A stretch of DNA of 63,967 bases, counting the filler. It is 5 parts of 5 records of this genome, joined end to end, with 100 filler letters (N's around TTAATTAATTAA, not from the genome) between each part and the next. Parts side by side here need not be neighbours in the genome. Positions count along the whole stretch, not along the records: positions 1 to 17,576 come from SRR22947725_1544; 4 more parts are not named here. One strand, 5' to 3'. The number at the start of each line of letters is the position of its first letter. Within the stretch, counting starts at the first letter, position 1. A program made the position numbers and the translations under genes. The notes under the pieces were generated by a model. The model saw nothing but the letters and a program-made list of their open reading frames with translations, ran no database searches and had not been told where the DNA came from. Positions 1 through 63,967 of the stretch are shown here, in pieces.

Positions 1-2
1 TT

Positions 3-32
3 AAAAAGCCCAGTTTACTGGGCTTTTTTTTT
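3..32. terminator. Intrinsic (likely bidirectional) terminator hairpin
   Basis: AAAAA-GCCCAG-ttta-CTGGGC-TTTTTTTTT: GC stem flanked by A- and T-tracts. Confidence 0.8.
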
Positions 33-48
33 ACTTCATACTTAACTA

Positions 49-522
49 ATGCAAAAACTTCCATATATATCAGAGTCAATAATAGTTTCTAAAGAAATGT
101 GTGATCATAACGGCCACATGAATGTTAATTACTACTACAAACTTTTTGATAGTGTTTATACAGAAATGTATTTTATTGATCTCGGCTTTGATGATGCATA
201 CTTAAAAAGTGGCTTCTCAACATTTACACTCGAAGATAGTATTAGATATTTAAAAGAATTTAGGCTTGATAACAAGGTTTATCCTTCATTTCACTTAACT
301 AATGTAAATAAAAAACTTCTTCATTTTGTTGGCGTTCTTCATAACGAAAAAAATGAGTTAGCTGCAATATTTGAAACTGTTCTTGCACATATGGACCTAA
401 ATGCTCGTAAAGTGACTGAATTTAGTCCCGAAAGGCTTAAAAACCTTTTAGACTACAAAAATACTAATACTCTTCAGGAAAGTCTGCCTTTTGATTTGAG
501 GCTTAAAATAAAAGATCTTTAA
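49..522 (+). CDS. Acyl-CoA thioesterase (4HBT/hot-dog fold family)
   Basis: 157 aa with DHNGHMNVNYY (D-x-x-G-H-x-N-x-x-Y thioesterase motif). Confidence 0.8.
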   Translation: MQKLPYISESIIVSKEMCDHNGHMNVNYYYKLFDSVYTEMYFIDLGFDDAYLKSGFSTFTLEDSIRYLKEFRLDNKVYPSFHLTNVNKKLLHFVGVLHNEKNELAAIFETVLAHMDLNARKVTEFSPERLKNLLDYKNTNTLQESLPFDLRLKIKDL

Positions 523-1521
523 ATGAAACTCCACAAATATATACTTCTATTAATCTTATTAATGGTTCAGTTACCTGATGCTAAAGAAATTAGTGTCATG
601 TCTTTAAATGCTCAAAATTTATTTGATACTATTAATGATTCAGGCAAAGATGACAAGGCTTTTCTGCCAATAGAAAAAAAAGAATCCTTTGAACATAAAA
701 ATTCATGTAATAACATAAGCGTGAAAGCTTGGAGAATGGAATGTTTATATCAAGATTGGAATGAAGAAACCAAGAATGCAAAACTTAATAATTTAGTTAA
801 AATAATTCTTTCTTACAATGAACATGGTGCTGATATTTTAGGCCTTCAAGAGATTGAAAATATCAATATATTAGAGCAACTTTTCAATTTACTAAAACCT
901 CATGGGTATATAGATTTTCATTTATTAGAGAGTAATGATAAAAGGGGAGTTGATACAGCATTTATTGCAAAATATAAAATTTCAAATCCTAAACTTCACT
1001 ATGTAGAGTTTTCCTCTGATTTTGAAACAATTGATACAAGGCCGGTTTTTGAAGTTGATATTATAGTTAAAGAACAAATTGTTAAATTTTATAATGTTCA
1101 TTTTCCCTCAAACTTCCATCCAGTTGATATGAGAATCGAGTCTTTTAAAAAATTAAAGGAACTAGTTACTAAACACAACCATCCATCGGTTGCTTTAGGT
1201 GATTTTAATCTTACTAATAAAGATAACAAAAAATATAATGTTTATGCCAATCAAGAAGATGTTTGGTATGTAGCTCATAGAGAAGGGTGTTCTGAGTGTA
1301 AAGGAACATATTATTATGGTAGAGGTAAGTCATGGGATTTTTTAGACACCATAATGGTTTCTAAAAAAAGAGGAATTGAATTTAATAAATCATCGATTGA
1401 TGTTTTTATTACAGAATTTAATACTTATAAAGATACGGGTAGACCCTATAGGTTTGATTCTAAAAATAAAAAAGGTATTTCTGACCATTTTCCAATGGTT
1501 GCAAAAATTACCCTAGATTAA
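523..1521 (+). CDS. Secreted endonuclease/exonuclease/phosphatase (EEP) family protein
   Basis: N-terminal hydrophobic signal; motifs SLNAQNLFD, DILGLQEIEN, NVHFPS, GDFN, D-x-I, SDHFP. Confidence 0.85.
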   Translation: MKLHKYILLLILLMVQLPDAKEISVMSLNAQNLFDTINDSGKDDKAFLPIEKKESFEHKNSCNNISVKAWRMECLYQDWNEETKNAKLNNLVKIILSYNEHGADILGLQEIENINILEQLFNLLKPHGYIDFHLLESNDKRGVDTAFIAKYKISNPKLHYVEFSSDFETIDTRPVFEVDIIVKEQIVKFYNVHFPSNFHPVDMRIESFKKLKELVTKHNHPSVALGDFNLTNKDNKKYNVYANQEDVWYVAHREGCSECKGTYYYGRGKSWDFLDTIMVSKKRGIEFNKSSIDVFITEFNTYKDTGRPYRFDSKNKKGISDHFPMVAKITLD

Positions 1522-1522
1522 G

Positions 1523-1921
1523 TTATTTTCTCCAACCGCCTCTATCGAAAATTCTTAAATAGGTTAACTGGTCATGTTCGGAGAGATTAATAACTTTACA
1601 GTAGTCTCCAGATTGAACTAAAACCACATCACCTGCAGTTAAATCATAAGAGTCTTTGTGCTCAACTCCATATGATGGATCAGATCCATGGCCTTCATCT
1701 GAATTCATGTACTCTACGACTTCCATGGAGCCTCTCCCATTAGTTATTACATAGACAACATCTGAATCTATCAGTTTATGGCCTTGTGTGCACTTGCCAG
1801 GCTGAATAACTGTTTTACTTGCTATAACCCTCTCGAGTAAATCATTAGTCCACACTGCATAGTCCTCATTAACGTTATGAGGTGATCCGCCAACTCTGAA
1901 ATTATTATATTTTTTTGCCAT
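1523..1921 (-). CDS. Cupin-domain protein with degenerate metal-binding residues
   Basis: PGKCTQGH...VYVITNGRG and AGDVVLVQSGDYCKVIN follow the cupin motif 1/2 pattern. Confidence 0.7.
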   Translation of the reverse strand: MAKKYNNFRVGGSPHNVNEDYAVWTNDLLERVIASKTVIQPGKCTQGHKLIDSDVVYVITNGRGSMEVVEYMNSDEGHGSDPSYGVEHKDSYDLTAGDVVLVQSGDYCKVINLSEHDQLTYLRIFDRGGWRK

Positions 1922-2017
1922 AATTTTTTATATATGTATTTTTATACAATTATAGTTATTTAAGCTAAACATGCCAGTAAATAGTATCTTAGCCTGTTGT
2001 TATTGGTAGATATAAAA

Positions 2018-2023
2018 TATAAT
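2018..2023 (+). promoter_or_regulatory. Sigma70 -10 element for the metY leader
   Basis: Perfect TATAAT placed so that transcription would start at about the 5' edge of the riboswitch. Confidence 0.6.
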
Positions 2024-2026
2024 GTG

Positions 2027-2077
2027 TTAGCGCTTATTTGATATCAGCTTGCCGGCGCTAAAAAATAGGCTAAAGAG
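2027..2077 (+). ncRNA. SAM-II/SAM-V class riboswitch (H-type pseudoknot)
   Basis: P1 TTAGCGC(2027-2033)/GCGCTAA(2055-2061); loop ATTTG; pseudoknot AGCTTG(2046-2051)/TAGGCT(2066-2071) followed by AAAG; lies upstream of metY. Confidence 0.8.
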
Positions 2078-2140
2078 AACTTGTAACTATATTCTCCCAG
2101 TTGATGTTTTAATTTATTATTAATATATATAGGAAATATT

Positions 2141-3433
2141 ATGAGCAAAACATACACAAACCCAGAAACTATAGGTCTTCATGCAGGATGGAGAAAAGAT
2201 GAAAATACGAATTCAGTAGCAGTACCAATTCATCAAACAACAAGCTTCCAATTTGACGATACAGAGCATGCAGCAAACCTATTTGCTTTGTCTGAACTTG
2301 GTAATATTTATTCAAGGATTATGAACCCAACATGTGCTGTCTTGGAAGATAGGATTGCAGCTCTTGAGGGCGGTGTAGGAGCATTGGCAGTTGCATCAGG
2401 TCAAGCAGCTTCAGCCTATGCAATTCAAAATATAGCAAAGAATGGTGACAATATTGTTGCTTCAGCACATCTTTACGGAGGAACATACAACCAGTTTAAA
2501 AATGTTTTTTCAGATATGGGCATTGAGGTAAGATTTGTTGACCCTTCAGATCCACAAAATTTTGCCAATGCAACAGATGATAAAACAAGAGCCTATTATG
2601 GTGAGGTTTTACCTAATCCAAGTTTTGAAGTATTTCCGATATCTGAAGTAGCTGAAATAGGAAGACCTTTAGGCATTCCATTGATAGTTGATAATACAGC
2701 GGCCCCGGTTATTTGTAAGCCATTTGATCATGGCGCAGCAGTTGTGATTCATTCAACAACAAAATTTATCGGGGGTCATGGAACATCAATCGGGGGAATT
2801 ATTGTTGATAGCGGTAATTTTGATTGGGAAGCTTTCCCTGAAAGACAGCCTGCACTAAATAACCCAGATCCATCATATGGTGGTGCAATTTGGACAGAAG
2901 CAGTTAAGCCTTTAGGTCCAATTGCTTACATACTTAAGGCTAGAACAACTATTTTAAGAGATATGGGTGCAGCCATGAGCCCATTTAATGCATTTATGTT
3001 CATTCAAGGCCTAGAGACATTAGCACTTAGAATGAGAGAGCATTCAAGCAATGCTGAAAAAGTAGCAGAATATCTTTCAAATCATGATTCTGTGGAAAGA
3101 GTGAGCTATCCATCCCATATGGAGGGTTATGCAAAAGAAAGGGCAGATAAATATTTATCTAAAGGTAATGGAGGTCTCATGGGTTTTGAAATTAAAGGTG
3201 GAATTGAGGCAGGTAAGAAATTTATTAATGCCTTAGAGATGGTCTATCATGTTGCAAATATTGGTGACTCTCGAAGTCTAGCAATTCATCCTGGAAGTAC
3301 AACTCACAGCCAGCTTAATGAAGAAGAGTTATTAGCTGCTGGTATAACTCCTGGATATGTAAGGCTTTCCATCGGATTGGAGCATGTTGACGATATAATC
3401 GCTGACTTTGAACAAGCTTTAGCAAAGATATAG
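2141..3433 (+). CDS. metY: O-acetylhomoserine aminocarboxypropyltransferase / sulfhydrylase
   Basis: YSRIMNPT, ASGQAA, VDNT, PLP-lysine motif HSTTKFIGGHG, HVANIGD, RLSIGLEH; 430 aa. Confidence 0.92.
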   Translation: MSKTYTNPETIGLHAGWRKDENTNSVAVPIHQTTSFQFDDTEHAANLFALSELGNIYSRIMNPTCAVLEDRIAALEGGVGALAVASGQAASAYAIQNIAKNGDNIVASAHLYGGTYNQFKNVFSDMGIEVRFVDPSDPQNFANATDDKTRAYYGEVLPNPSFEVFPISEVAEIGRPLGIPLIVDNTAAPVICKPFDHGAAVVIHSTTKFIGGHGTSIGGIIVDSGNFDWEAFPERQPALNNPDPSYGGAIWTEAVKPLGPIAYILKARTTILRDMGAAMSPFNAFMFIQGLETLALRMREHSSNAEKVAEYLSNHDSVERVSYPSHMEGYAKERADKYLSKGNGGLMGFEIKGGIEAGKKFINALEMVYHVANIGDSRSLAIHPGSTTHSQLNEEELLAAGITPGYVRLSIGLEHVDDIIADFEQALAKI

Positions 3434-3440
3434 AATAATT

Positions 3441-3974
3441 TTGAGCCAAGAATTAGTTACTTACATAGTTCTTGGCTCAAAAACTAGGCTCAAAGGTACA
3501 AAACTACCTCCAAATAATAAATACGAAGAGTATTTGCATCTCAATTTTGATACAAAAAATGATATTGAGAAGAGTCTTGACGACTTAATTGCATTTTCTA
3601 AGGGCGAGTTGATCGTATTACTTCCTCCATCTTCTTTTCCAAATACTCAAGCCAAAGAGGCACTAAAAAAAATAGCTTTAATAGGCTTGTCATCATGGGG
3701 ATGGTTTGAATTTAATTTAAAGAAAAAAAATTTTCTACAAAGCGTAAAAAAGATTAATACCTTGATCAGAAGTATTCCAGATTTGGAACAAGGAATTTAT
3801 TTTTCTAAGAGTTTATATTTTTCAGTTGGCGGAATTGGATCTTTTAATACAGCTCCATTCTCTGAAATTGCAAAAAGACTTTATTCAAGAATTGATCCAC
3901 AAAAACCTCTTTCACCACTTATAATAAGAACAAAAAATCTTACACTAGATTTCTATAATGCATCCAAAAGTTAA
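3441..3974 (+). CDS. Divergent, probably inactive glycosyltransferase family 2-like protein
   Basis: SKGELIVLL...WGWF...EQGIYFSKSLYFSVGG resembles the GT2 (TIGR04283-like) C-terminal pattern but lacks the DxD-like motif; TTG start. Confidence 0.45.
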   Translation: MSQELVTYIVLGSKTRLKGTKLPPNNKYEEYLHLNFDTKNDIEKSLDDLIAFSKGELIVLLPPSSFPNTQAKEALKKIALIGLSSWGWFEFNLKKKNFLQSVKKINTLIRSIPDLEQGIYFSKSLYFSVGGIGSFNTAPFSEIAKRLYSRIDPQKPLSPLIIRTKNLTLDFYNASKS

Positions 3975-4536
3975 AGCAACAAACCTAAGTTATAAAATTA
4001 ATGAAAAGAAATTATTTCAAAATATTTCCTTTGAGCTTATGGCAGGAAAAGCTATTCATATCCAGGGAGATAATGGTTCTGGTAAGACAACTCTTTTAAA
4101 AATTATATGCGGCTTAACAAATCAAGTTAAGGGTGAAATAGAAAAAAAACTTGATAAACAAATATGTTTTTTAGGGCATAAAAATGCCTTAAAACAGTAT
4201 CTCACAGTAGAGGAAAACTTATCGCTTCTTAATATAATTAATCACCCAGACCTCAAACAGCACCTTATTGAATTTAAACTGGATAAAAGTCTTGATATAA
4301 ACCTATCAAGCCTGTCTTTTGGTCAGCAAAAAAAGATTGCTCTATTAAGAGTCTTTTTAAATAATTCTGATCTAATTATTCTAGATGAGCCATGTGTAGG
4401 CTTAGATAATCAATCTCAAAATTACTTATGTAGATTCTTAAATAAAGAGTTAAAGCTTGAAAAGTCAATTTTGTTTTCTTCGCATATTTCGTTAGACATC
4501 AATTCAGAAAAATTAAATTTAAGTAACCAAGTATGA
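3958..4536 (+). CDS. ccmA: Heme export ABC transporter ATP-binding protein
   Basis: Walker A GDNGSGKTT, FLGHKNALK, LSFGQQKK, ILDEP; first gene of the ccm cluster. Confidence 0.9.
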   Translation: MHPKVKATNLSYKINEKKLFQNISFELMAGKAIHIQGDNGSGKTTLLKIICGLTNQVKGEIEKKLDKQICFLGHKNALKQYLTVEENLSLLNIINHPDLKQHLIEFKLDKSLDINLSSLSFGQQKKIALLRVFLNNSDLIILDEPCVGLDNQSQNYLCRFLNKELKLEKSILFSSHISLDINSEKLNLSNQV

Positions 4537-5180
4537 ATATAATAAAATTTGAATTACTTAAACTTAGAAGTAAATCTAGAGGATGGCTTGGACCTATTTT
4601 GGTATTTATTTTAATAATGGTTGCCTTCCCTTTGACTGTGGAAATATCTAACAAAGATTTAGGTAAGTCATTTTTTGCAGTTTTATGGATAGCGATACTT
4701 CTTGTAATGATGCTGGCAACTGAAGATATTTTTTTAGAAGACTTTAATGATGGTTCTTTGGAGCAGTTTGCAATTTCAAATATTAGTTTGCCTTATATTA
4801 TTGCTGTGAAAATTTTTATTTATTGGTTATTAATAGGGGTGCCTATATCTATTATTGGATCTTTGTTTTGTTTGGGTTTTACTAACTCAAGTAATCTTGC
4901 TATTAATATATTTCCTATTTTGCTTATAACATCATATATATTTATTAATGTTTTTAGTTTTGGAAATGCCTTAAGTCTTACGAAGGGGTCGGTTCTTGGC
5001 ACCCTAGTAACATTACCATTATTACTTCCATTACTCATTGTTTTGGGGAAAGCTGTTATTTCTATTAATCTTAATTTAAATTATTTGGGTTTTGTTGCTC
5101 TGCTTTTAGGCGTCTTATCGATTATAATATTTTTAATTCCATTAATTATTTCTTATATTATTAGAGCTCACTTAGAATAA
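4533..5180 (+). CDS. ccmB: Heme exporter permease
   Basis: FLEDFNDGSLEQ motif, LPLLLPLLI, multiple TM segments. Confidence 0.9.
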   Translation: MNIIKFELLKLRSKSRGWLGPILVFILIMVAFPLTVEISNKDLGKSFFAVLWIAILLVMMLATEDIFLEDFNDGSLEQFAISNISLPYIIAVKIFIYWLLIGVPISIIGSLFCLGFTNSSNLAINIFPILLITSYIFINVFSFGNALSLTKGSVLGTLVTLPLLLPLLIVLGKAVISINLNLNYLGFVALLLGVLSIIIFLIPLIISYIIRAHLE

Positions 5181-5206
5181 TTTTTGGTCATAGAGAATAT
5201 CTTATT

Positions 5207-5938
5207 GTGATAAAAAAATTTATACATCAATTTGCTTCGCCTAAGACCTACATGTATCAGGTAGATAGGGCTTATTCGTATATTTTCTATATCTCATTGG
5301 TATTGTATTTGGTTTCTATTTTTTGGGGGCTATTTGTTACTCCAGAAGACTTTGTGCAAGGTAATTCATATAGGATTATTTATCTTCATGTACCTGCTTC
5401 TTTTATTTCTCAATCTTTGTACATTGCAATGGCGATAGCTAGTGCTATTTTTCTTATATGGAAAGTTAAACTTTCAGCATATCTAGTAAGAGCTATAGCT
5501 CCCATTGGTGCTACTACAACATTTATAGCACTAATTTCAGGATCAATATGGGGAATACCCACATGGGGAACTTGGTGGGTTTGGGATGCAAGAATTGTGT
5601 CCACTTTGATACTATTTATTATGTATCTTGGCTTAATATCTTTGCATGATTCGTTTAGTAATCACGAAAAAGCAGATAAGTTTCTTTCAATATTAGTTCT
5701 TGTTGGCTCAGTAAATATTCCAATCATTAAAATGTCTGTGGAGTGGTGGAGCACCCTTCATCAACCAGCATCAATAACAATATCAGATAAACCTGCTATA
5801 GATTTAGTTATGCTGTATCCACTATTTGGTTCGATAGTTGGTTTTGCTGGAATAGTCACGTGCTTAGTTATTCTTTCATCAAAATTACAGATACTGAGAA
5901 GAGAAAGAAATAAATCATGGATAAAAAACTATGTTTAA
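5207..5938 (+). CDS. ccmC: Heme exporter/chaperone-loading protein
   Basis: IIYLHVP, WWD motif WGIPTWGTWWVWDAR, WWSTLHQ. Confidence 0.95.
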   Translation: MIKKFIHQFASPKTYMYQVDRAYSYIFYISLVLYLVSIFWGLFVTPEDFVQGNSYRIIYLHVPASFISQSLYIAMAIASAIFLIWKVKLSAYLVRAIAPIGATTTFIALISGSIWGIPTWGTWWVWDARIVSTLILFIMYLGLISLHDSFSNHEKADKFLSILVLVGSVNIPIIKMSVEWWSTLHQPASITISDKPAIDLVMLYPLFGSIVGFAGIVTCLVILSSKLQILRRERNKSWIKNYV

Positions 5939-6104
5939 TTTTGAATTTAACTCCTTGGCTGAGGCCTTTTTAATGCAAAGTCAAAATGGTCAAAATCATG
6001 GTATTTTTGTTTGGACTGTCCTCATAATTGTTTTCGTATCCATTTTAGCTACATTTATTTTCTATAAAATGAGTATTAAAAAAATCACTAAGAAATTAAA
6101 ATGA
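5931..6104 (+). CDS. ccmD: Heme exporter protein D (57 aa, absent from the ORF track)
   Basis: Manual translation MFNFEFNSLAEAFLMQSQNGQNHGIFVWTVLIIVFVSILATFIFYKMSIKKITKKLK; single TM, basic tail, overlaps ccmC stop and ccmE start. Confidence 0.85.
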   Translation: MFNFEFNSLAEAFLMQSQNGQNHGIFVWTVLIIVFVSILATFIFYKMSIKKITKKLK

Positions 6105-6505
6105 AAGCTATTAGAAAACAAAGATTAATAACAGTTTTATTAATTTTAGCTACCTCAGCAACTGGCTCATTTTTAATTATTCGTGCTCTTGATTCTAATC
6201 TAGATTTTTTCTTTACACCCTCTGAAATATATAAAGAAGAAATACCTAACAACAAAAGAATTAAAGTTGGCGGTATGGTTTTAGAAGGCTCTGTTCTTAG
6301 AGACAAGACAAATATTTCTTTTGTAATAACAGATTACCAGGGATCAATAAGTGTTGAGTTTGATGGCATTGTCCCAGATTTGTTTAAAGAGGGTAGCGGT
6401 GTTGTTGTTCTGGGCTATTTAAGAGATAAAACTTTAGTAGCAGAAGATGTTTTAGCAAAACATGATGAAAATTACATGCCTCCAAGCATCGATATAAAAA
6501 ATTAA
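6101..6505 (+). CDS. ccmE: Heme chaperone
   Basis: VGGMV, PDLFKEG, heme-binding LAKHDENYMPP. Confidence 0.95.
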   Translation: MKAIRKQRLITVLLILATSATGSFLIIRALDSNLDFFFTPSEIYKEEIPNNKRIKVGGMVLEGSVLRDKTNISFVITDYQGSISVEFDGIVPDLFKEGSGVVVLGYLRDKTLVAEDVLAKHDENYMPPSIDIKN

Positions 6506-8401
6506 ATGTTAATAGAGATAGCCCATTTCCTTTCCATTCTTTCAACAGGATTATTTTTTATATGCTTTATCTTTTCATTCTTTTTAAACTCTAAAGATAT
6601 ATTTATTATTAACCTAGTTTCTAGAATATACTCACACAGTTTTTTTATATTTTTATCCTCATTCTTTGTATATGTTTGGTTAGCAATAAGTGATAACTTT
6701 AGTGTTTTATATATTGCTCAACACTCCAATATTAATCTTCCAGTTTTTTATAAACTTTCATCTATTTGGAGCGCTCATGAGGGCTCAATGTTTCTTTGGA
6801 TTATTTTCTTAACATCATGGGGCGCTGTATACAATTTATCGACTTCTAATGATCAACTTTTAAAGGCAAGAACGCTTGGAGTCATATCAATAACGTCTGT
6901 TGGATTTTTATTATTTTTATTATTAACATCAAATCCATTTGAAACTATTCTTCCTGTGCCTCCAGAAAATGGTGCTGATATCAATCCAGTTTTGCAAGAC
7001 CCGCTTTTGGCAATTCATCCTCCCATGTTATATATGGGTTATGTTGGCTTTGTAATAGCTTTTGGACAGGCTATAGCATTTTTATTTGAAGGTAAGCCAG
7101 AAATTAAATGGGAAAAGCAAGTTAGATCCTGGTCACTTGCTTCATGGTCTTTTCTTACTCTAGGGATTGCACTGGGTAGTTGGTGGGCATATTACGAACT
7201 TGGCTGGGGAGGGTACTGGTTTTGGGACCCAGTTGAAAATGTTGCCTTGATGCCTTGGCTTGCAGCAACTGCGTTTGTTCATTCTTTAAGTGCGTCTTCA
7301 AAATCATCTATTTTAAGAATATGGACATTATTGCTATCAATTCTTGTCTTCTCTTTAAGTTTATTTGGAGCTTTCATAGTTAGATCTGGGATCATTGATA
7401 GTGTTCATTCGTTTGCAAATGATCCTGAAAGAGGATTATATCTTCTTGCATTTATCGGACTTCTTGTAATGGTTTCTTTATTACTCTTCTCATTTAGATT
7501 TAATCTCCTCCTTTCAAATAAAAAGATTGCCTCTTTATCAAAAGAATCATTTTTATCGCTAAATAATATCTTCTTTGGAACGTTAATTTTTTCAACAATG
7601 CTAGGCGTCTTGTACCCTTTAATATATGAATTTATATATAATCAAAAGATAAGTGTCGGAGCTCCTTTTTATAACGCAATTTTTGTACCTATAACCTTAA
7701 TAGCATGTATTTTTTTATACTTTTCAATTGATTCAAAATGGCAGCAGAGCTTAAATATAAAATCGCTTTTTCAGCCCCTACCTATATCACTAACATTTTC
7801 AGCAACGATAGTTATCCTAGCTTTTTTTCAGTTTTCAATAACTAATTTGTGGACTTTAGCATCATTGCTAATAGGCTCAATAATTATCATACGATATATG
7901 ATTGTGATTTATTTTTACTTTGTGTACAGAAAGTTTACCAATATCTTCAGCGTTATCGCACATTGTGGCTTGGGTCTCTTAATAATATCGATAGCTTTAA
8001 ATGACAATCTAAGTTCTGAAAGGGCTTTAAATATCAAAATCAATGAAACAGAAATATATAAAGACCATCAAATAACTTTAAAAAACTTGAGAATGGTTCC
8101 TGGACCAAATTTTGATTCTGTAAAAGCAGACTTTTTAATAGAAAATCCAAATGGAAAAACTTTCACCTTAACCCCAGAGAAAAGAAAATATTTTGCTCGA
8201 GGACAAGTGACTACAGAAACTGCTATTCATGCATCTTTTTTAAAAGATATTTATCTAACAATTGGTGACCAGCTTGATGACGGAAGTTGGGTTGTAAATA
8301 TTCAATTTAATATATTTATTAGATGGATATGGTTTTCTGCAATCATGATGGTGGTTGCGGGGTTGTTGCTTGCTCACTCTTTATCGAGATCAAGGCCATG
8401 A
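6506..8401 (+). CDS. ccmF: Cytochrome c heme lyase subunit
   Basis: WSAHEGS, LAIHPP, WAYYELGWGGYWFWDPVEN, SVHSFA. Confidence 0.96.
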   Translation: MLIEIAHFLSILSTGLFFICFIFSFFLNSKDIFIINLVSRIYSHSFFIFLSSFFVYVWLAISDNFSVLYIAQHSNINLPVFYKLSSIWSAHEGSMFLWIIFLTSWGAVYNLSTSNDQLLKARTLGVISITSVGFLLFLLLTSNPFETILPVPPENGADINPVLQDPLLAIHPPMLYMGYVGFVIAFGQAIAFLFEGKPEIKWEKQVRSWSLASWSFLTLGIALGSWWAYYELGWGGYWFWDPVENVALMPWLAATAFVHSLSASSKSSILRIWTLLLSILVFSLSLFGAFIVRSGIIDSVHSFANDPERGLYLLAFIGLLVMVSLLLFSFRFNLLLSNKKIASLSKESFLSLNNIFFGTLIFSTMLGVLYPLIYEFIYNQKISVGAPFYNAIFVPITLIACIFLYFSIDSKWQQSLNIKSLFQPLPISLTFSATIVILAFFQFSITNLWTLASLLIGSIIIIRYMIVIYFYFVYRKFTNIFSVIAHCGLGLLIISIALNDNLSSERALNIKINETEIYKDHQITLKNLRMVPGPNFDSVKADFLIENPNGKTFTLTPEKRKYFARGQVTTETAIHASFLKDIYLTIGDQLDDGSWVVNIQFNIFIRWIWFSAIMMVVAGLLLAHSLSRSRP

Positions 8402-8928
8402 CTATTTTTATTAGATTTATAATAATTAGCACCGCTTTAATGTTTTTTACATTTTTTTATCTATACATAAACGATAATAAATACTACCCAGGAGCAGATT
8501 TCACTACTTCTAATATGCCGGATTTTGAGATTAAAGATTTATATTCTGAAAGAGTTTTTAGTGTTAAAGATTTAAATGGTAGCTATTTAATTAATGTTTG
8601 GGCTAGCTGGTGTATAACGTGTCGAATAGAGCATAGTTTTTTAGCTAAATTGGAATCTAACAATATACCAATTATTGGCCTTAATTATAAAGATGAAAAA
8701 GATGACGCTATAAATTGGATAACAAAGTTTGGTGACCCATATAAGTATATTATTCATGATTACAAAGGAGAGCTTGCTTTAGACCTTGGAGTCACTGGCG
8801 CGCCAGAAACATTTTTATTAAATGATGGAAAAATTATTGTTCATTATAGAGGTGAGGTGAATGACATGATTTGGAATGATGTATTCAAGCCCATTATTAT
8901 GAAGGAGAATATCTTTAATGCTAATTAA
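8398..8928 (+). CDS. ccmG: Thiol:disulfide interchange protein DsbE/CcmG
   Basis: NVWASWCITC, GLNYKD, GVTGAPETF; ATG overlapping ccmF stop chosen as start. Confidence 0.92.
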   Translation: MTIFIRFIIISTALMFFTFFYLYINDNKYYPGADFTTSNMPDFEIKDLYSERVFSVKDLNGSYLINVWASWCITCRIEHSFLAKLESNNIPIIGLNYKDEKDDAINWITKFGDPYKYIIHDYKGELALDLGVTGAPETFLLNDGKIIVHYRGEVNDMIWNDVFKPIIMKENIFNAN

Positions 8929-9295
8929 GATCTTTTTATTTTTCTCAATAATATTTTCTAGCTTCACTGTAGGTGAATCTCTCTATGAGTTTGATAGCAT
9001 TGAAGATGAAAAAAGATTTTATACATTAATAAAAGAAATTAGGTGTCCAAAATGCACAAGCGGCTCTTTGGCCAGTTCAAATGCACCGGTTTCTGAAGAT
9101 ATAAAATCAAAAATAATACAGTTGATAAAAGAGGGAAAATCAGATCAAGAAATAAAAGAATTTTTATCTGACAGGTTTGGCAATCAGGTTTTATATAACC
9201 CAGGTTTAAGCAAAGACACATACTTTCTTTGGTTTGCACCAGGTTTGTTTTTAATACTAATTCTTCTTTTTTTCTTTTTCAGAAAAAGAGCATAA
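8918..9295 (+). CDS. ccmH: Cytochrome c biogenesis protein CcmH
   Basis: IRCPKC motif, RFGNQVLYNP, C-terminal LWFAP TM. Confidence 0.92.
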   Translation: MLIKIFLFFSIIFSSFTVGESLYEFDSIEDEKRFYTLIKEIRCPKCTSGSLASSNAPVSEDIKSKIIQLIKEGKSDQEIKEFLSDRFGNQVLYNPGLSKDTYFLWFAPGLFLILILLFFFFRKRA

Positions 9296-10074
9296 TGATA
9301 ATAGTTTATTTGCTAGCTTTCATTTCATTATTTCCTGTATATGCCTACTTATTGGCACCAAAAACAAAAAATAAAGGGTATATTTTTGGCATTTCATTTT
9401 TAATTTTAATTTTTTGTTTATTTTCATTCGTTGGTAAATATTCTTTTCTTGGTTCTATAAAAGAACAAGAAATAAATAATAAAATATTTTTAATAATCGA
9501 GCAGGATAGTGAAATACCAGTGAATCTATTTAACTCATTTGATGCAATTATTGATGAAGAAAGCAAACTTTATTGGACCCAAAGTTATATACAGAAAGCT
9601 ATGTCAGAGCAGAAGCTTCAAGCAGCTGAGAGTCTTATTTCTTTTTCAGAAAAATACTTCATGACATCAGATGAGAAGTTTGTTTTTTATAATTTGTACA
9701 CTCAACTTCGAGATTTAAAGTTCCCTATTTTTGTAAACTCTAAATTTATTCTTAACCTTTCTCCACCTGCTGATTGTAAAAATTATAAAGGAAATATTTC
9801 GTTGTTTATTATGAATGGCCCCAACATACCTATTGCAAGTCAAAATTTCCAGAATTCTTTCGAAGTTTCATTAGGTAATAATAATTCTTCAATTCCTGGA
9901 TTTGATCTTGCTTCAGCCTACCTTAATCAAGAAGCTTTGGAGCTTAAAGCATCATTATTTTGTGTTGAAAAAAACTTGGATTATTTTTCTGAAAATGCCT
10001 TATTATTTGATCAAAATAACCATATAAATACCTATAATATTAGGCCAAATGAATGGTTAAAAAGAGAACAATAG
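9295..10074 (+). CDS. Divergent CcmI/CycH-like protein
   Basis: Position after ccmH, two N-terminal TMs, C-terminal GPNIPIA resembling the CcmI C-terminal domain; TPRs not obvious. Confidence 0.5.
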   Translation: MIIVYLLAFISLFPVYAYLLAPKTKNKGYIFGISFLILIFCLFSFVGKYSFLGSIKEQEINNKIFLIIEQDSEIPVNLFNSFDAIIDEESKLYWTQSYIQKAMSEQKLQAAESLISFSEKYFMTSDEKFVFYNLYTQLRDLKFPIFVNSKFILNLSPPADCKNYKGNISLFIMNGPNIPIASQNFQNSFEVSLGNNNSSIPGFDLASAYLNQEALELKASLFCVEKNLDYFSENALLFDQNNHINTYNIRPNEWLKREQ

Positions 10075-10107
10075 TTTAATATAAACGTAAGAAAATTATT
10101 CTCAAAA

Positions 10108-13095
10108 ATGCAGCTAAATCATATAAAACTTTCAGGTTTTAAAAGTTTCGTAGATCCAACGAAGATATCTTTTCCGACAAATTTAGTGGGTGTTGTGGGG
10201 CCTAACGGTTGTGGCAAGTCTAATGTTATTGATGCTGTTAGATGGGTTCTTGGAGAACTATCTGCAAAAAATCTTCGTGGCGAATCTATGGTCGACGTTA
10301 TTTTTAATGGATCTGAAAATAGAAAACCATCTGGGCAATGCAGTATCGAGCTATTATTTGATAACTCAAGTGGAAAAATTGGTGGCGAATATGCTTCATT
10401 CAATGAAATTTCGATTAAAAGAGTTATGACTAGAGATGCTCAATCTACCTATTTCATTAACAGCACAAAATGTAGAAGAAAAGATGTTCAAGACATATTT
10501 TTAGGAACGGGACTAGGCCCAAGCTCATATGCAATTATTGAACAAGGCATGGTTAGTAAATTAGTAAGCGCAAAGCCTGAAGAGTTAAGAACCCATATTG
10601 AAGAGGCTGCTGGAGTTTCAAAGTATAGAGAAAGAAGAAGAGAAACTGAGAGCAGAATCAAAAAAACTAAAGAAAATTTATCTAGAGTTAAAGATATTAA
10701 AGATGAGATTGAGAGGTTAATCAGAAGGCTCGAAAATCAAGCAAATGCTGCAGAAAAATATAATCAATTTAAAAAAGATGAAAGTCAGAAGCAAACCGAT
10801 ATTGCAATACTATACTCACTTGAGGCTAAAAATAATCGAGATAAACTTCAAAAAAATCTTGATGCGTTAAATAGAGATTTAAAAATCAAGCAGGCTGAAT
10901 CAGATTCAAAACAAGCTCAAATTGATGAACATAGAACACAAAATGCTTCTGTTGTAGATGCATATGAAAATGCTCAAAAAAACTTCTATTCGATAGGTGC
11001 TGATATAGCTAAATATGAATCAGATCTTCAAAATGTTAGCAAATTAGAAATTTCTAATACAGATGCTCTCGAAAGAGCAAAAACAAGCTATCAAGATGCT
11101 GTTGAAAAAGAATCAAGTTTCAAGGATTTAAGCCCTAAAGAAAAAGAATTAAAACTAGATATTGCTATTGTAAAAGCTCTTGATGCTCTTAAGCAAAAAA
11201 GTATTATTGATGTCTCCATAAATCCCTTAGAGGAAAAAATTGCTCAAAAACAACATGAACTCGACTCAAAACAAAATATTGTAGATGCAGCTAAAGCAGA
11301 TCAGACTGAAATTACCGAAGAAATCAAAATTCTTCAACAACAAAAATATTCTATTGAGGCTGATATTGCAAGACTTGAGGGGGCACTTCAGAACCTCAAT
11401 AAGATAGAAGAGAACGCAAGATTAGATTTTGAGAAAGCAAGCAGTAATTATTCTGATGCATTGCAAAAAGAGGCCAATAACGAACACTTGACCCCAAAAG
11501 AAAAAGCTATTCATTTACTTGATTCTATCACCGAACTATTGAAAGCATTTGGCTCTAAAGCAGATTCATTAAACTCCAAGGTTGATGAATTAAAAGTACT
11601 GCTAATAAATATCCTTAAAATTGCATCAGATCAATCTAAAAATTATACAGCTGATTTTTTAAACAGAAAGAATCAACTAGAAGATCTTATCAGAACAACA
11701 TCTGAAGATGTATTCTCTAAAAATAAAGAATTATCTGAATTAAAAGAAAAGAATATAAAAATTAAAAATGAGTTGGACTCTGGGTTGGAAAACCAGCGTA
11801 ATGTTGATGAAAAAATTAGAGACTTAGATAGCAGCAAATCATTAGTATCGAATGAACTACGAAGTTTAGAAAAGAATATTTCTGATTACAGGCTTGAGTT
11901 AAGAACGCATGAGATTAATCTAGAAAATGCTTCCATGGTATTGGATAAAGCTGGTATAAGTTTATCAGAACTAGATTCATCTAAGTATGCAGGAGCAGAC
12001 CTTGTAAGCCTGGAGAATTCACTAGATGAGATTCAAAAAAATATTGCTGAATTAGGATCATTTAACCTAGCTTCACCGGAGGAATATTTAGAAAGACAAA
12101 AAGAGCTTAACAATATGATTTCAGATGGCAAGGCTAAAAAACTTGAAATTCAAAAAGTTATGTCAGATCTTGTTGAAAAAAGCTCTATTGCTGAATCAAA
12201 ATTAACTGACATTAGACAAAAGCAGTCAGAATTTAATAACAGTTTAAGAGAATTAGAAAATCAAAAGTCTATTGCTGATCTTGATTTAAAATCTATTGGT
12301 GAGAAGGTTACTAACCTTAGGCTTGAGCTTAAAACCCATGAGATAAATTTAGATAACGCTAATACTAAAATTGCAGAATCTGGAGTAAATATAGAAAATA
12401 TTGATTTTTCAAAGTATGAAAATATGGATATTAATGAGTTGCAGAATAGTCTGACAGATATCCAAGCTAAAATTATTCGTCTTGGAGCAATTAACTTAGC
12501 AGCTCCTGAAGAAATTGCATCCGAATCAAAAAGAAAGGAAGAATTAGATATTCAGTATAATGACTTAACAGAAGCCCTTGAAAAACTTACTGGAGCTATC
12601 AAGACAATTGATATAGAAACAAAGACAAGATTTCAAGATAGCTTTGATGCTATTAATAATAGAATGAAAGAGGTATTCTCAAAATTATTTGGTGGTGGTA
12701 TAGCTGAGTTAGCTTTGACTGAGGATGATGCATTAAATGCTGGTGTGGTTATTATGGCAAGGCCCCCAGGTAAGAAAAATTCTTCTATTTCACAATTATC
12801 TGGTGGTGAAAAAGCTTTAACTGCTTTAGCACTAGTTTTTGCAATATTTGAACTCAATCCTGCACCATTTTGTATATTAGATGAGGTAGATGCTCCTCTT
12901 GATGATCTAAATACAATGCGTTTTATAAATATGGTTGAAGAGATGTCAAAAACAGTCCAATTTATCTTCATCACTCATAATAAAGTATCAATGGAAAAGA
13001 GTGATCATTTGATGGGTGTAACAATGCAGGAGGCCGGTGTTTCAAGAATGGTATCCGTTGATGTAAATCAAGCATTAGAATTTGCTGAGGCCTAA
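10108..13095 (+). CDS. smc: Chromosome segregation protein Smc (995 aa; atypical, no recognisable hinge, internally duplicated arms)
   Basis: GFKSF, Walker A GPNGCGKSN, R-loop AKNLRG, Q-loop IIEQG, EEAAG, signature LSGGE, Walker B/D-loop ILDEVDAPLD, ITH. Confidence 0.95.
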   Translation: MQLNHIKLSGFKSFVDPTKISFPTNLVGVVGPNGCGKSNVIDAVRWVLGELSAKNLRGESMVDVIFNGSENRKPSGQCSIELLFDNSSGKIGGEYASFNEISIKRVMTRDAQSTYFINSTKCRRKDVQDIFLGTGLGPSSYAIIEQGMVSKLVSAKPEELRTHIEEAAGVSKYRERRRETESRIKKTKENLSRVKDIKDEIERLIRRLENQANAAEKYNQFKKDESQKQTDIAILYSLEAKNNRDKLQKNLDALNRDLKIKQAESDSKQAQIDEHRTQNASVVDAYENAQKNFYSIGADIAKYESDLQNVSKLEISNTDALERAKTSYQDAVEKESSFKDLSPKEKELKLDIAIVKALDALKQKSIIDVSINPLEEKIAQKQHELDSKQNIVDAAKADQTEITEEIKILQQQKYSIEADIARLEGALQNLNKIEENARLDFEKASSNYSDALQKEANNEHLTPKEKAIHLLDSITELLKAFGSKADSLNSKVDELKVLLINILKIASDQSKNYTADFLNRKNQLEDLIRTTSEDVFSKNKELSELKEKNIKIKNELDSGLENQRNVDEKIRDLDSSKSLVSNELRSLEKNISDYRLELRTHEINLENASMVLDKAGISLSELDSSKYAGADLVSLENSLDEIQKNIAELGSFNLASPEEYLERQKELNNMISDGKAKKLEIQKVMSDLVEKSSIAESKLTDIRQKQSEFNNSLRELENQKSIADLDLKSIGEKVTNLRLELKTHEINLDNANTKIAESGVNIENIDFSKYENMDINELQNSLTDIQAKIIRLGAINLAAPEEIASESKRKEELDIQYNDLTEALEKLTGAIKTIDIETKTRFQDSFDAINNRMKEVFSKLFGGGIAELALTEDDALNAGVVIMARPPGKKNSSISQLSGGEKALTALALVFAIFELNPAPFCILDEVDAPLDDLNTMRFINMVEEMSKTVQFIFITHNKVSMEKSDHLMGVTMQEAGVSRMVSVDVNQALEFAEA
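10798..11508 (+). repeat. Diverged tandem duplication in the Smc N-terminal arm (2 x 120 aa)
   Basis: DIAI at 10798 and 11158; KQAESDSKQ/KQHELDSKQ; YSIGADIAK/YSIEADIAR; SPKEK (11131)/TPKEK (11491); constant 360-nt offset. Confidence 0.9.
11653..12510 (+). repeat. Diverged tandem duplication in the Smc C-terminal arm (2 x 143 aa)
   Basis: RLELRTHEINL (11890)/RLELKTHEINL (12319); SKY; NSL..IQ; LGSFNLASPE/LGAINLAAPE; constant 429-nt offset. Confidence 0.92.
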
Positions 13096-13724
13096 TGGAA
13101 CAAAATATTGATATATATCTAATTGGTTTATCTGTTCTAATTTTCTTAATTATTACATTTCTATTCATTAGAAAAATTTCAAGTTCTGGAGAACTAAAGG
13201 TAAAAATTGAACCTATTACAGATTCTTTTGAGATCAAAGAGATAGATGAAATAGAGGTAAAATCTCAAAAAGCCTTTGACTTTAATGAGCATGATATAGA
13301 ATATCAAGAACAAAAACTTGTTGTCCTTAATTTAATATCTAACGATAAATCTATGTTTGATATCGATCAAATATATGGCTTTATGACAAATTCAAATGCT
13401 ATTCTTACTAACGGTTTTTTCGTGATTAAAGATACAAATAATAAAGAGTCATTTCGTATAGCAAATGCTTTAAATCCTGGTACTTTTGAAAATGAAACAG
13501 AAACTTTTGCTATTCTTTTGGCAACAGATTTGAATAACGTACCTAACCCATTGAGTTCAGTAAAAGAAATGGTAAATTTTGCTTATCATTTTTCTGAAAA
13601 ATTTTATGCAAATATATGTGATCAAGAAAGAATGCCTATAACAAAGCAAATGATTTCGCATATTGAATCCCAGGCACAGGAAATTATGAGATTAAAACAG
13701 CTTAGCAGTTTAGAAAATAAATAA
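13095..13724 (+). CDS. zipA: Cell division protein ZipA (compact)
   Basis: N-terminal TM anchor, C-terminal FRIANALNPGTF like the ZipA FtsZ-binding domain; directly after smc. Confidence 0.75.
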   Translation: MEQNIDIYLIGLSVLIFLIITFLFIRKISSSGELKVKIEPITDSFEIKEIDEIEVKSQKAFDFNEHDIEYQEQKLVVLNLISNDKSMFDIDQIYGFMTNSNAILTNGFFVIKDTNNKESFRIANALNPGTFENETETFAILLATDLNNVPNPLSSVKEMVNFAYHFSEKFYANICDQERMPITKQMISHIESQAQEIMRLKQLSSLENK

Positions 13725-13742
13725 TTATGATTCTTAATTAAA

Positions 13743-15026
13743 ATGAAGCCCTGGAAAATAATTCAGAAATTAGAAAGCGACAATAGCAGGCTATTTAAAG
13801 AAGGTGTTATAGAAGATAATCTTCATGATATTATTTTACAAGAGGGGCTATCAATGTGTTTGGATGCGTTGGTAACATTTGGGGTCAAACAAGTTCCTGA
13901 ATCTAGTAATGACGGAAAAGGACTTGATTGGGATAAATTTAAATCATCTGCACTGCTTCTAATAAATAGGGAAAGAACTGGCCATGCTGCTAGAGATGAA
14001 ATTTTACATTTAATGTCTCTTGCTACAACAGAACAATGGAATGATTGGTATAGAAGAATTTTAATTAAAGATCTCAGATGCGGAGTAAGTCAAAAAACAG
14101 TCAATAATGTTTCAAAAAAAATGGGATTAAAATATAGCGTACCTGTTTTCTCATGTATGTTAGCTCATGATGGCGCCAAACATCCAAAAAAAATTCAAGG
14201 AAAATGTCTCGTTGAATATAAATATGATGGGGTTAGAGTCTTAGCTATTACAAAAAAAAATAGCACAACTCTTTATAGCAGAAATGGAAAAATTTTAGGT
14301 AATTTTCCGCATATAGAAGATGCACTAAATAAGAAAGAATTTAATAATCTAGTATTTGATGGAGAGGTAGTCAGCGATGACTTTCAGTCTCTCATGAAGC
14401 AAGTTCATCGAAAAACTAATGCTAAAACTGATGATGCTTATCTAGCTCTATTTGACATAGTACCTTTAGAAGAATTTAATAAAGGTAAAAGTAAGCTCAA
14501 TAGTCTAGAAAGAAAAGATTTGCTTAATGATCTGTCAAAAAATTTCAACTCTTGTATTAAACCGGTTGAATATGTAATCTTAGATTTTGATACCGAAGAT
14601 GGCCAAAAAACATTCTCAGGTATGAATAAGAAGGCATTAGAAGAGGGTTATGAGGGGTTAATGATCAAACCAATTAACGATATATACGAATCTAAAAGAA
14701 GTCACGCTTGGCTTAAGATAAAACCTTTTATAGAAGTTACTCTAAAGGTTACTCAAATTCAAGAAGGTACTGGAAAGCACGAGGGTAAGCTTGGAGCGTT
14801 TTCAGTTGAAGGAGAGGATGATGGTAAGTTTTTCTCTTTAAGTGTTGGAAGCGGCCTTACAGACGATGATAGAGAAAAATTTTGGAAAGCTAGAGATTCT
14901 TTAATAGGCCAATTAATTGAAATTAGAGCTGATGCTATCACTCAAAGTATTGAGGGAGAGCATTTCAGCTTAAGATTCCCTCGTTTTAAAACTTTTAGAG
15001 GCTTTGAACCGGGTGAAAAAATCTAA
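13743..15026 (+). CDS. ATP-dependent DNA ligase with N-terminal DNA-binding domain (T4/LigW-like)
   Basis: Motif I EYKYDGVR, SRNGK, III FDGEV, IIIa LFDIV, IV EGLMIK, V WLKIKP, OB-domain VGSG, VI LRFPRF; N-domain IKDLRCGVS. Confidence 0.93.
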   Translation: MKPWKIIQKLESDNSRLFKEGVIEDNLHDIILQEGLSMCLDALVTFGVKQVPESSNDGKGLDWDKFKSSALLLINRERTGHAARDEILHLMSLATTEQWNDWYRRILIKDLRCGVSQKTVNNVSKKMGLKYSVPVFSCMLAHDGAKHPKKIQGKCLVEYKYDGVRVLAITKKNSTTLYSRNGKILGNFPHIEDALNKKEFNNLVFDGEVVSDDFQSLMKQVHRKTNAKTDDAYLALFDIVPLEEFNKGKSKLNSLERKDLLNDLSKNFNSCIKPVEYVILDFDTEDGQKTFSGMNKKALEEGYEGLMIKPINDIYESKRSHAWLKIKPFIEVTLKVTQIQEGTGKHEGKLGAFSVEGEDDGKFFSLSVGSGLTDDDREKFWKARDSLIGQLIEIRADAITQSIEGEHFSLRFPRFKTFRGFEPGEKI

Positions 15027-15637
15027 TGAGTATTAAATATTTAAAAGTACCATTAATTTTTTTGTTAGGCTTAACACTTCAATCCTGTATGGCAACACCT
15101 CCTAAGAATCCTGACAATATCTGTTTAATTTTTGAGGAAAAAAAGAGCTGGTATACAGCTGTTATGAAGTCTGAAAAAAGATGGAAAATTCCGCCGTATG
15201 TATTAATGTCTTTTGTATATCAAGAATCAAGCTTTCAATCAGATGCAAAGCCTGAGAGAACAAAATTACTATGGGTTATTCCATGGAAAAGAAAATCAAC
15301 TGCAGTTGGCTACTCACAAGCTCTAAATATGACCTGGGAAGATTATAAAGAGGAAACTGGAAACACTAGGGCAAACAGAAAAGATTTTAGAGATTCAGCA
15401 GATTTTATAGGTTGGTATGCAAGCAAAGGCTACTATCAAGGTTTTGATAGGCTAGATGCGCGTTCACTTTATCTCGCCTATCATGAGGGATATGGAGGGT
15501 TTAAGAAAAAAACTTATAGAAAAAAACCCTGGTTAATTAAAGTAGCAGATAGAGTCCAAACAAGATCTACGAAATATCAACAGCAATACTGGGGATGTGC
15601 AAAAGAGCTAAAGAGGAAAAGGTTCTTTTTCTTCTAA
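15026..15637 (+). CDS. Lipoprotein with transglycosylase SLT-like domain
   Basis: Lipobox LQSC; YQESSF catalytic Glu motif, STAVGYSQA, DFIGWY, LYLAYHEGYGG. Confidence 0.8.
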   Translation: MSIKYLKVPLIFLLGLTLQSCMATPPKNPDNICLIFEEKKSWYTAVMKSEKRWKIPPYVLMSFVYQESSFQSDAKPERTKLLWVIPWKRKSTAVGYSQALNMTWEDYKEETGNTRANRKDFRDSADFIGWYASKGYYQGFDRLDARSLYLAYHEGYGGFKKKTYRKKPWLIKVADRVQTRSTKYQQQYWGCAKELKRKRFFFF

Positions 15638-15638
15638 A

Positions 15639-17576
15639 TTAGATATTTTTTATATCAAAATTAAGCTTAGAAAGCTCTTCGGTAAAGTTCTCACCAGCTA
15701 TAACGGATTTTTTAGAATCATTAAATAAATACTTTTCGGAAACTTTTACAAGATCTTCTAAAGTACATTCTTTTACTCTTGATCTAAAAAGCAAGCGCTC
15801 TTCTTGTGTTTTATTATCAAGCTCACTCATAAAATCACTCATTGCTTCACCGTAAGGAGATAATGGCTTATCTATACTTGAGATAACCCCTAGCACACCT
15901 TCTTCAAGCTGATCATTTGATATGTTTTTCAAAGACCATGCTCTAGAATTTTTAAATTCTTCAAACGTTTCTATACATTTTGGATCCCTATAAGAGAAAA
16001 ATTTAAATACTTTATTATTTGAATCTTGAGTAGCGCCAGACCCATAAGCACCACCTTTCTCTCTAATTGCCGAATGAAGATAGCCATTACGCAATACAGT
16101 TCCAAGAACAGTTAAAGCAGGAGCATCCTCATGCTTTGAATCAACTGATGGGAAAGCTTCTGCACAAAAACATACTTGCGATCCAGTAACCCAGCCAACT
16201 GAGTTATTTTGAACATCAACAAAATCTTGATTATTTAAATCAAAAGTTTCTGAATTAAATATAGTATTTAGTTTAAGGTCGGATTGATGTAATGATGAGG
16301 CAGTAAATAAATAGTTAGGTGTTTTTGATAACTTATTTTTAATGGAATGCAGAGCATTTAAATATAAATCAAATTCATTCTTATCATTTACTAACTTAGA
16401 TAATTTATTTGTATTATGTATAAATCTTAAGCCTGAAGTTAAATCATTAGTTGCTGCAATATCTGTTATTTGAGATGCAGCATTACTCATTGATAGGATA
16501 TGACCATTTTGAATTACAGATTTTTCGTTATCTGCAGATATAAACTCTAGCAACTCTTTAATTCTCTTTGATTCGTTAAAATTTGAATCACTAATTGTTT
16601 TTAGCATCAAATCCTGCATTAGCAGATCATTTTTTTCTAAGCTCTTGGATGAGAGCTTTAAAGCTAATTTATATGAGTTGCCATCATCATTCGGTAAAGT
16701 AATAAAGGAAGCAGAAATGCCGCCAGTTATTGAAGATTGATATCTTTGAATATCTTCATATGAATCTTGACCAAGGCCAATATCTGTTAATGTGCTTGTA
16801 AAAAGGTTTGCAACACTTAACTCATCCTGGTTTAAAGCATCGCATGGAAATAACATAGAATGATAAACGATACCGTTTGTACCAGTTTTGTAAAAATAAT
16901 TAGTATTTGTTTTAGTTTTTGTTATTACTGGAGATGCATAGTTTCTTGAAAGGGGGATGTCGTCTTTTGTTACCTTTGGAAGAATCTCAGGATCATCTTG
17001 TGCATTCTGTCTGGTTTCAAGCTCGTTAGCTAGCCTTACAATATCTTCCTTTTCTTTTTGTGATAAATCCCTAGTTTTTTCAAAGACTTTTTGCTGGATT
17101 TTATCTTCATTTTTTTTATTGAATTCAGTGTCTGGTACAAGAGAGTAATTCAACCTATGCGCATTTAAAATAAGATTTTTTTCTATGAGCTTTTCAATAT
17201 AATTTTCTGATTTTAGATTTTCTTTAATAGCATCAAATGCATTATCTAGATCTAGAATTTCAAGAGGATTGTCATTATGTATACAAGCTGGTAAACAATT
17301 TAACATTATTTGAAGCCCAAATGGCATGCCTGAGCCTGTTATTTCTCTTTGTCTTATCTCAAGTTGATGTAAAGAGGAGTTTATTAAGTCTTTAGGAACC
17401 CCATCCTTAACAAGCGATTCAAGACAGTCAATTATCAATTTTTCGACTTCAATATGCTTATTTGCATCCACCCCCTCGAGACCAGCTGCAAAAACAAGTT
17501 CTTTTTGATCTGCCTCAAGTCCTGTAAGAGGAGATGGTGATGTACCTAATTCTGAACCCTCTAGAGCTTTTCGAAG
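15639..17576 (-). CDS. M16C (PreP/insulinase-like) metallopeptidase, 5' part cut off by contig end
   Basis: TNGIVY, IREKGGAYG, FFSYRDP motifs; frame stays open to 17576. Confidence 0.88.
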   Translation of the reverse strand, partial: LRKALEGSELGTSPSPLTGLEADQKELVFAAGLEGVDANKHIEVEKLIIDCLESLVKDGVPKDLINSSLHQLEIRQREITGSGMPFGLQIMLNCLPACIHNDNPLEILDLDNAFDAIKENLKSENYIEKLIEKNLILNAHRLNYSLVPDTEFNKKNEDKIQQKVFEKTRDLSQKEKEDIVRLANELETRQNAQDDPEILPKVTKDDIPLSRNYASPVITKTKTNTNYFYKTGTNGIVYHSMLFPCDALNQDELSVANLFTSTLTDIGLGQDSYEDIQRYQSSITGGISASFITLPNDDGNSYKLALKLSSKSLEKNDLLMQDLMLKTISDSNFNESKRIKELLEFISADNEKSVIQNGHILSMSNAASQITDIAATNDLTSGLRFIHNTNKLSKLVNDKNEFDLYLNALHSIKNKLSKTPNYLFTASSLHQSDLKLNTIFNSETFDLNNQDFVDVQNNSVGWVTGSQVCFCAEAFPSVDSKHEDAPALTVLGTVLRNGYLHSAIREKGGAYGSGATQDSNNKVFKFFSYRDPKCIETFEEFKNSRAWSLKNISNDQLEEGVLGVISSIDKPLSPYGEAMSDFMSELDNKTQEERLLFRSRVKECTLEDLVKVSEKYLFNDSKKSVIAGENFTEELSKLNFDIKNI

Positions 17577-17676
17577 NNNNNNNNNNNNNNNNNNNNNNNN
17601 NNNNNNNNNNNNNNNNNNNNTTAATTAATTAANNNNNNNNNNNNNNNNNNNNNNNNNNNNNNNNNNNNNNNNNNNN
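17577..17676. other. Artificial contig spacer
   Basis: N44-TTAATTAATTAA-N44; abrupt compositional change. Confidence 0.98.
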
Positions 17677-18156
17677 GTCGAAATTCCTGGAGTTTCGGTA
17701 TCGAACTTTTTGAGGACCGCAAAGACCGCACTGAGCGGAGAGGCTCCGAAGCTGCGTGAGTGGGTTGGCGACCTGCGCGATGCCATGGGAAACCTCCGCA
17801 TGGACTCGGACTTCACCGAGCGCAACGTGAACGAAGGGTTCTCAGGTGGTGAGAAGAAGCGCCACGAGATTTTGCAGCTTGAGCTGCTGAAGCCAAAGAT
17901 CGCAATTCTCGACGAGACCGATTCGGGTCTCGATGTGGATGCGCTCAAGGTGGTCTCCGAGGGCGTAAACCGCGCTCACGCAGGCAACGGGCTTGGCGTA
18001 TTGCTAATCACCCACTACACCCGCATCCTTCGCTATATCAAGCCTGACTTCGTGCACGTGTTCGTGGCCGGCAAGGTTGCGGAGCAGGGCGGAGCAGAAC
18101 TTGCAGAGCGCCTCGAAAACGAGGGCTACGACCGCTACACCAAGGCCGCCGTATGA
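17677..18156 (+). CDS. sufC: Fe-S cluster assembly ATPase (5' partial)
   Basis: VEIPGVS, RNVNEGFSGGEKKR, ILDETDSGLDVDAL, LITHY. Confidence 0.95.
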   Translation, partial: VEIPGVSVSNFLRTAKTALSGEAPKLREWVGDLRDAMGNLRMDSDFTERNVNEGFSGGEKKRHEILQLELLKPKIAILDETDSGLDVDALKVVSEGVNRAHAGNGLGVLLITHYTRILRYIKPDFVHVFVAGKVAEQGGAELAERLENEGYDRYTKAAV

Positions 18157-18485
18157 CAGAACCCAAAGAGCTAACGCCTCAGCGCTATGACGAGGTCATT
18201 GACGCTATGAAGGAGATCATTGATCCCGAGATTGGCGTGAACATCGTTGATCTCGGATTGGTCTACGGGCTTCAAGAGTCTGAGGACGGCGCACTGCTCA
18301 TCAACATGACGCTTACCTCAGCCGGTTGCCCGCTCACGGATGTTATCGAGGAGCAGACCGCAGAGGCCCTTGATGGGGTAGTAGAAGCTTTCAGAATCAA
18401 CTGGGTCTGGATGCCGCCATGGGGGCCGGAGAAAATCACAGAAGATGGCCGCGAAATGATGCGGTCAATCGGATTCTCTATTTAG
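18153..18485 (+). CDS. sufT: Metal-sulfur cluster assembly factor (DUF59/SufT)
   Basis: DPEIGVNIVDLGLVY, TLTSAGCP, WMPPW. Confidence 0.9.
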   Translation: MTEPKELTPQRYDEVIDAMKEIIDPEIGVNIVDLGLVYGLQESEDGALLINMTLTSAGCPLTDVIEEQTAEALDGVVEAFRINWVWMPPWGPEKITEDGREMMRSIGFSI

Positions 18486-19039
18486 CGAACAAACTTCCAA
18501 GCAATTGGGAGCAGGGTCGCGGCCGCTACGGCCTTGATTGCATCTCCAACCAAGAATGGCGCAACTCCTGCGGCCAGAGCCTGGGGGAGTGTAAGCCCAA
18601 GACCCACCACTAGCCAGCCAGCACCAAGCACATAGATGATTGCGCTACCGATGGCAAATGAAGCGGCAACTCTGATTGGGGTCGTTGAAAAACCTCGTGC
18701 GGCAAGCGCTCCGACAACGAAGCCAGCAACCACGAATCCGACTAGGTAGCCGGCCGTTGGTAGCACAGCGGTCAGCGCCTTAGCACCCGCGAAAACTGGT
18801 AGCCCAGCTGCGCCCATTGCAAGATAGACGCCCATAGATGCAGCGCCTCTTGAGGCACCAAGGGTTGCAGCTACTAGCAGCACGGCAAAGGTCTGAAGGG
18901 TCATGGGGACCGGATACATCGGAATCTGAACCTGGGCGGCAAGCGCGGTTAGAGCGGCTCCCGAGAAAACTAGCGCCACGTCGTTTACACGCGTGCGGGG
19001 GACAATCCTGTCAACCAGGGTGGCAGTTGCAATGGACAT
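18482..19039 (-). CDS. bioY: Biotin transporter BioY
   Basis: PVPMTLQT, GLPVFAG, PTAGYLVGF, PFLVGD. Confidence 0.92.
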   Translation of the reverse strand: MSIATATLVDRIVPRTRVNDVALVFSGAALTALAAQVQIPMYPVPMTLQTFAVLLVAATLGASRGAASMGVYLAMGAAGLPVFAGAKALTAVLPTAGYLVGFVVAGFVVGALAARGFSTTPIRVAASFAIGSAIIYVLGAGWLVVGLGLTLPQALAAGVAPFLVGDAIKAVAAATLLPIAWKFVR

Positions 19040-19065
19040 CTGATTCCTTCCGATTGCTAGGAAGT

Positions 19066-19878
19066 TTACTGGTTCAAATCCTCATACTCGGCATCTATTA
19101 CGGCCTGGGTGCGCTTTTGCTGCTTCGGCTCAAGAAGCCCAGCCTCTTCGAGTCTGATCCGCCGGTCATTGCGTAAAGCCCAGAAAAAGGCTGCGAAAGC
19201 CATGACTCCGAAGATGATCCACTGGATTGCATAGGACAGGTGATTTCCCTCGTTGAGAGTCGGCTTGGGCATTGGGAAGGGGGCATCTTGATAGCTGGGC
19301 TGCTCTGTCACCACACGTCCATAGTGCTCCTCAATGACCTCTCCCGCCTCTGCAAATCGCTCTGCTAGCCGCGGCAAGTCAATGGAGGCGATCTGGCCTG
19401 GCACGTCCTCGCGGTTTAGATCAGGCTCTGAGACTCTCAGCCTTAGCGTGAGGCTGTGTTCGCCGCCAGTGGGCAGCGGATTTGAATCCGGGGTGACAAG
19501 CTCAGAGGATGCGAAGAGCCAGCCTCTTTCGATGATCAATAGCTCTCCTGATGGCAACCTGAGCGGAACCAGCTGAAGAAAGCCTGGTTGGCCATTTAGC
19601 GGCCTGTTTCTAACAACGGTTGCCAATTCGGGTAGATAGGTCCCGGTGACCTCAACAGGCGTCCACTCCTGATCAGAGGTGCCGTCGGGATTTATGACCC
19701 AGTCAATGTCGGAATAGGGGACCGGTTTGAGGTCGTAGTTCTGAATGACCTGGTCAATTCGCTCGACTCTCTCGGCTCGTCTGGAGAACTGCCACCAGCT
19801 CAACAGTGAAGTCGCGATTGCAAAAAGCAGCACAAGTGCGAGCCAGGGGCCCCACCTTCTAATCGTGCTTTGCTTCAA
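19066..19878 (-). CDS. SURF1 family protein
   Basis: LSWWQFSR, ERGW, GNHLSYAIQW; two TMs. Confidence 0.9.
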   Translation of the reverse strand: MKQSTIRRWGPWLALVLLFAIATSLLSWWQFSRRAERVERIDQVIQNYDLKPVPYSDIDWVINPDGTSDQEWTPVEVTGTYLPELATVVRNRPLNGQPGFLQLVPLRLPSGELLIIERGWLFASSELVTPDSNPLPTGGEHSLTLRLRVSEPDLNREDVPGQIASIDLPRLAERFAEAGEVIEEHYGRVVTEQPSYQDAPFPMPKPTLNEGNHLSYAIQWIIFGVMAFAAFFWALRNDRRIRLEEAGLLEPKQQKRTQAVIDAEYEDLNQ

Positions 19879-20056
19879 TGACCTTTGTCCCTAGGAAGAA
19901 GTTTCTTGCAGATAGATAGTCAACCAGAAAGCTCAAATGCTCATCACAGGCTGCCCAGGTCTTGGTGCGGCCGGAGGTGTGGATCTTGGGGTTAGCCCAC
20001 TCGATGAGTGAAGTGGCAGCAGCACCACACCCTGCCCTAGAGCACTTAGCGGTCAT
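19859..20056 (-). CDS. Small conserved actinobacterial Cys/His (putative Zn-binding) protein
   Basis: CSRAGC...WANPKIH...WAACDEH...YLSAR; coupled to both neighbours. Confidence 0.7.
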   Translation of the reverse strand: MTAKCSRAGCGAAATSLIEWANPKIHTSGRTKTWAACDEHLSFLVDYLSARNFFLGTKVIEAKHD

Positions 20057-20339
20057 CGCCTAGTTTGATCTCGCTCGCGTTCACCGAAAGCTTTGGAGCA
20101 ATGACTCCAGATTGACCCCTGGAGCGGCTTGGTCCCTGGGCGTTTGCCAGCACCACCGCGAAATAGGGCAAGAAGATCGCTCCAGCGAAGAAAAACCACA
20201 TCCAAAATCCCTGGGTCACGACTCCGAGAATGATGCAGAGCGTTCTAATCGACATCGCAATCGAATATCGAATCATTCGTTGCTTGCGCTCTTCGTCCGG
20301 AGAGAGCTCCAGCGAAGTTACGCTTTGCCGTTTTGCCAA
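20046..20339 (-). CDS. DUF3099 family membrane protein
   Basis: RMIRYSIAMSIRTLC, LPYFAVVLAN; TTG start after AGGA-like SD chosen. Confidence 0.8.
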   Translation of the reverse strand: MAKRQSVTSLELSPDEERKQRMIRYSIAMSIRTLCIILGVVTQGFWMWFFFAGAIFLPYFAVVLANAQGPSRSRGQSGVIAPKLSVNASEIKLGDDR

Positions 20340-20422
20340 AGGGGTTCCTGACCTTGAAATTACTAGACTGTGGTATTCATAACGCCAGAGATGCGATGGT
20401 ATTCCCGCAAGGAGATGAAAAG

Positions 20423-21133
20423 ATGCCGCAACCAAGGACTGTTCTTGTCACCGGTGGCAATCGTGGCATTGGTTATGCGATTGCAGCAGAATTCGTCGCT
20501 CAGGGACACCGAGTTGCCGTCACCGCCCGCAGCGGAGCGGGCCCCGCTGGTTCGCTTTCGGTGAGCGCAGATGTGACCGACTCCGAATCGCTAGATGCCG
20601 CCATCGCAAAGGTTGAGGCAGAACTAGGTCCAATCGAGGTAGTTGTCGCAAACGCCGGCATCACCAAGGACACTCTGCTGATGCGGATGAGCGATGAAGA
20701 ATTTGAGGCCGTAATCAATACCAACCTCACCGGCGTCTTTCGAGTTGTTAAGCGAGTAACCAAGTCGATGTTGCGCGCAAAATACGGGCGCGTGGTGCTG
20801 ATTGGATCGGTAGTTGGGCTATTGGGCAGCGCCGGACAGGTGAACTACTCGGCAGCGAAGAGCGCGCTTGTTGGAATGGCACGAAGCATCACACGTGAGC
20901 TTGGCGGCAAGAACATCACCGCCAACGTGGTGGCGCCTGGATTTATCGATACCGACATGACTGCCGAGCTTGGCGAGGATCTTGCGGCAAAGTACCGCTC
21001 CCAGATTCCAGCCGGAAGATTTGCCTCCCCTGAAGAAGTGGCAAAGGTTGTTGCCTGGGTGGCAAGCGAGGATGCAAGCTACATTTCCGGTGCGGTAATT
21101 CCGGTAGATGGTGGCCTGGGAATGGGTCACTAG
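20423..21133 (+). CDS. fabG: 3-oxoacyl-ACP reductase
   Basis: TGGNRGIG, NAGIT, YSAAK, PGFIDTDMT, VDGGLGMGH. Confidence 0.93.
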   Translation: MPQPRTVLVTGGNRGIGYAIAAEFVAQGHRVAVTARSGAGPAGSLSVSADVTDSESLDAAIAKVEAELGPIEVVVANAGITKDTLLMRMSDEEFEAVINTNLTGVFRVVKRVTKSMLRAKYGRVVLIGSVVGLLGSAGQVNYSAAKSALVGMARSITRELGGKNITANVVAPGFIDTDMTAELGEDLAAKYRSQIPAGRFASPEEVAKVVAWVASEDASYISGAVIPVDGGLGMGH

Positions 21134-21165
21134 GTAGTAGTTTTTAGCAAAGGGTAGGAGACGCA

Positions 21166-21933
21166 TTGGGAATCTTAGAGGGCAAAAAAGTCCTAATCAC
21201 GGGAGTTTTAACTGAGGCATCAATCGCCTTCTCGGCTGCAAGACTTGCCCAGGAGCAGGGTGCGGAGGTACTGCTCAGCTCGTTCGGAAGAATGCTACCC
21301 ATCACCACAAAGATTGCCGAGCGCCTTCCGAAGCCAGCTGAGGTCATCGAGCTCGATGCGACAAACGCAGAGCACCTGGCGAATCTTCCAGGGCTAGTCA
21401 AAGAGAAGCTTGGCTCCCTAGATGGCATTGTCCACGCCATCGCATTTGCTCCGCAGAGCGCCCTTGGCGGAAACTTCATGGAGACCGGCTGGGAGGACGT
21501 CTCAACCGCCGTTGAGGTCTCTGCATACTCCCTAAAGTCCATCACCACAGCTTGCATGCCTGTCCTCAACAACCCCAGCTCAGTAGTTGGGCTCACCTTT
21601 GACGCCACCGTCTCCTGGCCGGTCTACGACTGGATGGGCGTGGCAAAGGCCGCGTTTGAGTCGACCTCGCGCTACCTAGCACGCTACGTGGGGGAGCACG
21701 GTGTGAGGGTTAACCTAATCTCTGCGGGACCGCTTAGGACTACAGCCGCCAAAGGCATTCCTGGCTTTGCGACCATGGAAGAGCTCTGGACTGGAAGGGC
21801 GCCGCTTGGTTGGGACCTAACCGATACCGAGGCTGCGGCTAAGGGTCTGGTGGCTCTTCTCAGCGACTGGTTCCCCGCCACAACTGGAGAGATGATTCAC
21901 GTTGATGGTGGTCTTCACTCCACCGGCGCCTAG
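21166..21933 (+). CDS. fabI: Enoyl-ACP reductase (InhA-type)
   Basis: ITGVLTEASIAF, YDWMGVAKAA, SAGPLRT, HVDGG. Confidence 0.93.
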   Translation: MGILEGKKVLITGVLTEASIAFSAARLAQEQGAEVLLSSFGRMLPITTKIAERLPKPAEVIELDATNAEHLANLPGLVKEKLGSLDGIVHAIAFAPQSALGGNFMETGWEDVSTAVEVSAYSLKSITTACMPVLNNPSSVVGLTFDATVSWPVYDWMGVAKAAFESTSRYLARYVGEHGVRVNLISAGPLRTTAAKGIPGFATMEELWTGRAPLGWDLTDTEAAAKGLVALLSDWFPATTGEMIHVDGGLHSTGA

Positions 21934-22559
21934 GGGAGTAGCTCGATAACCTTCGTAAGGTCTCGCTCGTCGATTACGACATCGGCACCCTCGCGCACTA
22001 CTGGCTTTGCACAAAATGCCACGGACAATCCGGCAATCGCCATCATTCCTAGATCATTTGCACCATCACCAATGGCGAATGTTCTCTCTAGCGGGATGTC
22101 ATTCTCTTCGGCCCAGAGCTTGAGAAATTTAGCCTTAGCCTCGCGATTTACCAGCTCACCAACAACCTCACCGGTGAGCTTGCCATTCTCAACTCCCAGA
22201 GTGTTGGCCTGCGCATAGTCGAGATTGAGCTCACGCTTCAAACCAGTTAGAAGCTGGATGAAGCCTCCTGATACGGCCGCGGCCTTGCCGCCTCTTATGT
22301 GAATCTCTTGAATTAGCTCGATCGCACCTTTGGTTGGAGTGAGGCTTTTTGCGGTTTGCTCAAGTACCGACTCAGGAAGGCCTTTCAAGGTCGCGACCCG
22401 CTCAATCAGAGATGTGGAGAAATCAATCTCACCTCGCATCGAGCGCTCTGTTATCTCGGCTACCTTCTCCCGATTACCCGAGTGTTCTGCGAGCAGCTCA
22501 ATTGCTTCTTCGTTGATGAGGGTGGAATCGACATCAAAAACTACTAGGAAGCTGGTCAA
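21930..22559 (-). CDS. serB: Phosphoserine phosphatase
   Basis: FDVDSTL, VSGGF, GDGANDL, FCAKP. Confidence 0.92.
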
Positions 22560-23797
22560 GGTGTTACCAAGATGCCCTTCGGAACGACCGTCAGGCCGGA
22601 CTCGGTGACGGTAAATCCGCGCTCGAGGTCGCGCTCCCGGTTGACCCCAATGCTCGCCCCGTCTGCTACCACGACGTTCTTGTCCAAAATGGCCTTGCGT
22701 ATTGTGCAGTCTCTGCCCACCTGCACGGCATCCAACAGCACCGAATCAGTGACCAACGAACGCGAGCCCACCCTGACGATTGGGGAGAGCACGCTTCTTT
22801 CAACAATTCCGCCTGTCACAACAACACCGAGCGAAACGATGGAGTCGTTGGTGCGCCCCTGATTACCCTCTGAGTCGTGGATGAACTTGGCCGGTGGCAT
22901 GTTGATCTGCTGGTTGAACACCGGCCAGTCGGAGTTGTAGAGATTAAAAATAGGCATGGTTGAGATCAGGTCCATGTGGGCTTCGTAGTAGGAATCTATG
23001 GTTCCAACATCTCGCCAGTAGGACTTGTCTCTGTCGGTGGCTCCGGGAATCTCGTTGAACGTGAAGTCGTAGACACCACATTTCCCAGCATCCACAAAGG
23101 CTGGGATGATGTCTCCACCCATATCGTGGGATGAGCTCTCGTTGTCTCCATCGCGTTGAATCGCGTCGATGAGGGCCTCAGCGTTGAAAATGTAGTTACC
23201 CATCGAAACCAGGGCCTGAGAATCAACTCCTGGAACGGGCTTTGGGTCGCTGGGCTTTTCCCTAAAAGCCGAGATCTTCCCTGGACTCTTCTCGTCCACT
23301 TCGATGACTCCAAACTGGCTTGCCAGCGAGATGGGCTGCCTAATGGCAGCCACGCTTGCCTCCATGCCGGATTCGATGTGAGCCTGGAGCATCTGATCGA
23401 AGTCCATTCGATAGACGTGATCCGCACCAACCACGACAACGTAGTCAGGACGCTCATCGCTGAGGGCGTTCATGGACTGGAGGATGGCATCGGCGCTGCC
23501 GGTGTACCAGCGCTTACCCAGTCTCTGCTGAGCGGGTATGGAGGCTACGTAGCCACCCAGCAGGGGCGACATGCGCCACGTCTGCGATATGTGCCTATCA
23601 AGAGAGTGCGACTTGTACTGAGTCAACACCACGATTCTTCTGAGTCCTGAATTGAGCAGGTTGGAAAGCGCGAAGTCAATTAGGCGATAGCTACCGGCAA
23701 AGGGGACAGCGGGTTTTGCGCGGTCTGCGGTGAGCGGCATCAACCTTTTTCCCTCGCCACCTGCGAGGACCATTCCGAAGACTCTTGCCACTGCCAT
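22556..23797 (-). CDS. glgC: Glucose-1-phosphate adenylyltransferase
   Basis: [32 protein letters not shown]. Confidence 0.96.
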
Positions 23798-23847
23798 AGG
23801 CAAATGTTAGTTGCCTCAGCCTTTACCCGCACTAGCATTTGCCTATG
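23795..23847. promoter_or_regulatory. 17-bp inverted repeat forming mirror-image leaderless promoters of glgC and glgA
   Basis: CATAGGCAAATGTTAGT (23795-23811) versus ACTAGCATTTGCCTATG (23831-23847), 16/17 complementary; each arm is a TANNNT box + TTGCCT + ATG. Confidence 0.7.
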
Positions 23848-25029
23848 CGTGTGGATTTCGTTACCAAGGAGTACCCGCCAAATATCTACGGTGGAGCCGG
23901 TGTTCACGTCACCGAGTTGGTTTCGGTTCTTCGTGAGCGAATCGAGGCTCGGGTCCACGCTTTCGGAACCCCAATCGCTGAATCTCTGACCTACGGTTAC
24001 GAGGTTCCTGCTGCAATGCAAGGGGCAAACCCGGCACTCCAAACCATGGCAATAGACCTCGAGATAGTAAAGAACCTGGCTGGTGCTGACCTGGTCCACA
24101 GCCACACTTGGTATGCAAACTTTGCAGGTCACATCGGTTCCATGCTGAACTCGATACCCCACATCATCACCGCACACTCTCTGGAACCGCTAAGGCCCTG
24201 GAAGCGCGAGCAGCTCGGTGGCGGCTACGAGGTTTCCTCCTTCATTGAGCAAAGTGCCTACGAGCAGGCAACACGTATCATCGCTGTCTCCGCAGGCATG
24301 CGTGCCGACATTCTCACTTCCTACCCGCAGCTCGATGCGAAAAAGGTGGAGGTAGTTCACAACGGCATCGACTCGAACAAGTGGCAACCAACCATTGATG
24401 AAGATCTCCTGAGGCACCACAGCATTGACCCGAACCGACCAATTGTTAGCTTCGTCGGCCGCATCACCAGGCAGAAGGGCCTCACCTATTTCCTCAGGGC
24501 AGCAAGAGCACTTCCCAAGGACGTCCAGCTGGTGCTCTGCGCTGGCGCTCCCGATACCCCAGAAATTCTCTCTGAGGTGGAGCAGCTGGTTGCTGAGCTA
24601 AAGCGAGAACGCGATGGCGTTGTATGGATTCCAGAACACCTGCCCCAAAAGCAGCTTGCGGCAATTTTGACCGCTACCGATTTGTTCGTCTGCCCCTCGA
24701 TCTATGAGCCGCTTGGCATCGTGAACCTAGAGGCCATGGCTTGTGGTGCTGCCGTTATCGCCACCGCAACCGGAGGAATTCCAGAGGTCGTGGTTCCTGG
24801 AGAAACCGGCTGGCTGGTTCCAATCGATCAGGTGACCGACGGCAGTGGGACTCCTAAGGAGCCAGAGAAATTCATCAGCGCTTTTGCTGGCGCTTTGGTT
24901 TCAGCCATCGAGTCTGAGAACCTTGAAAAGTTCGGCAAAGCCGGTAGAAAACGTGCAATTGATGAATTTAGCTGGGAGACCATTGCGACTCGCACGCTAG
25001 AGGTCTATAACCAAGCCCTGCAGGGCTAG
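23845..25029 (+). CDS. glgA: Actinobacterial GlgA/GlgM (ADP-glucose-dependent maltose-1-phosphate/glycogen synthase)
   Basis: EYPPNIYGGAGVHV, HSHTWY, GRITRQKG, YEPLGIVNLEAM; divergent from glgC. Confidence 0.92.
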   Translation: MRVDFVTKEYPPNIYGGAGVHVTELVSVLRERIEARVHAFGTPIAESLTYGYEVPAAMQGANPALQTMAIDLEIVKNLAGADLVHSHTWYANFAGHIGSMLNSIPHIITAHSLEPLRPWKREQLGGGYEVSSFIEQSAYEQATRIIAVSAGMRADILTSYPQLDAKKVEVVHNGIDSNKWQPTIDEDLLRHHSIDPNRPIVSFVGRITRQKGLTYFLRAARALPKDVQLVLCAGAPDTPEILSEVEQLVAELKRERDGVVWIPEHLPQKQLAAILTATDLFVCPSIYEPLGIVNLEAMACGAAVIATATGGIPEVVVPGETGWLVPIDQVTDGSGTPKEPEKFISAFAGALVSAIESENLEKFGKAGRKRAIDEFSWETIATRTLEVYNQALQG

Positions 25030-25039
25030 GATTTTGCCG

Positions 25040-25822
25040 ATGGCAAAGGTAATTGATCTTCAGAATGTAGTTGTAAAGCGCTCAAACAGGGAGATCCTGA
25101 AGGCCATCAACCTATCTCTCGATGCCTCCGAGCGCTGGGTAATTCTTGGGCCCAATGGAGCTGGAAAAACTACCCTGCTAAGGGTTCTGGCAGCGCAGAT
25201 TCAACCCAGCTCAGGCAAGGCCATGATCCTCGATGAGAACCTGGGCGAGGTCAATGTTTTTGAACTGCGCACCCGAATCGGATTCGCATCAAGCGCGCTT
25301 GCTGCACAAATACCAAACAGTGAGAGCGTCCTAAACGCAGTGATGACCGCAAGTTATGGAATCACAGGACGCTGGCGCGAGGAATACGATGCAATAGATG
25401 AGCGCAGGGCAAGAAGAGTCTTGGCCGAGTGGCAGCTAAGTGAGTTTGAAGACCGCCCAATCGGAACCCTTAGCGACGGCGAGAAAAAGCGCGTTCAAAT
25501 CGCAAGGTCGATAATGACCGACCCCGAGCTGTTGCTGCTCGACGAACCGGTTGCAAGTTTGGACATGGCAGCGCGCGAGCAGACCATTAGCCTGCTTTCT
25601 GGTTATGCCATGTCGGCAACAGCACCTGCGATGGCAATGGTCACCCACCACATTGAAGAAATCCCTGCCGGGTTCACGCACGCGCTTCTTTTGCAGGACG
25701 GGGGAGTGGTTGCGCGGGGAGAAATCGCAAGCACCTTGACTTCAGAGGCGATCTCCGAGACCTTCAGATACCCACTAAAAGTAACGCGGGAAGACGGTCG
25801 CTTTAGGGCAACCGCACGCTAG
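25040..25822 (+). CDS. ABC transporter ATP-binding protein
   Basis: GPNGAGKTT, LSDGEKKR, LLLDEP, VTHH. Confidence 0.9.
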   Translation: MAKVIDLQNVVVKRSNREILKAINLSLDASERWVILGPNGAGKTTLLRVLAAQIQPSSGKAMILDENLGEVNVFELRTRIGFASSALAAQIPNSESVLNAVMTASYGITGRWREEYDAIDERRARRVLAEWQLSEFEDRPIGTLSDGEKKRVQIARSIMTDPELLLLDEPVASLDMAAREQTISLLSGYAMSATAPAMAMVTHHIEEIPAGFTHALLLQDGGVVARGEIASTLTSEAISETFRYPLKVTREDGRFRATAR

Positions 25823-25893
25823 CGCTGGGGAATCGAATCTGCTAGGCTTTGGCGCTGTTGCTCAAAGCAACGAAACTCACAAAAAAGGAAATC

Positions 25894-26142
25894 ATGAAGG
25901 CTGATATTCACCCAAGCTACGGACAGGTCATCTTCCGCGACCTAGCGTCCGGCGTTGCCTTTCTAACCCGTTCCACCCTCACCAGCGACAAGACAATGGA
26001 GTGGGAAGACGGAAACACCTACCCGGTCTATGACGTTGAGATCAGCTCCGCTAGCCACCCGTTCTACACAGGCAAGCAGCGCATCATGGACTCCGCAGGT
26101 AGGGTCGAGCGCTTCAACGAGCGCTACAAGAACTTCGGCTAA
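25894..26142 (+). CDS. rpmE2: 50S ribosomal protein L31 type B (Zn-free)
   Basis: MKADIHP...[26 protein letters not shown]; no Cys; AAGGA SD upstream. Confidence 0.95.
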
Positions 26143-26846
26143 TTCTTTATTGGCCAACCCAATTCCGCCCGGAAATCCGGGCGGTTTTGCTTTTTAAGGA
26201 ACTCCTGCATCGATAGCTGCCACTCGTCGGCCCAACGAGCCTGAAGGTCGTGGAGCTCGCCGAGATCGATGTCAAGCTCCGGGTATTTTGCGGCCATCCG
26301 CTGAGCAAGCTGGCCAGCAGCAACAGCATCTGCGGTTGAGTTGTGGGCATCGGAAAGTTCGACTTTGTAGATTGCCGTCAAAGTCGCAAGATTCTTTTTG
26401 CCACTGCGGTACCTCTCAAGCTTCCGATCTATAACTAGTGGGTCGATCACGGGCTTTGGGTCAAGTGGCTCGAGCGAGTACCTCAGGGCTTCTGAGCGCA
26501 GGATGCTGAAGTCATAGGAGGCATTGAAGGCAACCAGAGGCATCTCAAGGTTCAGGCTTCTCAGTAGCTCGACAATCTCTCGGACAGAGCTAGCCGGTTC
26601 AACGCCTTTTTCCCTTGCCACCTCCGTGGTCACACCATGGACTCGGCTTGCCGCCTCAGGGATCTCGATGCCGGGGTTTACAAGCCACTCGGAGACGCTC
26701 TCGGTCTCACCGTTTTGATTGATGACCGCGACACACGCGGTCACAATCCTTGAGGTATTCAAATCCAGACCCGTGGTCTCCAGGTCAAATACCGCCAGGC
26801 GCTTGGCCCAGGCTGGCATCTGGGGGTCAAAGTCAAAATCGAGCAA
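26139..26846 (-). CDS. DnaQ-like (DEDDh) 3'-5' exonuclease
   Basis: [26 protein letters not shown]. Confidence 0.9.
26165..26195 (+). terminator. Intrinsic terminator of rpmE2, inside the antisense exonuclease CDS
   Basis: CCGCCCGG-AAAT-CCGGGCGG followed by TTTTGCTTTTT. Confidence 0.75.
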
Positions 26847-26904
26847 GTTCTTAATCTCCTGAGAGCACCCTATTGCAGGGCTTAGAGGAACCTAGACTTG
26901 TGCC

Positions 26905-27756
26905 GTGCAGGTGTTGAAAAGTTCTCCGCAAAGCCTTTTTAGGCTTGCCAAACTAAGGCTCAAACGTAGAGATGTCGGTTCAACCGCCACCTGGCACCTT
27001 GGTGACGGCGGGCCGCGAGTTCTCCTTATTCACGGCTTTCGAGGCGATCACCACGGACTTCTTGGGGTGGCGGGAGCTCTGCCACAGGTGCGATTTACAA
27101 TTCCCGACCTTCCAGGGTTTGGAAAGACTCCGGCTTTGGACTCTGAGCACAACCTCGATAACTACGCAAGCTGGCTAGTTGATTTCGTGAAGGCCTCCGG
27201 TGGCTATGACCTGATTCTCGGTCACAGCTTTGGCTCGCTTGTTGTTGCATCCGCATGTAGCCAAGGCCTGGAAATCGAGAAAGTCGCCCTGCAAAACCCC
27301 ATCACGACTCGCGCTAGCGAAGCTGGCTCGAAAGCTAACAAACTTGCCGACCGCTACTACGAACTCGGATCCCGCGAAGGCTCGAACCTCCTTACATCAC
27401 AGGCGGTGGTTAGAGGCATGTCAGTCGCGCTTGCAAAGACCAAGAACCCAGGCGTCAGAAGGTTTATCCATAAACAGCACTCCAGCTACTTTTCGGTTTT
27501 CGAGAGCAACCGAGTGGTCGCAGAGGGTTATCGGGCAGCTAGAGGCGGCAACGTTCTGGATTATGCCGAAACTCTCCCCACCAAGCTGCTTGCGATTGCG
27601 GGGGATAGGGACGTCGTAGCGCCTTTGCAGGGCCAGCTTGAGCTTGCAAGGGTGGCCGGGGCCGACCTTCGTATTCTCAGAGGCGTTGGGCACCTAACCC
27701 ACTACGAGCGACCTTCAGAGGTTGCCAGCCACCTAAGCGAATACCTGGTGGCCTAA
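26905..27756 (+). CDS. Alpha/beta hydrolase
   Basis: IHGFRG, DLPGFG, GHSFG, GDRD, GHLTHYE. Confidence 0.88.
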   Translation: MQVLKSSPQSLFRLAKLRLKRRDVGSTATWHLGDGGPRVLLIHGFRGDHHGLLGVAGALPQVRFTIPDLPGFGKTPALDSEHNLDNYASWLVDFVKASGGYDLILGHSFGSLVVASACSQGLEIEKVALQNPITTRASEAGSKANKLADRYYELGSREGSNLLTSQAVVRGMSVALAKTKNPGVRRFIHKQHSSYFSVFESNRVVAEGYRAARGGNVLDYAETLPTKLLAIAGDRDVVAPLQGQLELARVAGADLRILRGVGHLTHYERPSEVASHLSEYLVA

Positions 27757-28838
27757 TGGAGGGTATTTGGTTTGACGGCAGGTACATAAACCCAACCAAG
27801 CCAGATGGCATCACCAGCTTTTCCCTCGGGCTGATTGAAGAGGTGCTGAATCTGGCACCTCTTACGGTGATGGTCGACAGCCAAGGAAAGGCTGACCTGT
27901 TGCCAAAAAGCGACCAGCTTCGCATCTATTTCACCAACCCAGTTGCCTCACCGAAAGAGCTTTTTTCGACGCGAAGGCTAAACAAGGAGGGAATCAAGGT
28001 TTTGTTCTCTCCCATGCAAACGACCAGCGGCTTGGGAAGAAACTTCAAGCTGGTCTACACGCTCCACGACATGATCTACTATCGCCACCGCACTCCTCCC
28101 GCAAATTTCAATTTATTTATCCGCATCGTTTGGTTCTTGTATCACCTGAGCTACTGGCCACAGCGCAGACTTCTTAACCTCGCTGATGCTGTGGCAACCG
28201 TCTCGGAGACGACAAAGGACCAGATGCTCCTGCATCGACTTACGAAGCGGCCTATCTACGTCATCCACAACGCTGCCCAAGCCCCCGAGCGAGTCGAGAA
28301 GGCGAACCGCCATGATTCAAAGTTCTTGGTCTACATGGGCAGCTTCATTGGCTACAAAAACGTCGAGACGCTCATCAGAGGCATGCAGTACCTCTCAGAT
28401 CACACTCTTGTTCTGCTAAGCCGAATCACAGCTGAGCGCAAGGCAGAGCTGCAAGCCATTGCGGATGAGGTCGGGGCTGATGTGCGGTTTGAAAACGGTG
28501 TCACCAGGGACGAATACCACGAGTGGCTGCACGCAGCAAAGGCGCTGGTGAGCGCATCAATGGATGAGGGCTTTGGGATTCCTGTTGTTGAGGCAATGGA
28601 GCGCGGTTGTCCTGTAATTCTTAGCGACATCCCAATCTTCGATGAGGTTGCAGGCCCTGCCGGGCTGCGGTTTACGGCCACAGATGCGATTGCGTTCTCG
28701 GAGCAGGTGAAAAGACTTGGGGTAAAGCGAGACTGGAAGCTCCACAGCGATCTTGGCATGACTCAGGCCGAGTTCTTTACCTGGGAAGACAGTGCGGAAC
28801 TCTTTATTGAGCTTTGCGAGGAGCTAGCTGCTTCCTAA
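27756..28838 (+). CDS. GT-B glycosyltransferase (GT4)
   Basis: TLHD, YKNV, EGFGIPVVEAM. Confidence 0.88.
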   Translation: MEGIWFDGRYINPTKPDGITSFSLGLIEEVLNLAPLTVMVDSQGKADLLPKSDQLRIYFTNPVASPKELFSTRRLNKEGIKVLFSPMQTTSGLGRNFKLVYTLHDMIYYRHRTPPANFNLFIRIVWFLYHLSYWPQRRLLNLADAVATVSETTKDQMLLHRLTKRPIYVIHNAAQAPERVEKANRHDSKFLVYMGSFIGYKNVETLIRGMQYLSDHTLVLLSRITAERKAELQAIADEVGADVRFENGVTRDEYHEWLHAAKALVSASMDEGFGIPVVEAMERGCPVILSDIPIFDEVAGPAGLRFTATDAIAFSEQVKRLGVKRDWKLHSDLGMTQAEFFTWEDSAELFIELCEELAAS

Positions 28839-29414
28839 GGGCTTTGGTGCCCAGGCGTCTAAAGTCCAGCTGTCCTGAGCGCGCAACACATGCAGCGAGG
28901 CATTTTCTAACCTCTCACCCTTGGGTGGGACCTTGCCATCCGTTACCTCGGAGAGCACAAACCTAATTAGCGCACCATGACTGACGGCAAGAACGCGAGC
29001 GCCGGTGTGACGTTTGGTCACCTCTGAAAGCAGCAGCCTGGCGCGTTGCGTGACGGCCTGTGTTGACTCGGCACCGGGGATCTCGTCGAGTTGGGAGTAC
29101 TTCTCATGCCACTCGGTGTAGAGCATGCCCTCACCGATTCCAAAGGCGCGCTCTAGGAGCAAGTCATCCTGCATCACCTCTTTGGCACCGATTCGCTCAG
29201 CCAGAATTTCGGCTGTGTGCCTGGCCCGCTCCAGGGGAGAGGAGAGCACGATGTCCCACTTTGTGGGAAGGTGAAGCGCAGCCTGCTGCACCTGCTGAAT
29301 GCCAACCTGATTCATGGGGATGTCTGCTGTGCCTTGCAGTCTGAGGTCTATGTTCCAATCGGTCTGCCCATGTCTAAAAAGACCCAGTACCGTCTCGTTA
29401 GCCAAGAATCGCAC
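28824..29414 (-). CDS. Histidine phosphatase family protein
   Basis: RHGQTDWN, SSPLERA, VSHG. Confidence 0.88.
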   Translation of the reverse strand: MRFLANETVLGLFRHGQTDWNIDLRLQGTADIPMNQVGIQQVQQAALHLPTKWDIVLSSPLERARHTAEILAERIGAKEVMQDDLLLERAFGIGEGMLYTEWHEKYSQLDEIPGAESTQAVTQRARLLLSEVTKRHTGARVLAVSHGALIRFVLSEVTDGKVPPKGERLENASLHVLRAQDSWTLDAWAPKPLGSS

Positions 29415-30222
29415 CTAGCAAATCTGTAGTTGAACCATTGATTCTCACGCTCGCAAACTCATCTGCCCTGGTTGGTCCAAGATTGACAATCACAACCGGC
29501 TTCTCGTCTGCCACCGCGCGCTTTACCAATCTCAGGCCCGAGTTCACCGTGAGAGAGCTGCCAGCAACCAAGATTGCCTCCGCTGCAGCCACGCGTGATT
29601 CGGCGTCGGCAACTCTGGGCTTTGGCACCTGCTCACCAAAGAAGACAACGTCTGGCTTGTAGTGAGATCCGCAGCTGCAGTCTGGGACTGTGAAGCCCTC
29701 TGGCACCTCAACCTCGGCATCGCCGTCGGGGGAGAACTCAACGCTGAAGTCTCTAATTAGCTGCGGGTTTGCCTCCGCGATGCGCTCATCCATCTCGAGA
29801 CGGGAGAAGCTGTCGCCACAACCCACGCACAGCACACGATCTAGTCGGCCGTGGAGCTCTAGAACAGACCTCGATCCAGCCTTTTGGTGGAGCCCATCAA
29901 CGTTCTGAGTTATCACGGATGAGATAACCCCTCGCTTCTCGGCGTCGGCAATAGCCTGGTGGCCCAGATTCGGATTTGCACTTGCGATTCGGTTCCAACC
30001 GACATAGCTGCGGGCCCAGTAGCGGGCCTGGTTTGACTTGGAGCCCATGAACTCATCAAATGTGAGTGGGTGCTTTTGAACCCGACCCTCGCCTCGATAG
30101 TCGGGAATGCCACTGTCTGTGGAGATGCCTGCTCCGGTGATTATCAGCGCTGTCCGGTTAGCGAGAATCTCTCTGGCGCGCTCAACCGAGTAGCTAATTG
30201 CTGGGCTGAGGGAATCTGTCAC
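29398..30222 (-). CDS. Sir2-family NAD-dependent protein deacylase (class II-like)
   Basis: GAGISTDSGIPDYRG, RYWARS, TQNVDGLH, HG, CxxC...CxC, KPDVVFFGE, GSSL. Confidence 0.9.
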   Translation of the reverse strand: MTDSLSPAISYSVERAREILANRTALIITGAGISTDSGIPDYRGEGRVQKHPLTFDEFMGSKSNQARYWARSYVGWNRIASANPNLGHQAIADAEKRGVISSVITQNVDGLHQKAGSRSVLELHGRLDRVLCVGCGDSFSRLEMDERIAEANPQLIRDFSVEFSPDGDAEVEVPEGFTVPDCSCGSHYKPDVVFFGEQVPKPRVADAESRVAAAEAILVAGSSLTVNSGLRLVKRAVADEKPVVIVNLGPTRADEFASVRINGSTTDLLGAILG

Positions 30223-30250
30223 TTGCCGATTCTAACTGAGTCATTTGTTG

Positions 30251-30334
30251 TGTCCGAGGGGGGACTTGAACCCCCACCCTCTATGCGAGGACTAGCACCT
30301 CAAGCTAGCGCGTCTACCATTCCGCCACCCGGAC
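30251..30334 (-). tRNA. tRNA-Leu(GAG), CCA not encoded
   Basis: Reverse complement GTCCGGGTGGCGGAATGGTAGACGCG-CTAGC-TTGAGGT-GCTAG-...GGGGGTTCAAGTCCCCC-CTCGGAC-A; long variable arm. Confidence 0.96.
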
Positions 30335-30418
30335 TCAAGGATGAAATCTACCACGAAAGCAAGTAGAGAAACAGCGGGGGTACTTGGAAAGCTGCAGGCG
30401 AAGCGATAGCTTTTAGAT

Positions 30419-30625
30419 ATGCATGAGGATCCAGCAGTTGCCCTGCAGAGGTTGGTTTCCGCGCTAGAGCGGCACCTTGATGCCTCCGCCACCAGGCGCG
30501 AGGGAAACGACGAAGCGCTCAACCTTGCCTACGATCAGCTTGAAGAGGCATTCCTCGGCTATGAAGAGGCGCTGCAGCAGACCTACGGAGAGTATCTGCC
30601 TTTCGAGCAGGCCGAAGAGCAGTGA
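30419..30625 (+). CDS. Small acidic helical hypothetical protein
   Basis: 68 aa, coupled (GTGA) to uppP, TANNNT box 6 nt upstream. Confidence 0.7.
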   Translation: MHEDPAVALQRLVSALERHLDASATRREGNDEALNLAYDQLEEAFLGYEEALQQTYGEYLPFEQAEEQ

Positions 30626-31449
30626 GTTTCTTTGAAGCCATACTGCTGGGACTAATTCAGGGCCTCACAGAATTCCTGCCCATATCTTCATCAGCCCACG
30701 TTCAAATCGCGCAGGAGCTGATGGGCCTCAGTGAGCTCAGCAAACCGCAGTTGACCGCCTTCATTGCGACAATTCAGATCGGCACCGAGCTCGCCGTAAT
30801 CAGCTACTTCTTCAAGACCATCGTTTCAATAGTCTCCGCGTGGTTTAGCTCCGGATTTCAGTCCTGGTCCAAGCAGCCAGGAGAGGCTCGCATGGGCTGG
30901 CTGATAATCGTGGGAACGCTTCCGATTGCGTTTTTGGGGCTGCTGTTTAGGGAGCAGGTGGAAAACGATGTTCGCCAGCTATGGGTCATCGGAGTGACGC
31001 TGATTGTCTTTGGGCTCCTTCTGGGGCTAGCCGACTTCATCGGTAAAAAGCGCAGGGCAATTAGCGAGTTGGGTGTGGGGTCGGGTATTGCCTTTGGTCT
31101 TGGCCAGGCGCTTGCCCTGATTCCCGGGGTCTCGAGGTCGGGTGGATCAATTACCGTCGGGCTGCTTTTGGGATTCACCAGAGAGGCTGCTGCTCGCTAC
31201 AGCTTCCTGCTCGCAATTCCCGCGGTTCTGGCAGCTGGCACTCTGCAGTTCGTTAGCTCGTTTGGAGATTTGCCGCAGGATCTGCTCTTGGCAACCATCA
31301 CTGCCACGATTGTGAGCTTTGTTTCTGGCTATGCGGTTATCGCCTGGCTACTTCGCTATCTAGAGCGAGGTTCCTTCTTGCCATTTGTGCTCTGGCGGGT
31401 AATGGTGGGGTCGCTGCTGCTGATCGGCCTTGCGATCGGTGCTATTTAG
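30622..31449 (+). CDS. uppP: Undecaprenyl-diphosphate phosphatase
   Basis: QGLTEFLPISSSAH, PGVSRSG, AARYSFLL. Confidence 0.95.
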   Translation: MSFFEAILLGLIQGLTEFLPISSSAHVQIAQELMGLSELSKPQLTAFIATIQIGTELAVISYFFKTIVSIVSAWFSSGFQSWSKQPGEARMGWLIIVGTLPIAFLGLLFREQVENDVRQLWVIGVTLIVFGLLLGLADFIGKKRRAISELGVGSGIAFGLGQALALIPGVSRSGGSITVGLLLGFTREAAARYSFLLAIPAVLAAGTLQFVSSFGDLPQDLLLATITATIVSFVSGYAVIAWLLRYLERGSFLPFVLWRVMVGSLLLIGLAIGAI

Positions 31450-32297
31450 CCCTGGTCACCCGGGGAGTCTGGACGCTGCCTGAGGTAGCGCTCAAATTCT
31501 TTGGCTAGGGCGTCCCCAGATGCCTGCTGGGAATCCAATTCATCGCGACTGGTCTCCAGCTGGGTGACGTAGGCGGCCATCTCCTCGTCAGACTCGGCCA
31601 TCTCATCGATTGAGCGCTCCCACTCGAAAGCAAGTTCGGTAAGAGTGTCAGAGTCAAAGGCAAAAGGTGTGACGGAGGTTAGCTCAGATAGAAAGCTGAT
31701 TGCGGCCTTTGGGTTTGAGGTGTTGTGGACGTAGTGAGGAACCGATCCCCAAAGCGAAAGGACCGGAATGCCCTCTGCCTCAAAGGCCTGGGACAAAACC
31801 GTCAGGATTCCAACGGGACCCTCGTACCGAGATGGCTCGAGGTCAAACAGTTCTCTGAGAGCTGGGTTCTGTGAGGAGCGGAAGACCTGCATGGGTCTTG
31901 TGTGGGGCACATCAGCCAGCATTGCTCCCAGCATGATCACGTAGTCAATCTCACGGTCCTGGACCATCTCCAGCACCTCGCCGGCAAAGCTCAGCCAGCG
32001 CCTAGAGGGCTCGGTGCCAATGAGCAAGTAGAGATCGTCAAGCGCTGGAATCTTTGCAATCTGCTCTTTAGAGGCCTGCATTAGCTCAGTGCCTGGCCAG
32101 CTGAGGGTGCGGTTTCCGTCCTCGTCAAGCTCGAGCATTGGGCGAGAAAACTGGAAGTCGTAGTAATCCTCTGGATCAACGGCGTCTATGGTCATGGCCT
32201 GGATCTGCTCGGCGATGGCCTTTACGGCGCCCGAGGCAGCCTCGGTGGCGTCGTTCCAACCCTCAAATGCCACTACCAGAATTCGACCGGAAAGCAT
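31446..32297 (-). CDS. PAC2 (proteasome assembly chaperone-like) family protein
   Basis: AFEGWNDA, YYDFQFSRP, GTEP, DVPHTRP, YEGPVG, VPHY, FERYL. Confidence 0.88.
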   Translation of the reverse strand: MLSGRILVVAFEGWNDATEAASGAVKAIAEQIQAMTIDAVDPEDYYDFQFSRPMLELDEDGNRTLSWPGTELMQASKEQIAKIPALDDLYLLIGTEPSRRWLSFAGEVLEMVQDREIDYVIMLGAMLADVPHTRPMQVFRSSQNPALRELFDLEPSRYEGPVGILTVLSQAFEAEGIPVLSLWGSVPHYVHNTSNPKAAISFLSELTSVTPFAFDSDTLTELAFEWERSIDEMAESDEEMAAYVTQLETSRDELDSQQASGDALAKEFERYLRQRPDSPGDQG

Positions 32298-32355
32298 CTA
32301 GCTCCTTTGTTCCAGGTGAAAACTCTAATTCACACCTCAAACTAGACTTGCCGCA

Positions 32356-33024
32356 ATGTCAAAAAACGCTTTCCCCCTCGCCGTGCTTTGGGATATGGAC
32401 GGAACCCTGGTCGACTCCGAGCACTACTGGTCGATCAGCCAAAACCGGCTGGCGAACCAGTACGGCGCCATCTGGACTGACGAGGATGAGAAAGGCGTCA
32501 TTGGCTCATCGCTATATGACTCCTCGGACCTAATAAAGCGAAAGTTTGGCATCGAGGATAAAAGCGTCCAAGAGATTATCGACCACCTTACCGACGAAGT
32601 TATTGAGCAGCTGCGGCAGGTTTTACCCTGGCGTCCAGGGGCTCTTGAATTACTCCTTGAACTCAAGCAGGCTGGCATCAAGACCGCGCTAGTAACAATG
32701 TCGATGCGCAGAATGGCCCTCGCGGTTGCCGAATCGATTCCATTCGCGGCCTTTGACATCGTGATTGCGGGAGACGACGTTCGATACGGCAAGCCCCATC
32801 CAGAGCCCTATTTGACTGCTGCTGCGAAACTGGGAGTTGCACCCATCGACTGCATCGCCTTTGAGGACTCGGTTACCGGCCTGAACAGCGCAGCCGCCGC
32901 CGGAACTCATGCAATTGGCGTGAGAAACTTGGTTGAATTACCCGGTGGCAGCGACAGAAAGATCATTGACACCCTGGTTGGACTGTCTGCCACAAACCTC
33001 CACGAACTGAGAATTCATGAGTGA
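32356..33024 (+). CDS. HAD family phosphatase
   Basis: WDMDGTLVDSE, KPHPEPY, FEDS. Confidence 0.9.
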   Translation: MSKNAFPLAVLWDMDGTLVDSEHYWSISQNRLANQYGAIWTDEDEKGVIGSSLYDSSDLIKRKFGIEDKSVQEIIDHLTDEVIEQLRQVLPWRPGALELLLELKQAGIKTALVTMSMRRMALAVAESIPFAAFDIVIAGDDVRYGKPHPEPYLTAAAKLGVAPIDCIAFEDSVTGLNSAAAAGTHAIGVRNLVELPGGSDRKIIDTLVGLSATNLHELRIHE

Positions 33025-33979
33025 GATATTCAAGGCAGGGGATAGGGCTCAGCTAACCGGCCCCAAGGGCAAGATGAATACCATCGTGCTCGAGGTCGGC
33101 GGCAAGCTTGGCACCCACAAGGGCGACATTCACCACGACCAGATAATTGGCATTCCCTCCGGTTCAGTAATCGAAAACCGCAACGGCGACAAGTACTTGG
33201 TTCTGAAGCCACTCTTATCGGACTATGTGCTGTCGATGCCCCGAGGGGCCCAGATCATCTACCCAAAGGACGCTGCACAAATCATTGTCGAGGGAGACAT
33301 TTTCCCAGGTGCAAACGTAATTGAAGCTGGCGTTGGCTCGGGAGCACTCTCCGCGTACCTACTGAGGGCAATCGGCGACTCAGGCCACCTTCACTCGTTC
33401 GAGGTTCGCGAGGAGTTTGCCCAGATTGCAAAGGCAAACGTAGCGAACTTCCTTGATGGAGAGCCCAAGAACTGGAGCGTGAGGATTGGCAAGCTTCAGG
33501 AGCAGTTGCCGCTGGCTATAGATGCCAAGAGCGCGGATCGAGCAATCCTGGACATGCTGGCTCCCTGGGAGTGCGTTGAGGCAGTCCATGCAGCGCTTAG
33601 GCCGGGTGGAGTGCTCGTTGTCTACGTTGCCACCGTCACGCAGCTGAGCAGGACCGTCGAGGAGATTAAGTCACTAGGCGGCTTCACTGACCCAAGCGCA
33701 TTTGAAACCACGGTTCGACCTTGGCACCTTGAAGGGCTTGCCGTGAGGCCAGAGCACCGCATGATCGGCCACACCGGCTTTTTGATGACCGCAAGGCGGC
33801 TAGCTGATGACACCGAGCTGCCAGACTTCAGAACCAGAAGGGTCAACAAGGCGGAGTTTACGGAGGCGGACATGGACTCCTGGCTTCCCGAGGCCATGGG
33901 GGTAAGGCCAATCGGTGAGAAAAAGCTGAGAAAGACCGTGAGAAAGGTCACATCCGAGACCGATAAGCGGAAGAATTAG
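33017..33979 (+). CDS. trmI: tRNA (adenine58-N1)-methyltransferase
   Basis: MPRGAQIIYPKD, EAGVGSGALS, LDMLAPW, RPEHRMIGHTGFL. Confidence 0.93.
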   Translation: MSEIFKAGDRAQLTGPKGKMNTIVLEVGGKLGTHKGDIHHDQIIGIPSGSVIENRNGDKYLVLKPLLSDYVLSMPRGAQIIYPKDAAQIIVEGDIFPGANVIEAGVGSGALSAYLLRAIGDSGHLHSFEVREEFAQIAKANVANFLDGEPKNWSVRIGKLQEQLPLAIDAKSADRAILDMLAPWECVEAVHAALRPGGVLVVYVATVTQLSRTVEEIKSLGGFTDPSAFETTVRPWHLEGLAVRPEHRMIGHTGFLMTARRLADDTELPDFRTRRVNKAEFTEADMDSWLPEAMGVRPIGEKKLRKTVRKVTSETDKRKN

Positions 33980-33997
33980 GAAATCGAAGGGAACCCA

Positions 33998-34963
33998 TTG
34001 AAAAAACTTCTGGCACTTATTGCGCCCGTGTTGCTGATCGCTGGCTGCGCAGCTGCGGAGACCGAGCCCCAGGGCTATGCGCAGATGTCCACCAAGCTTG
34101 AGAACTACTGCGAGCCATACTCAACCGGCGACACCGCTGACTTGATTTCAGCAGCGGGAGAGCTGGGTCAGCAGCCAGAGGTTAGCTTCCCCTATCCGCT
34201 TGAGGGCACAGGAGTAGAGACCAAGGTCATCATTGAGGGCTCTGGTGGTGCGATCGTGGGTGGACAGCGAGTCTCCCTTCACTACGCGGGCTTCAATGCC
34301 GCAACCGGTGAGCAGTTCCAGGCAAGCGACTTCACAACCGACAACTACATCTTCCAAGACCTTGTTCAGGGAAACAGCCCGGACTTCTGCAAGGCCCTTA
34401 CCGGCGTGCAGGTTGGCTCGAGGGTTGCTGTGCTACTTAACCCCGAGGCCGCACACGACTCTGCAGGAATCCCAGCGCTTGGCATAGAGGCCACTGATGG
34501 CATCATCTTTGTCTTCGACGTGCTGGATGCCTTCCTACCAAGAGCCGTGGGTGACGCTAGGGCAGCGGAGGCCGGTATGCCAACCGTGATCCTCGCACCA
34601 CAAGGTCAACCAGGTATTCAGGTTCCAGCAGAGGATGCTCCCAGCGAGTTCCGCAGGACGATATTGATTGAGGGAACTGGAGAACCAATCGAGATTGGTG
34701 ACCAGGTAGTTGTTCACTACGCGGGTTGGACCTGGGAGGGCGAACAGTTCGACAACTCGTGGGATCGCATCTCACCGGCCAGCTTTACCGTCTCCTCAAA
34801 TTCATTGATTGAGGGCTTTGTTCAAGCACTTGAGGGAGTCAAGGTTGGGTCGCAGGTCATTGCCGTAATTCCACCAGATCTAGGCTACGGCGATTCAGCA
34901 CAGGGCTCGATACCACCAGGTTCTACCCTGATATTTGTAATTGACGTTTTGGGTAAGGACTAG
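33998..34963 (+). CDS. FKBP-type peptidyl-prolyl isomerase lipoprotein (two FKBP-like domains)
   Basis: Lipobox IAGC; VHYAG, FDNSW, IPPDLGYG, TLIFVIDVL. Confidence 0.9.
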   Translation: MKKLLALIAPVLLIAGCAAAETEPQGYAQMSTKLENYCEPYSTGDTADLISAAGELGQQPEVSFPYPLEGTGVETKVIIEGSGGAIVGGQRVSLHYAGFNAATGEQFQASDFTTDNYIFQDLVQGNSPDFCKALTGVQVGSRVAVLLNPEAAHDSAGIPALGIEATDGIIFVFDVLDAFLPRAVGDARAAEAGMPTVILAPQGQPGIQVPAEDAPSEFRRTILIEGTGEPIEIGDQVVVHYAGWTWEGEQFDNSWDRISPASFTVSSNSLIEGFVQALEGVKVGSQVIAVIPPDLGYGDSAQGSIPPGSTLIFVIDVLGKD

Positions 34964-34984
34964 CCAAAAGACCTAGGGGGCAAG

Positions 34985-35923
34985 GTGGCAAAGCAATCTC
35001 CAGCTGAGCGCCTCTTTACCCTGACCTGCTGTCTGCTTGCCTCACCGGTAATAGGGCTCAGCAAGCAAGATCTCTTTGATGCCGTGCCTGCCTATCGGGA
35101 ATCAAGTGGTGGCGATGCTCTCGAGAAGATGTTTGACAGAGACAAAAAGGCGCTGCGCAACATGGGAGTGCAGCTGGAGGTAAGAAACAACGACGCCTTC
35201 GAAGAGGGCGAGAGTGCCCGCTATCTGATCAGCCGTGGAGCCTTCGTTTGGCCCGCAGAGTTTGAGCTAAACCCCAAGCAGCTTGGCCTAGTTGAACTTG
35301 CGGCAAGATCATGGAACACGCAAATCTTTGGCAGCGCAGCTCGCAGCGGCCTAACCCGGCTGAAGTCTCGGGGCATGGTCGAGATAGACAGGCAGCTGCA
35401 GCACATCTCACCGCGCCTTGTTGCAAAGCACGAGTCTTTTGGGCCGTTAGCCGACGCCATAAGCGCCACGACAACAGCCGTCTTCGAATACCGCAAGAGC
35501 GATGGCAGTCAGTCTGTGCGAGAGGTTGAGCCGCTCAAGTTGCGCCTGATTGAGGGGGAGTGGGTCCTGCTTGCCCGGGAGCGAGACGCCGTAAAGAACT
35601 TCTTGCTCCGCAGAATCGTTAGCAAGGTCAGGGACACCGAGGCTTTATTTACTCCTCCCAGTGAGGCCGTGATTACCCGCGCTGAGCAGGACCTGGTTGC
35701 CTTTGCCGCATCGAATGTTGCAGTAATCGAGATAGTCCCCGATAGCGAGGCCTGGTGGCACTTTGGCTCAGAAAGAGAGCAGGTGGAGCTCAACTACATG
35801 GATGAGGCGCTGATGGCCGAGGACCTCATGGAGTTTGGAGCTGACCTAAAGGTAATAAGCCCAAAGTCTTTGGGCGATCGAATTAGAGCGGGATTTGAGG
35901 CGGTGATTGCGTCTCATGCCTAA
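34985..35923 (+). CDS. pafB: HTH-WYL transcriptional regulator PafB
   Basis: ERL...MFDRDK..LR..GV HTH, WVL, FLLRRI; canonical position. Confidence 0.82.
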   Translation: MAKQSPAERLFTLTCCLLASPVIGLSKQDLFDAVPAYRESSGGDALEKMFDRDKKALRNMGVQLEVRNNDAFEEGESARYLISRGAFVWPAEFELNPKQLGLVELAARSWNTQIFGSAARSGLTRLKSRGMVEIDRQLQHISPRLVAKHESFGPLADAISATTTAVFEYRKSDGSQSVREVEPLKLRLIEGEWVLLARERDAVKNFLLRRIVSKVRDTEALFTPPSEAVITRAEQDLVAFAASNVAVIEIVPDSEAWWHFGSEREQVELNYMDEALMAEDLMEFGADLKVISPKSLGDRIRAGFEAVIASHA

Positions 35924-36878
35924 GCAGGAATTAGATGGCGTTGAGCTATTCAACCTCTCACTGTCAATTGTCGGGACGGTGCTTCGCGATGGCGACCAGC
36001 GGGTGAGCGACCTCGCTGAGCTATTCGAGGTTAGTGAGGCGGCCATCGAGAAAGCCGTCATGGCCGTTGCGAATAGTGAGGACGTCAAGAACTGCGAGAC
36101 CCACTTCTATGTTGACGTTGAAGAGCTTGCCGAGGGCTACGTGTCGCTCTCGCAAGGCATGTCATCCCTGAGCGAACCGCCTTCACTGTCCAGGAGACAG
36201 CTGAGCTCGATTGCAATTGGCCTGGACTACCTAGCTGCAATTCCGCAGTTCAAGGCTGATGCAGACCTGCAGGCTCTTAGGGCACTAATCAGCGAGAGCT
36301 CTCCCGCCTCGGCCACCTCGCACATCCCATCGCGCCTAACCGAGCAGATTGAGACTCTGCAGGAGGCGATGAGCAAGGAGCTTGCTATTGAGTGCGAATA
36401 CATCAATCAAACCGGAGCCAAGTCCTCGCGAACCATAGACCCGCTCCGGATCGACTTCATCGGCCGTCGCCACTACCTGCGCGGTTTCTGCAGAACAAGT
36501 GGTGAGCTGAGGGCCTTCCGACTTGACAGGATCCAAAGTCTTAGCATCACCGGCAATTCCATTCCCGAGTCGACAAAGGGACTTCCGATTCCCCAGGAGG
36601 TCTTTGGCGAGGTCACAGAGGAGCAGATTGTGGAGGTAACTGCGAGCGCCGAAGCCGCGGAGATTTTCTGGAACTTTCCAGTGGCGGGTAACACAAAGCG
36701 AACTGGCGACCAATTGCAGGGTTCGATTCGGGTCGGCAACTTGGCAGCCCTCGGCAGGCATGTGGCAAAGTATGGTGGCATGGTGACGGTAATTGCTCCA
36801 GAGAGCGCTAGGTCAGCGGTCAGAGACTTTGCGCAGCGTGCCCTTGCAGGTGCCAGTGCGCCAGGAGACGAGGACTGA
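35916..36878 (+). CDS. pafC: HTH-WYL transcriptional regulator PafC
   Basis: RTIDP, HYLRGFC, FRLDRI; follows pafB, precedes tatAC. Confidence 0.82.
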   Translation: MPKQELDGVELFNLSLSIVGTVLRDGDQRVSDLAELFEVSEAAIEKAVMAVANSEDVKNCETHFYVDVEELAEGYVSLSQGMSSLSEPPSLSRRQLSSIAIGLDYLAAIPQFKADADLQALRALISESSPASATSHIPSRLTEQIETLQEAMSKELAIECEYINQTGAKSSRTIDPLRIDFIGRRHYLRGFCRTSGELRAFRLDRIQSLSITGNSIPESTKGLPIPQEVFGEVTEEQIVEVTASAEAAEIFWNFPVAGNTKRTGDQLQGSIRVGNLAALGRHVAKYGGMVTVIAPESARSAVRDFAQRALAGASAPGDED

Positions 36879-37186
36879 TGGACCTAACCACCATCGCAAT
36901 CTGGGTCGCAGTGCTGGGTGGCCTATACGCTCTTGGGCTTAGCGGCTACCCCATCTTCTTGGCGATTCGGGCCCTCAAAGTTCAGCTGGATCGGGCCAAA
37001 GGGCTAATCACCGATATCGCTGCGGCCGAAAGTAACGATCCGACCCCCGCGGTGCCAACCAACCGCTCGGACCTAGTTAGAGTTATTACAGAGAGACAAG
37101 CTCTCAAACGTGCAAGAGCGCGAAAAGCCGAGGCCCGACAGCGTAGACTGGTGCGGATTCGAGAAATCGAAATAGATAAGAGGTAG
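36878..37186 (+). CDS. Hypothetical single-TM membrane protein
   Basis: 102 aa, N-terminal TM, Arg-rich tail; coupled between pafC and tatA. Confidence 0.7.
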   Translation: MDLTTIAIWVAVLGGLYALGLSGYPIFLAIRALKVQLDRAKGLITDIAAAESNDPTPAVPTNRSDLVRVITERQALKRARARKAEARQRRLVRIREIEIDKR

Positions 37187-37188
37187 GC

Positions 37189-37380
37189 ATGAGACTTCAA
37201 GGCTGGGAATGGATCATCATTCTTGCAATCGTCCTGTTGCTTTGGGGAGCGCCGAAGCTTCCAGCTCTAGCAAAGAGCGCGGCTCAGTCGATGCGCATCT
37301 TCAAGAAGGAAATCGACAAAAACGGCGAGCCCACTGAGGTCGCCAACGAGGCCAGCGAGAGCGAGAAGAAGCAAGACTAA
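37189..37380 (+). CDS. tatA: Twin-arginine translocase subunit A
   Basis: GWEWIIILAIVLLLWGAPKLP..AKS.AQSMRIFKKE. Confidence 0.92.
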   Translation: MRLQGWEWIIILAIVLLLWGAPKLPALAKSAAQSMRIFKKEIDKNGEPTEVANEASESEKKQD

Positions 37381-37885
37381 TGGCCCGGCGCAAAGACAAA
37401 GAGCGCCGAATGAGCCTTGGCTCCCACCTAAGGGAGCTGAGAAAGCGTCTTTCATGGTCGGCGGGTTTTATTCTGGCTGGCTCAGTAGTTGGCTGGTTCC
37501 TCTTCGACCCGGTTTTTAAGATTCTCCAGCAGCCGCTTCTTGATGTCACAGAGCGACGGGGCATCGAAGCGATCGTCAACTTCGGCACCGTGGTATCCGC
37601 TTTTGACCTGCGCATTCAAATCTCAATCTTCCTGGGAGTGATCCTCACCTCACCGGTTTGGCTCTGGAACTTCTGGGCCTTTATTGCCCCCGGGCTAAAG
37701 CAAAAGGAAAAGCGCTACGCCACTGGATTCACCGTCGCTGCGGTGCCGCTGTTCTTAGCGGGTACAGCCCTAGCCTGGACCTCACTACCGGGGTTTGTGG
37801 TCGTGCTTATCGGCTTTACCCCTGAAGGAAGCTCTAACGTTATTAACGCGAGCGAATATATCCTCTTCGCCATTCGCATTCTGCT
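37380..37885 (+). CDS. tatC: Twin-arginine translocase subunit C (3' partial)
   Basis: MSLGSHLRELRKRL, WAFIAPGL..KEK. Confidence 0.93.
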
Positions 37886-37985
37886 NNNNNNNNNNNNNNN
37901 NNNNNNNNNNNNNNNNNNNNNNNNNNNNNTTAATTAATTAANNNNNNNNNNNNNNNNNNNNNNNNNNNNNNNNNNNNNNNNNNNN
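37886..37985. other. Artificial contig spacer
   Basis: N44-TTAATTAATTAA-N44. Confidence 0.98.
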
Positions 37986-38331
37986 AAAACGTCAGTGTGA
38001 TTATTTAATCGTTGGGTTACAATTAGACCCTTCGATTGACCGTCCTGAGAAAAATGGACCTTCACAGTCTATAATAGAGCGGTATATTCAGCTAAAAGGA
38101 TCTAAGCATGTAGATGAAATTGTACCGTATGTATCTGAACAAGATTTAGAAGACATCTTACGTTCTTTTAAGCTTGATGTTAGAATCATTGGTGATGAGT
38201 ACAAAGAAAAGAACTTTACGGGTAGAACCTATTGTGAAGAAAAGGGAATAGAGCTCTATTACAACGCTAGAGATCACAGATTTTCTTCGAGTGGACTTAG
38301 AAAGCAAATTTCAATTATTGAAAAAAAATAA
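37986..38331 (+). CDS. Cytidylyltransferase (TagD/glycerol-3-phosphate cytidylyltransferase-like), 5' partial; absent from the ORF track
   Basis: Manual translation KRQCDYLIVGLQLDPSIDRPEKN...VDEIVPY...RIIGDEY...RDHRFSSSGLR. Confidence 0.82.
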
Positions 38332-38343
38332 TTTAGTTTTATT

Positions 38344-39501
38344 ATGATGGATAAATACTTTAAATCTTCAGTTTTTAAGGACGTAATTTATTTTTTTTTA
38401 GGTTCAGTATTTGGAAGATTTTTTTCAGTAATATTAACTCCTTTTTTAGCTATTACTTTATCTCCTGCAGAATTAGGAGAGTATGATATGATTATTTCAA
38501 CTTTATTAATAGTTACACCTTTTATGAATTTACAATTAAACGAGGGTCAACTATTGTATTCACTTAAAGAAAAGAAACCTTCAAAATCTATATACACCTC
38601 ATTAGTTTTTTCAATTCTCACCTCATTAATTGGTTCTATAAGTTCATATATAATTTTAGAGTACCTAACTTATAAATATTCATTTGTTGTAAGTCTTTTG
38701 ATTTTTTTAGTTTCAATGTGGCCAATAGTTTTAACAATTTTCAGGTCTAAAAACCAATCTTTCTTATATGCACTATTTAGTTCTTTAGTCACTCCAATTT
38801 TACTTATATATTTATATGCTACACCAAATTTTAATATTGAAAGGGTTCTTCAGGGATTAGTATTAGCTTATTCAATAATTATTATTCCGATTATCTTATT
38901 TAACATAAATAAATATAATTTTAGTTTTGAATTACTTAAAAAAATAATTCGATATTCATATCCATTTATTTTTAACACTTTGTTTTGGTGGATTCAATCA
39001 ATAGCATTAAGGTACTTATTAATTTATTACGATTCAATTGAAATAGTCGGTAAGTTTGCTGTTGATTTCAAAATTGCATCTATAATAATTCTAATATCAA
39101 ATGTTCTATATATGACTCAGCAGAATAATGTGTTCACATTGAAAACATTAAATATTAATTTCAATCCATATATTTTATTAATAGTTTTAAGCTTATTAAT
39201 AGCGATTACTGCACCAATTTTTGTTGATTACTTTTTGCCAGATTTTTTCTTGTTCAATAAATCATCCTTTATTTTGATAGCCTCGGCAATGTTTCAAGGT
39301 TTTGCTATCTTTGAAGGTGTTAAATATCAAATTTCTTTTAAAAGTATGATATTACTAAAGTCCAATATTATATCTTCAATTTTAGGAGTAATAATAGCTA
39401 TACCCCTAATTTCAATTTATAGCGAACTTGGAGCTGCTATCAGCCTTTTAATTTCTAATATAATTCTTTTTTTAACGCGTAAATTTTTTTATAATGAATA
39501 A
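38344..39501 (+). CDS. wzx: Oligosaccharide flippase
   Basis: Multi-TM, LTP...LSPAELGEY, YSYPFI; very AT-rich; cluster context. Confidence 0.78.
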   Translation: MMDKYFKSSVFKDVIYFFLGSVFGRFFSVILTPFLAITLSPAELGEYDMIISTLLIVTPFMNLQLNEGQLLYSLKEKKPSKSIYTSLVFSILTSLIGSISSYIILEYLTYKYSFVVSLLIFLVSMWPIVLTIFRSKNQSFLYALFSSLVTPILLIYLYATPNFNIERVLQGLVLAYSIIIIPIILFNINKYNFSFELLKKIIRYSYPFIFNTLFWWIQSIALRYLLIYYDSIEIVGKFAVDFKIASIIILISNVLYMTQQNNVFTLKTLNINFNPYILLIVLSLLIAITAPIFVDYFLPDFFLFNKSSFILIASAMFQGFAIFEGVKYQISFKSMILLKSNIISSILGVIIAIPLISIYSELGAAISLLISNIILFLTRKFFYNE

Positions 39502-40483
39502 CAAATTTGGTATTTTCACATATCCCTCAATAAATAGTACTTTTAACTTAGGAGATTATGTACAAGGTATTGCATCTAAACAGCATTTAACATCAAACAA
39601 TGAAGTGGTATTTATTAATAGAGATGAATTAAATGTAAGTAATGAAAGTTTATCAATAATATTCAATGGTTGGTTTACTCATTTTCCGGAAAATTGGCCA
39701 CCTTCTGAAACCATTAATCCATTATTTATTTCATTTCATTTGAATTCAACAGCATACAAAATCTTAAATGACCCTAATGTTATCAAATATTTTAAAAGAT
39801 ATAGCCCTATTGGATGCAGAGATTATAGTACTAAAAAAAAACTTGAAGAGTTTAGTATCGATTGTTATTATTCAGGGTGTTTGACTACTACCCTGGGTAA
39901 ATCTTATAGAAATGAAAACCCCCAACAAAATAAAAATATTTATTTTGTTGACGTTCTTTTTAATTTAGACTATAAAAAAAGTATATTTCGTAATTTAAAG
40001 GGTTTTATAATTGATGGCTTATCGAGGTTTAAAATATTTAAATTGGGTAAGAAAAAGAAAATTTTAAATTCAATATTTTCTACAGATATAACTGATAATG
40101 CAGAATATTTAACTCACATATTAAGTGATCAAATTAAAGAAAAGGACAGGTTTAAGCTAGCTGATGAATATCTTAATAAATATTCAAAGGCAAAATTAGT
40201 TGTTACTAGCCGAATACATGTAGCACTCCCATGTCTAGCAATGGGAACTCCAGTAATTTTTTTAAATGGTGGATTTACTCATATGATGGATCACACTAGA
40301 TTTGATGGTATTACACATCTGTTAAATAAAATTGATATCGATATTGTAGGGAAAACTAGTGCAAATTTTGATGTAAAGTTACCAATAGGAATTGAGGATT
40401 TAATAGTTAACCCCCCAAAACCAATTGACATTATTACTAATTTAGAATCAAAAGCTAAAAAGTTTATTAATGAAAATAGTTGA
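39494..40483 (+). CDS. Polysaccharide pyruvyl transferase family protein
   Basis: NLGDYVQ, NGWF, IGCRD, VVTSRIH, LAMGTP. Confidence 0.85.
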   Translation: MNNKFGIFTYPSINSTFNLGDYVQGIASKQHLTSNNEVVFINRDELNVSNESLSIIFNGWFTHFPENWPPSETINPLFISFHLNSTAYKILNDPNVIKYFKRYSPIGCRDYSTKKKLEEFSIDCYYSGCLTTTLGKSYRNENPQQNKNIYFVDVLFNLDYKKSIFRNLKGFIIDGLSRFKIFKLGKKKKILNSIFSTDITDNAEYLTHILSDQIKEKDRFKLADEYLNKYSKAKLVVTSRIHVALPCLAMGTPVIFLNGGFTHMMDHTRFDGITHLLNKIDIDIVGKTSANFDVKLPIGIEDLIVNPPKPIDIITNLESKAKKFINENS

Positions 40484-41558
40484 AATAATTCCTAAATTAG
40501 ATATTGGAGGGGCTGAAGTTTTTGTAAGTTCATTATCAGTTGAGTTATCAAAAAAACATGAAGTGTTTTTAATTTCATTTGACAAACCCTCTGAAGAGTT
40601 TATCAAAAAATATAATTTTAATAATTTAAATTTAATTTTTTTAAATAAAAGGAAAGGCTTTGACATTAATCTTATTTTTAATCTATTTATACAACTAACT
40701 AGAATAAACCCTGACATCATTCATACTCATCTGCATTGTTTAGATTATGCATTATTTAGCTCAATATTTTTAAGAAAAGTCAAGTTTTATCATACTATTC
40801 ATAATCTTGCTCATACTCAGGGTAATATATACACTAGACTCTCTAGATTACCCTTTTTATTTTTTAAAAGAATAAAACTAATATCCATTTCAAAAGTAAT
40901 AGATGAATCAGTTAAATCAACTTATTATACAAATAGTAATTGCATTATACTTAATGGAAGCAATGATAAAAGTAAAGAAATTGTAAAAGATACTTCTCCG
41001 TTCATTATAGATATATTTAATAGAAAGCATAATATAAAAAAAGATACAAACATATTTATAAACCTTGCTAGGATAACTTTTCAGAAAAATCAAATAAATT
41101 TAATTGAAGCATTTAAAAACAAACCTAATTCCGTTTGTATTTTAATCGGTCCAATTGATGAAAATTACCTAAAAAAAGAGGAACTAAAGGATATCTCAAA
41201 AAATTTAATTGTAGTTGGTCCAAAAATTGATGTTACTAAATATTTTACTATATCTAATTTTTTAATTTTACCTTCATTATATGAAGGTCTTCCAATAGCA
41301 ATTTTAGAAGCGATGTCAATAGGTGTAATTCCTGTCTGTACTGGTGTTGGTGGAGTTTTAGAAGTTATTGAGAACAATACAAATGGAATAATAATTAAAT
41401 CCCCTAGCATCCATGATATATCAAGTGCAATAACTTATAGTGAGGAGCTAACTGAAAAAGAAAGATTAAATATGTCAAAAAAAGCTATTGAAGATTTTAA
41501 CTTAAAATTTTCAATGGTTAAATGTGCTAATAATTATCTAAAATTATTTAATGAATAA
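40470..41558 (+). CDS. Glycosyltransferase GT4
   Basis: GGAE, PDIIHTH, QKNQ, EGLPIAILEAM. Confidence 0.88.
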   Translation: MKIVEIIPKLDIGGAEVFVSSLSVELSKKHEVFLISFDKPSEEFIKKYNFNNLNLIFLNKRKGFDINLIFNLFIQLTRINPDIIHTHLHCLDYALFSSIFLRKVKFYHTIHNLAHTQGNIYTRLSRLPFLFFKRIKLISISKVIDESVKSTYYTNSNCIILNGSNDKSKEIVKDTSPFIIDIFNRKHNIKKDTNIFINLARITFQKNQINLIEAFKNKPNSVCILIGPIDENYLKKEELKDISKNLIVVGPKIDVTKYFTISNFLILPSLYEGLPIAILEAMSIGVIPVCTGVGGVLEVIENNTNGIIIKSPSIHDISSAITYSEELTEKERLNMSKKAIEDFNLKFSMVKCANNYLKLFNE

Positions 41559-42744
41559 TTCACTATTTAAAATTTGGATTTTATTATTTTATTTCCCTGT
41601 AATTTCAGGATTCATTTTAAAGAATCTAGGGTTAGGTTATAATATAATAAATTTAATTTTTTTATTCAATGAAATTATTTTGATTACATTAGGTTTATTT
41701 TTAATGAAATTTAAAGTTAACAAAATTGCTTTTATTTCTTTATCCATAATAGTAACAGCTTTTATTGGTTTTTTTTTCAAGAGTGTTAATTTAATCGATT
41801 ATCTTGTACCTGTAATAGTTTTAAATAGATTTGTTATTTTTGTCGGATTTATAAATGAGAAGGATGAAAAGAACTATCTTCTAGCAAAAAAAATATTTAC
41901 ATTATTTATTTATTCTCAATTAATTATTGGACTTTTTCAAATATTTTTACCCTCATTAATTATAGATTTGACTCTTCCAGTTCAGCCCGCTGAAGGTTAT
42001 AAGGTAATAGCTCCATCATTTGAATCTTGGGACGGAACTATTTTTGGGTTGTTTTCAGACACTATAAGTTATCCATTTACTCTAGTTATTGGTTATTTGT
42101 TTTTTTTAAAAGAAAAGAAAATAAATTTACTGATGACAATTTTATTTGGAATCTGTATCATTCAAGCAAAATCTATAATTGCATCAATATTTTTCATCTA
42201 TTTAGTAATTGATCAGTTTAAAAAAATAAATAAAAAATTAATTATAATTTCAGCAATTTTCACAGCCCTGATTTCTCTTAATATAATTTTAAATCAGATT
42301 GATTTTTATAATATCTATAAAATGTTTTTAGATCAAAGATTAGGTATTATTCTTTGGGTATTTCCCGAATTAATTTTTAATACTTCCTTAGATCAGATTC
42401 TATTTGGAGTAGGGATAGGTGAGGGTTTAGAAACTTTTATTTATGGGATGAAAAATGTTCCCGGCCTATTTTTGTACGACAGTGAGGGGTTAAATGGGTT
42501 AAATGATGTTTATTATGTGGCTATTATGTCTTATTATGGCTTAATAGGTTTAGTAACAATATTTACTTTTTATTATTATTTTAACAAACAATGGGGGGTC
42601 TCTAAATTTTCAAGATATGCAATATTATTTGTGTTAATTTCATTAATGGTAAATCAAACAACTCAATTGAGTTTTTTCTCATTATTATTCTACTCACATA
42701 TAAATTTATTAAATTCAAGGTCAGAGTATCAACTTGAAGTATAA
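41551..42744 (+). CDS. wzy: Putative O-antigen/polysaccharide polymerase
   Basis: Highly hydrophobic multi-TM protein, LFGVGIG, YYGLIG; cluster context. Confidence 0.65.
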   Translation: MNNSLFKIWILLFYFPVISGFILKNLGLGYNIINLIFLFNEIILITLGLFLMKFKVNKIAFISLSIIVTAFIGFFFKSVNLIDYLVPVIVLNRFVIFVGFINEKDEKNYLLAKKIFTLFIYSQLIIGLFQIFLPSLIIDLTLPVQPAEGYKVIAPSFESWDGTIFGLFSDTISYPFTLVIGYLFFLKEKKINLLMTILFGICIIQAKSIIASIFFIYLVIDQFKKINKKLIIISAIFTALISLNIILNQIDFYNIYKMFLDQRLGIILWVFPELIFNTSLDQILFGVGIGEGLETFIYGMKNVPGLFLYDSEGLNGLNDVYYVAIMSYYGLIGLVTIFTFYYYFNKQWGVSKFSRYAILFVLISLMVNQTTQLSFFSLLFYSHINLLNSRSEYQLEV

Positions 42745-42798
42745 GAGTTTTAAAATAAAATAAAGCCAAATTTAATATTACTTAATTAACTATTAGAA

Positions 42799-44226
42799 AT
42801 GAAAATAAAAAATATTTGTTGTTTAGGAGCGGGTTATGTTGGGGGACCTACCATGGCGGTATTGGCACAAAAGTGTCCACATATTAAAGTTACTGTTGTT
42901 GATTTAAATACACAAAGAATTGCAGATTGGAACGACAATGATTTAAATAAACTACCAATTTATGAACCAGGTTTAGCTCATGTTATAAAAGAAGCTCGAG
43001 GGAGAAATTTATTCTTTTCTACTGACGTAGATAATGCAATATCAGAGGCAGAAATGATATTTATTTCAGTTAATACACCAACAAAAAACTATGGGGTTGG
43101 AAAAGGGATGGCAGCTGACTTAAAATACATAGAGCTTTGTGCAAGACAAATTGCAAAAGTTTCCAAAGAAGATAAAATCATTGTTGAAAAATCTACTTTG
43201 CCTGTTCGAACTGCCGAAACCCTGAAAACAATATTAGATTCAACTGGAAATGGGGTTAAATTTGAAATTATTTCGAATCCAGAATTTTTAGCAGAAGGAA
43301 CTGCAATAAATGATTTACACTTCCCTGACCGTGTATTAATTGGTGGAGGTGATAATATTGAAGGCTTAAACGCAATAGATTCTTTGGTTGAAGTTTATAG
43401 TAATTGGGTTTCGAGAGAAAAAATTTTAACAACAAAAATATGGTCTGCAGAATTATCTAAATTAACTGCTAATGCTTTTTTAGCCCAGAGAGTTTCTTCC
43501 ATAAATTCTATTTCAGCTTTGTGTGAACAAACGGGTGCAGATGTTGATGAGGTAGCAAAAGCTATTGGTATGGATAGTCGTATTGGGTCTAAATTTTTAA
43601 AAGCTTCTGTAGGTTTTGGTGGTTCTTGTTTTCAAAAAGATATTTTAAATTTGGTTTATATATGCAGGCATTTTAATTTGAAGGAAGTGGCAAATTATTG
43701 GGAACAGGTCATAAAAATAAATGATTATCAGGAAAATCGTTTTGCAAATAATATTATGAAATCTTTATTTAATACTGTGTCTAGTAAAAAAATTACATTC
43801 TTAGGATGGGCTTTTAAAAAAGACACAAACGATAGCCGAGAATCTGCTGCGATCTATGTCGCAGATAAATTATTGCAAGACAGGGCCGAAATCCACGTAT
43901 TTGATCCCAAGGTGAATGAAGAGCAAATATATTCGGATTTAGATTATTTACAAAATAATAGATTAGGATTACAAACAAATAAAAGTGATTTTTTAAGTAA
44001 AGAGGAAATTAGAAAATTAGTGACTGTTCATTATAATCCTTATAAAGCTCTAGATCAGTCCCATGCCATTGCGATCCTTACAGAATGGGATGAATTTAAA
44101 ACATACGATTGGCAGAAAATTTATAATAATATGATTAAACCCGCTTTTATCTTTGATGGCCGTAATATTTTGTCGTCAAAAGAGTTGAAAGATATTGGGT
44201 TTATAACGCATACAATAGGAAAATAA
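42799..44226 (+). CDS. ugd: UDP-glucose 6-dehydrogenase
   Basis: [41 protein letters not shown]. Confidence 0.95.
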
Positions 44227-44231
44227 TAATT

Positions 44232-45182
44232 ATGACGAGAATATTAGTTACAGGGGGTGCTGGATTTGTTGGTTCGCACTTGTGTGAAAAATTGCTAAAA
44301 GAGGGAAATGAAGTAATTTGTTTAGATAATTATTTTACAGGAAGTAAAAAAAATGTAGAGCATTTATTAGATAACAATAATTTTGAACTTGTACGACATG
44401 ATGTCATAAACCCTTACTTTGTCGAAGTTGATGAGATTTATAATTTAGCTTGCCCAGCTTCACCGCCCCATTATCAGTTCAACCCTATAAAAACAATGAA
44501 AACTTCTGTGTTGGGTGCCATTAATATGTTAGGTCTAGCTAAGAGAGTAAATGCAAAAATATTACAAGCTTCTACTAGTGAGGTTTATGGAGATCCGACT
44601 GTGCATCCACAAGTAGAAAGCTATTGGGGAAATGTAAATCCAATAGGAATTAGATCTTGCTATGATGAAGGTAAAAGATCTGCAGAAACTTTATTTATGG
44701 ATTATCACAAGGAAAATGATGTCAAAATAAAAATAGTAAGAATATTTAATACTTATGGACCTAGAATGAACCCAAAGGATGGTCGTGTTGTTTCAAACTT
44801 CATTATGCAAGCTTTAAGAGGTGATGATATAACAATATATGGAACAGGAAACCAAACAAGAAGTTTTCAATATGTTGATGACCTGGTAGAGGGAATGATT
44901 CGAACAATGAATTCTGAAGATTCGTTTCTTGGACCAGTAAACATAGGTAATCCAGATGAATTTACAATGATTGAATTAGCTAATAAAATTTTAAGAATAA
45001 CAAAATCTAAATCTAAACTTATTTATGAAGATTTACCCGAAGACGATCCCTTGCAAAGACAACCAGATATCAATTTGGCATATCAAAAATTAAATGGGTG
45101 GATGCCTGAAGTTAAATTAGATTTAGGTTTGAAAAAAACAATTTTATTTTTTAGTGATTTAATAGAAAGTGAAATAAAATAA
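44232..45182 (+). CDS. UDP-glucuronate decarboxylase (UDP-xylose synthase)
   Basis: [50 protein letters not shown]. Confidence 0.92.
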
Positions 45183-45209
45183 GTTTTCATTTTAATTTTT
45201 TTAATAATT

Positions 45210-46502
45210 ATGAATATATTAATTTGTGCCCACGAGTTCAGCCCAATTCAAGGTTCAGAGTGTGCCGAAGGATGGAATATTGTTCAAGGTCTAGTCAAAA
45301 ATAAACAGATAAATATAACGGTTTTGTATGCTAGAGGTTCTCAATACTCACCAAATTCATATCTAAATGCAGTACAAGAGTATTATAATAACCTTCAATT
45401 AGAAGTTAATTTAAAATTGATTGCTGTAGATCAGCCTAAAATCACTCTGTTAATAGCAAAGTTTAATAAGTTTGTCACAGGTAATAAAGGCAGTATTGGT
45501 TTTCCTATTTTTTATTATTTAGGATATACTTTTTGGCAAAGAAAAGCATATCAAGTAACTAAAAAATTAATGGTTAAACAAGATTTTGATTTAATTCATC
45601 ACTTAACACAAATTACTTATAGGGAACCTGGGTTTTTATGGAAAACAAATATACCGTTTGTTTGGGGACCAACTGGAGGATTAGAAGGTGTCTCAATACA
45701 GTTACTCAAAAGTTTAAGTTTTAGACAAAAAATATTTGAGTTAATTAGGAATTCTTCAAATTTTTTACAGTATCACTTTAAATTAAGAATAAAAAAGGCC
45801 TTAAAAAAGTCTAAGGTAGTCTACGCTTTTTCAGAATATGACAGGAAAAGATTCTCTAAATTAAATTCTAATGTAAAAATATTACTAGATTCAGGAACAA
45901 CCCCAATAAATAAAACAGTAATAAGATGTTATAATGAGACACATACAAAACTAAATATAATTTGGGTCGGTCAATTAATTGAACGTAAGGGGCTTATTTT
46001 GCTGATTAAAGCATTAGAAAAAGTAGAAAACGTTAATAAAAAGCTAAACGTCAATATTTTAGGAAGTGGTCCTTTAAAGGATTTTTATAAAAAAGAAATT
46101 TCAAAAAGATCTTTAAGTTGTGTGAATTTTTTGGGAAGTATACCACACAAAGAAGTGCAAAGTGTTTTTAGGAATTCTCATATTTTAATACATACAAGCT
46201 ATAGGGAAGCAACAACACACGTTGTTCCTGAAGCTTTATCGACAGGTTTACCTATTTTATGTCATGATTCTTTTGGTTTAAGTATTGCAGTTACAAAAGA
46301 GTGTGGATTAAAAGTTCCATTAGAGAGTTTTACTAAAAGTATTGAAGGTTTTTCAAAAAATATAGAACATATCCTTAGTAACCCTAAAATAATTAAAAAA
46401 CTCTCAGAAGGAGCTATAATAAGATCTAAAGAGTTAAGTTGGGACTCCATGGTAGAAAAAATTACCGATGATTACTTTAAAATAATTGAAGAACTTAAAT
46501 AA
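45210..46502 (+). CDS. Glycosyltransferase GT4
   Basis: GSE..GW, WGP.GG, RKG, EATTHVVPEAL. Confidence 0.82.
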   Translation: MNILICAHEFSPIQGSECAEGWNIVQGLVKNKQINITVLYARGSQYSPNSYLNAVQEYYNNLQLEVNLKLIAVDQPKITLLIAKFNKFVTGNKGSIGFPIFYYLGYTFWQRKAYQVTKKLMVKQDFDLIHHLTQITYREPGFLWKTNIPFVWGPTGGLEGVSIQLLKSLSFRQKIFELIRNSSNFLQYHFKLRIKKALKKSKVVYAFSEYDRKRFSKLNSNVKILLDSGTTPINKTVIRCYNETHTKLNIIWVGQLIERKGLILLIKALEKVENVNKKLNVNILGSGPLKDFYKKEISKRSLSCVNFLGSIPHKEVQSVFRNSHILIHTSYREATTHVVPEALSTGLPILCHDSFGLSIAVTKECGLKVPLESFTKSIEGFSKNIEHILSNPKIIKKLSEGAIIRSKELSWDSMVEKITDDYFKIIEELK

Positions 46503-46505
46503 TTT

Positions 46506-47747
46506 ATGAAAATATTATTAATCAACAACACTCATTATGTAGGCGGAGGTGCAGATAGGGTTTATATTAATACTGCAAATTTACTTATAGATAATGGCCA
46601 TGAAGTAATTTTCTTTAGTACAAAACATGAAAATAATTTAAAAACCGACTCTTCTTCTTATTTTATTAATAAGAAAGATTATAGGGATGCTAACTTTATT
46701 GAAAAAATAAAAGGAGTAAAAGAATATTTATACAATGACGAAACAATTCAAAAGTTAAATGAATTAATTAAAGATAAAAAACCGGATATTGCACACCTCC
46801 ATTTATTTTATGGAGGTCTTTCTTCGTCGGTTTTAAAAACATTAAAACTTAATAATATTCCTATCATAAAAACGGTACATGATTATAGACTTCTTTGTCC
46901 TGCAAACTCTTTTCTTAATTCTAAAAATGAAATATGTGAGAAGTGTAAACCAAAGAAATACTACAATTGTTCTTTAAATAAATGTTCTGAGAATAATTTA
47001 TTTTATAGTTCAATCCTAGCAATGGAAGGTTATTTAAGACGTGTTATAGACCCTCTAAATTATATAAATCATTTCATATTCGTTAGTGATTTTTCCAAGC
47101 GGAAACATATTGAATTTGATATAAGATATAAAAATAAGAGTTCACATTTATATAATTTCACTACTATTCCACCAAAGAATAAAATTATTAAAGGAGAATA
47201 CTTTTTGTTTTTTGGTAGAATTTCTAAAGAAAAAGGAATCCATACATTACTAAAAGCTTTTTCAGTACTAAATATTAAAATTAAAGTTGTTGGAGATGGT
47301 CCAATTAAAAATGAATTAAAAGAAAAATATAAATCTGAAAATATTGAGTTTTTAGGACATAAATCAGGTGTTGAATTAACTGAAGTTTTGAAAAAAGCTA
47401 ATTTCGTTATAGTGCCCTCTGAATGGTATGAAAATAACCCTATGACCATAATAGAAGCGTATTCTCTGGGTAAGCCAGTTATCGGTGCTAAAATAGGTGG
47501 TATTCCTGAGATTGTAATAAATAAACAGACAGGGTTTCTATTTGAATCAAGAAATGTGAATGAATTAGTTGAAATTATTAATTTTTCAAATAGTATAGAT
47601 TTAACTGATTACGAAAAACTTTCAAAAAACGCAAGAGACTTTGCATTATTCAATTTCTCTGAAGAAAAAAATTATCAACATTTAATAAATGTATATAAAA
47701 GAATCATAAGTGAAAATGAAAAAAATAATAGAAATTTTAATAGCTAA
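46506..47747 (+). CDS. Glycosyltransferase GT4
   Basis: [29 protein letters not shown]. Confidence 0.88.
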
Positions 47748-48423
47748 GTTAGGAAGATATAATTATAGTCTAGATAAATCGATTACTAGTTTTGATCTTT
47801 TTTTAGTGATGTATAGAATGTCATTTCAATTATTAATGGGACTTTATTTAAAACTATTCTTAAAATCATCTAAAGGAATAGTCTTTGTGGGAAGACGTAC
47901 TAGAATATATCATAAAAATAAAATTTCTGTTGGTAGAACTTTAAATATTGGTCATAATGTTTATATAAATGCACTTTCTGTGCATGGTATAACTATAGGT
48001 AATAATTTTACATTAAAAGATAATTGTATTATAGATTGCACTGGGGTATTAAGAAGTTTAGGGCAAGGCCTTAGAATTGGCAATAATGTAGGTATATCTG
48101 AAAACTGTCATATTCAAGTTCGAGGTAATGTTGTAATAGGGGATAATGTAATTCTTGGTCCAAATGTTTCGATATTTTCAGAAAATCATAATTTTTCTGA
48201 TCTAGATATTCCAATAAATCTTCAAGGAGAATCAAGAAAAGGTGTTAAAATAAATGATGGAGTATGGATTGGTTCACGAGCTACTATCTTAGATGGAGTT
48301 TCTATAGGAGAAAATAGTATAATAGCTGCTGGGAGTGTAGTTGTTAAAGACGTACCACCCTTTTCAATAGTTGGTGGTGTTCCTGCTAAAGTTTTAAAAC
48401 AAAGAAAACAAATTAATAAATAA
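47716..48423 (+). CDS. Hexapeptide-repeat O-acyltransferase
   Basis: Left-handed beta-helix repeats, ENHNF, VWIG, GVPAK. Confidence 0.88.
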
Positions 48424-48431
48424 CAATAAAA

Positions 48432-49331
48432 ATGAAGAAAAAAATTTACATCGCTGGAAGTGGCGGAATGTTGGGAGAAGCTTTTTATTCTCAATTTAAA
48501 AACGACTATGTATTAAAATGTACTGATAAAGACGTAAACGAAGATTGGTTATCATATTTGGATTTTAGAGATAATGAAGCATATGTAAAAGATGTAGAAT
48601 TCTTTAAGCCTGATTACCTTTTTCATATAGGAGCGTATACCGATTTAGAGTTCTGCGAGAAAAATGCAGATGATACCTACAATACAAATACTTTAGCAGT
48701 TGAAAATGCTGTACGAATAGCAAATAGCTTAAATATTCCATTATTATATATCAGTACAGCTGGTATTTTTGATGGAAAAAAAGAACTTTATGATGATTGG
48801 GATTTACCAAACCCATTAGGAGTTTATGCTAGATCTAAATATATGGGTGAACGTTATGTATGCGAAAATGCTGATAGATTTTTAGTTTGTAGAGCAGGAT
48901 GGATGATGGGGTCTGGGCCTAAAAAAGATAAAAAATTCATTCAAAAATTAATGAAGCAAATTAAAGATGGTAACAAAGAGTTATTCATCGTTGATGATAA
49001 AGATGGAACTCCAACTTACACTCACGATTTTGCTAAGAATGTAAAATTATTAATTGAAAAAGAATACTGGGGACTATATAACTTAGTATGTGGAGGTCAA
49101 ACTAGTAGATTAGAGGTAACAAATGAGTTGTTAAGATTATTAAACTTACAAGAAGAAATTAAAGTAACATCTGTAAAATCTGATCACTTTAAAGATATTT
49201 ATTTTGCTGAAAGACCACCAAATGAAAGATTAATAAACAAAAAATTAGATATCCGTGGCTTAAATATAATGCAAGATTGGAAAGCTGCATTAAAAGAGTA
49301 TATTGATAATTACTACCAAGATTATTTATAA
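48432..49331 (+). CDS. RmlD-like NAD(P)-dependent sugar reductase (SDR)
   Basis: AGSGGMLG, YISTA.IFDG, P.PLGVYARSK, GTPTY, RP. Confidence 0.8.
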   Translation: MKKKIYIAGSGGMLGEAFYSQFKNDYVLKCTDKDVNEDWLSYLDFRDNEAYVKDVEFFKPDYLFHIGAYTDLEFCEKNADDTYNTNTLAVENAVRIANSLNIPLLYISTAGIFDGKKELYDDWDLPNPLGVYARSKYMGERYVCENADRFLVCRAGWMMGSGPKKDKKFIQKLMKQIKDGNKELFIVDDKDGTPTYTHDFAKNVKLLIEKEYWGLYNLVCGGQTSRLEVTNELLRLLNLQEEIKVTSVKSDHFKDIYFAERPPNERLINKKLDIRGLNIMQDWKAALKEYIDNYYQDYL

Positions 49332-49344
49332 TCTTAACTAAAAT

Positions 49345-50415
49345 ATGAATAGAATAAAGAAAAAAAAAATAGCCATTATTGGTTCTCATGGCTTGTATGC
49401 TAGTTATGGAGGGTGGGATCAATTAGTTAATAATTTGGCAGAGAATAAGTCAGATAACATAGAATATATTATATATAATTCTTCTTGTACAAAATTTGTT
49501 AAAGAACCACCTAAGGGGGTCTCAGTGCAAAGGTTAATTTTTAAAGCTGAAGGTTGGCAGGGGTTCTTATTTGATTTTTATTCAATTATATTGTCTTATT
49601 TTAATACGGACGCTTTACTATTATTAGGTGCCCAGGGTATGCCGATAATACCTTTCTTAGGTCTTTTTAAAAATCAAAAAGTTATTATTAATATAGGTGG
49701 GGTTGAGTGGGAGAGACCTAAGTATAATAAGTTAATAAAAAAATATTTTAAATATTGTTTTAAACTTTGCTTAAATAAGTCAAGAACTATTATTATTGAT
49801 AATGAACATTATAAAACTTTCATTCCTACTAATAGTAATTGTACCTCATTAGTAATTCCTTATGGTGGAACTATAGATGACTCTCTGGAGATTAATAGTT
49901 ACTTAATTAAAAAATATCCATTTCTTACAAAAGATTATTTTTTATCTATAAGTAGATCTTTAGAAGACAATAAATTAGATGAATTATGTCACATTTTTAA
50001 AGATTCAGATAAAGTGTTAGTTTTAATTTCAAATTTTTCCAAATCTGAGTATGGTAAAAATGTTTTAAATAAGTATAGTAATATAAATAATATACACTTG
50101 ATAGATGGTTTATATTATAAACCTGAATTAGACCTAGTTAGAAGAAAGTGTTTAGCATATATCCATACACATACTTTGTGTGGAACTGCCCCTTCATTAG
50201 TTGAAATGATAGTCTCAGGTAGGCCAATATTATCAATAGACATTCCGCAAAATAGATATACCTTAAAAGATAAAGGTTATTTTTTCAAAAACTTTGAGGA
50301 TTTACGGTCTCATTTAAAACTTAATAATTCTATGGAATGTTATATTCCAAAAAAAGACTTAATTTCAAGTTATTCATGGATAAATATTGTTAAAAAATAT
50401 GAGTCAATTTATTAA
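49345..50415 (+). CDS. DUF1972-domain glycosyltransferase (rhamnosyltransferase-like)
   Basis: IAIIGSHG..A.YGG, GVEWER.KY, IPYG, GTAPSLVEM. Confidence 0.78.
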   Translation: MNRIKKKKIAIIGSHGLYASYGGWDQLVNNLAENKSDNIEYIIYNSSCTKFVKEPPKGVSVQRLIFKAEGWQGFLFDFYSIILSYFNTDALLLLGAQGMPIIPFLGLFKNQKVIINIGGVEWERPKYNKLIKKYFKYCFKLCLNKSRTIIIDNEHYKTFIPTNSNCTSLVIPYGGTIDDSLEINSYLIKKYPFLTKDYFLSISRSLEDNKLDELCHIFKDSDKVLVLISNFSKSEYGKNVLNKYSNINNIHLIDGLYYKPELDLVRRKCLAYIHTHTLCGTAPSLVEMIVSGRPILSIDIPQNRYTLKDKGYFFKNFEDLRSHLKLNNSMECYIPKKDLISSYSWINIVKKYESIY

Positions 50416-50433
50416 AAATTAAATATCATTCAG

Positions 50434-51333
50434 TTGAAAAAAAAGATTCTAATAACAGGAAGATCAGGGTTTATATGCAAAAATTTACAAACGTTTTTAA
50501 GTAATGATTATGAAGTAGAAACTATTTCATTGAGATATCAAAAGAATCAAATTTTGTTCATTGATAAGAGTTTTGATATAGTAATTCATACGGCAGGAAT
50601 GGCACATGATTTAAAGAATTCAAAAAGTCTAAATGATTATTTGGAATCAAACTTTAAATTAACAAAACAGCTATATTCTGCTTTTTTAAAATCAAATGCA
50701 AAAAAATTCTTATTTTTTAGCTCAGTGAAAGCAGTAGCTGATTCTATAGAGAATAAACTAGATTCAACTAAAGTACCTGATCCAAAAACTCATTATGGTA
50801 TATCAAAAAGGAAAGCTGAAGAATTTATAATTAAGCAAAATAATAAGAATAAATTTTTTTATATTTTAAGACCTTGTATGATACATGGTGATGCTAATAA
50901 GGGTAACTTAAATTTACTTTTTAACATTATAGATTCTGGTATCCCTTGGATTTTGGGTGCTTTCAAAAATTCCCGTTCTTTTTTAAGTATTGATAATTTA
51001 AATTTTATTGTTAAGGAATTACTAATTGGAGATATTGAATCAGGGATGTATTTTTTATCAGATAGCAAACCTATTTCTACAAATTCTATTGTTAAAAGAA
51101 TTGGAGTCTCAGTTTCTAAAAGAATAATTATACTTAAAATCCCAAAAATTATTGTTAAGTTTTTAGCAATCATTGGTGACTTTTTAAAACTTCCTATTAA
51201 CTCTGAAAGGTTGAAGAAACTTACTGAGAGTTATGTAGTTGATAATTCTAAAATTTTACAAATGATAAATAAAAAATTGCCATTAACAACAGAGGAGGGG
51301 TTAGATAAGACATTTAAAACATTGATTAAATAA
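50434..51333 (+). CDS. NAD-dependent epimerase/dehydratase
   Basis: [37 protein letters not shown]. Confidence 0.85.
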
Positions 51334-51341
51334 TAATAAAT

Positions 51342-52214
51342 ATGAAAGGAGTTATTTTAGCAGGAGGATCTGGTACTAGATTGTATCCTATAACAAAGGG
51401 AGTGTCTAAGCAATTATTACCAGTATATGATAAGCCTATGATTTATTACCCTCTATCTGTTTTAATGTTAGCAGGGATCAAAGAAGTTTTAATAATTTCA
51501 ACACCAGAGGACTTACCTAATTTTGAAAAATTATTAGGTGATGGTTCGGAAATAGGAATACAATTATCCTATAAAGAACAACCAAGTCCTGATGGTTTGG
51601 CCCAGGCATTTATAATTGGGGAAGCCTTTATTGGAAGTGATGATGTATGTTTAGTTTTAGGAGATAATATTTTCTATGGATATGGCTTTTCTGAAACATT
51701 ACGAAATGCAAGGAAAAATGTGTCAGAAGGAAAATCAACTGTTTTTGGCTATTATGTTAATGATCCCGAGCGTTATGGTGTGGCAGAATTTGATGATGAG
51801 GGTGTCGTAACTTCAATAGAAGAAAAGCCAGTAAACCCTAAATCTAATTATGCAGTAGTTGGTTTATATTTTTACACCAATGATGTTGTTAGAGTTGCAA
51901 AAAAAATAAAACCATCTCATAGAGGAGAATTGGAAATTACCTCCGTAAATCAAGAATACCTAAAACAACAAAATTTAAAGGTAGAATTACTAGGAAGAAG
52001 CTTTGCGTGGTTAGATACAGGCACTCATGATTCTTTGATGGAGGCAGGACAATTTATTGAAACCATTGAAAAACGTCAGGGGTTAAAAGTCGCTTGTTTA
52101 GAGGAAATAGCCTACAATATGAAATACATAAACAAAGAGCAGTTAAGTAAATTAGCAGAGCCCTTAAAGAAAAACACCTATGGGCAATATCTATTAAAAT
52201 TAGCAAAGCAATAA
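51342..52214 (+). CDS. rfbA: Glucose-1-phosphate thymidylyltransferase
   Basis: [48 protein letters not shown]. Confidence 0.96.
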
Positions 52215-52215
52215 A

Positions 52216-52770
52216 ATGAAGTTTATTAAAACTGAAATACCCGATGTTTATATTATAGAACCCACAGTTTTTGGAGATAATAGAGGGTATTTTTTAGAAT
52301 CTTTTAACTTAGAAAAGTTTGAGGAAAACATCTATCCTATTAAATTCGTGCAAGACAATGAATCTAAATCTTCTAAAGGAGTTTTAAGAGGTTTGCATTT
52401 TCAAAAACCTCCTTTTGAACAAGCTAAATTAGTCCGCTGTATTGAAGGAAGAGTTTTAGATGTTGCGGTAGATATTAGAAAGGAGTCTCCAACTTATGGA
52501 AAGCATCTAGCGATAGAGCTTTCAGAAAAAAATAAAAGACAATTGTTTATTCCAAGGGGTTTTGCACATGGATTCTCTGTTTTGAGCGATACTGCTGTTT
52601 TTGCTTACAAAGTAGATAATAGCTATGCACCAGAATCTGATTCGGGTATTAGATATGATGATAAAGAGTTGAATATAGACTGGGGCTTAAATAAGGAAGA
52701 AGTTCAATTATCAGTGAAAGATAAAAATTTGTTATTTTTTAAAGATTTTGAAACCCCTTTTAAATTCTAA
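52216..52770 (+). CDS. rfbC: dTDP-4-dehydrorhamnose 3,5-epimerase
   Basis: DNRGYF, QDNES.S, GVLRGLHFQ, GFAHGF. Confidence 0.96.
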   Translation: MKFIKTEIPDVYIIEPTVFGDNRGYFLESFNLEKFEENIYPIKFVQDNESKSSKGVLRGLHFQKPPFEQAKLVRCIEGRVLDVAVDIRKESPTYGKHLAIELSEKNKRQLFIPRGFAHGFSVLSDTAVFAYKVDNSYAPESDSGIRYDDKELNIDWGLNKEEVQLSVKDKNLLFFKDFETPFKF

Positions 52771-52774
52771 ATAT

Positions 52775-53025
52775 ATGAATATTTTAGTTACAGGATCTAA
52801 TGGGCAGTTGGGTTCAGAAATAAAGGATTTAGCAGCAAACTATGCTAATTTCAGTTTCTTTTTTATGGATTTACCTGCATTGGACATTTGCAACTCTAAT
52901 CAGCTAGATGTTTTTTTTAAAGATAAAAATATAAATACGGTTATTAACTGTGCCGCATACACAGCGGTAGATAAAGCAGAGCAGGATTCAGACACTGCTG
53001 AAAAAGTAAACTCAGAAGGAGTTTT
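52775..53025 (+). CDS. rfbD: dTDP-4-dehydrorhamnose reductase (3' partial)
   Basis: VTGSNGQLG, INCAAYTAVDKAE. Confidence 0.92.
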
Positions 53026-53125
53026 NNNNNNNNNNNNNNNNNNNNNNNNNNNNNNNNNNNNNNNNNNNNTTAATTAATTAANNNNNNNNNNNNNNNNNNN
53101 NNNNNNNNNNNNNNNNNNNNNNNNN
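53026..53125. other. Artificial contig spacer
   Basis: N44-TTAATTAATTAA-N44. Confidence 0.98.
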
Positions 53126-53951
53126 TTCTAATATTTTAAAACTTGATTCAGTAAAACGATCTTATGAATTAGCTTCAAATCTTGAAAAAGGGAAACACTC
53201 TGTTGAGATTTTTAAACGAACAGAATGGGGAAATGGCTTAAGTAATTTCTATGGCTTTAAGATTAATAATGGTAAAGTATTACCTAAATCTAATGTTAAG
53301 AAAAGAAAAATGGAGTTTTATGGTAATTCTGTTTCTGCAGGATATGCTGTAGATGATTTATCAGGAAGAGATTTGCACGATAGTATTTACACTAATAACT
53401 ATAAAAGTTATGCTGCTCTTACAGCAAGACATTACAATGCGAAGTATCATTGTATATGTAAAAGTGGTATAGGGGTTACTGTTAGTTGGGATTCCTTAAT
53501 AATGCCTGAGATATATAATAAATTAATTCCAACAGATTCATCCAGTTTCTGGGATTTTTCAAATTATAGCCCTGATATTGTTGTGGTTAATTTATTCCAA
53601 AATGATTCATGGTTAGTTGAGTTACCTAATCATGAAGAATATATTAAACGTTTTAACAAAACACCCCCAACTGATAATCAGCTAATAACTGCTTACCAAA
53701 ACTTTATTCTAAATTTAAGAAAACAATATCCAAAGACAAATATTATCTGTACACTTGGAAGTATGGATGCAGCAAAACAAGATTCAAAATGGATAAAATA
53801 TATTAAAACAGCAGTTAATAATTTAAAAGACAATAAGATATACACCCACATTATGCCGTATATTGAATCTAATACACACCCATCAGAAGAAGACAATCAA
53901 GTTATGTCTAAAGATTTGATCAATTTTATTGACAATCACATAGATTGGTAA
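53126..53951 (+). CDS. SGNH carbohydrate esterase (CE2-like), 5' partial
   Basis: Frame open from contig start: GKHSVEIFKRTE (CE2 N-domain-like), EFYGNSVSAGY, SGIG, NLFQND, THPS. Confidence 0.8.
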
Positions 53952-53995
53952 TTTTAAAATAAAAATTAATACTTTTAAATTAAATAAATATCTTT

Positions 53996-55909
53996 ATGAG
54001 TAACTATCACATAAAACATCTAGAAGAATATTACAAGGTATACAGAAAATCTGTTCGTGAACCTGAAAATTTTTGGGAAGAAATAGCAGAAGAACATTTT
54101 TTATGGAGAAAAAAATGGAATTCAGTTTTAAAATGGGATTTTTCAAAACCAGAGGTTAAGTGGTTTGAAGGAGCTAAATTAAATATTACCGAAAATTGTA
54201 TTGATAGACATTTAACAACTAGAGGCAATAAAACAGCAATTTTATTTGAACCTAATAACCCCGAAGAAAAACCTGAACACATAACATATAATGAGCTTCA
54301 TAATCGAGTAAATAAATTTGCTAATGTACTCAAGAAAAAAGGAATAAAAAAAGGAGATAGAGTCTGTATTTATATACCAATGATTCCTGAATTAGCTATT
54401 TCTGTTCTTGCTTGTGCTAGAATTGGAGTAATTCACTCAGTTGTTTTTGCAGGGTTTTCTGCTAAAGCGTTAGCAACTAGAATTAATGACTCAGATTGTA
54501 AAATGGTTATTACTGCAGATGGTTCATTTCGTGGAACTAAAACTATAGATTTAAAAGTTATAGTTGATGAGGCATTACAGAATTGTAACTGTGTAAAAAC
54601 TGTATTAGTAGTTAAAAGAATAATGACTAATGTTGATATGAAAGATGGCCGAGATTATTGGTTAGCTCCACTATTAGAAAATAGTTCAGATCAATGTGAA
54701 GCAGAAGTAATGGATGCAGAAGATCCTTTATTTATCTTATATACTTCTGGATCTACAGGTATGCCAAAGGGAATGGTTCATACTACTGCTGGTTATATGG
54801 TTTACACAGCATATACTTTTAAAAATGCATTTCAATACAGAGAAAACGATGTCTATTGGTGTACCGCGGATATTGGGTGGATTACTGGTCATAGCTACAT
54901 AGTTTATGGTCCATTGGCAAATGGAGCTACAACTCTAATGTTTGAAGGCATTCCAAGTTATCCAGATTATGGACGTTTTTGGGATATCATACAAAAACAT
55001 AAAGTAAGCCAATTTTATACTGCACCTACAGCAATTAGAGCTTTAGCTAAACAAGGATCCTCATTTATTGATAATTATGATTTATCGACTTTAAAAGTAT
55101 TAGGTTCTGTAGGTGAGCCTATTAACGAAGAAGCCTGGCATTGGTATAATGAAAATGTTGGAAAGAAAAAAAGCCCAATTATTGACTCTTGGTGGCAAAC
55201 TGAAACAGGTGGAATAATGATTACTCCTATTCCATACGTAACACCCACCAAACCAACTTATGCTACATTACCTTTTATTGGTATTCAACCTTGTTTAATG
55301 GATGAAAATAACGAAGAATTAAAAGGAAATCAAGTTGAAGGAAAGCTATGTATAAAATTTCCTTGGCCTAGTATAGCTAGAACTATTTGGGGTAACCATA
55401 ATCGTTATAAAGAAACATATTTTTCAGCATTTGAAAACAAATACTTTACAGGAGATGGTGCTTTAAGAGATGAAGTAGGATATTACAGAATAACAGGAAG
55501 GGTTGATGATGTAATAATTGTTTCTGGACACAACTTGGGAACTGCACCTATTGAAGATGCTATTAATGAACACCCAGCTGTAGCAGAGTCTGCAATAGTT
55601 GGTTTTCCTCATGATATTAAAGGAAGTGCTTTATATGGATATATAACTCTAAAAGATATTAGTGAAACTAGAAATCATGAAAATGTAAGAAAGGAGATTA
55701 ATCAATTGATAACAGATAGGATTGGTCCTATTGCGAAGTTAGATAAAATTCAATTTACTAACGGTTTACCCAAAACTCGCTCTGGAAAAATAATGAGAAG
55801 GATTCTAAGAAAAATAGCTTGTAATGAAAAGAATCAATTAGGAGATATTAGTACTTTATTAAATGAAGAAGTTGTAAAAGAAATAATCGATAACTCCCTA
55901 ATTAAATAA
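53996..55909 (+). CDS. acs: Acetate--CoA ligase
   Basis: YTSGSTGMPKG, ADIGWITGHSY, SVGEPIN, WWQTETGG, GRVDD, LPKTRSGKIMRR. Confidence 0.96.
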   Translation: MSNYHIKHLEEYYKVYRKSVREPENFWEEIAEEHFLWRKKWNSVLKWDFSKPEVKWFEGAKLNITENCIDRHLTTRGNKTAILFEPNNPEEKPEHITYNELHNRVNKFANVLKKKGIKKGDRVCIYIPMIPELAISVLACARIGVIHSVVFAGFSAKALATRINDSDCKMVITADGSFRGTKTIDLKVIVDEALQNCNCVKTVLVVKRIMTNVDMKDGRDYWLAPLLENSSDQCEAEVMDAEDPLFILYTSGSTGMPKGMVHTTAGYMVYTAYTFKNAFQYRENDVYWCTADIGWITGHSYIVYGPLANGATTLMFEGIPSYPDYGRFWDIIQKHKVSQFYTAPTAIRALAKQGSSFIDNYDLSTLKVLGSVGEPINEEAWHWYNENVGKKKSPIIDSWWQTETGGIMITPIPYVTPTKPTYATLPFIGIQPCLMDENNEELKGNQVEGKLCIKFPWPSIARTIWGNHNRYKETYFSAFENKYFTGDGALRDEVGYYRITGRVDDVIIVSGHNLGTAPIEDAINEHPAVAESAIVGFPHDIKGSALYGYITLKDISETRNHENVRKEINQLITDRIGPIAKLDKIQFTNGLPKTRSGKIMRRILRKIACNEKNQLGDISTLLNEEVVKEIIDNSLIK

Positions 55910-55914
55910 TTATT

Positions 55915-57954
55915 TCATTCTGTCGAGAACGAAGAAGCCGGTAAGCCTTCTTTATTAAATAAAGTAGCTATACTAACATCACTCCATGCGTATCTAGCAT
56001 ACATTGGTTTTACAACTTCTCTAGACGAAAGACTAATTCTTTTACCAACAACTTTTGCGTTAGCCTTAAAATATATTTTGTTTTTTCCAGCTATTTCAAA
56101 TTCAGATATTTTATTTGAATTTAAAACAAGTCCTGTTCCAATAGAATTAAAATCTATAAAAATTTCTTTACCATTTACTTCAAAGTTTTTATAGAGTGGA
56201 CCAGAGGCTGTTATTTTTTTATTATAATCATTTTTTAAAGCAAGTCCAGCTAACCTGTATCCCACATCGTGTTTATTAGATGGATGAATGTCATTTGTTT
56301 CACCAATATCTAAAGTGACTACCATACCAGTTTTGTCTAGCTTTAATGCTTTTCGTTGAGATTCTCTAAGATATGAGGAAAGTCCATTATAATCTTCATA
56401 AGGTGCTATTTGAACATAATAAAATGGAAAATTAGTATCCCACTTTTCTCGCCAATCTTCTATCAGTGCGGGGAGGAGAGTCTCATATTCTTTGAATCTT
56501 GCAACATTATTTTCTCCTTGGTACCAAATAGCTCCTTTGATTTTATACGGAACTAGCGGATTGATCATTGCATTAAAAAGAACTGATTTTGAGTTTGGAG
56601 AAAGATTTATAACTTTCGGTCTTTTTGAAAAATCGATGTTATCATTGTCATATAAATAGAATGACATATATGGCCATTTGAAATCCTCTAAATCATTATA
56701 AATTTCAGCTAAAACTATATAATCCCATTTACCGTTTAAAGATTGGTTATTTCCCAAAGAGTTCAATAGATTGATTTTACCAATTTTACCTACTTTATTT
56801 TGGTTAATTACACGGATAGAAATAGTATTTAATCCAATTTTCAGAATATTTTTGTCAATTTCATACGACTTAGTATTTCTACTTTTTTTTCCTAAACTTG
56901 AGCCAATTTTAATGCCATTTAAGTAAGTGAAATCCATATCGATAGTCTCTCCTATCTCAACACTATAATCTCCTTTAATTTCTTTAATATTAAATGTTTT
57001 TTTAAATAAAATTGTACCATCAAAGTCATTGGTTAAAAAAATATTGTCAAATATTCCAGGAATTGATATTTGACTCCATTTTGTTTGATCAAAGTCATAA
57101 GAATTAATAAATTTTTGGTCTTTAAAATCAATGTCTTTCCAACTTTCAGGTAACCCAAGTGGATCATCTAAAAATAAATAAAAAACATCCGATGGTAATT
57201 TTATGGACTCAAATTGTGAAAACCAGTTCCTAGAATTTAAATATCCTAATTTTATTTTGTCATGTGAATTCATATGAGAATCCATAAAATCTATAGTTTT
57301 TAATTTTTCCTTACTTGTCCACGCTTCAATATCTGTCCCTCCCAAGCTGGCATTAATTATTCCAATTGGAACTTTTAATTCATTATATAATTTTTTAGCA
57401 AAGAAATATCCTGTAGCACTAAAGTTAACTATACTATCTTTTACTGCTTTTATCCATTTTCCATCAAGGTTATTAATTGGAGATGATTGCATGTTTTTTG
57501 ATACATTAAACATTCTGATTTTAGAGAAATTTGCAGTTCTCATTTCAAATTCAGAGTAATCTGTGGTGTTGCAACAATAGTCAAAATCCATTTCCATATT
57601 TGATTGGCCAGAGGCTAGCCATACTTCACCAATCAATACATCTTTTATTGAAATTTTGTCTTTACTTGTTTTAACATCGATTACATATGGACCACCAGCT
57701 GAAGGAGTTAGTATTTTTAGCTTCCATTCTCCGTTTTTATCAGATTCTGTCATAGATTTTTGACCCCAGCTAGTATTTACATTTATTTTGATTGAAGGAA
57801 TACTTTTTCCCCAAAACGTTACACTATCTTGTTGCTGAAGGACCATGTGATCAGAAAAAAGTGAATTTAGTTCTAATTTTATGTTTTTAGAATTTTCACA
57901 AGTAGTAAATAAAACAAATAAAGTTGAGGCAAATATTAAAATAAAGAATCTCAT
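55915..57954 (-). CDS. Sialate O-acetylesterase-like (SASA) lipoprotein
   Basis: Lipobox FTTC; GEVWLASGQSNM, WYQGENN, DIHP.NK, GLPASSF; internal sugar-binding-like insert. Confidence 0.88.
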   Translation of the reverse strand: MRFFILIFASTLFVLFTTCENSKNIKLELNSLFSDHMVLQQQDSVTFWGKSIPSIKINVNTSWGQKSMTESDKNGEWKLKILTPSAGGPYVIDVKTSKDKISIKDVLIGEVWLASGQSNMEMDFDYCCNTTDYSEFEMRTANFSKIRMFNVSKNMQSSPINNLDGKWIKAVKDSIVNFSATGYFFAKKLYNELKVPIGIINASLGGTDIEAWTSKEKLKTIDFMDSHMNSHDKIKLGYLNSRNWFSQFESIKLPSDVFYLFLDDPLGLPESWKDIDFKDQKFINSYDFDQTKWSQISIPGIFDNIFLTNDFDGTILFKKTFNIKEIKGDYSVEIGETIDMDFTYLNGIKIGSSLGKKSRNTKSYEIDKNILKIGLNTISIRVINQNKVGKIGKINLLNSLGNNQSLNGKWDYIVLAEIYNDLEDFKWPYMSFYLYDNDNIDFSKRPKVINLSPNSKSVLFNAMINPLVPYKIKGAIWYQGENNVARFKEYETLLPALIEDWREKWDTNFPFYYVQIAPYEDYNGLSSYLRESQRKALKLDKTGMVVTLDIGETNDIHPSNKHDVGYRLAGLALKNDYNKKITASGPLYKNFEVNGKEIFIDFNSIGTGLVLNSNKISEFEIAGKNKIYFKANAKVVGKRISLSSREVVKPMYARYAWSDVSIATLFNKEGLPASSFSTE

Positions 57955-57962
57955 ATGTAAAT

Positions 57963-58658
57963 TTATTTTAATGCCTTGTTTATTGCATCTTCCACTAATT
58001 TTTCCATTACTAAATATCCGTTTAAATTTGGGTGCACTAAATCATTAGCTGATGTGTAATCAGGGACTTTTAAACCTCCTTTATCATCAACCATTTCGGA
58101 ATAATAATCTAGATAAATAAATCCATTTTTGTCAGAAAATAATTTTAATTCTTTATTAATTTTTATAATTTTTGTAGCAGGGTCTAAACCTGGCTTCCAC
58201 AAATATTCAATAGCTGGTAAAATTGAAGAGATAATTACCTTAATTCCATTTGAATTAGCAATCTCTGCCATTGATTTAATGTTTCCTAAAATATCTTCTT
58301 CTGATGTATATCCTGTGTTTCCTGCTATGTCATTAGTTCCAGCTAAGATTACTACCACTTTTGGATTTAAATTCAAAACATCTTGTCTAAATCTTAGTAA
58401 CATTTGAGGAGTTGTTTGGCCTCCTATTCCACGATTTATATATCCTTTATTTTTAAAGAATTGGGGATGCATAATAACCCAGCCCTCAGTAATTGAATTT
58501 CCCATAAAGACAACTCTATTATGACTCTCGGTATTTAATGCAAGTTCTAGATTTGCTTTATCATAACGACTTGTATTAGCAAATTCACTCCAATTTTGTG
58601 AGTTGATTAGTAATGATGATAATAAAGTTAATGTTATAAGTAAAAAATTTCCTTTCAT
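57963..58658 (-). CDS. Secreted SGNH/GDSL hydrolase
   Basis: Signal peptide; FMGNSIT, NRGIGGQTT, AGTNDI, DLVHPN. Confidence 0.9.
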   Translation of the reverse strand: MKGNFLLITLTLLSSLLINSQNWSEFANTSRYDKANLELALNTESHNRVVFMGNSITEGWVIMHPQFFKNKGYINRGIGGQTTPQMLLRFRQDVLNLNPKVVVILAGTNDIAGNTGYTSEEDILGNIKSMAEIANSNGIKVIISSILPAIEYLWKPGLDPATKIIKINKELKLFSDKNGFIYLDYYSEMVDDKGGLKVPDYTSANDLVHPNLNGYLVMEKLVEDAINKALK

Positions 58659-58716
58659 ATCAGATTTAGTTTTTAAAAGGTTTAATTAAATCCCAAAATT
58701 TTATTATTCAATATAA

Positions 58717-58746
58717 AAAGAAGAGTGATTTAAATCACTCTTCTTT
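58717..58746. terminator. Perfect 30-bp palindrome, probable intrinsic terminator
   Basis: AAAGAAGAGTGATTT/AAATCACTCTTCTTT at contig end. Confidence 0.6.
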
Positions 58747-58846
58747 NNNNNNNNNNNNNNNNNNNNNNNNNNNNNNNNNNNNNNNNNNNNTTAATTAATT
58801 AANNNNNNNNNNNNNNNNNNNNNNNNNNNNNNNNNNNNNNNNNNNN
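58747..58846. other. Artificial contig spacer
   Basis: N44-TTAATTAATTAA-N44. Confidence 0.98.
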
Positions 58847-59386
58847 GACAATAATAGATCAGTCGTATTTGGTGCTGCAGATACTTTTAGAGCTGCAGCC
58901 ATTGACCAGTTACAGGTTTGGGCAGCTAAAGTTAAGGTTGATATTATAAAATCAGAAATAAATAGCGATCCAGCTTCTGTGGCCTTTAAAACAGCAGAAT
59001 TCGCAAAAAAAAATCAAATTGATATTGCATTAATTGATACGGCGGGACGCCTTCAAAATAAAAAAAATTTAATGGAAGAGTATAAAAAAATTATAAACGT
59101 TTTAAAAAAAATTGATCCCTCTTATCCAAATGAAGTAATTTTAGTGTTAGACGCAACAACTGGTCAAAACGCTTTGAATCAAGTTGAAGAATTTAGTAAA
59201 ATACATGATCTAACTGGGTTAATAATTACAAAACTAGATAGCACAGCTAAAGGCGGTGTGGTGCTAGCTATTTGTAAAAAATATGGATTACCAATAGTAG
59301 CAATTGGGATGGGAGAAAAAGAAACCGACTTGCATCCTTTTAATGCTGAATATTTTTCAAAAGCCTTATTGGGTATTGAAAATTAA
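58847..59386 (+). CDS. ftsY: Signal recognition particle receptor (5' partial)
   Basis: AADTFRAAA, DPASV, DTAGRLQ, DATTGQN, TKLDSTAKGG, GMGE. Confidence 0.95.
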   Translation, partial: DNNRSVVFGAADTFRAAAIDQLQVWAAKVKVDIIKSEINSDPASVAFKTAEFAKKNQIDIALIDTAGRLQNKKNLMEEYKKIINVLKKIDPSYPNEVILVLDATTGQNALNQVEEFSKIHDLTGLIITKLDSTAKGGVVLAICKKYGLPIVAIGMGEKETDLHPFNAEYFSKALLGIEN

Positions 59387-60183
59387 ATTTTATTAATGAA
59401 TAGCTTAATCTCATTCAGCAATTGTTTATTATAATTCATCATATGATCATCGTCCTCTGGAAAATAGCTATATTTTGGGTTGTTAGCTTTTTCAAAAAGT
59501 TCTAGGCCCATTTGTTGTGGAACAATATTATCCATTTTACCATGCATTATAAAAATTGGAGTATTAATGTTTTTAATCTTACCGATAGAGTCGTACCTGT
59601 CTTTTAATATAATACTTACTGGAAGGTATGGATAATAAATCTTTGCTGCATTAGCTATAGATGTAAACGGAGACTCTAATATAATGCCACCAAATGCATT
59701 ACTTGTTCCTAGTTCTGTAGCAACACCTGTTCCTAGTGACTCTCCATACAGAATTATATTTTTGCTGATTACACCCTGATTATTAAGCCATTTAACCGAT
59801 TCATCTGCATCACGATATAAATTTTTTTCAGTTGGTTTACCTTTGTTACCACTAAAACCTCTCCATGAAATTAATAAAATATTTACATCCAGTTTATTAA
59901 GTTCGTTTAACTTATAAACTCTATTAAATAAATTACCTGCATTGCCATGAAAAATTAAAATAGTTTTAAATTTATCTAGATCTTTTTTTATGAACCAAGA
60001 TTTTAATTTAATTTTTTTATCGGTTTCTATAAAAATTTCTTCATAATTAAAAGTTATTTTGTCATTTAAATAATTATTTTCACTTGGGTGGTAAAGCAAG
60101 TTTCTTTGATAAAAATAAACAAATAAAATTATTATAAAATAGGCAAGAACAACCGATGATACTGCTAAGTATAAATATTTCAT
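59383..60183 (-). CDS. Alpha/beta hydrolase (ABHD13/17-like)
   Basis: N-terminal TM, FHGNAGN, RGFS, GESLG, HGKMD, DH. Confidence 0.88.
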   Translation of the reverse strand: MKYLYLAVSSVVLAYFIIILFVYFYQRNLLYHPSENNYLNDKITFNYEEIFIETDKKIKLKSWFIKKDLDKFKTILIFHGNAGNLFNRVYKLNELNKLDVNILLISWRGFSGNKGKPTEKNLYRDADESVKWLNNQGVISKNIILYGESLGTGVATELGTSNAFGGIILESPFTSIANAAKIYYPYLPVSIILKDRYDSIGKIKNINTPIFIMHGKMDNIVPQQMGLELFEKANNPKYSYFPEDDDHMMNYNKQLLNEIKLFINKI

Positions 60184-61076
60184 TATTTAATCTTTCTAGC
60201 TAAATATACTCCGGAAAAAACAAAAATTGCTCCAAAGTAATGAAAATTTAAAAGCTCCTCATCAAATATTATAATTCCATAAATAGCTGAATAAATTGAA
60301 AATATATATAGAGTAAATCCAGCAAGAGATACTCCAACATACTTTTGAACTTTTGTATAAAGTGTAAAGGCTATTATTCCAGGTGATATAGCTGCAAACA
60401 ATACCCAGAAAAAGAAATTGTTATTAAATACTGTTTTAAAATAAAAAATTTCTTCTAAAATATAAAATGGAAATAATGTTATAGCTCCAAATAAAGCTAT
60501 CAATGTAAATCTTGCCATTAAACTAAAGTTACTTTTCCAGTTTAAAAGATAAATAGAATAAATAGCCCATCCTATAGCAGCACCAATCATCCATAAGTCT
60601 CCTGATGTGAATTTGAAATTTAATAATAAATCAATTTTACCCTTACTAATTATTGCTAAAACTCCAATTAAACATAAAAGCAAACCAATTATTCTTGATA
60701 CATTTATCTTATCTTGAAAAAACATAACTGAAAGAATAATTATAAAGATAGGCGAAGAGGTATAAATGATTCCCATATTGGCCATCGTTGTTGACATTCC
60801 AGCAATAAAAGGAAATGCACCACAAACACCGCACCCCATCGAACCTAAAAAAAATAATTTCCAAAATTCTTTATTAAAACTCTGTTTATTTTTAACAATC
60901 TCTTTATAAAAAAAAGGTAGTAAGATTAGAAAAACAGTAACCCATCTCCAGAAAGCAAGCGACACGGGAGGCACGTATTCTACTCCTCCTCTTGCTACAA
61001 TTATGTTGGTAGCCATAAAGATTGGCTGAACAAAAAGCAAAATATAAGGAAGATAGGGTGAGCTTTTGTTTAGCAA
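60183..61076 (-). CDS. DMT/EamA family transporter
   Basis: About 10 TMs in two EamA-like halves; PPVSLAFWRW, GDLWM. Confidence 0.85.
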   Translation of the reverse strand: MLNKSSPYLPYILLFVQPIFMATNIIVARGGVEYVPPVSLAFWRWVTVFLILLPFFYKEIVKNKQSFNKEFWKLFFLGSMGCGVCGAFPFIAGMSTTMANMGIIYTSSPIFIIILSVMFFQDKINVSRIIGLLLCLIGVLAIISKGKIDLLLNFKFTSGDLWMIGAAIGWAIYSIYLLNWKSNFSLMARFTLIALFGAITLFPFYILEEIFYFKTVFNNNFFFWVLFAAISPGIIAFTLYTKVQKYVGVSLAGFTLYIFSIYSAIYGIIIFDEELLNFHYFGAIFVFSGVYLARKIK

Positions 61077-61085
61077 GTTAAAGAG

Positions 61086-61262
61086 TTATTTTTTATTGCT
61101 AAAAGCATCATAAAACATCATTCCAATTGCAATAATCATTAATATATAAACAGGTAATATATCAAAAAAACCAATCATTGATGATCTTGTGAGTGTTGTA
61201 GCTAATCCAATTAAAAAAGATGCTGCTAAAGCTAAACCAATAATTGTTGTTAATTTATTCAT
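61086..61262 (-). CDS. Small two-TM membrane protein (58 aa; absent from the ORF track)
   Basis: Manual translation MNKLTTIIGLALAASFLIGLATTLTRSSMIGFFDILPVYILMIIAIGMMFYDAFSNKK; overlaps the amidase stop and fills the gap exactly. Confidence 0.75.
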   Translation of the reverse strand: MNKLTTIIGLALAASFLIGLATTLTRSSMIGFFDILPVYILMIIAIGMMFYDAFSNKK

Positions 61263-62586
61263 CTTTGCAATTTTTCTCCAACCAATTAGCTATACTTAAA
61301 AACCTTAAATCATCCAGCTTATTACCTGTTAACTGGACGCCTAATGGTAAATTATTTTCTCCTGTTAGTAAAGGAAGTGAAATAGTTGGCAAACCTAGAT
61401 AGGTCCACGTCTTTTGAAAATCTGCGCTACCTGTAGATTTTAATCCTTTATCAGCTACACCGCTTGCTGAGGGTGAAATTATTCCATGGTAATCTTCAAA
61501 AACTTCTTTGAAAGACTCATAACTTTGTTTCATAAAATCTATAGCATTAGCATAATCATAAGCGGAATGTTTAAGTCCTTTTTCAATAGCATCTCTCATT
61601 TCTTTGGAAAGCTTCTTTTTATCTTTCTTATAATAAGCTTGGAAGTTATTAGCTAAGTCTGTTTCGTGAATAATCTGATGATGTTTTGGTATATTCTTAA
61701 AGTATGAAGGAGTATCAAAAATTTCAATATTTTTTTTAAATTTTTTTATAAAAAATTCGAAAGCATCTCTTGAATCTTTATGAATGTTTTTCCATTTATC
61801 TGTTTTATAAAAAATAAATTTTGGTTCAAAAATTGGTTCTTGTTTACAAATTTCTAGCATATTGTCAGCAGCAAAATGGATTGTCGCAGGATCATAAAGA
61901 TCTTTTTTTATTAGAGACTTTGCTAACAAAGCCACATCTTCAACTGATTTTCCGTATACACCGATAGTATCTAATTTTTCAGAAGTCTTGAGCACTCCAC
62001 TCCTCGAAATTAATCCATAAGAAGGTTTGTATCCAACTACTCCACAGTATGAAGCTGGTCGTACAATTGATCCACCTGTTTGTGAGCCAATAGATAGTGG
62101 TGCCATTTGTGAAGCTATTACTGCTGCTGATCCACTTGAAGAACCACCTGGTGTTCTTGAATAATCATGCGGGTTTGTTGTTTTGCCGGGATGAATATAA
62201 GCCAGCTCAGCAGTTACCGTTTTTCCCATGATTATAGCTCCAGCATTTTTTAATAAATTTACTACTTCTGAATCTTGTGAGGCGGACATTTTTTTTCTAA
62301 ATACAGTGCCACATTCAGTTGGCATATCATATGTTCCAAAAATATCTTTAACCGCTATTGGCAAACCGTGAAGTGGCCCTAAAGGTTTCCCGGTCTTTCT
62401 ATATTCATCGGCTTCCTCTGCTTTTTCTAAAAGAATCTTTTTATCTAGAAATGTCCATGCCTTCACATCCTTTTCAAACTTTTCTACTCTTCCTAAATAA
62501 GCTTTGCATACTTCTACGGACGAAATTTGGCCTTCTCGTAATTGAGCAACTAATTCATTAGTTGAAAGTGAAAAAATATTTATCAT
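61255..62586 (-). CDS. Amidase signature family enzyme
   Basis: GPLHGLPIAVKD, TPGGSSSGSAA, GSQTGGSIVRPASYCG, LPLGVQL. Confidence 0.92.
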   Translation of the reverse strand: MINIFSLSTNELVAQLREGQISSVEVCKAYLGRVEKFEKDVKAWTFLDKKILLEKAEEADEYRKTGKPLGPLHGLPIAVKDIFGTYDMPTECGTVFRKKMSASQDSEVVNLLKNAGAIIMGKTVTAELAYIHPGKTTNPHDYSRTPGGSSSGSAAVIASQMAPLSIGSQTGGSIVRPASYCGVVGYKPSYGLISRSGVLKTSEKLDTIGVYGKSVEDVALLAKSLIKKDLYDPATIHFAADNMLEICKQEPIFEPKFIFYKTDKWKNIHKDSRDAFEFFIKKFKKNIEIFDTPSYFKNIPKHHQIIHETDLANNFQAYYKKDKKKLSKEMRDAIEKGLKHSAYDYANAIDFMKQSYESFKEVFEDYHGIISPSASGVADKGLKSTGSADFQKTWTYLGLPTISLPLLTGENNLPLGVQLTGNKLDDLRFLSIANWLEKNCKDE

Positions 62587-62595
62587 GATTATTTT

Positions 62596-63957
62596 CTATT
62601 CAGCGAAAAGTGTTTCTGGTAACCATAAAGCTATTCCAGGGAACCAATACATTAAGACCATGGCAAAAATTACTATACCTAAGAACGGCATTATTCCGGC
62701 AAATATTTCCATTAGTTCAACATTTTTAGACTGGACGCCTTTTAAGTAATAGGCGGACATGGCCATAGGCGGAGTTAAAAAAGAAGTTTGTAGATTTAAA
62801 GCTATTAACATTGCAAAGAAATATGGATTTACATCAAACAATACTAATAGAGGTAAAAATATTGGTACAAATATTATTAAAATTTCAGTCCACTCCAAAG
62901 GCCAACCTAGAAGAAAAATTATTATTTGAGTAATAACTAAAAATTGCCAAGGAGCTAAATCCATTGATTTAAAAAAATGTTCGAAAACTTCATGGCCTCC
63001 TAAATAAGAAAACACAGAGGAAAAAGTCCAAGATCCTATAAATAACCACATGATCATCGCCGTTGTTTTTGCGGTTAAAAAAACTGACTCTTTAAAGTTT
63101 TTCCATTTAAGTGTTTTATAAAAATAAGATAATACTAGTGCACCAAACGCTCCGGCTGCTGCTGCTTCTGCAGGTGTTGCTATACCTGCTAGAATTGTTC
63201 CAAGCACTAACATAATCAAACCGAATAACGGAACAAAAGATACAAGCACCTCAAGTAAAATAGCTCCTGTTGGTGGAATATCTTCAGCTGGTGGTTTTGG
63301 TGCAATCGATGGATTTAAATATGCTCGGGTTACTGCATAAACAATATACAAGCCAGCCAACATTAGTCCTGGAAAAATAGCTGCTGCAAACAACCTTAAA
63401 GGTGAAAGTTGAGCAATTACCGAATAAACAATTAACATAATGCTTGGAGGTATTAAAATTCCTAAACATCCCCCGGCGCAAATTATGCCTGATGCAAATT
63501 TTTTATCATATCCTGCTTTAACCATTGCCGGCCAAGCAAGTAATCCCATTAATGTAACCACAGCCCCGATAATTCCCGTAGCTGTAGAAAATAAAGTACA
63601 AGTAATTAATGCAGCTACCGCCATTGAAGCTGGCAATCTATGTGCAGCCAATCTTATTGCAAAAAATAATTTTGATACAATTCCTGCTCGCTCAACTAAG
63701 TATCCCATGAATAAAAATAAGGGGACAGCCGTAAGCACATTGTTGTCCATTACTGTGTAAGTATTTTGGACAAAAAGTTGAAATATTCTATTGTCAAGGA
63801 AGTGTTCCATGACTGCTGGATCATAATAAGCGTAATAACCAAAACCTATACCCATTGCCATTAATGTGAACGCAATTGGAAAACCTAATAGCACCGCAAA
63901 TAAAAATATACCCATCATCATGATGGCCACTTCAGGATTTGTTAAACTAAATAGCAT
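62596..63957 (-). CDS. dctM: TRAP transporter large permease subunit
   Basis: GFPIAF, AVPLFLFMG, LGILIPPS, ATPAEAAA, FLTPP. Confidence 0.92.
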   Translation of the reverse strand: MLFSLTNPEVAIMMMGIFLFAVLLGFPIAFTLMAMGIGFGYYAYYDPAVMEHFLDNRIFQLFVQNTYTVMDNNVLTAVPLFLFMGYLVERAGIVSKLFFAIRLAAHRLPASMAVAALITCTLFSTATGIIGAVVTLMGLLAWPAMVKAGYDKKFASGIICAGGCLGILIPPSIMLIVYSVIAQLSPLRLFAAAIFPGLMLAGLYIVYAVTRAYLNPSIAPKPPAEDIPPTGAILLEVLVSFVPLFGLIMLVLGTILAGIATPAEAAAAGAFGALVLSYFYKTLKWKNFKESVFLTAKTTAMIMWLFIGSWTFSSVFSYLGGHEVFEHFFKSMDLAPWQFLVITQIIIFLLGWPLEWTEILIIFVPIFLPLLVLFDVNPYFFAMLIALNLQTSFLTPPMAMSAYYLKGVQSKNVELMEIFAGIMPFLGIVIFAMVLMYWFPGIALWLPETLFAE

Positions 63958-63967
63958 CTTTTTGATC

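Follow-up and report, generated by a model that had tools for sequence, protein, structure and literature searches.

SMC proteins are generally defined by their hinge, which is regarded as essential; its use as a gate for bypassing obstacles was reportedly proposed in 2025. The gene studied here raises the question of whether an Smc can have lost this domain and, if so, what closes the dimer opposite the heads. The gene (10108..13095, + strand) encodes a protein of 995 aa and is located well inside the first contig (positions 1-17576) of the window, by which the whole analysed stretch of 63,967 nucleotides is meant. A sequence-only reading of the locus had proposed a housekeeping Smc without a recognisable hinge, the arms of which meet at a helical centre of about 49 aa serving as a new, minimal dimerisation apex.

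Identity of the protein and the missing hinge

The 995-aa protein was matched by the Pfam family SMC_N over aa 3-979 (E 1e-51) and scored 848.4 bits with TIGR02168, the NCBIfam model of Smc, in comparison with the equivalog cut-off of 567.35. The split ABC ATPase head was complete. The N-terminal half (aa 1-170; 10108..10617, +) contains the Walker A motif GPNGCGKS and Q146 of the Q-loop, and the C-terminal half (aa 831-995; 12598..13092, +) contains the signature LSGGEK, the Walker B motif ILDEVDAPLD and H957 of the H-loop; GPNGCGKS, Q146, SGGEK, LDEVDAPLD and H957 were all invariant in the alignment. Among the 13 long forms, 134/170 columns of the N-terminal and 110/165 columns of the C-terminal half were invariant. 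The heads matched the B. subtilis/Geobacillus structures 5xg3, 3zgx and 5h68 (the first two at E 1e-105), and the Foldseek search with the full model gave a resemblance to bacterial Smc structures by fold, too. The canonical ATPase motifs that had been read in both head halves were confirmed by the invariant columns, the SMC_N match and the structural matches.

In the head tree, the SAR86 Smc proteins formed one clade (100/100), sister to the canonical gammaproteobacterial Smc of 1164-1169 aa. The relatives of the window's Smc carry SAR86 in their titles, and the genome G019, with a 100% identical Smc head, belongs to the window's species. Only one Smc per genome was detected in 5/5 SAR86 genomes. 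The partner searches were run in the genomes of related SAR86 loci. ScpA and ScpB were each found in 8/10 genomes, including G019, where the two are adjacent, and ParB was found in 5/5, G019 included. MukB (PF04310) was found in 0/5 SAR86 genomes and was not among the Pfam matches of the window's Smc. The smc gene is under strongly purifying selection, with dN/dS values of 0.06 and 0.05 against G019 and G095, respectively.

The gene directly downstream of smc is its conserved neighbour zipA (209 aa; 13095..13724, +; ZipA_C 5.6e-14). The ATP-dependent DNA ligase beyond it (13743..15026, +; PF01068 2.4e-22, PF14743 2.3e-11), mentioned only as context, occupies the slot that in most SAR86 genomes belongs to the NAD-dependent ligA. 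Within the SAR86 order, the occurrence of one ligase is complementary to that of the other, and ligA is located about 0.8 kb from smc in G018. The TIGR02168 score, the zipA neighbourhood, the head tree, the single copy, the presence of ScpA, ScpB and ParB and the purifying selection agree with the proposed housekeeping Smc. The protein is an Smc by descent but not a canonical five-part protein by architecture.

The search for SMC_hinge (PF06470) resulted in no match at E<=1 in the 995-aa Smc. The positive control, Porticoccus Smc (L016, 1166 aa), was matched at aa 523-616 with an E of 6e-10. The family was likewise detected in 0/151 genomes of the SAR86 order at E<=0.01, in 0/5 SAR86 genomes at E<=1, and in none of the other short SAR86-type proteins (8/8 plus 6/6 without a match). 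All the Smc frames found in the order (n=135) were of 1010 aa or shorter. The profile of the apex tip described below, aligned with a profile built from the hinge regions of 14 canonical Smc, gave an hhalign probability of 0.5%, i.e. no homology, and the idea of a vestigial hinge was rejected on this value. The cysteines of the window's Smc were located only at positions 35, 78, 122 and 922; the arms have none (none between aa 123 and 921), and the protein has no CxxC, in keeping with what had been noted for the apex. The absence of a GX6GX3GG pattern, also put forward as a sign of hinge loss, turned out to be unusable: the pattern matched 0/5 canonical gammaproteobacterial Smc controls, so its absence from SAR86 Smc proves nothing, and the claim is carried by the Pfam and profile tests. 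The hinge is truly lost from SAR86 Smc, in the whole order.

The arms are modular

Only helix was predicted between the heads in the AlphaFold2 models of the window's Smc (pLDDT 76.8) and of a 732-aa relative (pLDDT 80.8). The N arm consists of an outer, head-proximal unit 1 (aa 231-350; 10798..11157, +) and an inner unit 2 (aa 351-470; 11158..11517, +), which are 35% identical over 120 aa with no gaps (E 1.5e-23). The C arm is arranged correspondingly, with an inner unit 1 (aa 515-657; 11650..12078, +) and an outer unit 2 (aa 658-800; 12079..12507, +) ending in LGAINLAAP; the core of this repeat (aa 561-673 vs 704-819) is 38% identical (E 5e-29). The repeats were shown by fragment-against-fragment BLAST, the self-BLAST of the whole protein resulting in the identity match only.

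Both inner units are missing in the relatives of 727-732 aa, the alignment of the short and the 995-aa forms having gaps of exactly 120 aa in the N strand and 143 aa in the C strand. In the unit tree, N-arm unit 1 grouped with the N unit of the 727-732-aa forms, which have just one. All the inner N units (7/7) fell into one clade with an SH-aLRT of 97, and all the inner C units (7/7) into another with 91. C-arm unit 2, placed by the repeat and the unit tree, could also be aligned with canonical Smc, in its C arm. These results show that the SAR86 Smc arm is modular and that the 995-aa form has one extra inner module compared with the 727-732-aa forms. As judged from the sequence comparisons, the long arms derive from one old duplication of the inner arm module. 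According to the AlphaFold2 models, the inner module contributes about 100 helical residues per strand. This helical length is about one superhelical period of a coiled coil.

Residues 1-503 of the window's Smc aligned with aa 1-491 of Porticoccus Smc. The long form as a canonical Smc minus its hinge was considered and rejected, since inner and outer arm are paralogous, the inner one being the copy. The long and short SAR86 forms were interleaved on the head tree; among close relatives, there may have been three or more changes between the two states, or these may have been laterally exchanged at the recombination-prone smc-zipA-ligase locus.

The apex tip and the closure of the dimer

The tip (aa 463-511; 11494..11640, +) was delimited by DSSP on the AlphaFold2 models and by conservation, and comprises a Ser/Thr-Pro kink, a 17-residue helix, a variable loop and the first part of the return helix up to the QSK motif. 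In the model of the window's Smc, a break at 457-462 was followed by the 17-residue helix (463-479), a turn (480-481) and the return helix from 482 on. The same order of elements was obtained in both independent models, with moderate confidence at the tip of the window's model (pLDDT blocks 58-78). With the turn set at 480-482, the helical residues per strand of this model number about 285 vs about 279-298. A fold-back of the arm at the tip is inferred from the secondary structure and this strand balance.

The apex string of 49 aa had been placed at 11509-11652. It corresponds to aa 467-515 and nt 11506-11652; the end was right, and the start was given one codon late since the string begins at 11506. 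The preceding TPKEK ends at aa 466, as claimed. The description of two helices around one Gly was upheld by the models in its helix-loop-helix part and failed in respect of the glycine: residue 482 is Gly in 12/18 aligned relatives, a 5-residue deletion being found there in 3 of them, and the loop varies in both sequence and length among the relatives.

The conservation of the apex in homologs, a check proposed with the original reading, was clear. P463, E465, K466, A467, L495, K496, I505, Q509 and K511 were invariant in 18 relatives. In the 13 long forms, 19/60 tip columns were invariant, compared to 11/110 and 28/140 in the flanking inner arm, the former figure being that of N-arm unit 2, the least conserved part of the Smc. 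The tip is thus a local conservation peak and the best conserved part of the arm; the dN/dS of the apex was 0.06 against G019 and 0.03 against G095. The hydrophobic density of the arm peaked at aa 495-498 with a value of 0.42 (arm mean 0.274, sd 0.061), and two head-proximal places, aa 775-787 and about aa 851, were found to be as hydrophobic as the tip.

The tip may dimerise, possibly by forming a four-helix bundle, for which conservation and hydrophobicity are indirect evidence. Two copies of aa 431-550 modelled by ESMFold2, with no alignment used, resulted in a score of 0.01 vs the mark of 0.32, a value that speaks neither for nor against dimerisation. Among PDB sequences, the tip profile had weak, composition-like matches alone (designed helical bundles and EsxA; E 0.003-0.03), from which no conclusion is drawn, and the Foldseek search with the full model retrieved only SMC-family chains, via the heads and the coiled coil, and no match particular to the tip.

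The explanation that we regard as somewhat better than even is that of an orthologous, functional SAR86 Smc working with ScpA, ScpB and ParB, in which a tip of about 50 residues replaces the hinge and closes the dimer. The globular hinge would have disappeared in a single event, no later than in the common ancestor of the SAR86 order. The arms of the window's subclade would each fold back through the tip at aa 463-511, in which a conserved Ser/Thr-Pro-x-Glu-Lys-Ala kink is followed by an amphipathic helix of 17 residues, by a short variable loop and by a return helix with the pattern L-K-x-L-L-x-x-I-L-x-I-A-x-x-Q-S-K. Two of these tips would associate, in the simplest case into a four-helix bundle, and their pairing would close the Smc dimer opposite the heads, so that the complex could still hold and extrude DNA; this closure would be without the channel of the canonical hinge.

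According to PMC12647877, a Wadjet core SMC without the elbow-to-hinge segment still cleaved plasmid DNA, which is the readout of loop extrusion there, but only if its ring was held shut by a disulfide. This requirement for closure was taken from a Wadjet complex, not from Smc-ScpAB. The SPKEKA...QSK motif was confined to the subclade of 727-996 aa, and the tip sequences of the other SAR86 classes (far 73x, 81x, 82x) differ from this type; the SAR86 order as a whole therefore does not share one conserved means of closure.

Such differences between the classes would be expected of tips without a precise interface, and together with the retention of ScpA and ScpB they fit an alternative in which the tips do not dimerise. 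The Smc pair would then be held only at the heads by ScpA and ATP-dependent engagement, perhaps with zipping of the arms, as an open clamp, the conserved tip merely capping the hairpin. We consider this unlikely: a mere cap would not require 11 invariant polar/Pro residues, and it would not require the arm to be at its most hydrophobic there; a closed ring was needed for loop extrusion in the one system tested (PMC12647877). The conserved polar residues E465, K466, K496, Q509 and K511 would fit a specific binding surface better than a bundle core, and the tip might accordingly be a docking site for a closure or loading partner acting in trans (DNA, ParB, ScpB or an unknown small protein). As the neighbours of smc are zipA and the ligase, no candidate partner gene is linked to it, and this reading is held to be distinctly improbable.

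The arms might also not fold back at all. The N arm of one protomer would pair with the C arm of the other in a long antiparallel rod, both ends of which would bear a composite head, given that without a hinge no domain enforces the folding back. The centre, however, has a Pro kink next to a loop that varies and tolerates indels, and the helical residues balance around aa 480-482. Canonical Smc arms are intramolecular, and the SAR86 heads and arms are orthologous to them, which also counts against this arrangement; it is held to be very improbable. That smc is misassembled, chimeric or decaying is hardly credible and already refuted: the window consists of joined contigs, one of them foreign-looking, but the gene lies well inside contig 1-17576, the protein is 995 aa long in 120/120 near-relative clusters among the matches listed, from independent contigs, and ungapped in 12/12 further genomes, the head is identical in G019, dN/dS is 0.05-0.06, and relatives across the order do not retain the hinge.

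Relation to known SMC complexes

SAR86 Smc shares with the canonical Smc-ScpAB of the B. subtilis type the heads, the TIGR02168 assignment, the long antiparallel helical arms, ScpA, ScpB and ParB, and the smc-zipA position. It differs in being hinge-less, in the duplicated modules of its arms, and in an arm length that is dimorphic among close relatives. Rad50/SbcC and RecN also have ABC-type heads and an antiparallel coiled coil ending without a globular hinge (PMC12153180). The zinc hook CxxC of Rad50/SbcC is absent from SAR86 Smc, which scored 54 bits with that model vs the cut-off of 1000; RecN is of about 550 aa with short arms, and its model TIGR00634 gave 20.1 vs 407.85 bits. Rad50 or RecN identity was rejected on these scores and on the head phylogeny, which is that of Smc.

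The apex had been proposed as new. Hinge-less oceanic SMCs are, however, already in print: PMC12153180 (Environ Microbiome, 2025) describes a cluster, abundant in ocean metagenomes and assigned to Actinomycetes, that has SMC heads and neither a hinge nor CxxC. By that description the cluster branches at the base of actinobacterial Smc, which sets it apart from SAR86 Smc with its gammaproteobacterial position, and SAR86, Gammaproteobacteria and ScpA are never mentioned there; the two groups may still overlap in their member sequences. The literature search on the SAR86 Smc hinge resulted in nothing relevant, and the one on hingeless coiled-coil SMC in plant Smc5/6 only.

According to PMC5344682, a Rad50 zinc hook can stand in for the hinge in functional B. 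subtilis Smc (Smc(Zh)), and the arm length of Mini-Smc is tolerated only in steps, with a functional period of 91 aa, near the superhelical period of roughly 99 aa. The exchangeable apex and the stepwise arms resemble SAR86 Smc with its module of about 100 helical residues per strand. Those proteins, however, are laboratory constructs with a zinc hook or the native hinge, whereas the SAR86 tip is natural and Cys-free.

MukBEF, Wadjet II/III and the JetC core construct, as treated in PMC12647877, have no hinge channel, and their loop extrusion proceeds without hinge-gate bypass. MukB and JetC II/III keep a channel-less hinge domain, whereas SAR86 Smc is without any hinge domain, and its partners are ScpAB and not MukEF or JetAB. 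In the same paper, longer arms were proposed to compensate by threading obstacles through the lumen, a proposal that could bear on the long-armed SAR86 form. A longer arm may let larger obstacles thread the lumen and so compensate for the lost hinge gate. Combined with hairpin-tip closure and an arm length toggled in superhelical-period modules by at least three changes or by lateral exchange, this would make SAR86 Smc a natural minimal SMC, a tentative reading that we consider less probable than its opposite.

SAR86, among the most abundant bacteria of the ocean, runs its only condensin hinge-less, keeping ScpAB and ParB. Such a condensin separates the needs of the motor core from the added role of the hinge. 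The matched modules and the long/short dimorphism provide natural material on the rule of arm steps of one superhelical turn, and the tip is small enough for biophysics or for swapping into the Smc of a model organism. If the minimal-SMC reading is true, SAR86 Smc would be the natural counterpart of the hinge-swap and arm-tuning experiments.

The Smc protein and the missing hinge

The smc open reading frame (10108-13095, + strand, 995 aa) is carried by the first of the five contigs that make up the window (1-17576, GC ~30%). In Pfam searches its product matched SMC_N with an E-value of 1e-51 over aa 3-979, and no SMC_hinge match was detected at E ≤ 1. With the NCBIfam model TIGR02168 (SMC_prok_B) the score was 848 bits (cut-off 567); the scores with the Rad50 and RecN models were far under their cut-offs. 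As a positive control, the 1166-aa Porticoccus Smc (L016) resulted in an SMC_hinge match of 6e-10 at aa 523-616. PDB sequence and fold searches returned Smc heads (5xg3, 3zgx, 5h68, 5xei) and no hinge entries. The tip (aa 463-511), where the arms meet, was compared by hhalign as an 18-sequence profile (A2) with the hinge-region profile of 14 canonical gammaproteobacterial Smc proteins (A4). The determined probability of homology was 0.5%, which rules out the tip as a recognisable remnant of the hinge. No CxxC motif occurs in the protein, and aa 123-921 contain no Cys.

The absence of the hinge and of a CxxC at the apex, both proposed in the sequence-only reading, was thus confirmed. The lack of a GX6GX3GG motif, presented there as evidence, carries no weight because the pattern matched none of five canonical controls. 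The 49-residue central string was correctly delimited as aa 467-515; its start at 11509 was one codon late, and the string is encoded by nt 11506-11652. The protein is a Smc by descent whose architecture fails one defining feature, the hinge.

That this is an artefact, or private to one genome, was countered by the near relatives, where all 120 clusters listed were exactly 995 aa long (79-99% identity, many independent contigs) and without PF06470, and by 151 genomes from the order of genome G001, none of which gave SMC_hinge at E ≤ 0.01. The window Smc head (aa 1-171) was matched at E ≤ 1e-20 in 135 of the 151. None of the corresponding open frames exceeded 1010 aa; their lengths clustered at ~729-759, 809-843 and 996-1010 aa, with four frames cut short (207-529 aa). 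In SAR86-titled species-representative genomes, Smc was 727, 732, 826 or 995/996 aa long, and in neighbouring orders (Cellvibrionaceae, Porticoccus, Alcanivorax) 1164-1169 aa. SMC_hinge was detected at E ≤ 0.1 in none of eight SAR86-type and six further short proteins. As the Smc head of G019 was 100% identical to that of the window, this genome was treated as the same species.

Hinge-less Smc proteins (no SMC_hinge at E ≤ 0.1) were also encoded at L003:6001-8820 (940 aa) and found as P0259 (941 aa) and P0225 (906 aa). In the head tree the L003 protein did not group with the SAR86 clade but sat next to Alcanivorax on a long branch, and it may mark a separate loss of the hinge in a further uncultured marine gammaproteobacterium. 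The proteins P0141 (990 aa) and P0241 (1003 aa) are near the window Smc in total length yet retain the hinge (SMC_hinge 1.1e-05 and 4.7e-12), so their arms are shortened; hinge loss is not indicated by Smc length alone.

Structure and conservation of the tip

The AlphaFold2 model of the window Smc (alignment A1 of 60 sequences; pLDDT 76.8, pTM 0.41) consisted of a helix at 346-456, a break at 457-462, a helix at 463-479, a turn at 480-481 and a helix at 482-614. The model of the 732-aa relative L091 (alignment A3 of 37 sequences; pLDDT 80.8) agreed on the tip, with helix 170-339, break 340-343, helix 344-360, loop 361-365 and helix 366-494. About 285 helical residues precede aa 480-482 and ~279-298 follow; judged from secondary structure and this balance, the arm would fold back at the tip loop.

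P463, E465, K466, A467, L495, K496, I505, Q509 and K511 were invariant in 18 relatives of both lengths, among which the loop (aa 479-487) was variable, with a 5-residue deletion in three. In a set of 13 forms of 995 aa that align without gaps (pairwise identity at least 56%), 19 of 60 columns were invariant at aa 461-520 versus 11 of 110 and 28 of 140 in the flanking inner arm. The density of strongly hydrophobic residues reached its whole-arm maximum at aa 495-498 (0.42; mean 0.274, sd 0.061). Conserved hydrophobic positions were 468, 470, 471, 474, 478 and 481 in one tip helix and 488, 495, 499, 502, 503 and 505 in the other, and on a helical wheel they appear to span roughly half of each helix surface. 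Such a surface would exceed the need of a two-stranded coiled coil. Judged from the sequence, it fits packing of the tip against additional helices, those of a second Smc tip being the simplest case, and a minimal dimerisation apex is plausible.

The SPKEKA...QSK motif was limited to the 727-996-aa subclade, and the tips of other SAR86 classes differ. A central W-K-K-G-[YF]-x-[YF]-G-x-G was conserved in a deep-branching class (L103, L104, L105; 732-736 aa), which has an E-x-x-W-x-x-[FY] stretch in common with the 82x-aa class.

Modular arms

Both arms contain repeats. In the N-arm, aa 231-350 (N1) and 351-470 (N2) were 35% identical over 120 aa without gaps (E 1.5e-23); in the C-arm, aa 561-673 and 704-819 were 38% identical (E 5e-29, offset ~143). 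Alignment with the 732-aa relatives contained exactly one 120-aa gap in the N-arm and one 143-aa gap in the C-arm (aa 515-657), which accounts for the long form (732 + 120 + 143 = 995). The short forms are without the inner, tip-proximal module, N2 plus C1 (the inner of the C-arm units C1 and C2). According to the DSSP strings of both models, the long form gains ~96-106 helical residues per strand, close to the 91-aa functional and ~99-aa superhelical periods given for B. subtilis Smc arms in the available text of PMC5344682.

In quick unit trees, all seven N2 units (SH-aLRT 97) and all seven C1 units (SH-aLRT 91) formed single clades, and the N1 and C2 units were intermixed with the single units found in short forms. 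The unit sequences therefore point to a single, old duplication. In the head tree, long and short forms were interleaved, requiring at least three state changes; forcing the seven long forms together, a group chosen after the first head tree was seen, lowered the log-likelihood by 177 units (p-AU 1.5e-39). This implies either repeated loss of the inner module or exchange of the locus between SAR86 lineages.

Gene neighbourhood and probable condensin function

The gene zipA (13095-13724, +; ZipA_C 5.6e-14) lies directly 3' of smc, with a one-base overlap between its start codon and the stop codon of smc. Its product is short (209 aa) and has the FtsZ-binding domain at residues 75-193. Next comes an ATP-dependent DNA ligase gene (13743-15026, +; 427 aa; PF01068 and PF14743). 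In most SAR86 the position after smc-zipA is filled by NAD-dependent ligA. NAD-LigA (PF01653) was found in 118 of the 151 order genomes and the ATP ligase in 20, in every case a short way downstream of smc; no genome had both, and 13 had neither. To our knowledge, bacteria without LigA are rare, LigA being normally universal. The ATP ligase looks like an in-place replacement of LigA in the sublineage of the window. Since the Smc-tree sisters G035 and G043 differ, carrying the ATP ligase and LigA, respectively, exchange at the locus is suggested. One SAR86 ligA (G139:C15:5668-6427) is interrupted by an in-frame TAA.

The contigs are separated by N44-TTAATTAATTAA-N44 spacers (17577-17676, 37886-37985, 53026-53125, 58747-58846). 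The second contig (17677-37885) has a GC content of 53-56% compared with 25-35% in the remainder, encodes GT4 glycosyltransferases, a GlmU/GlgC-like nucleotidyltransferase, TrmI and a WYL protein, and is probably DNA of another organism binned with this genome.

Hinge-less ocean SMCs are already in print: the accessible text of PMC12153180 reports an abundant OM-RGC cluster that lacks both the hinge and CxxC. Compared by description, the cluster shares both absences with the SAR86 Smc and differs in its Actinomycetes annotation; SAR86, Gammaproteobacteria and ScpA are unmentioned in that text. Literature searches returned nothing on a hinge-less SAR86 Smc. Engineered precedents are described in the available parts of two papers. 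When a Rad50 zinc hook took the place of the hinge, Smc of B. subtilis was functional (PMC5344682). A Wadjet 'core' SMC without the elbow-to-hinge segment still cleaved plasmid DNA, the loop-extrusion readout, if a disulfide closed the ring; obstacle bypass was abolished, and compensation of a lost hinge channel by longer arms was proposed (PMC12647877).

A single Smc was present in each of five SAR86 genomes, the other ATPases being RecF, UvrA and ABC-F-like proteins; all five had ParB and none MukB. ScpA and ScpB, encoded by adjacent genes, were each detected in 8 of 10 SAR86 genomes, G019 included; the two genomes without matches are 1.0 and 1.3 Mb. The dN/dS (Nei-Gojobori) of the window smc was 0.06 against G019 (dS 0.12) and 0.05 against genome G095 (dS 0.56), and that of the apex 0.06 and 0.03, respectively. 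The pN of the apex was lower than those of both neighbouring inner-arm segments in 12 of 12 comparisons. The reading as a housekeeping Smc that has no hinge is supported.

Follow-up and report, generated by a model that had tools for sequence, protein, structure and literature searches.

The question raised by this locus is whether a DNA ligase of the ATP-dependent, phage-like kind has taken over both the chromosomal place and the work of the NAD-dependent ligase LigA in a marine bacterium. LigA is an NAD-using enzyme of 660-740 aa, with a PF01653 adenylation domain and OB, Zn-finger, HhH and BRCT regions. The ligase described here sits in the same slot as LigA (TIGR00575), yet has no sequence or domain relationship to it. 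We consider it highly likely that this ATP-type enzyme is the sole ligase of its SAR86 host and stands in the slot of ligA, having entered SAR86 a single time from a phage-type source and been exchanged later among SAR86 lineages.

The window, by which we mean the whole stretch of 63,967 nucleotides, filler included, is made of five contigs separated by N44-TTAATTAATTAA-N44 spacers. The ligase locus lies on the first contig (positions 1-17576, GC about 31%), which is SAR86 DNA: its nearest locus is 97% identical and comes from a SAR86 single-cell genome. The second contig (17677-37885) has 56% GC and comes from another organism. Contigs from RNA libraries were also seen to span the ligase gene, which is no proof of its transcription.

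The conserved neighbourhood upstream consists of the cytochrome c maturation genes ccmA/B/C...F/G/H and a 281-aa membrane ORF (3958-10074, plus strand; Pfam ABC_tran, CcmB, Cytochrom_C_asm, CcmF_C, Redoxin and CcmH). On the same strand follow smc (10108-13095, 995 aa; PF02463 SMC_N, E 1e-51) and a short form of zipA (13095-13724, 209 aa; PF04354 ZipA_C, E 5.6e-14). A direct reading of the sequence places only 18 nt (13725-13742) between zipA and the intact ATP-dependent ligase gene (13743-15026, plus strand, 427 aa), a spacer too short to leave room for a ligA remnant. The ligase stop shares one base, position 15026, with the start of an SLT_4 lytic transglycosylase lipoprotein gene (15026-15637, plus strand, 203 aa; PF19489, E 6.9e-72). 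Beyond it lies a convergent gene for a PreP/M16C-type peptidase (15639-17471, minus strand; PF08367, PF22516, PF05193), whose N-terminus is lost at the contig end at 17576. The flanks of the ligase are core genes (the ccm cluster, smc, zipA, SLT_4 and the PreP-type peptidase), with no prophage genes among them, and a Pfam scan of 62 ORFs across the joined stretch found no ligA domain. The first-pass annotation had described a 427-aa ATP ligase with its characteristic motifs 18 nt after zipA, its stop overlapping the next start, in a place free of ligA remnants and prophage context, and all of this is borne out by the sequence, the Pfam scan and the motif positions given below.

The protein matches PF01068 at 80.1 bits (cut-off 26.2) and the OB family PF14743 at 44 bits (cut-off 28). 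An N-terminal helical DNA-binding domain (about residues 1-135) is followed by the nucleotidyltransferase domain (148-327) and the OB domain (341-419). Motif I, KYDG, is at 160-163 and holds K160, the predicted adenylated lysine; DGE is found at 206-208, EGLMIK at 304-309, WLKIK at 323-327, and motif VI, LRFPRF, at 410-415 within the OB domain, while LVTFGVK, TGHAARD (79-85) and IKDLRCG (108-114) are also present in the translation. Across 22 SAR86 copies of the enzyme, motifs I, III, IV, V and VI can all be recognised with little change: one residue aside, K160 and the whole of motifs IV and V never vary, motif III retains D206 and G207, and 234 of the 427 residues are the same in every copy. 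The dN/dS values of about 0.03-0.055, and of 0.033-0.052 in the six pairs with dS below 1, indicate purifying selection and would fit an essential gene.

The ligase has the same Pfam content, PF01068 plus PF14743, as Pmar-Lig (PDB 6RCE/6RAR/6RAU/6RAS), the Prochlorococcus enzyme. In a phmmer comparison, residues 5-427 align to residues 10-442 of 6RAU (E 5.6e-134), and 6RAU, 6RAS and 6RAR are all matched over their full length, N-terminal DNA-binding domain included, with an identity of 53%. The available part of the published work on Pmar-Lig (PMC6698739) describes nick sealing about as good as that of T4 ligase. With 53% identity to an assayed enzyme, the SAR86 protein probably seals nicked DNA using ATP.

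Other identities for the protein were considered and rejected. It is not a LigA, since the Pfam scan showed none of the TIGR00575-type domains (PF01653, Zn finger, HhH, BRCT). It is not an NHEJ enzyme of the LigD/Ku type either: it has the ligase domains alone, with no polymerase or phosphoesterase domain by Pfam, and Ku (PF02735) is absent from all of five related genomes, in keeping with the earlier remark that the gene has no Ku neighbour. Lig E, a minimal periplasmic ligase of about 260-300 aa with a signal peptide, was rejected on the length of 427 aa, on the match of residues 5-135 to the DNA-binding domain of Pmar-Lig and on the N-terminus, MKPWKIIQKLESDN..., which is hydrophilic and, read by eye in the translation, has no hydrophobic stretch resembling a signal peptide, again as first annotated. 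The accessory ligases (LigD with Ku, LigC and the periplasmic LigE) do have the nucleotidyltransferase and OB core in common with the window ligase. In the available part of a review, minimal LigC and LigE are described as having no N-terminal DNA-binding domain, whereas the window ligase has one.

How is the same place filled in other SAR86? The order ccm-smc-zipA-ligase-SLT_4-PreP is kept in all 21 ATP-ligase loci, which come from independent SAGs and MAGs of different projects; the ccm genes lie upstream of smc where the loci extend far enough (ccmF in 18/21, the 281-aa ORF in 20/21). Upstream of zipA, smc is found in these 21 and likewise in 40/40 of the ligA loci fetched, and SLT_4 lies downstream of the ATP ligase in 21/21 loci and of ligA in 52/52. 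The ligA gene itself stands between zipA and SLT_4 in 12/12 and 40/40 ligA loci, which represent 51 distinct SAR86 genomes. The ATP ligase fills the exact chromosomal slot held by ligA in other SAR86, and the premise of the first-pass annotation, that ligA belongs downstream of zipA in the relatives, holds.

The two ligases do not meet in one genome. Of the 139 species genomes in the window's family, 56 have the ATP ligase and 63 have ligA, the two are never seen together, and the other 20 show neither; ligA is thus found in 63 of the 83 genomes that have no ATP ligase. A sample of 201 genomes of the order gave 32 with the ATP ligase, 144 with ligA above the cut-off, 5 with a partial ligA, and again none with both. 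Five ATP-ligase genomes were searched individually, and each had exactly one PF01068 match, no TIGR00575 hit above cut-off, no PF01653 and no ligA remnant. The LigA of the nearest ligA-bearing relative found no credible match in them; the only hit had an E-value of 0.004 and four stops. These searches were run in relatives whose ligases are 97-78% identical to that of the window, rather than in its source assembly, and all of these genomes are SAGs or MAGs for which no completeness is given. Since 20 of the 139 family genomes have neither ligase, the absence of ligA from any one genome is weak evidence, and the case for absence is therefore built on the 0/56 count in the family and on contigs of 0.77-1.19 Mb in the genomes searched, among them a single contig of 1.19 Mb (G007) and another of 912 kb (G004). 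On these data the cell seems to have no DNA ligase besides the ATP ligase, which has probably taken the replicative role of LigA, so that the two enzymes would do the same cellular job; both the use of ATP and the replicative role are read from homology and from the absence of another ligase.

Two alternatives would take the ligase out of this role. One is that it is an accessory repair enzyme and that an intact ligA lies elsewhere, missed through incomplete assembly or moved after a rearrangement, an outcome that the first-pass annotation had itself named as fatal to its proposal. An accessory role is the rule for most bacterial ATP ligases in the available part of the review, some of the SAGs and MAGs show neither ligase, and the ligA search covered relatives of the window rather than its own genome. 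Nevertheless, we find this reading extremely improbable: ligA is present in 0/56 family and 0/32 order-sample genomes with the ATP ligase, against 63/83 of the remaining family genomes; the five genomes, some with very large contigs, have neither PF01653 nor a match to a close relative's LigA; Ku is absent from them; and the ATP ligase occupies the ancestral ligA slot itself. Accessory ATP ligases, as the same part of the review has it, accompany an NAD ligase, while the SAR86 enzyme never occurs with ligA. The other alternative, that assembly or binning wrongly attached a piece of phage or other foreign DNA to a SAR86 contig, could draw on the composite nature of the window, one contig of which is clearly foreign at 56% GC. 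The chance of this is close to nil, for the ligase lies inside the first contig, tied to core genes by the 18-nt spacer and the 1-nt overlap, its GC equals that of its surroundings, and the same junctions recur in 21/21 independent assemblies.

The replacement of ligA by an ATP ligase has a complicated history within SAR86. On a tree of Smc and SLT_4, in which several backbone branches are unstarred, the ATP-ligase genomes are not one clade (AU p=3e-11). The starred branches of a tree of PreP, an independent neighbouring marker, force 3 changes of ligase type, and the LigA tree agrees with the trees of the flanking genes. The locus L017 is telling. Its flanks are closest to those of the ligA-bearing L120 (Smc 81%, ZipA 67%, SLT_4 89%, PreP 74%), yet its ligase shares 88% identity with the one of L018, a locus whose flanks match those of L017 at only 52-74%, and the affinity changes within 150 bp of both ends of the ligase gene. 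From these sequence comparisons, one SAR86 lineage obtained its ligase from another. The slot has changed ligase type at least twice, and probably three times, within one SAR86 family; two of the three inferred switches can be read either as gains that happened more than once or as a gain that was later reversed in the lineage of L117 and L118. The in-situ displacement of ligA that was first proposed is therefore upheld as to the slot and the mutual exclusion of the two genes, but it was not one clean event, because the slot switched at least twice.

As to where the gene came from, all 22 SAR86 ATP ligases group together in a single clade (100*); among 400 genomes sampled from the class, this ligase turned up in 2, each of them SAR86. 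In the trees the SAR86 ligases lie nearest to those of IMG/VR contigs bearing phage genes (UvsX, a DnaB-type helicase, thymidylate synthase, endolysins). Ligases of such uncultured marine phage contigs are 44-56% identical to the window ligase, and related ones match phrog_114 at E 1e-92 to 1e-97; cultured phages gave 1254 matching records, all below 60% identity, with the best among the matches listed at 29-37%. The immediate sister clade of phage contigs differs between the quick and the careful trees. Searches for hallmark genes in one sister clade came up empty, and next to the ligase of L076, a sister-clade member, are a transporter gene and a dehydrogenase gene of cellular type. A phage was probably the donor. 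The phage ATP ligases (PHROG 114; T4-like, SPO1-like) are of the same family as the SAR86 enzyme, which differs from them in lying on the chromosome amid core genes, in one copy, with vertical conservation and strong purifying selection.

Two further readings bear on this history. The first would have a single ancient displacement with strictly vertical descent ever since, the interleaving of ligase types being an artefact of genes next to the slot serving as proxy for the species tree. The single clade of SAR86 ATP ligases would suit it, and the species markers are indeed three linked genes alone (Smc, SLT_4 and PreP), with an incompletely supported Smc+SLT_4 backbone; we think it unlikely all the same, given the rejected monophyly, the 3 changes forced independently by PreP, the concordant LigA tree and the L017-L018 ligase, whose affinity flips at the gene ends. 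Moreover, had flanks been carried along with the cassette, the ATP-ligase genomes would appear closer to a single clade rather than further from it. The second reading is that the gene passed directly from high-light Prochlorococcus to SAR86, or the other way round, instead of being acquired twice from phages. No other solved structure comes nearly as close to the window protein as that of the Prochlorococcus enzyme, and the two hosts have the surface ocean and a similar GC of about 31% in common. But an identity of 53% is no higher than that of the phage-contig ligases, and the Prochlorococcus-type ligases (18 metagenome loci, of which L156 scores 965.7 bits against 6RAU) form a clade of their own beside a different phage-contig clade from that of SAR86, the two groupings being supported at 97-99%. 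An exclusive SAR86 and Prochlorococcus clade was rejected (AU p=0.009), for a group that was chosen after a tree had been seen. We regard direct transfer as very unlikely, and orthology, in the sense of one acquisition shared with the Prochlorococcus gene, was rejected on the same separate clades. With different phage-contig partners and no joint clade, SAR86 is an independent second case, as had been suspected from the start.

In both the SAR86 and the Prochlorococcus case, an ATP ligase is found or reported at the site where the relatives' NAD ligase sits, and both hosts are small-genome, low-GC bacteria of the surface ocean without a full-length ligA (for Prochlorococcus, according to a preprint). 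The Prochlorococcus-type L156 protein equals the window ligase in Pfam content. The phylum and the chromosomal slot differ, however: L156 has ValRS, VTT, SprT, MnmG and DnaB for neighbours, where the SAR86 slot is zipA/SLT_4. For high-light Prochlorococcus the preprint gives two or more ATP ligases together with truncated ND-ligases, whereas SAR86 has one ATP ligase and lacks truncated copies of the NAD ligase. In SAR86, moreover, close relatives may differ in which of the two ligase types they carry, and the cassette has moved between lineages. The first-pass annotation had named LigW as the Prochlorococcus replacement. This needs correction, for the preprint reports that AD-Lig P replaces ligA in high-light Prochlorococcus and that AD-Lig W lies in a genomic island and occurs in a few strains; from the preprint's wording we infer that Pmar-Lig is AD-Lig P.

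These observations can be put together in a simple scheme. A three-domain ligase of the Pmar-Lig/T4-like kind would adenylate K160 with ATP and, once adenylated, would clamp round nicked duplex DNA; the nicks of Okazaki fragments and of repair would be sealed in this way, and the essential job of the NAD-dependent LigA would pass to the ATP ligase. SAR86 would have gained the gene once from a marine phage-type source, independently of Prochlorococcus, and recombination confined to the slot would then have moved the ligase cassette between SAR86 lineages, which would explain why close relatives carry now ligA, now the ATP ligase, and never the two together. It means that many species of an abundant ocean bacterium carry a phage-type ATP ligase in place of the NAD ligase. 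Our literature searches found no earlier report of an ATP ligase replacing ligA in SAR86. What is also new is that the ATP-ligase genomes are not one clade on trees of the flanking genes, and that the ligase has been transferred between lineages.

Contig 1 of the window (positions 1-17576, about 31% GC) carries a run of ccm genes followed by smc (10108-13095), zipA (13095-13724), an ATP-dependent DNA ligase gene (13743-15026, 427 aa) and an SLT_4 transglycosylase gene (15026-15637), with a PreP-type peptidase gene lying convergently downstream. The 18-nt spacer that separates zipA from the ligase, and the single base that the ligase stop has in common with the SLT_4 gene, leave no room for a ligA remnant in the window, and a ligA domain is found in none of the 62 window ORFs scanned. 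The protein scores 80.1 bits against the ATP-dependent ligase adenylation domain PF01068 (cut-off 26.2) and 44 bits against the OB_2 domain PF14743 (cut-off 28). Its motifs are I, KYDG, with K160; III, DGE, at 206-208; IV, EGLMIK, at 304-309; V, WLKIK, at 323-327; and VI, LRFPRF, at 410-415. The first-pass annotation had placed an ATP ligase 18 nt after zipA, and what it observed there was right in every detail.

The gene has the signature of housekeeping: among 22 SAR86 copies, 234 of the 427 residues are invariant, and dN/dS is 0.033-0.052 for the six pairs whose dS stays below 1 (five pairs beyond that limit are saturated, and their values of 0.036-0.055 are indicative only). RNA libraries from three studies yielded contigs that cover the ligase at 95% identity or more, with DNA carry-over possible, and one of them, 1869 nt long, covers 13974-15700 and so spans the ligase/SLT_4 junction; strand, level and transcription are not readable from such contigs. 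The position of the gene suggests that it is co-expressed with smc, zipA and SLT_4.

A scan of species-representative genomes returned the same protein, at 73-97% identity, from 21 loci, of which 16 are titled SAR86 and five only Gammaproteobacteria or Proteobacteria; the closest, at 97%, belongs to the single-cell genome SCGC AAA168-P09. As far as each locus extends, all 21 have the order ccmF-ccmG-ccmH-ORF-smc-zipA-ligase-SLT_4-PreP. The same slot is where other SAR86 genomes keep ligA. There ligA follows smc-zipA and precedes this SLT_4 gene in 12 of the 12 ligA loci from the search and in all 40 further ligA regions, which were picked across all score classes, making 51 distinct genomes. 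In the nearest relatives with ligA (L115-L124) the context is identical from the ORF upstream of smc through PreP. This is the in-situ non-orthologous displacement of ligA by an ATP ligase that the first-pass annotation had proposed, with the 51 genomes showing what the slot otherwise holds.

Genome-wide searches for ligA were run on the relatives that carry the ATP ligase. Five such SAR86 genomes, of 1.2-1.3 Mb and some with contigs of 0.77-0.91 Mb, have no match to the LigA model TIGR00575 above its cut-off, none to the NAD-ligase adenylation domain PF01653 and none to Ku; each has exactly one match to PF01068. Weak TIGR00575 matches (E 1e-8 to 4e-3) in three of the five reach only model positions ~502-564. 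Likewise, the LigA protein of L117, the nearest relative with ligA, has no credible match in five ATP-ligase genomes, a set that included a 1.19-Mb single-contig assembly; its sole match has E 0.004 and four stops. In an even sample of the order (n = 201), ligA scored above cut-off in 144 genomes and was partial in 5, the ATP ligase was present in 32, and the two never occurred together. In the SAR86 family of the window's relatives (n = 139), the ATP ligase was present in 56, ligA in 63 (58 above cut-off), both together in none and neither in 20. An intact ligA elsewhere in the same genomes, the finding against which the first-pass annotation had set its proposal, was seen in none of the 56 family genomes and none of the 32 from the order sample. 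Incompleteness cannot account for the 0 of 56, because ligA was seen in 63 of the other 83 family genomes. An intact, conserved, single-copy ATP-ligase gene occupies the ligA slot, and the genomes examined have no other ligase.

Several sequences met in these searches deserve a brief description. The weak TIGR00575 matches (L022-L024, in genomes G001, G002 and G005) sit in frames of 595-606 aa with 2-3 stops within the match. In genome G007 the ATP ligase (L198, G007:C1:873000-880500, at ~3686-4962, on a 1.19-Mb contig) is split into two frames by the loss of one T from a T-run, with the break at the SVPVF/SCMLAHDG junction, and PreP shifts frame there as well; we rejected a pseudogene in favor of what is probably a homopolymer error of long-read assembly. 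A sub-cut-off ligA with a stop in genome G228 (L199, G228:C2:289500-295500) was similarly rejected as a decaying gene, the assembly being rich in errors, with repeated frame changes in ligA, smc, zipA and SLT_4 alike. The LigA proteins of the SAR86 family nearest the window (L115-L124 and others, for example G198:C3:71381-73462) are 710-749 aa long and match TIGR00575 in two pieces (~1-405 and 407-651) that share a single open frame, which points to an insertion of ~40 aa at model position ~405, which we take to be the OB/Zn-finger junction; the LigA proteins of other SAR86 families are 660-690 aa long and lack it.

One result goes beyond the earlier annotation: within a group of close relatives, one and the same slot holds now the one ligase class, now the other. 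In a tree of the flanking Smc and SLT_4 proteins from 62 genomes (22 with the ATP ligase and 40 with ligA), the ATP-ligase genomes do not form one clade, and forcing them into one costs 270 log-likelihood units (AU p 3e-11). The neighboring, convergently transcribed PreP gives the same picture independently, its starred branches forcing three changes of ligase type (all support values here and below are those of starred branches). In the PreP tree L017, which has the ATP ligase, is sister to the ligA-bearing L120 with a support of 100, and L117 and L118, both with ligA, fall inside a set of 21 ATP-ligase genomes (99). Since the tree of LigA itself matches those of the flanks, ligA in these lineages looks vertically inherited. 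The ligase tree places L017 elsewhere, nested (99-100) inside the L005/L013-L021 group. Compared with L018, its ligase is 88% identical, against 73, 52, 74 and 59% for Smc, ZipA, SLT_4 and PreP; the same four flanking proteins are 81, 67, 89 and 74% identical to those of L120. In 150-nt windows, L017 is nearer to L120 as far as the final window ahead of the ligase, nearer to L018 across both ends of the gene, and nearer to L120 again from 150-300 nt into SLT_4. The conflict argues that a ligA-bearing SAR86 lineage obtained an ATP-ligase cassette from another SAR86 lineage by a recombination confined to the slot. The pattern of L117 and L118 needs at least one further change, either several gains or a reversion to ligA. 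We consider it likely that ligA and the ATP ligase are interchangeable alleles of one slot in one SAR86 family, never held together and exchanged by gene-confined swaps at least twice and probably three times.

As to the kind of ligase, the best matches by far among all PDB chains are 6RAU, 6RAS, 6RAR and 6RCE (E 5.6e-134, residues 5-427 against 10-442); archaeal and eukaryotic ligases follow at E 1e-17. These four structures are Pmar-Lig, an ATP-dependent ligase of Prochlorococcus marinus. Its three domains form a clamp round nicked DNA, the DNA-binding domain being nearly the same as in T4 ligase; the enzyme is roughly equal to T4 ligase in nick sealing and cannot join blunt ends (PMC6698739). 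The main text of a 2020 preprint describes high-light Prochlorococcus as being without a full-length NAD ligase. In that work, AD-Lig P lies downstream of recA at the genomic position of the NAD ligase of low-light strains, exceeds the low-light NAD ligase more than 10-fold in its activity on nicks, and is claimed as the first such replacement in bacteria; AD-Lig W is a genomic-island gene of few strains. The name LigW used in the first-pass annotation was therefore misplaced, as AD-Lig P is the enzyme at the NAD-ligase position; from the wording of the preprint we infer that Pmar-Lig and AD-Lig P are the same enzyme. SAR86, a member of a different phylum, has in common with high-light Prochlorococcus that a streamlined surface-ocean lineage carries a related phage-type ligase in the slot of ligA.

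The origin of the SAR86 enzyme was approached from the viral side. Cultured phages are distant, with all 1254 matching records below 60% identity and the best among the matches listed at 29-37%. In IMG/VR, 43 loci reach 44-56% identity to the window protein. Among the phage genes of the four that were annotated are topoisomerase II subunits, UvsX, a DnaB-type helicase, thymidylate synthase, a head protease, tail-fibre proteins and endolysins. Scanning metagenomes with a degenerate motif yielded 73 loci. Full-length metagenome loci with ~30% GC numbered 18, and the two of them checked against PDB are of the Prochlorococcus type (803 and 965.7 bits to 6RAU). The latter, L156, is 53.3% identical to the window protein over 430 columns; its context is cellular (ValRS, SprT, MnmG, DnaB), and no recA was seen within 6 kb of the ligase. 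In a quick tree of 117 rows the 22 SAR86 ligases form one clade (100) joined to a small IMG/VR clade (99), and the 18 Prochlorococcus-type sequences form their own (100), which joins a different, large clade of phage contigs and metagenomes (97). A careful tree of 54 rows joins SAR86 (100/100) to the cluster representative P0123 and the IMG/VR loci L078/L080 (99/96), then to L074-L082 (97/90), and Prochlorococcus (100/100) to another phage group (99/99). The immediate sister of the SAR86 clade differs between the quick and the careful tree; in both, SAR86 lies among phage-contig ligases, apart from Prochlorococcus. Forcing the two into one clade, a grouping chosen after the tree was seen, costs 78.5 log-likelihood units (AU p 0.009). 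Among 400 sampled genomes of the class, the ligase occurs in two, which are the two SAR86 genomes included. From sequence comparison, we read this as the gene having reached SAR86 once, from a putative donor of marine phage type, and separately from its arrival in Prochlorococcus. The second independent case that the first-pass annotation had envisaged is borne out by the separate clades, and the placement of SAR86 as a second, independent member of the high-light Prochlorococcus phenomenon is supported.

Terminase (PF03237), T4 Gp23 (PF07068) and the NCLDV capsid (PF04451) were each found in none of five IMG/VR records of one sister clade, records that are 10-39% complete, the PF07068 and PF04451 searches being without a positive control; the result is neutral as to a viral origin. 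In the 38.7-kb IMG/VR record L076, from the clade nearest to SAR86, the ligase (8001-9287) lies beside cellular-type genes for ABC transporter parts, saccharopine dehydrogenase, aldehyde dehydrogenase and TctA, so L076 may stem from a provirus or from another cellular lineage with the ligase. A DUF6551 gene and a short ORF precede the ligase in both L076 and L082. P0121 (439 aa), which represents a cluster formed at 50% identity, shows 58% identity to the window ligase, 494 bits to 6RAU and 61% identity to some of the phage-contig ligases. It falls outside all sampled clades, was rejected as either a SAR86 or a Prochlorococcus type, and could represent a third cellular lineage or another phage group.

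By analogy with the solved homologue and established ligase chemistry, K160 would be adenylated by ATP, the N-terminal helical, nucleotidyltransferase and OB domains would encircle the nicked duplex, and AMP would pass to the 5' phosphate before the nick is sealed. As the sole ligase, the enzyme would have to handle both Okazaki fragments and repair nicks, and it presumably joins the former and closes the latter. Nothing on DNA ligase replacement in SAR86 was found in the full-text literature searched, which takes in few of the subscription journals; in the available portion of a 2024 SAR86 isolate and comparative-genomics paper, the sole main-text ligase is a bile-acid-CoA ligase (PMC11582366). 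Textbooks and recent reviews describe the NAD-dependent LigA as the replicative ligase of bacteria and treat ATP ligases as add-ons, and high-light Prochlorococcus is the only exception in the literature searched (2020 preprint).

With a second independent replacement, in SAR86, what was an oddity becomes a pattern. SAR86 ranks with the most abundant bacteria of the global surface ocean; if the reading is true, ~40% of the species in an abundant heterotrophic ocean clade replicate with an ATP ligase, and the bacterial "NAD-ligase rule" is contingent in the wild and not a constraint. There would also be natural near-neighbor pairs whose replicative ligases belong to different cofactor classes, such as genomes G131 (ATP ligase) and G101 (ligA). 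Because both types persist among close relatives and the cassette has moved, SAR86 offers matched natural comparisons on why bacteria prefer NAD ligases, with NAD or ATP economy, phage pressure, light or UV exposure and genome streamlining as candidate correlates of ligase type. LigA serves both as a "universal" marker of bacteria and as a target for drugs, and without it the completeness of ATP-ligase genomes will be underestimated. The SAR86 and related phage enzymes also provide further natural variants of a compact, well-behaved nick-sealing scaffold.

The remaining contigs of the window are of separate interest. The five are joined by N44-TTAATTAATTAA-N44 spacers at 17577-17676, 37886-37985, 53026-53125 and 58747-58846, and adjacency across these is not genomic. 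Contig 2 (17677-37885) has a GC content of 53-56%, against 25-36% in the other contigs, and encodes PAC2, two WYL-domain genes, DUF3099, SURF1 and TrmI, a gene set that looks actinobacterial to us; it is probably a foreign contig within a SAR86 bin or SAG. Contig 3 carries on one strand a polysaccharide gene cluster (38344-52770) with the lowest GC of the window, 25-30%. Its four glycosyltransferases, pyruvyl transferase, UDP-glucose dehydrogenase, epimerases and dTDP-rhamnose genes of RmlD, RmlA and RmlC type fit a surface-glycan island.

What the first reader, a model, noticed from the sequence alone, without database searches (positions are those of the whole stretch)
10798..12510. Nested (Russian-doll) duplication of both Smc coiled-coil arms
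Seen: the N-arm has two 120-aa units (aa 231-350 and 351-466; exact 360-nt offset) and the C-arm has two 143-aa units (aa 516-658 and 659-801; exact 429-nt offset). Each pair is about one-third identical by eye and ungapped. The conserved Smc joint-proximal motif is therefore present twice (LGSFNLASPEE and LGAINLAAPEE). Architecture is head-N1-[N2-apex-C1]-C2-head. Inference: one event can explain both repeats, in which a whole arm-apex-arm cassette replaced the apex of a ~732-aa mini-Smc (995-120-143). That would lengthen both strands of the antiparallel coiled coil in register and re-extend a previously shortened Smc. The similar divergence of both pairs fits a single old event. Established: Smc function depends on discrete permitted arm lengths, so modular re-lengthening is mechanistically interesting.
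Basis: partly seen in the sequence, partly recalled or inferred. Interest (0 to 1): 0.8.

Follow-up and report, generated by a model that had tools for sequence, protein, structure and literature searches.

The report
Matched arm duplication in hinge-less Smc
A marine SAR86 bacterium has a chromosome-folding Smc protein that lacks the usual hinge, and both strands of its coiled-coil arm were duplicated in step, bringing a shortened arm back to about the normal length.

Summary
The 995-aa Smc (window 10108-13095) has two ungapped internal repeats. N1/N2 lie 120 aa apart (42/120 identical). C1/C2 lie 143 aa apart (49/143 identical). Their diagonal scores are 217 and 261; the best of 600 shuffles scored 79.

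The organism is SAR86. No SMC hinge domain was found in any of 251 SAR86-order genomes searched. They differ from the long form by exactly 120 and 143 aa. No N-only, C-only or three-unit form was seen.

The long-specific parts (N2 head and C1) form one clade (100/99), so the long architecture arose once, from a primitively short form. On the head tree, long forms fall in three clades interleaved with short ones. Whether that reflects repeated paired deletions or exchange and sorting of alleles is unresolved.

The N2 tail and apex follow the host lineages. The extra material is therefore two matched arm sections around a retained apex cap, not a demonstrably contiguous cassette. The similar divergence of the two repeat pairs carries no timing information because the arms are saturated.

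The predicted helix layout puts a second joint-like break mid-arm. The arm is about 335-345 aa, close to the canonical length.

The parts
10108..13095 (+). smc: 995-aa hinge-less Smc ATPase (the end coordinate includes the stop codon)
   Evidence: ORF. PF02463 SMC_N 175.9 bits and no SMC_hinge hit. TIGR02168 848.4 bits against a cut-off of 567.35. Fold matches to SMC structures.
10108..10602 (+). N-terminal half of the ATPase head (aa 1-165), with Walker A GPNGCGKS
   Evidence: Sequence. Strands and helices up to aa 168 in the AF2 model.
10603..10797 (+). Head-proximal N-arm (aa 166-230). By helix register it is the partner of the canonical joint
   Evidence: Continuous helix H171-334. 68-86% identical between long-form groups.
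10798..11157 (+). N1, outer N repeat (aa 231-350). Its first 80 aa or so track the host (head) phylogeny. Its last 40 aa or so are closer among long forms than to sister short forms, and it ends at the helix break at aa 335-342
11158..11517 (+). N2, inner N repeat (aa 351-470). Its head (351-430) is found only in long forms and evolves fast. Its tail (431-470) matches the N tail of short forms. Helix break at aa 457-462
11518..11652 (+). Apex cap (aa 471-515): helix, turn at 481-485, helix. No cysteine. Contains the most conserved arm stretch, about aa 491-514
   Evidence: AF2 turn. Invariant and near-invariant columns. Follows host lineages.
11653..12081 (+). C1, inner C repeat (aa 516-658), found only in long forms. 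It ends with a joint-like loop (615-631), helix (632-649) and break (650-656, LGSFNLA)
12082..12510 (+). C2, outer C repeat (aa 659-801). It is orthologous to the single C unit of short forms and ends with the canonical joint-like loop (758-774), helix (775-793) and break (794-799, AINLAA)
12511..13092 (+). Head-proximal C-arm and C-terminal half of the head (aa 802-995): signature LSGGEKA and Walker B ILDEVDAPLD
   Evidence: Sequence. AF2.
13095..13724 (+). zipA-like gene. Its start overlaps the smc stop by one base
   Evidence: ORF. PF04354 ZipA_C 52.6 bits.

Best explanation
This is the Smc subunit of an Smc-ScpAB condensin from a SAR86 bacterium. It belongs to a natural hinge-less type in which the two head halves are joined by an antiparallel coiled-coil hairpin closed by a small helical apex cap. 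In the 995/996-aa class each strand of the hairpin carries one extra repeat: +120 aa on the N strand and +143 aa on the C strand. These repeats arose once, in an ancestor with a primitively short hinge-less Smc of about 727-732 aa, by duplication of matching sections of both strands. The outer pair (N1, C2) keeps the ancestral sequence and, by helix register, the ancestral pairing. The added sections (about aa 311-430 and 516-658) pair with each other between the outer arm and the retained apex cap. They add about 112-119 helical residues per strand, roughly 17 nm at about 0.15 nm per residue (that figure is recalled). They bring the arm to about 335-345 residues, the length of canonical Smc arms, and place a second joint-like interruption mid-arm. 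Shown: the repeats, the exact length classes, the single origin, the missing hinge, and the ScpA/ScpB genes in relatives. Inferred: the pairing, the rod length, the function with ScpAB, and how the protein dimerises without a hinge.
For: - Repeat significance.
- Same repeats in other long forms and not in other length classes.
- Organism and length classes: 34 complete long genes plus 1 cut by a contig end among 251 genomes. Short genes of 727-734 aa: 43 distinct ones fetched.
- Clean 120-aa and 143-aa gaps.
- 33 long forms, down to 57% overall identity, align in 996 columns, so there are no internal indels.
- Hinge: no PF06470 hit in the window protein or in 7 other hinge-less forms, while 3 hinge-bearing Smc do hit. 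0 of 251 SAR86-order genomes hit; the control rang in 10 of 14.
- ScpA and ScpB: 5 of 5 genomes searched, as adjacent genes.
- Single origin: the inner units form one clade at 100/99 and in 100% of bootstrap trees. By eye, all long forms shown share the PKE.ELKL + NI[SA]I..KAL junction, and most C1 ends shown share ISALGS.
- Short is primitive: basal short groups lie outside the clade that holds the inner units (99/92).
- Helix layout of the long and short models: the distance from apex turn to first C-strand loop is 129 helical residues in both. The C1 loop lies opposite the N1 break. Each C unit ends in the loop-helix-break pattern. This matches the published description of the Smc joint, in which the C part splits into four helices (passages read in PMC5526789).
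- Natural Smc arm-length modes at 238, 341 and 515 aa, and a wild-type B. subtilis arm of 344 aa (sections 8 and 9 of PMC5344682).
Against: - AF2 confidence is moderate (mean pLDDT 71, pTM 0.34, alignment of 33 sequences). No coordinates or contacts were returned, so N1:C2 and N2:C1 pairing and the second joint rest on counting helical residues.
- The head tree is a gene tree, not a species tree.
- The inner units are long branches, so their monophyly could be inflated by long-branch attraction. The identical 120/143 periods and the shared junction motifs argue against that.
- The added helical length (about 112-119 aa) is not one published period (91-99 aa).
- How a hinge-less Smc dimerises is unknown.
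- No genome is held for the window itself, so ScpAB was checked only in relatives.
Confidence: 0.8

Rival explanations
1. One reading: one event put a copy of a whole arm-apex-arm cassette (N2-apex-C1) in place of the apex of a 732-aa mini-Smc.
For: - No half-duplicated forms were seen.
- The N and C inner units attach at the same place and have the same topology and rate shift.
- Both repeats abut the apex cap: only about 45 aa between them is unduplicated.
Against: - The product is letter-for-letter what two tandem duplications give, so the sequence cannot tell them apart.
- The model needs an insertion plus an exact removal of the resident apex.
- The N2 tail and apex group with the host lineage's short forms, not as one cassette clade (0 of 200 bootstrap trees; by eye). 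This does not exclude the model at the origin, but it gives it no support.
- The 'equal divergence' argument is void because of saturation.
Confidence: 0.3
2. The long form is ancestral to host groups A, B and C, and the interleaved short forms arose by repeated independent losses. Each loss was a pair of in-frame deletions of 120 and 143 aa.
For: - The inner-unit tree mirrors the host tree, (C,(B,A)).
- The N2 tail plus apex is host-like: the A3 long forms group with the A-sister short forms at 87/83, and the nearest rows to B-long are the B-sister short forms.
- The AU test does not reject inner units lying outside all hosts (p = 0.22).
- No sign of recent transfer: identical-codon fractions are about 0.3-0.6 in nearly all segments of all 9 pairs compared.
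Against: - It needs at least 4-6 losses, each made of two precise deletions, with no intermediates seen.
- All short lineages show the same apparent breakpoints. The primitively short basal groups show that same pattern too, so it is not a deletion scar.
- By the later splits the repeats were too diverged for homologous collapse.
Confidence: 0.35
3. The patchy distribution comes from exchange or sorting of pre-existing long and short alleles among SAR86 lineages. This means recombination between related lineages or a long-lived dimorphism, with conversion of the shared parts.
For: - Long and short change state at least 3 times on the head tree; starred branches force 3.
- Fewer events are needed: one origin plus two spreads.
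- The inner clade sits inside host group C (96/81).
- Outer units, N2 tail and apex follow the hosts while only the long-specific blocks form one clade. That is the mosaic expected if alleles recombine wherever they are collinear.
Against: - The AU test cannot reject the alternative placement (p = 0.22).
- The branch-length signal that seemed to show a young inner module was: likelihood-ratio test (LRT) p = 3e-6, C-stem ratio 0.34, and 0 of 100 simulations as low. Vertically inherited N tail and apex of short forms show the same pattern (3.7% and 3.2% against 23.6% for heads), so it is a property of the segments, not evidence of transfer.
- Lineages differ by more than 20% in DNA.
- No supported 360-nt or 429-nt deletion joints were found in the metagenome runs laid, and those data were thin.
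Confidence: 0.45
4. The three long clades duplicated their arms independently (parallel evolution under a length constraint).
For: Long forms sit in three separate host clades. Arm-length constraints could favour similar solutions (PMC5344682, sections 8-9 read).
Against: - The inner units form one clade at 100/99 and in 100% of bootstrap trees.
- The periods are identical, 120 and 143 aa, in all 35 distinct long sequences (34 from genomes plus the window's).
- Shared junction and C1-end motifs.
Confidence: 0.03

Closest known systems
Canonical bacterial Smc of Smc-ScpAB (for example B. subtilis Smc, TIGR02168)
   Same: ABC-type head with Walker A, signature and Walker B motifs. It scores above the TIGR02168 cut-off. 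It has a long antiparallel coiled-coil arm with a head-proximal joint-like interruption. ScpA and ScpB genes are present in relatives. The arm of about 335-345 aa compares with the 341-aa mode and the 344-aa B. subtilis arm.
   Different: No hinge dimerisation domain. The arm is closed by a cap of about 45 aa. The arm is built from two diverged copies of each strand. There is a second joint-like break mid-arm.
Engineered Mini-Smc and Smc(zinc-hook) chimeras of B. subtilis (Burmann et al. 2017, PMC5344682)
   Same: Shortened or re-lengthened arms that work only in discrete length regimes, and a hinge that can be replaced by another dimerising apex (summary, sections 8-9 and the Figure 5 legend read). 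SAR86 shows discrete natural length classes and exact length conservation.
   Different: The SAR86 forms are natural, not engineered. The lengthening is by internal duplication of both strands. The apex has no zinc hook. The added length (about 112-119 helical aa) is not exactly the 91-99-aa period.
Rad50/SbcC
   Same: Head, long antiparallel coiled coil and a small apex instead of a globular hinge.
   Different: No CxxC hook: there is no cysteine in aa 471-515. The Rad50 models score 48-54 bits against cut-offs of 700-1087. The head and joint sequences are those of Smc.

Membership tests
Prokaryotic Smc (TIGR02168, Smc-ScpAB) | ABC ATPase head with Walker A, signature motif and Walker B | tested here: met
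   GPNGCGKS, LSGGEKA and ILDEVDAPLD are in the translation. PF02463 scores 175.9 bits over aa 3-979.
Prokaryotic Smc (TIGR02168, Smc-ScpAB) | Whole-protein score above the curated family cut-off | tested here: met
   TIGR02168 scores 848.4 bits against a cut-off of 567.35. TIGR02169 scores 403, below its cut-off of 729.4.
Prokaryotic Smc (TIGR02168, Smc-ScpAB) | Hinge dimerisation domain (PF06470) between the two arm strands | tested here: not met
   No PF06470 hit in the window protein or in 7 other hinge-less forms, while 3 hinge-bearing Smc hit. 0 of 251 SAR86-order genomes hit; the control rang in 10 of 14.
Prokaryotic Smc (TIGR02168, Smc-ScpAB) | Long intramolecular antiparallel coiled coil with a head-proximal joint (continuous N helix, C part split into several helices) | tested here: inconclusive
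   The AF2 secondary structure gives long helices 171-480 and 486-861 and a C-strand loop-helix-break at 758-799. This fits the published description. No contacts were returned, so the pairing was not seen.
Prokaryotic Smc (TIGR02168, Smc-ScpAB) | Kleisin ScpA and ScpB partner genes in the genome | tested here: met
   PF02616 and PF04079 score over their cut-offs in 5 of 5 SAR86 genomes searched (3 with the long and 2 with the short Smc), as adjacent genes. The window's own genome is not held.
Rad50/SbcC | Zinc hook (CxxC) at the coiled-coil apex | tested here: not met
   No cysteine in aa 471-515. Rad50 NCBIfam models score 48-54 bits against cut-offs of 700-1087.
RecN | Score above the TIGR00634 cut-off; a protein of about 550 aa with a short coiled coil | tested here: not met
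   20.1 bits against a cut-off of 407.85.

The most novel reading that the evidence does not exclude
In SAR86, one of the most abundant groups of marine bacteria (its abundance is recalled), condensin works without a hinge. Its arm length is a discrete two-state character (about 200 or about 340 residues) set by a matched pair of coiled-coil sections. That pair arose once and has since been gained, lost or exchanged between lineages at least three times, always as a pair and never with an indel. This would be a natural counterpart of the engineered quantised-arm experiments. It would also imply that a helical apex cap of about 45 aa, or the heads and kleisin alone, can replace the hinge.
Probability: 0.5. 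Interest if true: 0.85.

Novelty: new variant of a known kind. Interest (0 to 1): 0.72.

Why it matters
SMC arms are thought to work only at discrete lengths, and the hinge is thought to be the constitutive dimerisation and DNA-handling domain. Here a whole order of abundant marine bacteria (its abundance is recalled) lacks the hinge. It also shows discrete arm-length classes that stay exactly conserved while the sequence decays to about 30-45% identity. One class was rebuilt to about canonical arm length by duplicating both strands in step. This gives natural, sequence-matched short and long pairs, with native ScpAB, for testing three things. How does arm length couple to loading or loop extrusion? 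What does a second joint do? How can an Smc dimer close without a hinge? Four literature searches (SAR86 + SMC; hingeless + SMC; SMC + coiled-coil + tandem duplication terms; arm length + hinge + Smc-ScpAB) found no description of hinge-less SAR86 Smc or of coupled arm duplications. Papers in subscription journals are not covered by these searches.

Tried and rejected
1. Apex homodimer by complex prediction (aa 436-545, two copies): no verdict (score 0.01, own fold uncertain, alignment not used). This is evidence neither for nor against binding.

2. Branch-length test for a young inner module. Edge-unlinked beat edge-proportional (LRT p = 3e-6). The group-C stem was 0.34 times as long in the inner units as in the outer units, where other branches are about 1-4 times as long. 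0 of 100 simulations were as low. I first read this as lateral spread. The control on short forms shows the same low stem share in vertically inherited N tail (3.7%) and apex (3.2%), so I withdrew that reading.

3. AU test of inner units lying outside all hosts: p = 0.22, indecisive.

4. Synonymous-site test for recent transfer: saturated in every segment, uninformative.

5. Metagenome reads and contigs. The long allele occurs in contigs of three runs from three studies, one of them spanning the whole stretch. The only joints had 24-36 letters on the shorter side, in single contigs, and none skipped 360 or 429 nt (the nearest skipped 358). The raw-read run gave 22 reads. No conclusion on polymorphism.

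6. Foldseek against the PDB: only confirms the SMC fold.

7. Apex compared by eye: mixed signal, replaced by the tree.

8. Calls that could not be made: the genome search 'relatives' (no genome is held for the window), the search of earlier findings (closed) and the listing of cluster members (database off). The taxa of the 906-aa and 941-aa hinge-less proteins therefore remain unknown.

9. Chance similarity or assembly artefact: rejected.
Full report
**What is in the sequence.** The ORF at 10108..13095 (+) encodes a 995-aa protein. Ungapped comparison gives 42/120 identities for aa 231-350 against 351-470. It gives 49/143 for aa 516-658 against 659-801. In a scan of all self-diagonals, offsets 143 and 120 score 261 and 217, and the next diagonal scores 81. 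Six hundred shuffles of the arm (full, position-mod-7, and 14-aa blocks, 200 each) never exceeded 79. DNA seeds show the same 360-nt and 429-nt spacings.

**What the protein is.**
- Pfam finds SMC_N spanning aa 3-979 and no SMC_hinge.
- NCBIfam TIGR02168 scores 848 bits against a cut-off of 567. Rad50 and RecN models fall far below their cut-offs.
- Walker A, the signature motif and Walker B are intact.
- The neighbours are ccmH upstream, and a zipA-like gene and an ATP-dependent DNA ligase downstream.

**Relatives and length classes.**
- The best 120 protein clusters (79-99% identity) are all exactly 995 aa.
- A scan of species-representative genomes names the organism as SAR86. It returned long genes of 995/996 aa and complete genes of 725-732 aa by match, which are ORFs of 727-732 aa.
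- In 251 genomes of the same order, 220 have an Smc match. Of these, 34 carry a complete long gene and one more carries a long gene cut by a contig end. The short class listed has open frames of 729-749 aa.
- A second query shows about 80 genomes with a different hinge-less class of about 806-830 aa, with open frames of 809-851 aa. A 733-aa class also exists (L111).
- I fetched 35 distinct long and 43 distinct short sequences. Their lengths are 995/996 and 727-734 aa.
- No frame near 852, 875 or 1258 aa appeared in the rows listed. In some searches and 209 further matches were not listed.
- The SMC_hinge family hits 0 of 251 of these genomes, while the control rings in 10 of 14 well-known genomes. 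It does hit hinge-bearing Smc of 990, 1003 and 1168 aa.
- ScpA and ScpB are present, adjacent to each other, in 5 of 5 genomes checked.

**Relation of short to long.**
- Short forms align to long forms with two clean gaps of exactly 120 and 143 aa.
- Thirty-three long forms, down to 57% overall identity, align in 996 columns. There are no internal indels, although inner-unit identity falls to about 30-45%.
- Only the 995-class has the two diagonals. Scans of 732-, 727-, 810-, 827-, 906-, 941-aa and hinge-bearing forms show only background.

**Phylogeny.**
- On a tree of the head domains (78 rows) the long forms lie in three clades. Clade A has 28 rows, including the window, and is sister to a short clade. 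Clade B has 3 rows and is sister to two short forms (100*). Clade C has 4 rows and is nested among short forms. The starred branches force three state changes.
- In unit trees, N1 and C2 follow the head tree. All N2 form one clade (88) and all C1 form one clade (98*).
- A careful tree of N-unit heads plus C units (47 rows, 225 columns) gives the inner units as one clade (100/99; 100% of bootstrap trees). That clade has the internal order (C,(B,A)). It lies above the basal short groups (99/92) and inside host group C (96/81).
- An AU test does not reject placing the inner units outside all hosts (p = 0.22).
- By eye, all long forms shown share the junction ...PKE.ELKL + NI[SA]I..KAL. Most C1 ends shown share ISALGS, where the outer units and short forms have II[RS]LGA.
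- I conclude that the long architecture arose once, from a primitively short hinge-less Smc.

**Limits of dating.** Inner units evolve 2-4 times faster than outer units on nearly all branches. Identities between orthologous inner units level off at about 34-47%, the same range as N1 against N2 and C1 against C2. Among identical amino acids, codons are identical in only about 0.3-0.6 of cases in nearly all segments of all 9 pairs compared. The similar divergence of the two repeat pairs therefore says nothing about one event or two.

**What exactly is extra.**
- Short forms match N1 over the first 80 aa or so of the N unit. Over the last 40 aa they match the N2 tail as well or better. They match C2 throughout the C unit. 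The primitively short basal groups show the same profile, so it is not a deletion scar.
- A tree of the contiguous N2 tail plus apex of long forms, with the N tail plus apex of short forms (85 aa), does not unite the long forms (0 of 200 bootstrap trees). The A3 long forms group with the A-sister short forms (87/83). The nearest rows to B-long are the B-sister short forms.
- So the apex cap and the N2 tail behave as host sequence. The long-specific material is two blocks, about aa 311-430 and 516-658.
- In B-long, the N1 tail is closer to C-long (58-73%) than to its own sister short forms (41-58%).

**Gain, loss or exchange.** I tested whether the inner module is younger than its hosts. Unlinked branch lengths fit better than proportional ones (LRT p = 3e-6). 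The group-C stem is 0.575 in the outer units but 0.194 in the inner units. None of 100 simulations under proportionality gave so short a stem. The low stem share covers N1 tail, N2, apex and C1. The control removes this argument. In short forms, which offer no reason to suspect transfer, the N tail and apex show the same low share (3.7% and 3.2%, against 23.6% for heads). The cause of the patchy distribution therefore stays open between repeated paired deletions and exchange or sorting of alleles. I lean slightly to exchange or sorting, because it needs fewer events and because no intermediates were seen. Metagenome contigs from three studies hold the long allele, but the data were too thin to test polymorphism.

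**Structure.**
- AF2 of the window protein (33-sequence alignment, pLDDT 71, pTM 0.34) gives this order: H171-334, break 335-342, H343-456, break 457-462, H463-480, turn 481-485, H486-614, loop 615-631, H632-649, break 650-656, H657-757, loop 758-774, H775-793, break 794-799, H800-861.
- The 732-aa relative gives: H171-333, break 334-342, H343-360, turn 361-365, H366-494, loop 495-511, H512-528, break 529-535, H536-598.
- The first C helix after the turn is 129 residues in both.
- Counting back from the turn in the long form, the N1 break faces the C1 loop. C1's loop-helix-break repeats the pattern that ends C2.
- This fits the published joint, in which the N helix is continuous and the C part splits into four helices (passages read in PMC5526789). 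The difference is that at the distal copy the N strand is also broken.
- The pairing itself is inferred, because no coordinates were returned.
- The strands measure about 310 and 376 aa from helix start to helix end. By the published head-to-apex measure the arm is about 335-345 aa. That compares with natural modes at 238, 341 and 515 aa and the 344-aa B. subtilis arm (sections 8 and 9 of PMC5344682 read).
- The short form has an arm of about 200 aa.

**Verdict.** The re-lengthening reading is supported. The single nested event remains possible but is untestable from sequence, and the extra material is best described as a matched pair of arm sections around a retained apex cap. The wider context, a hinge-less Smc throughout the sampled SAR86 order with discrete and exactly conserved length classes, is the more notable result.

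Noticed in passing
window 17578-17676 and 37887-about 37980: The window is not one contig. Runs of N with a TTAATTAATTAA linker join three pieces. smc lies on the first piece (1-17577).
   Followed up: partly
window 17677-37886: The middle piece has 52-61% GC against about 30% for its neighbours, with razor-sharp edges at the spacers. Its genes include BioY, SURF1, PAC2, two WYL/PafC-like regulators, Sir2 and TatC. It is probably a foreign contig in the bin, not an island. The actinobacterial flavour of this gene set is recalled, not tested.
   Followed up: partly
window 13095-15026: smc is followed by a 209-aa ZipA_C-domain protein, whose start overlaps the smc stop by one base, and by an ATP-dependent DNA ligase (PF01068 + PF14743). 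The usual gammaproteobacterial smc-zipA-ligA order with an NAD-dependent ligase is recalled from memory.
   Followed up: no
L108, L109, L110, L111; P0131, P0148: Other SAR86-order lineages carry hinge-less Smc of other discrete lengths and without internal repeats. About 806-830 aa occurs in about 80 of 251 genomes; a 733-aa class was also seen (L111).
   Followed up: partly
P0225 (906 aa), P0259 (941 aa): Two further Smc with no SMC_hinge hit, from unknown AT-rich sources, about 50% identical to the SAR86 heads. Hinge-less Smc may not be confined to SAR86. The cluster look-up that might have named the sources was unavailable.
   Followed up: partly
P0141 (990 aa), P0241 (1003 aa): Hinge-bearing Smc of about 1000 aa, with short arms and a hinge. 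This is a different route to a protein of similar total length.
   Followed up: no
window 10702-10797 against 11062-11157 (aa 199-230 against 319-350): The 120-aa diagonal runs weakly beyond one unit (score 217 against 192). This hints that the joint-facing N segment resembles the N-unit tail. It may be chance.
   Followed up: no
window 11578-11649 (aa 491-514): The stretch just after the apex turn is the most conserved part of the whole arm in both long and short forms (many invariant or near-invariant columns). It is a candidate contact surface for dimerisation.
   Followed up: partly
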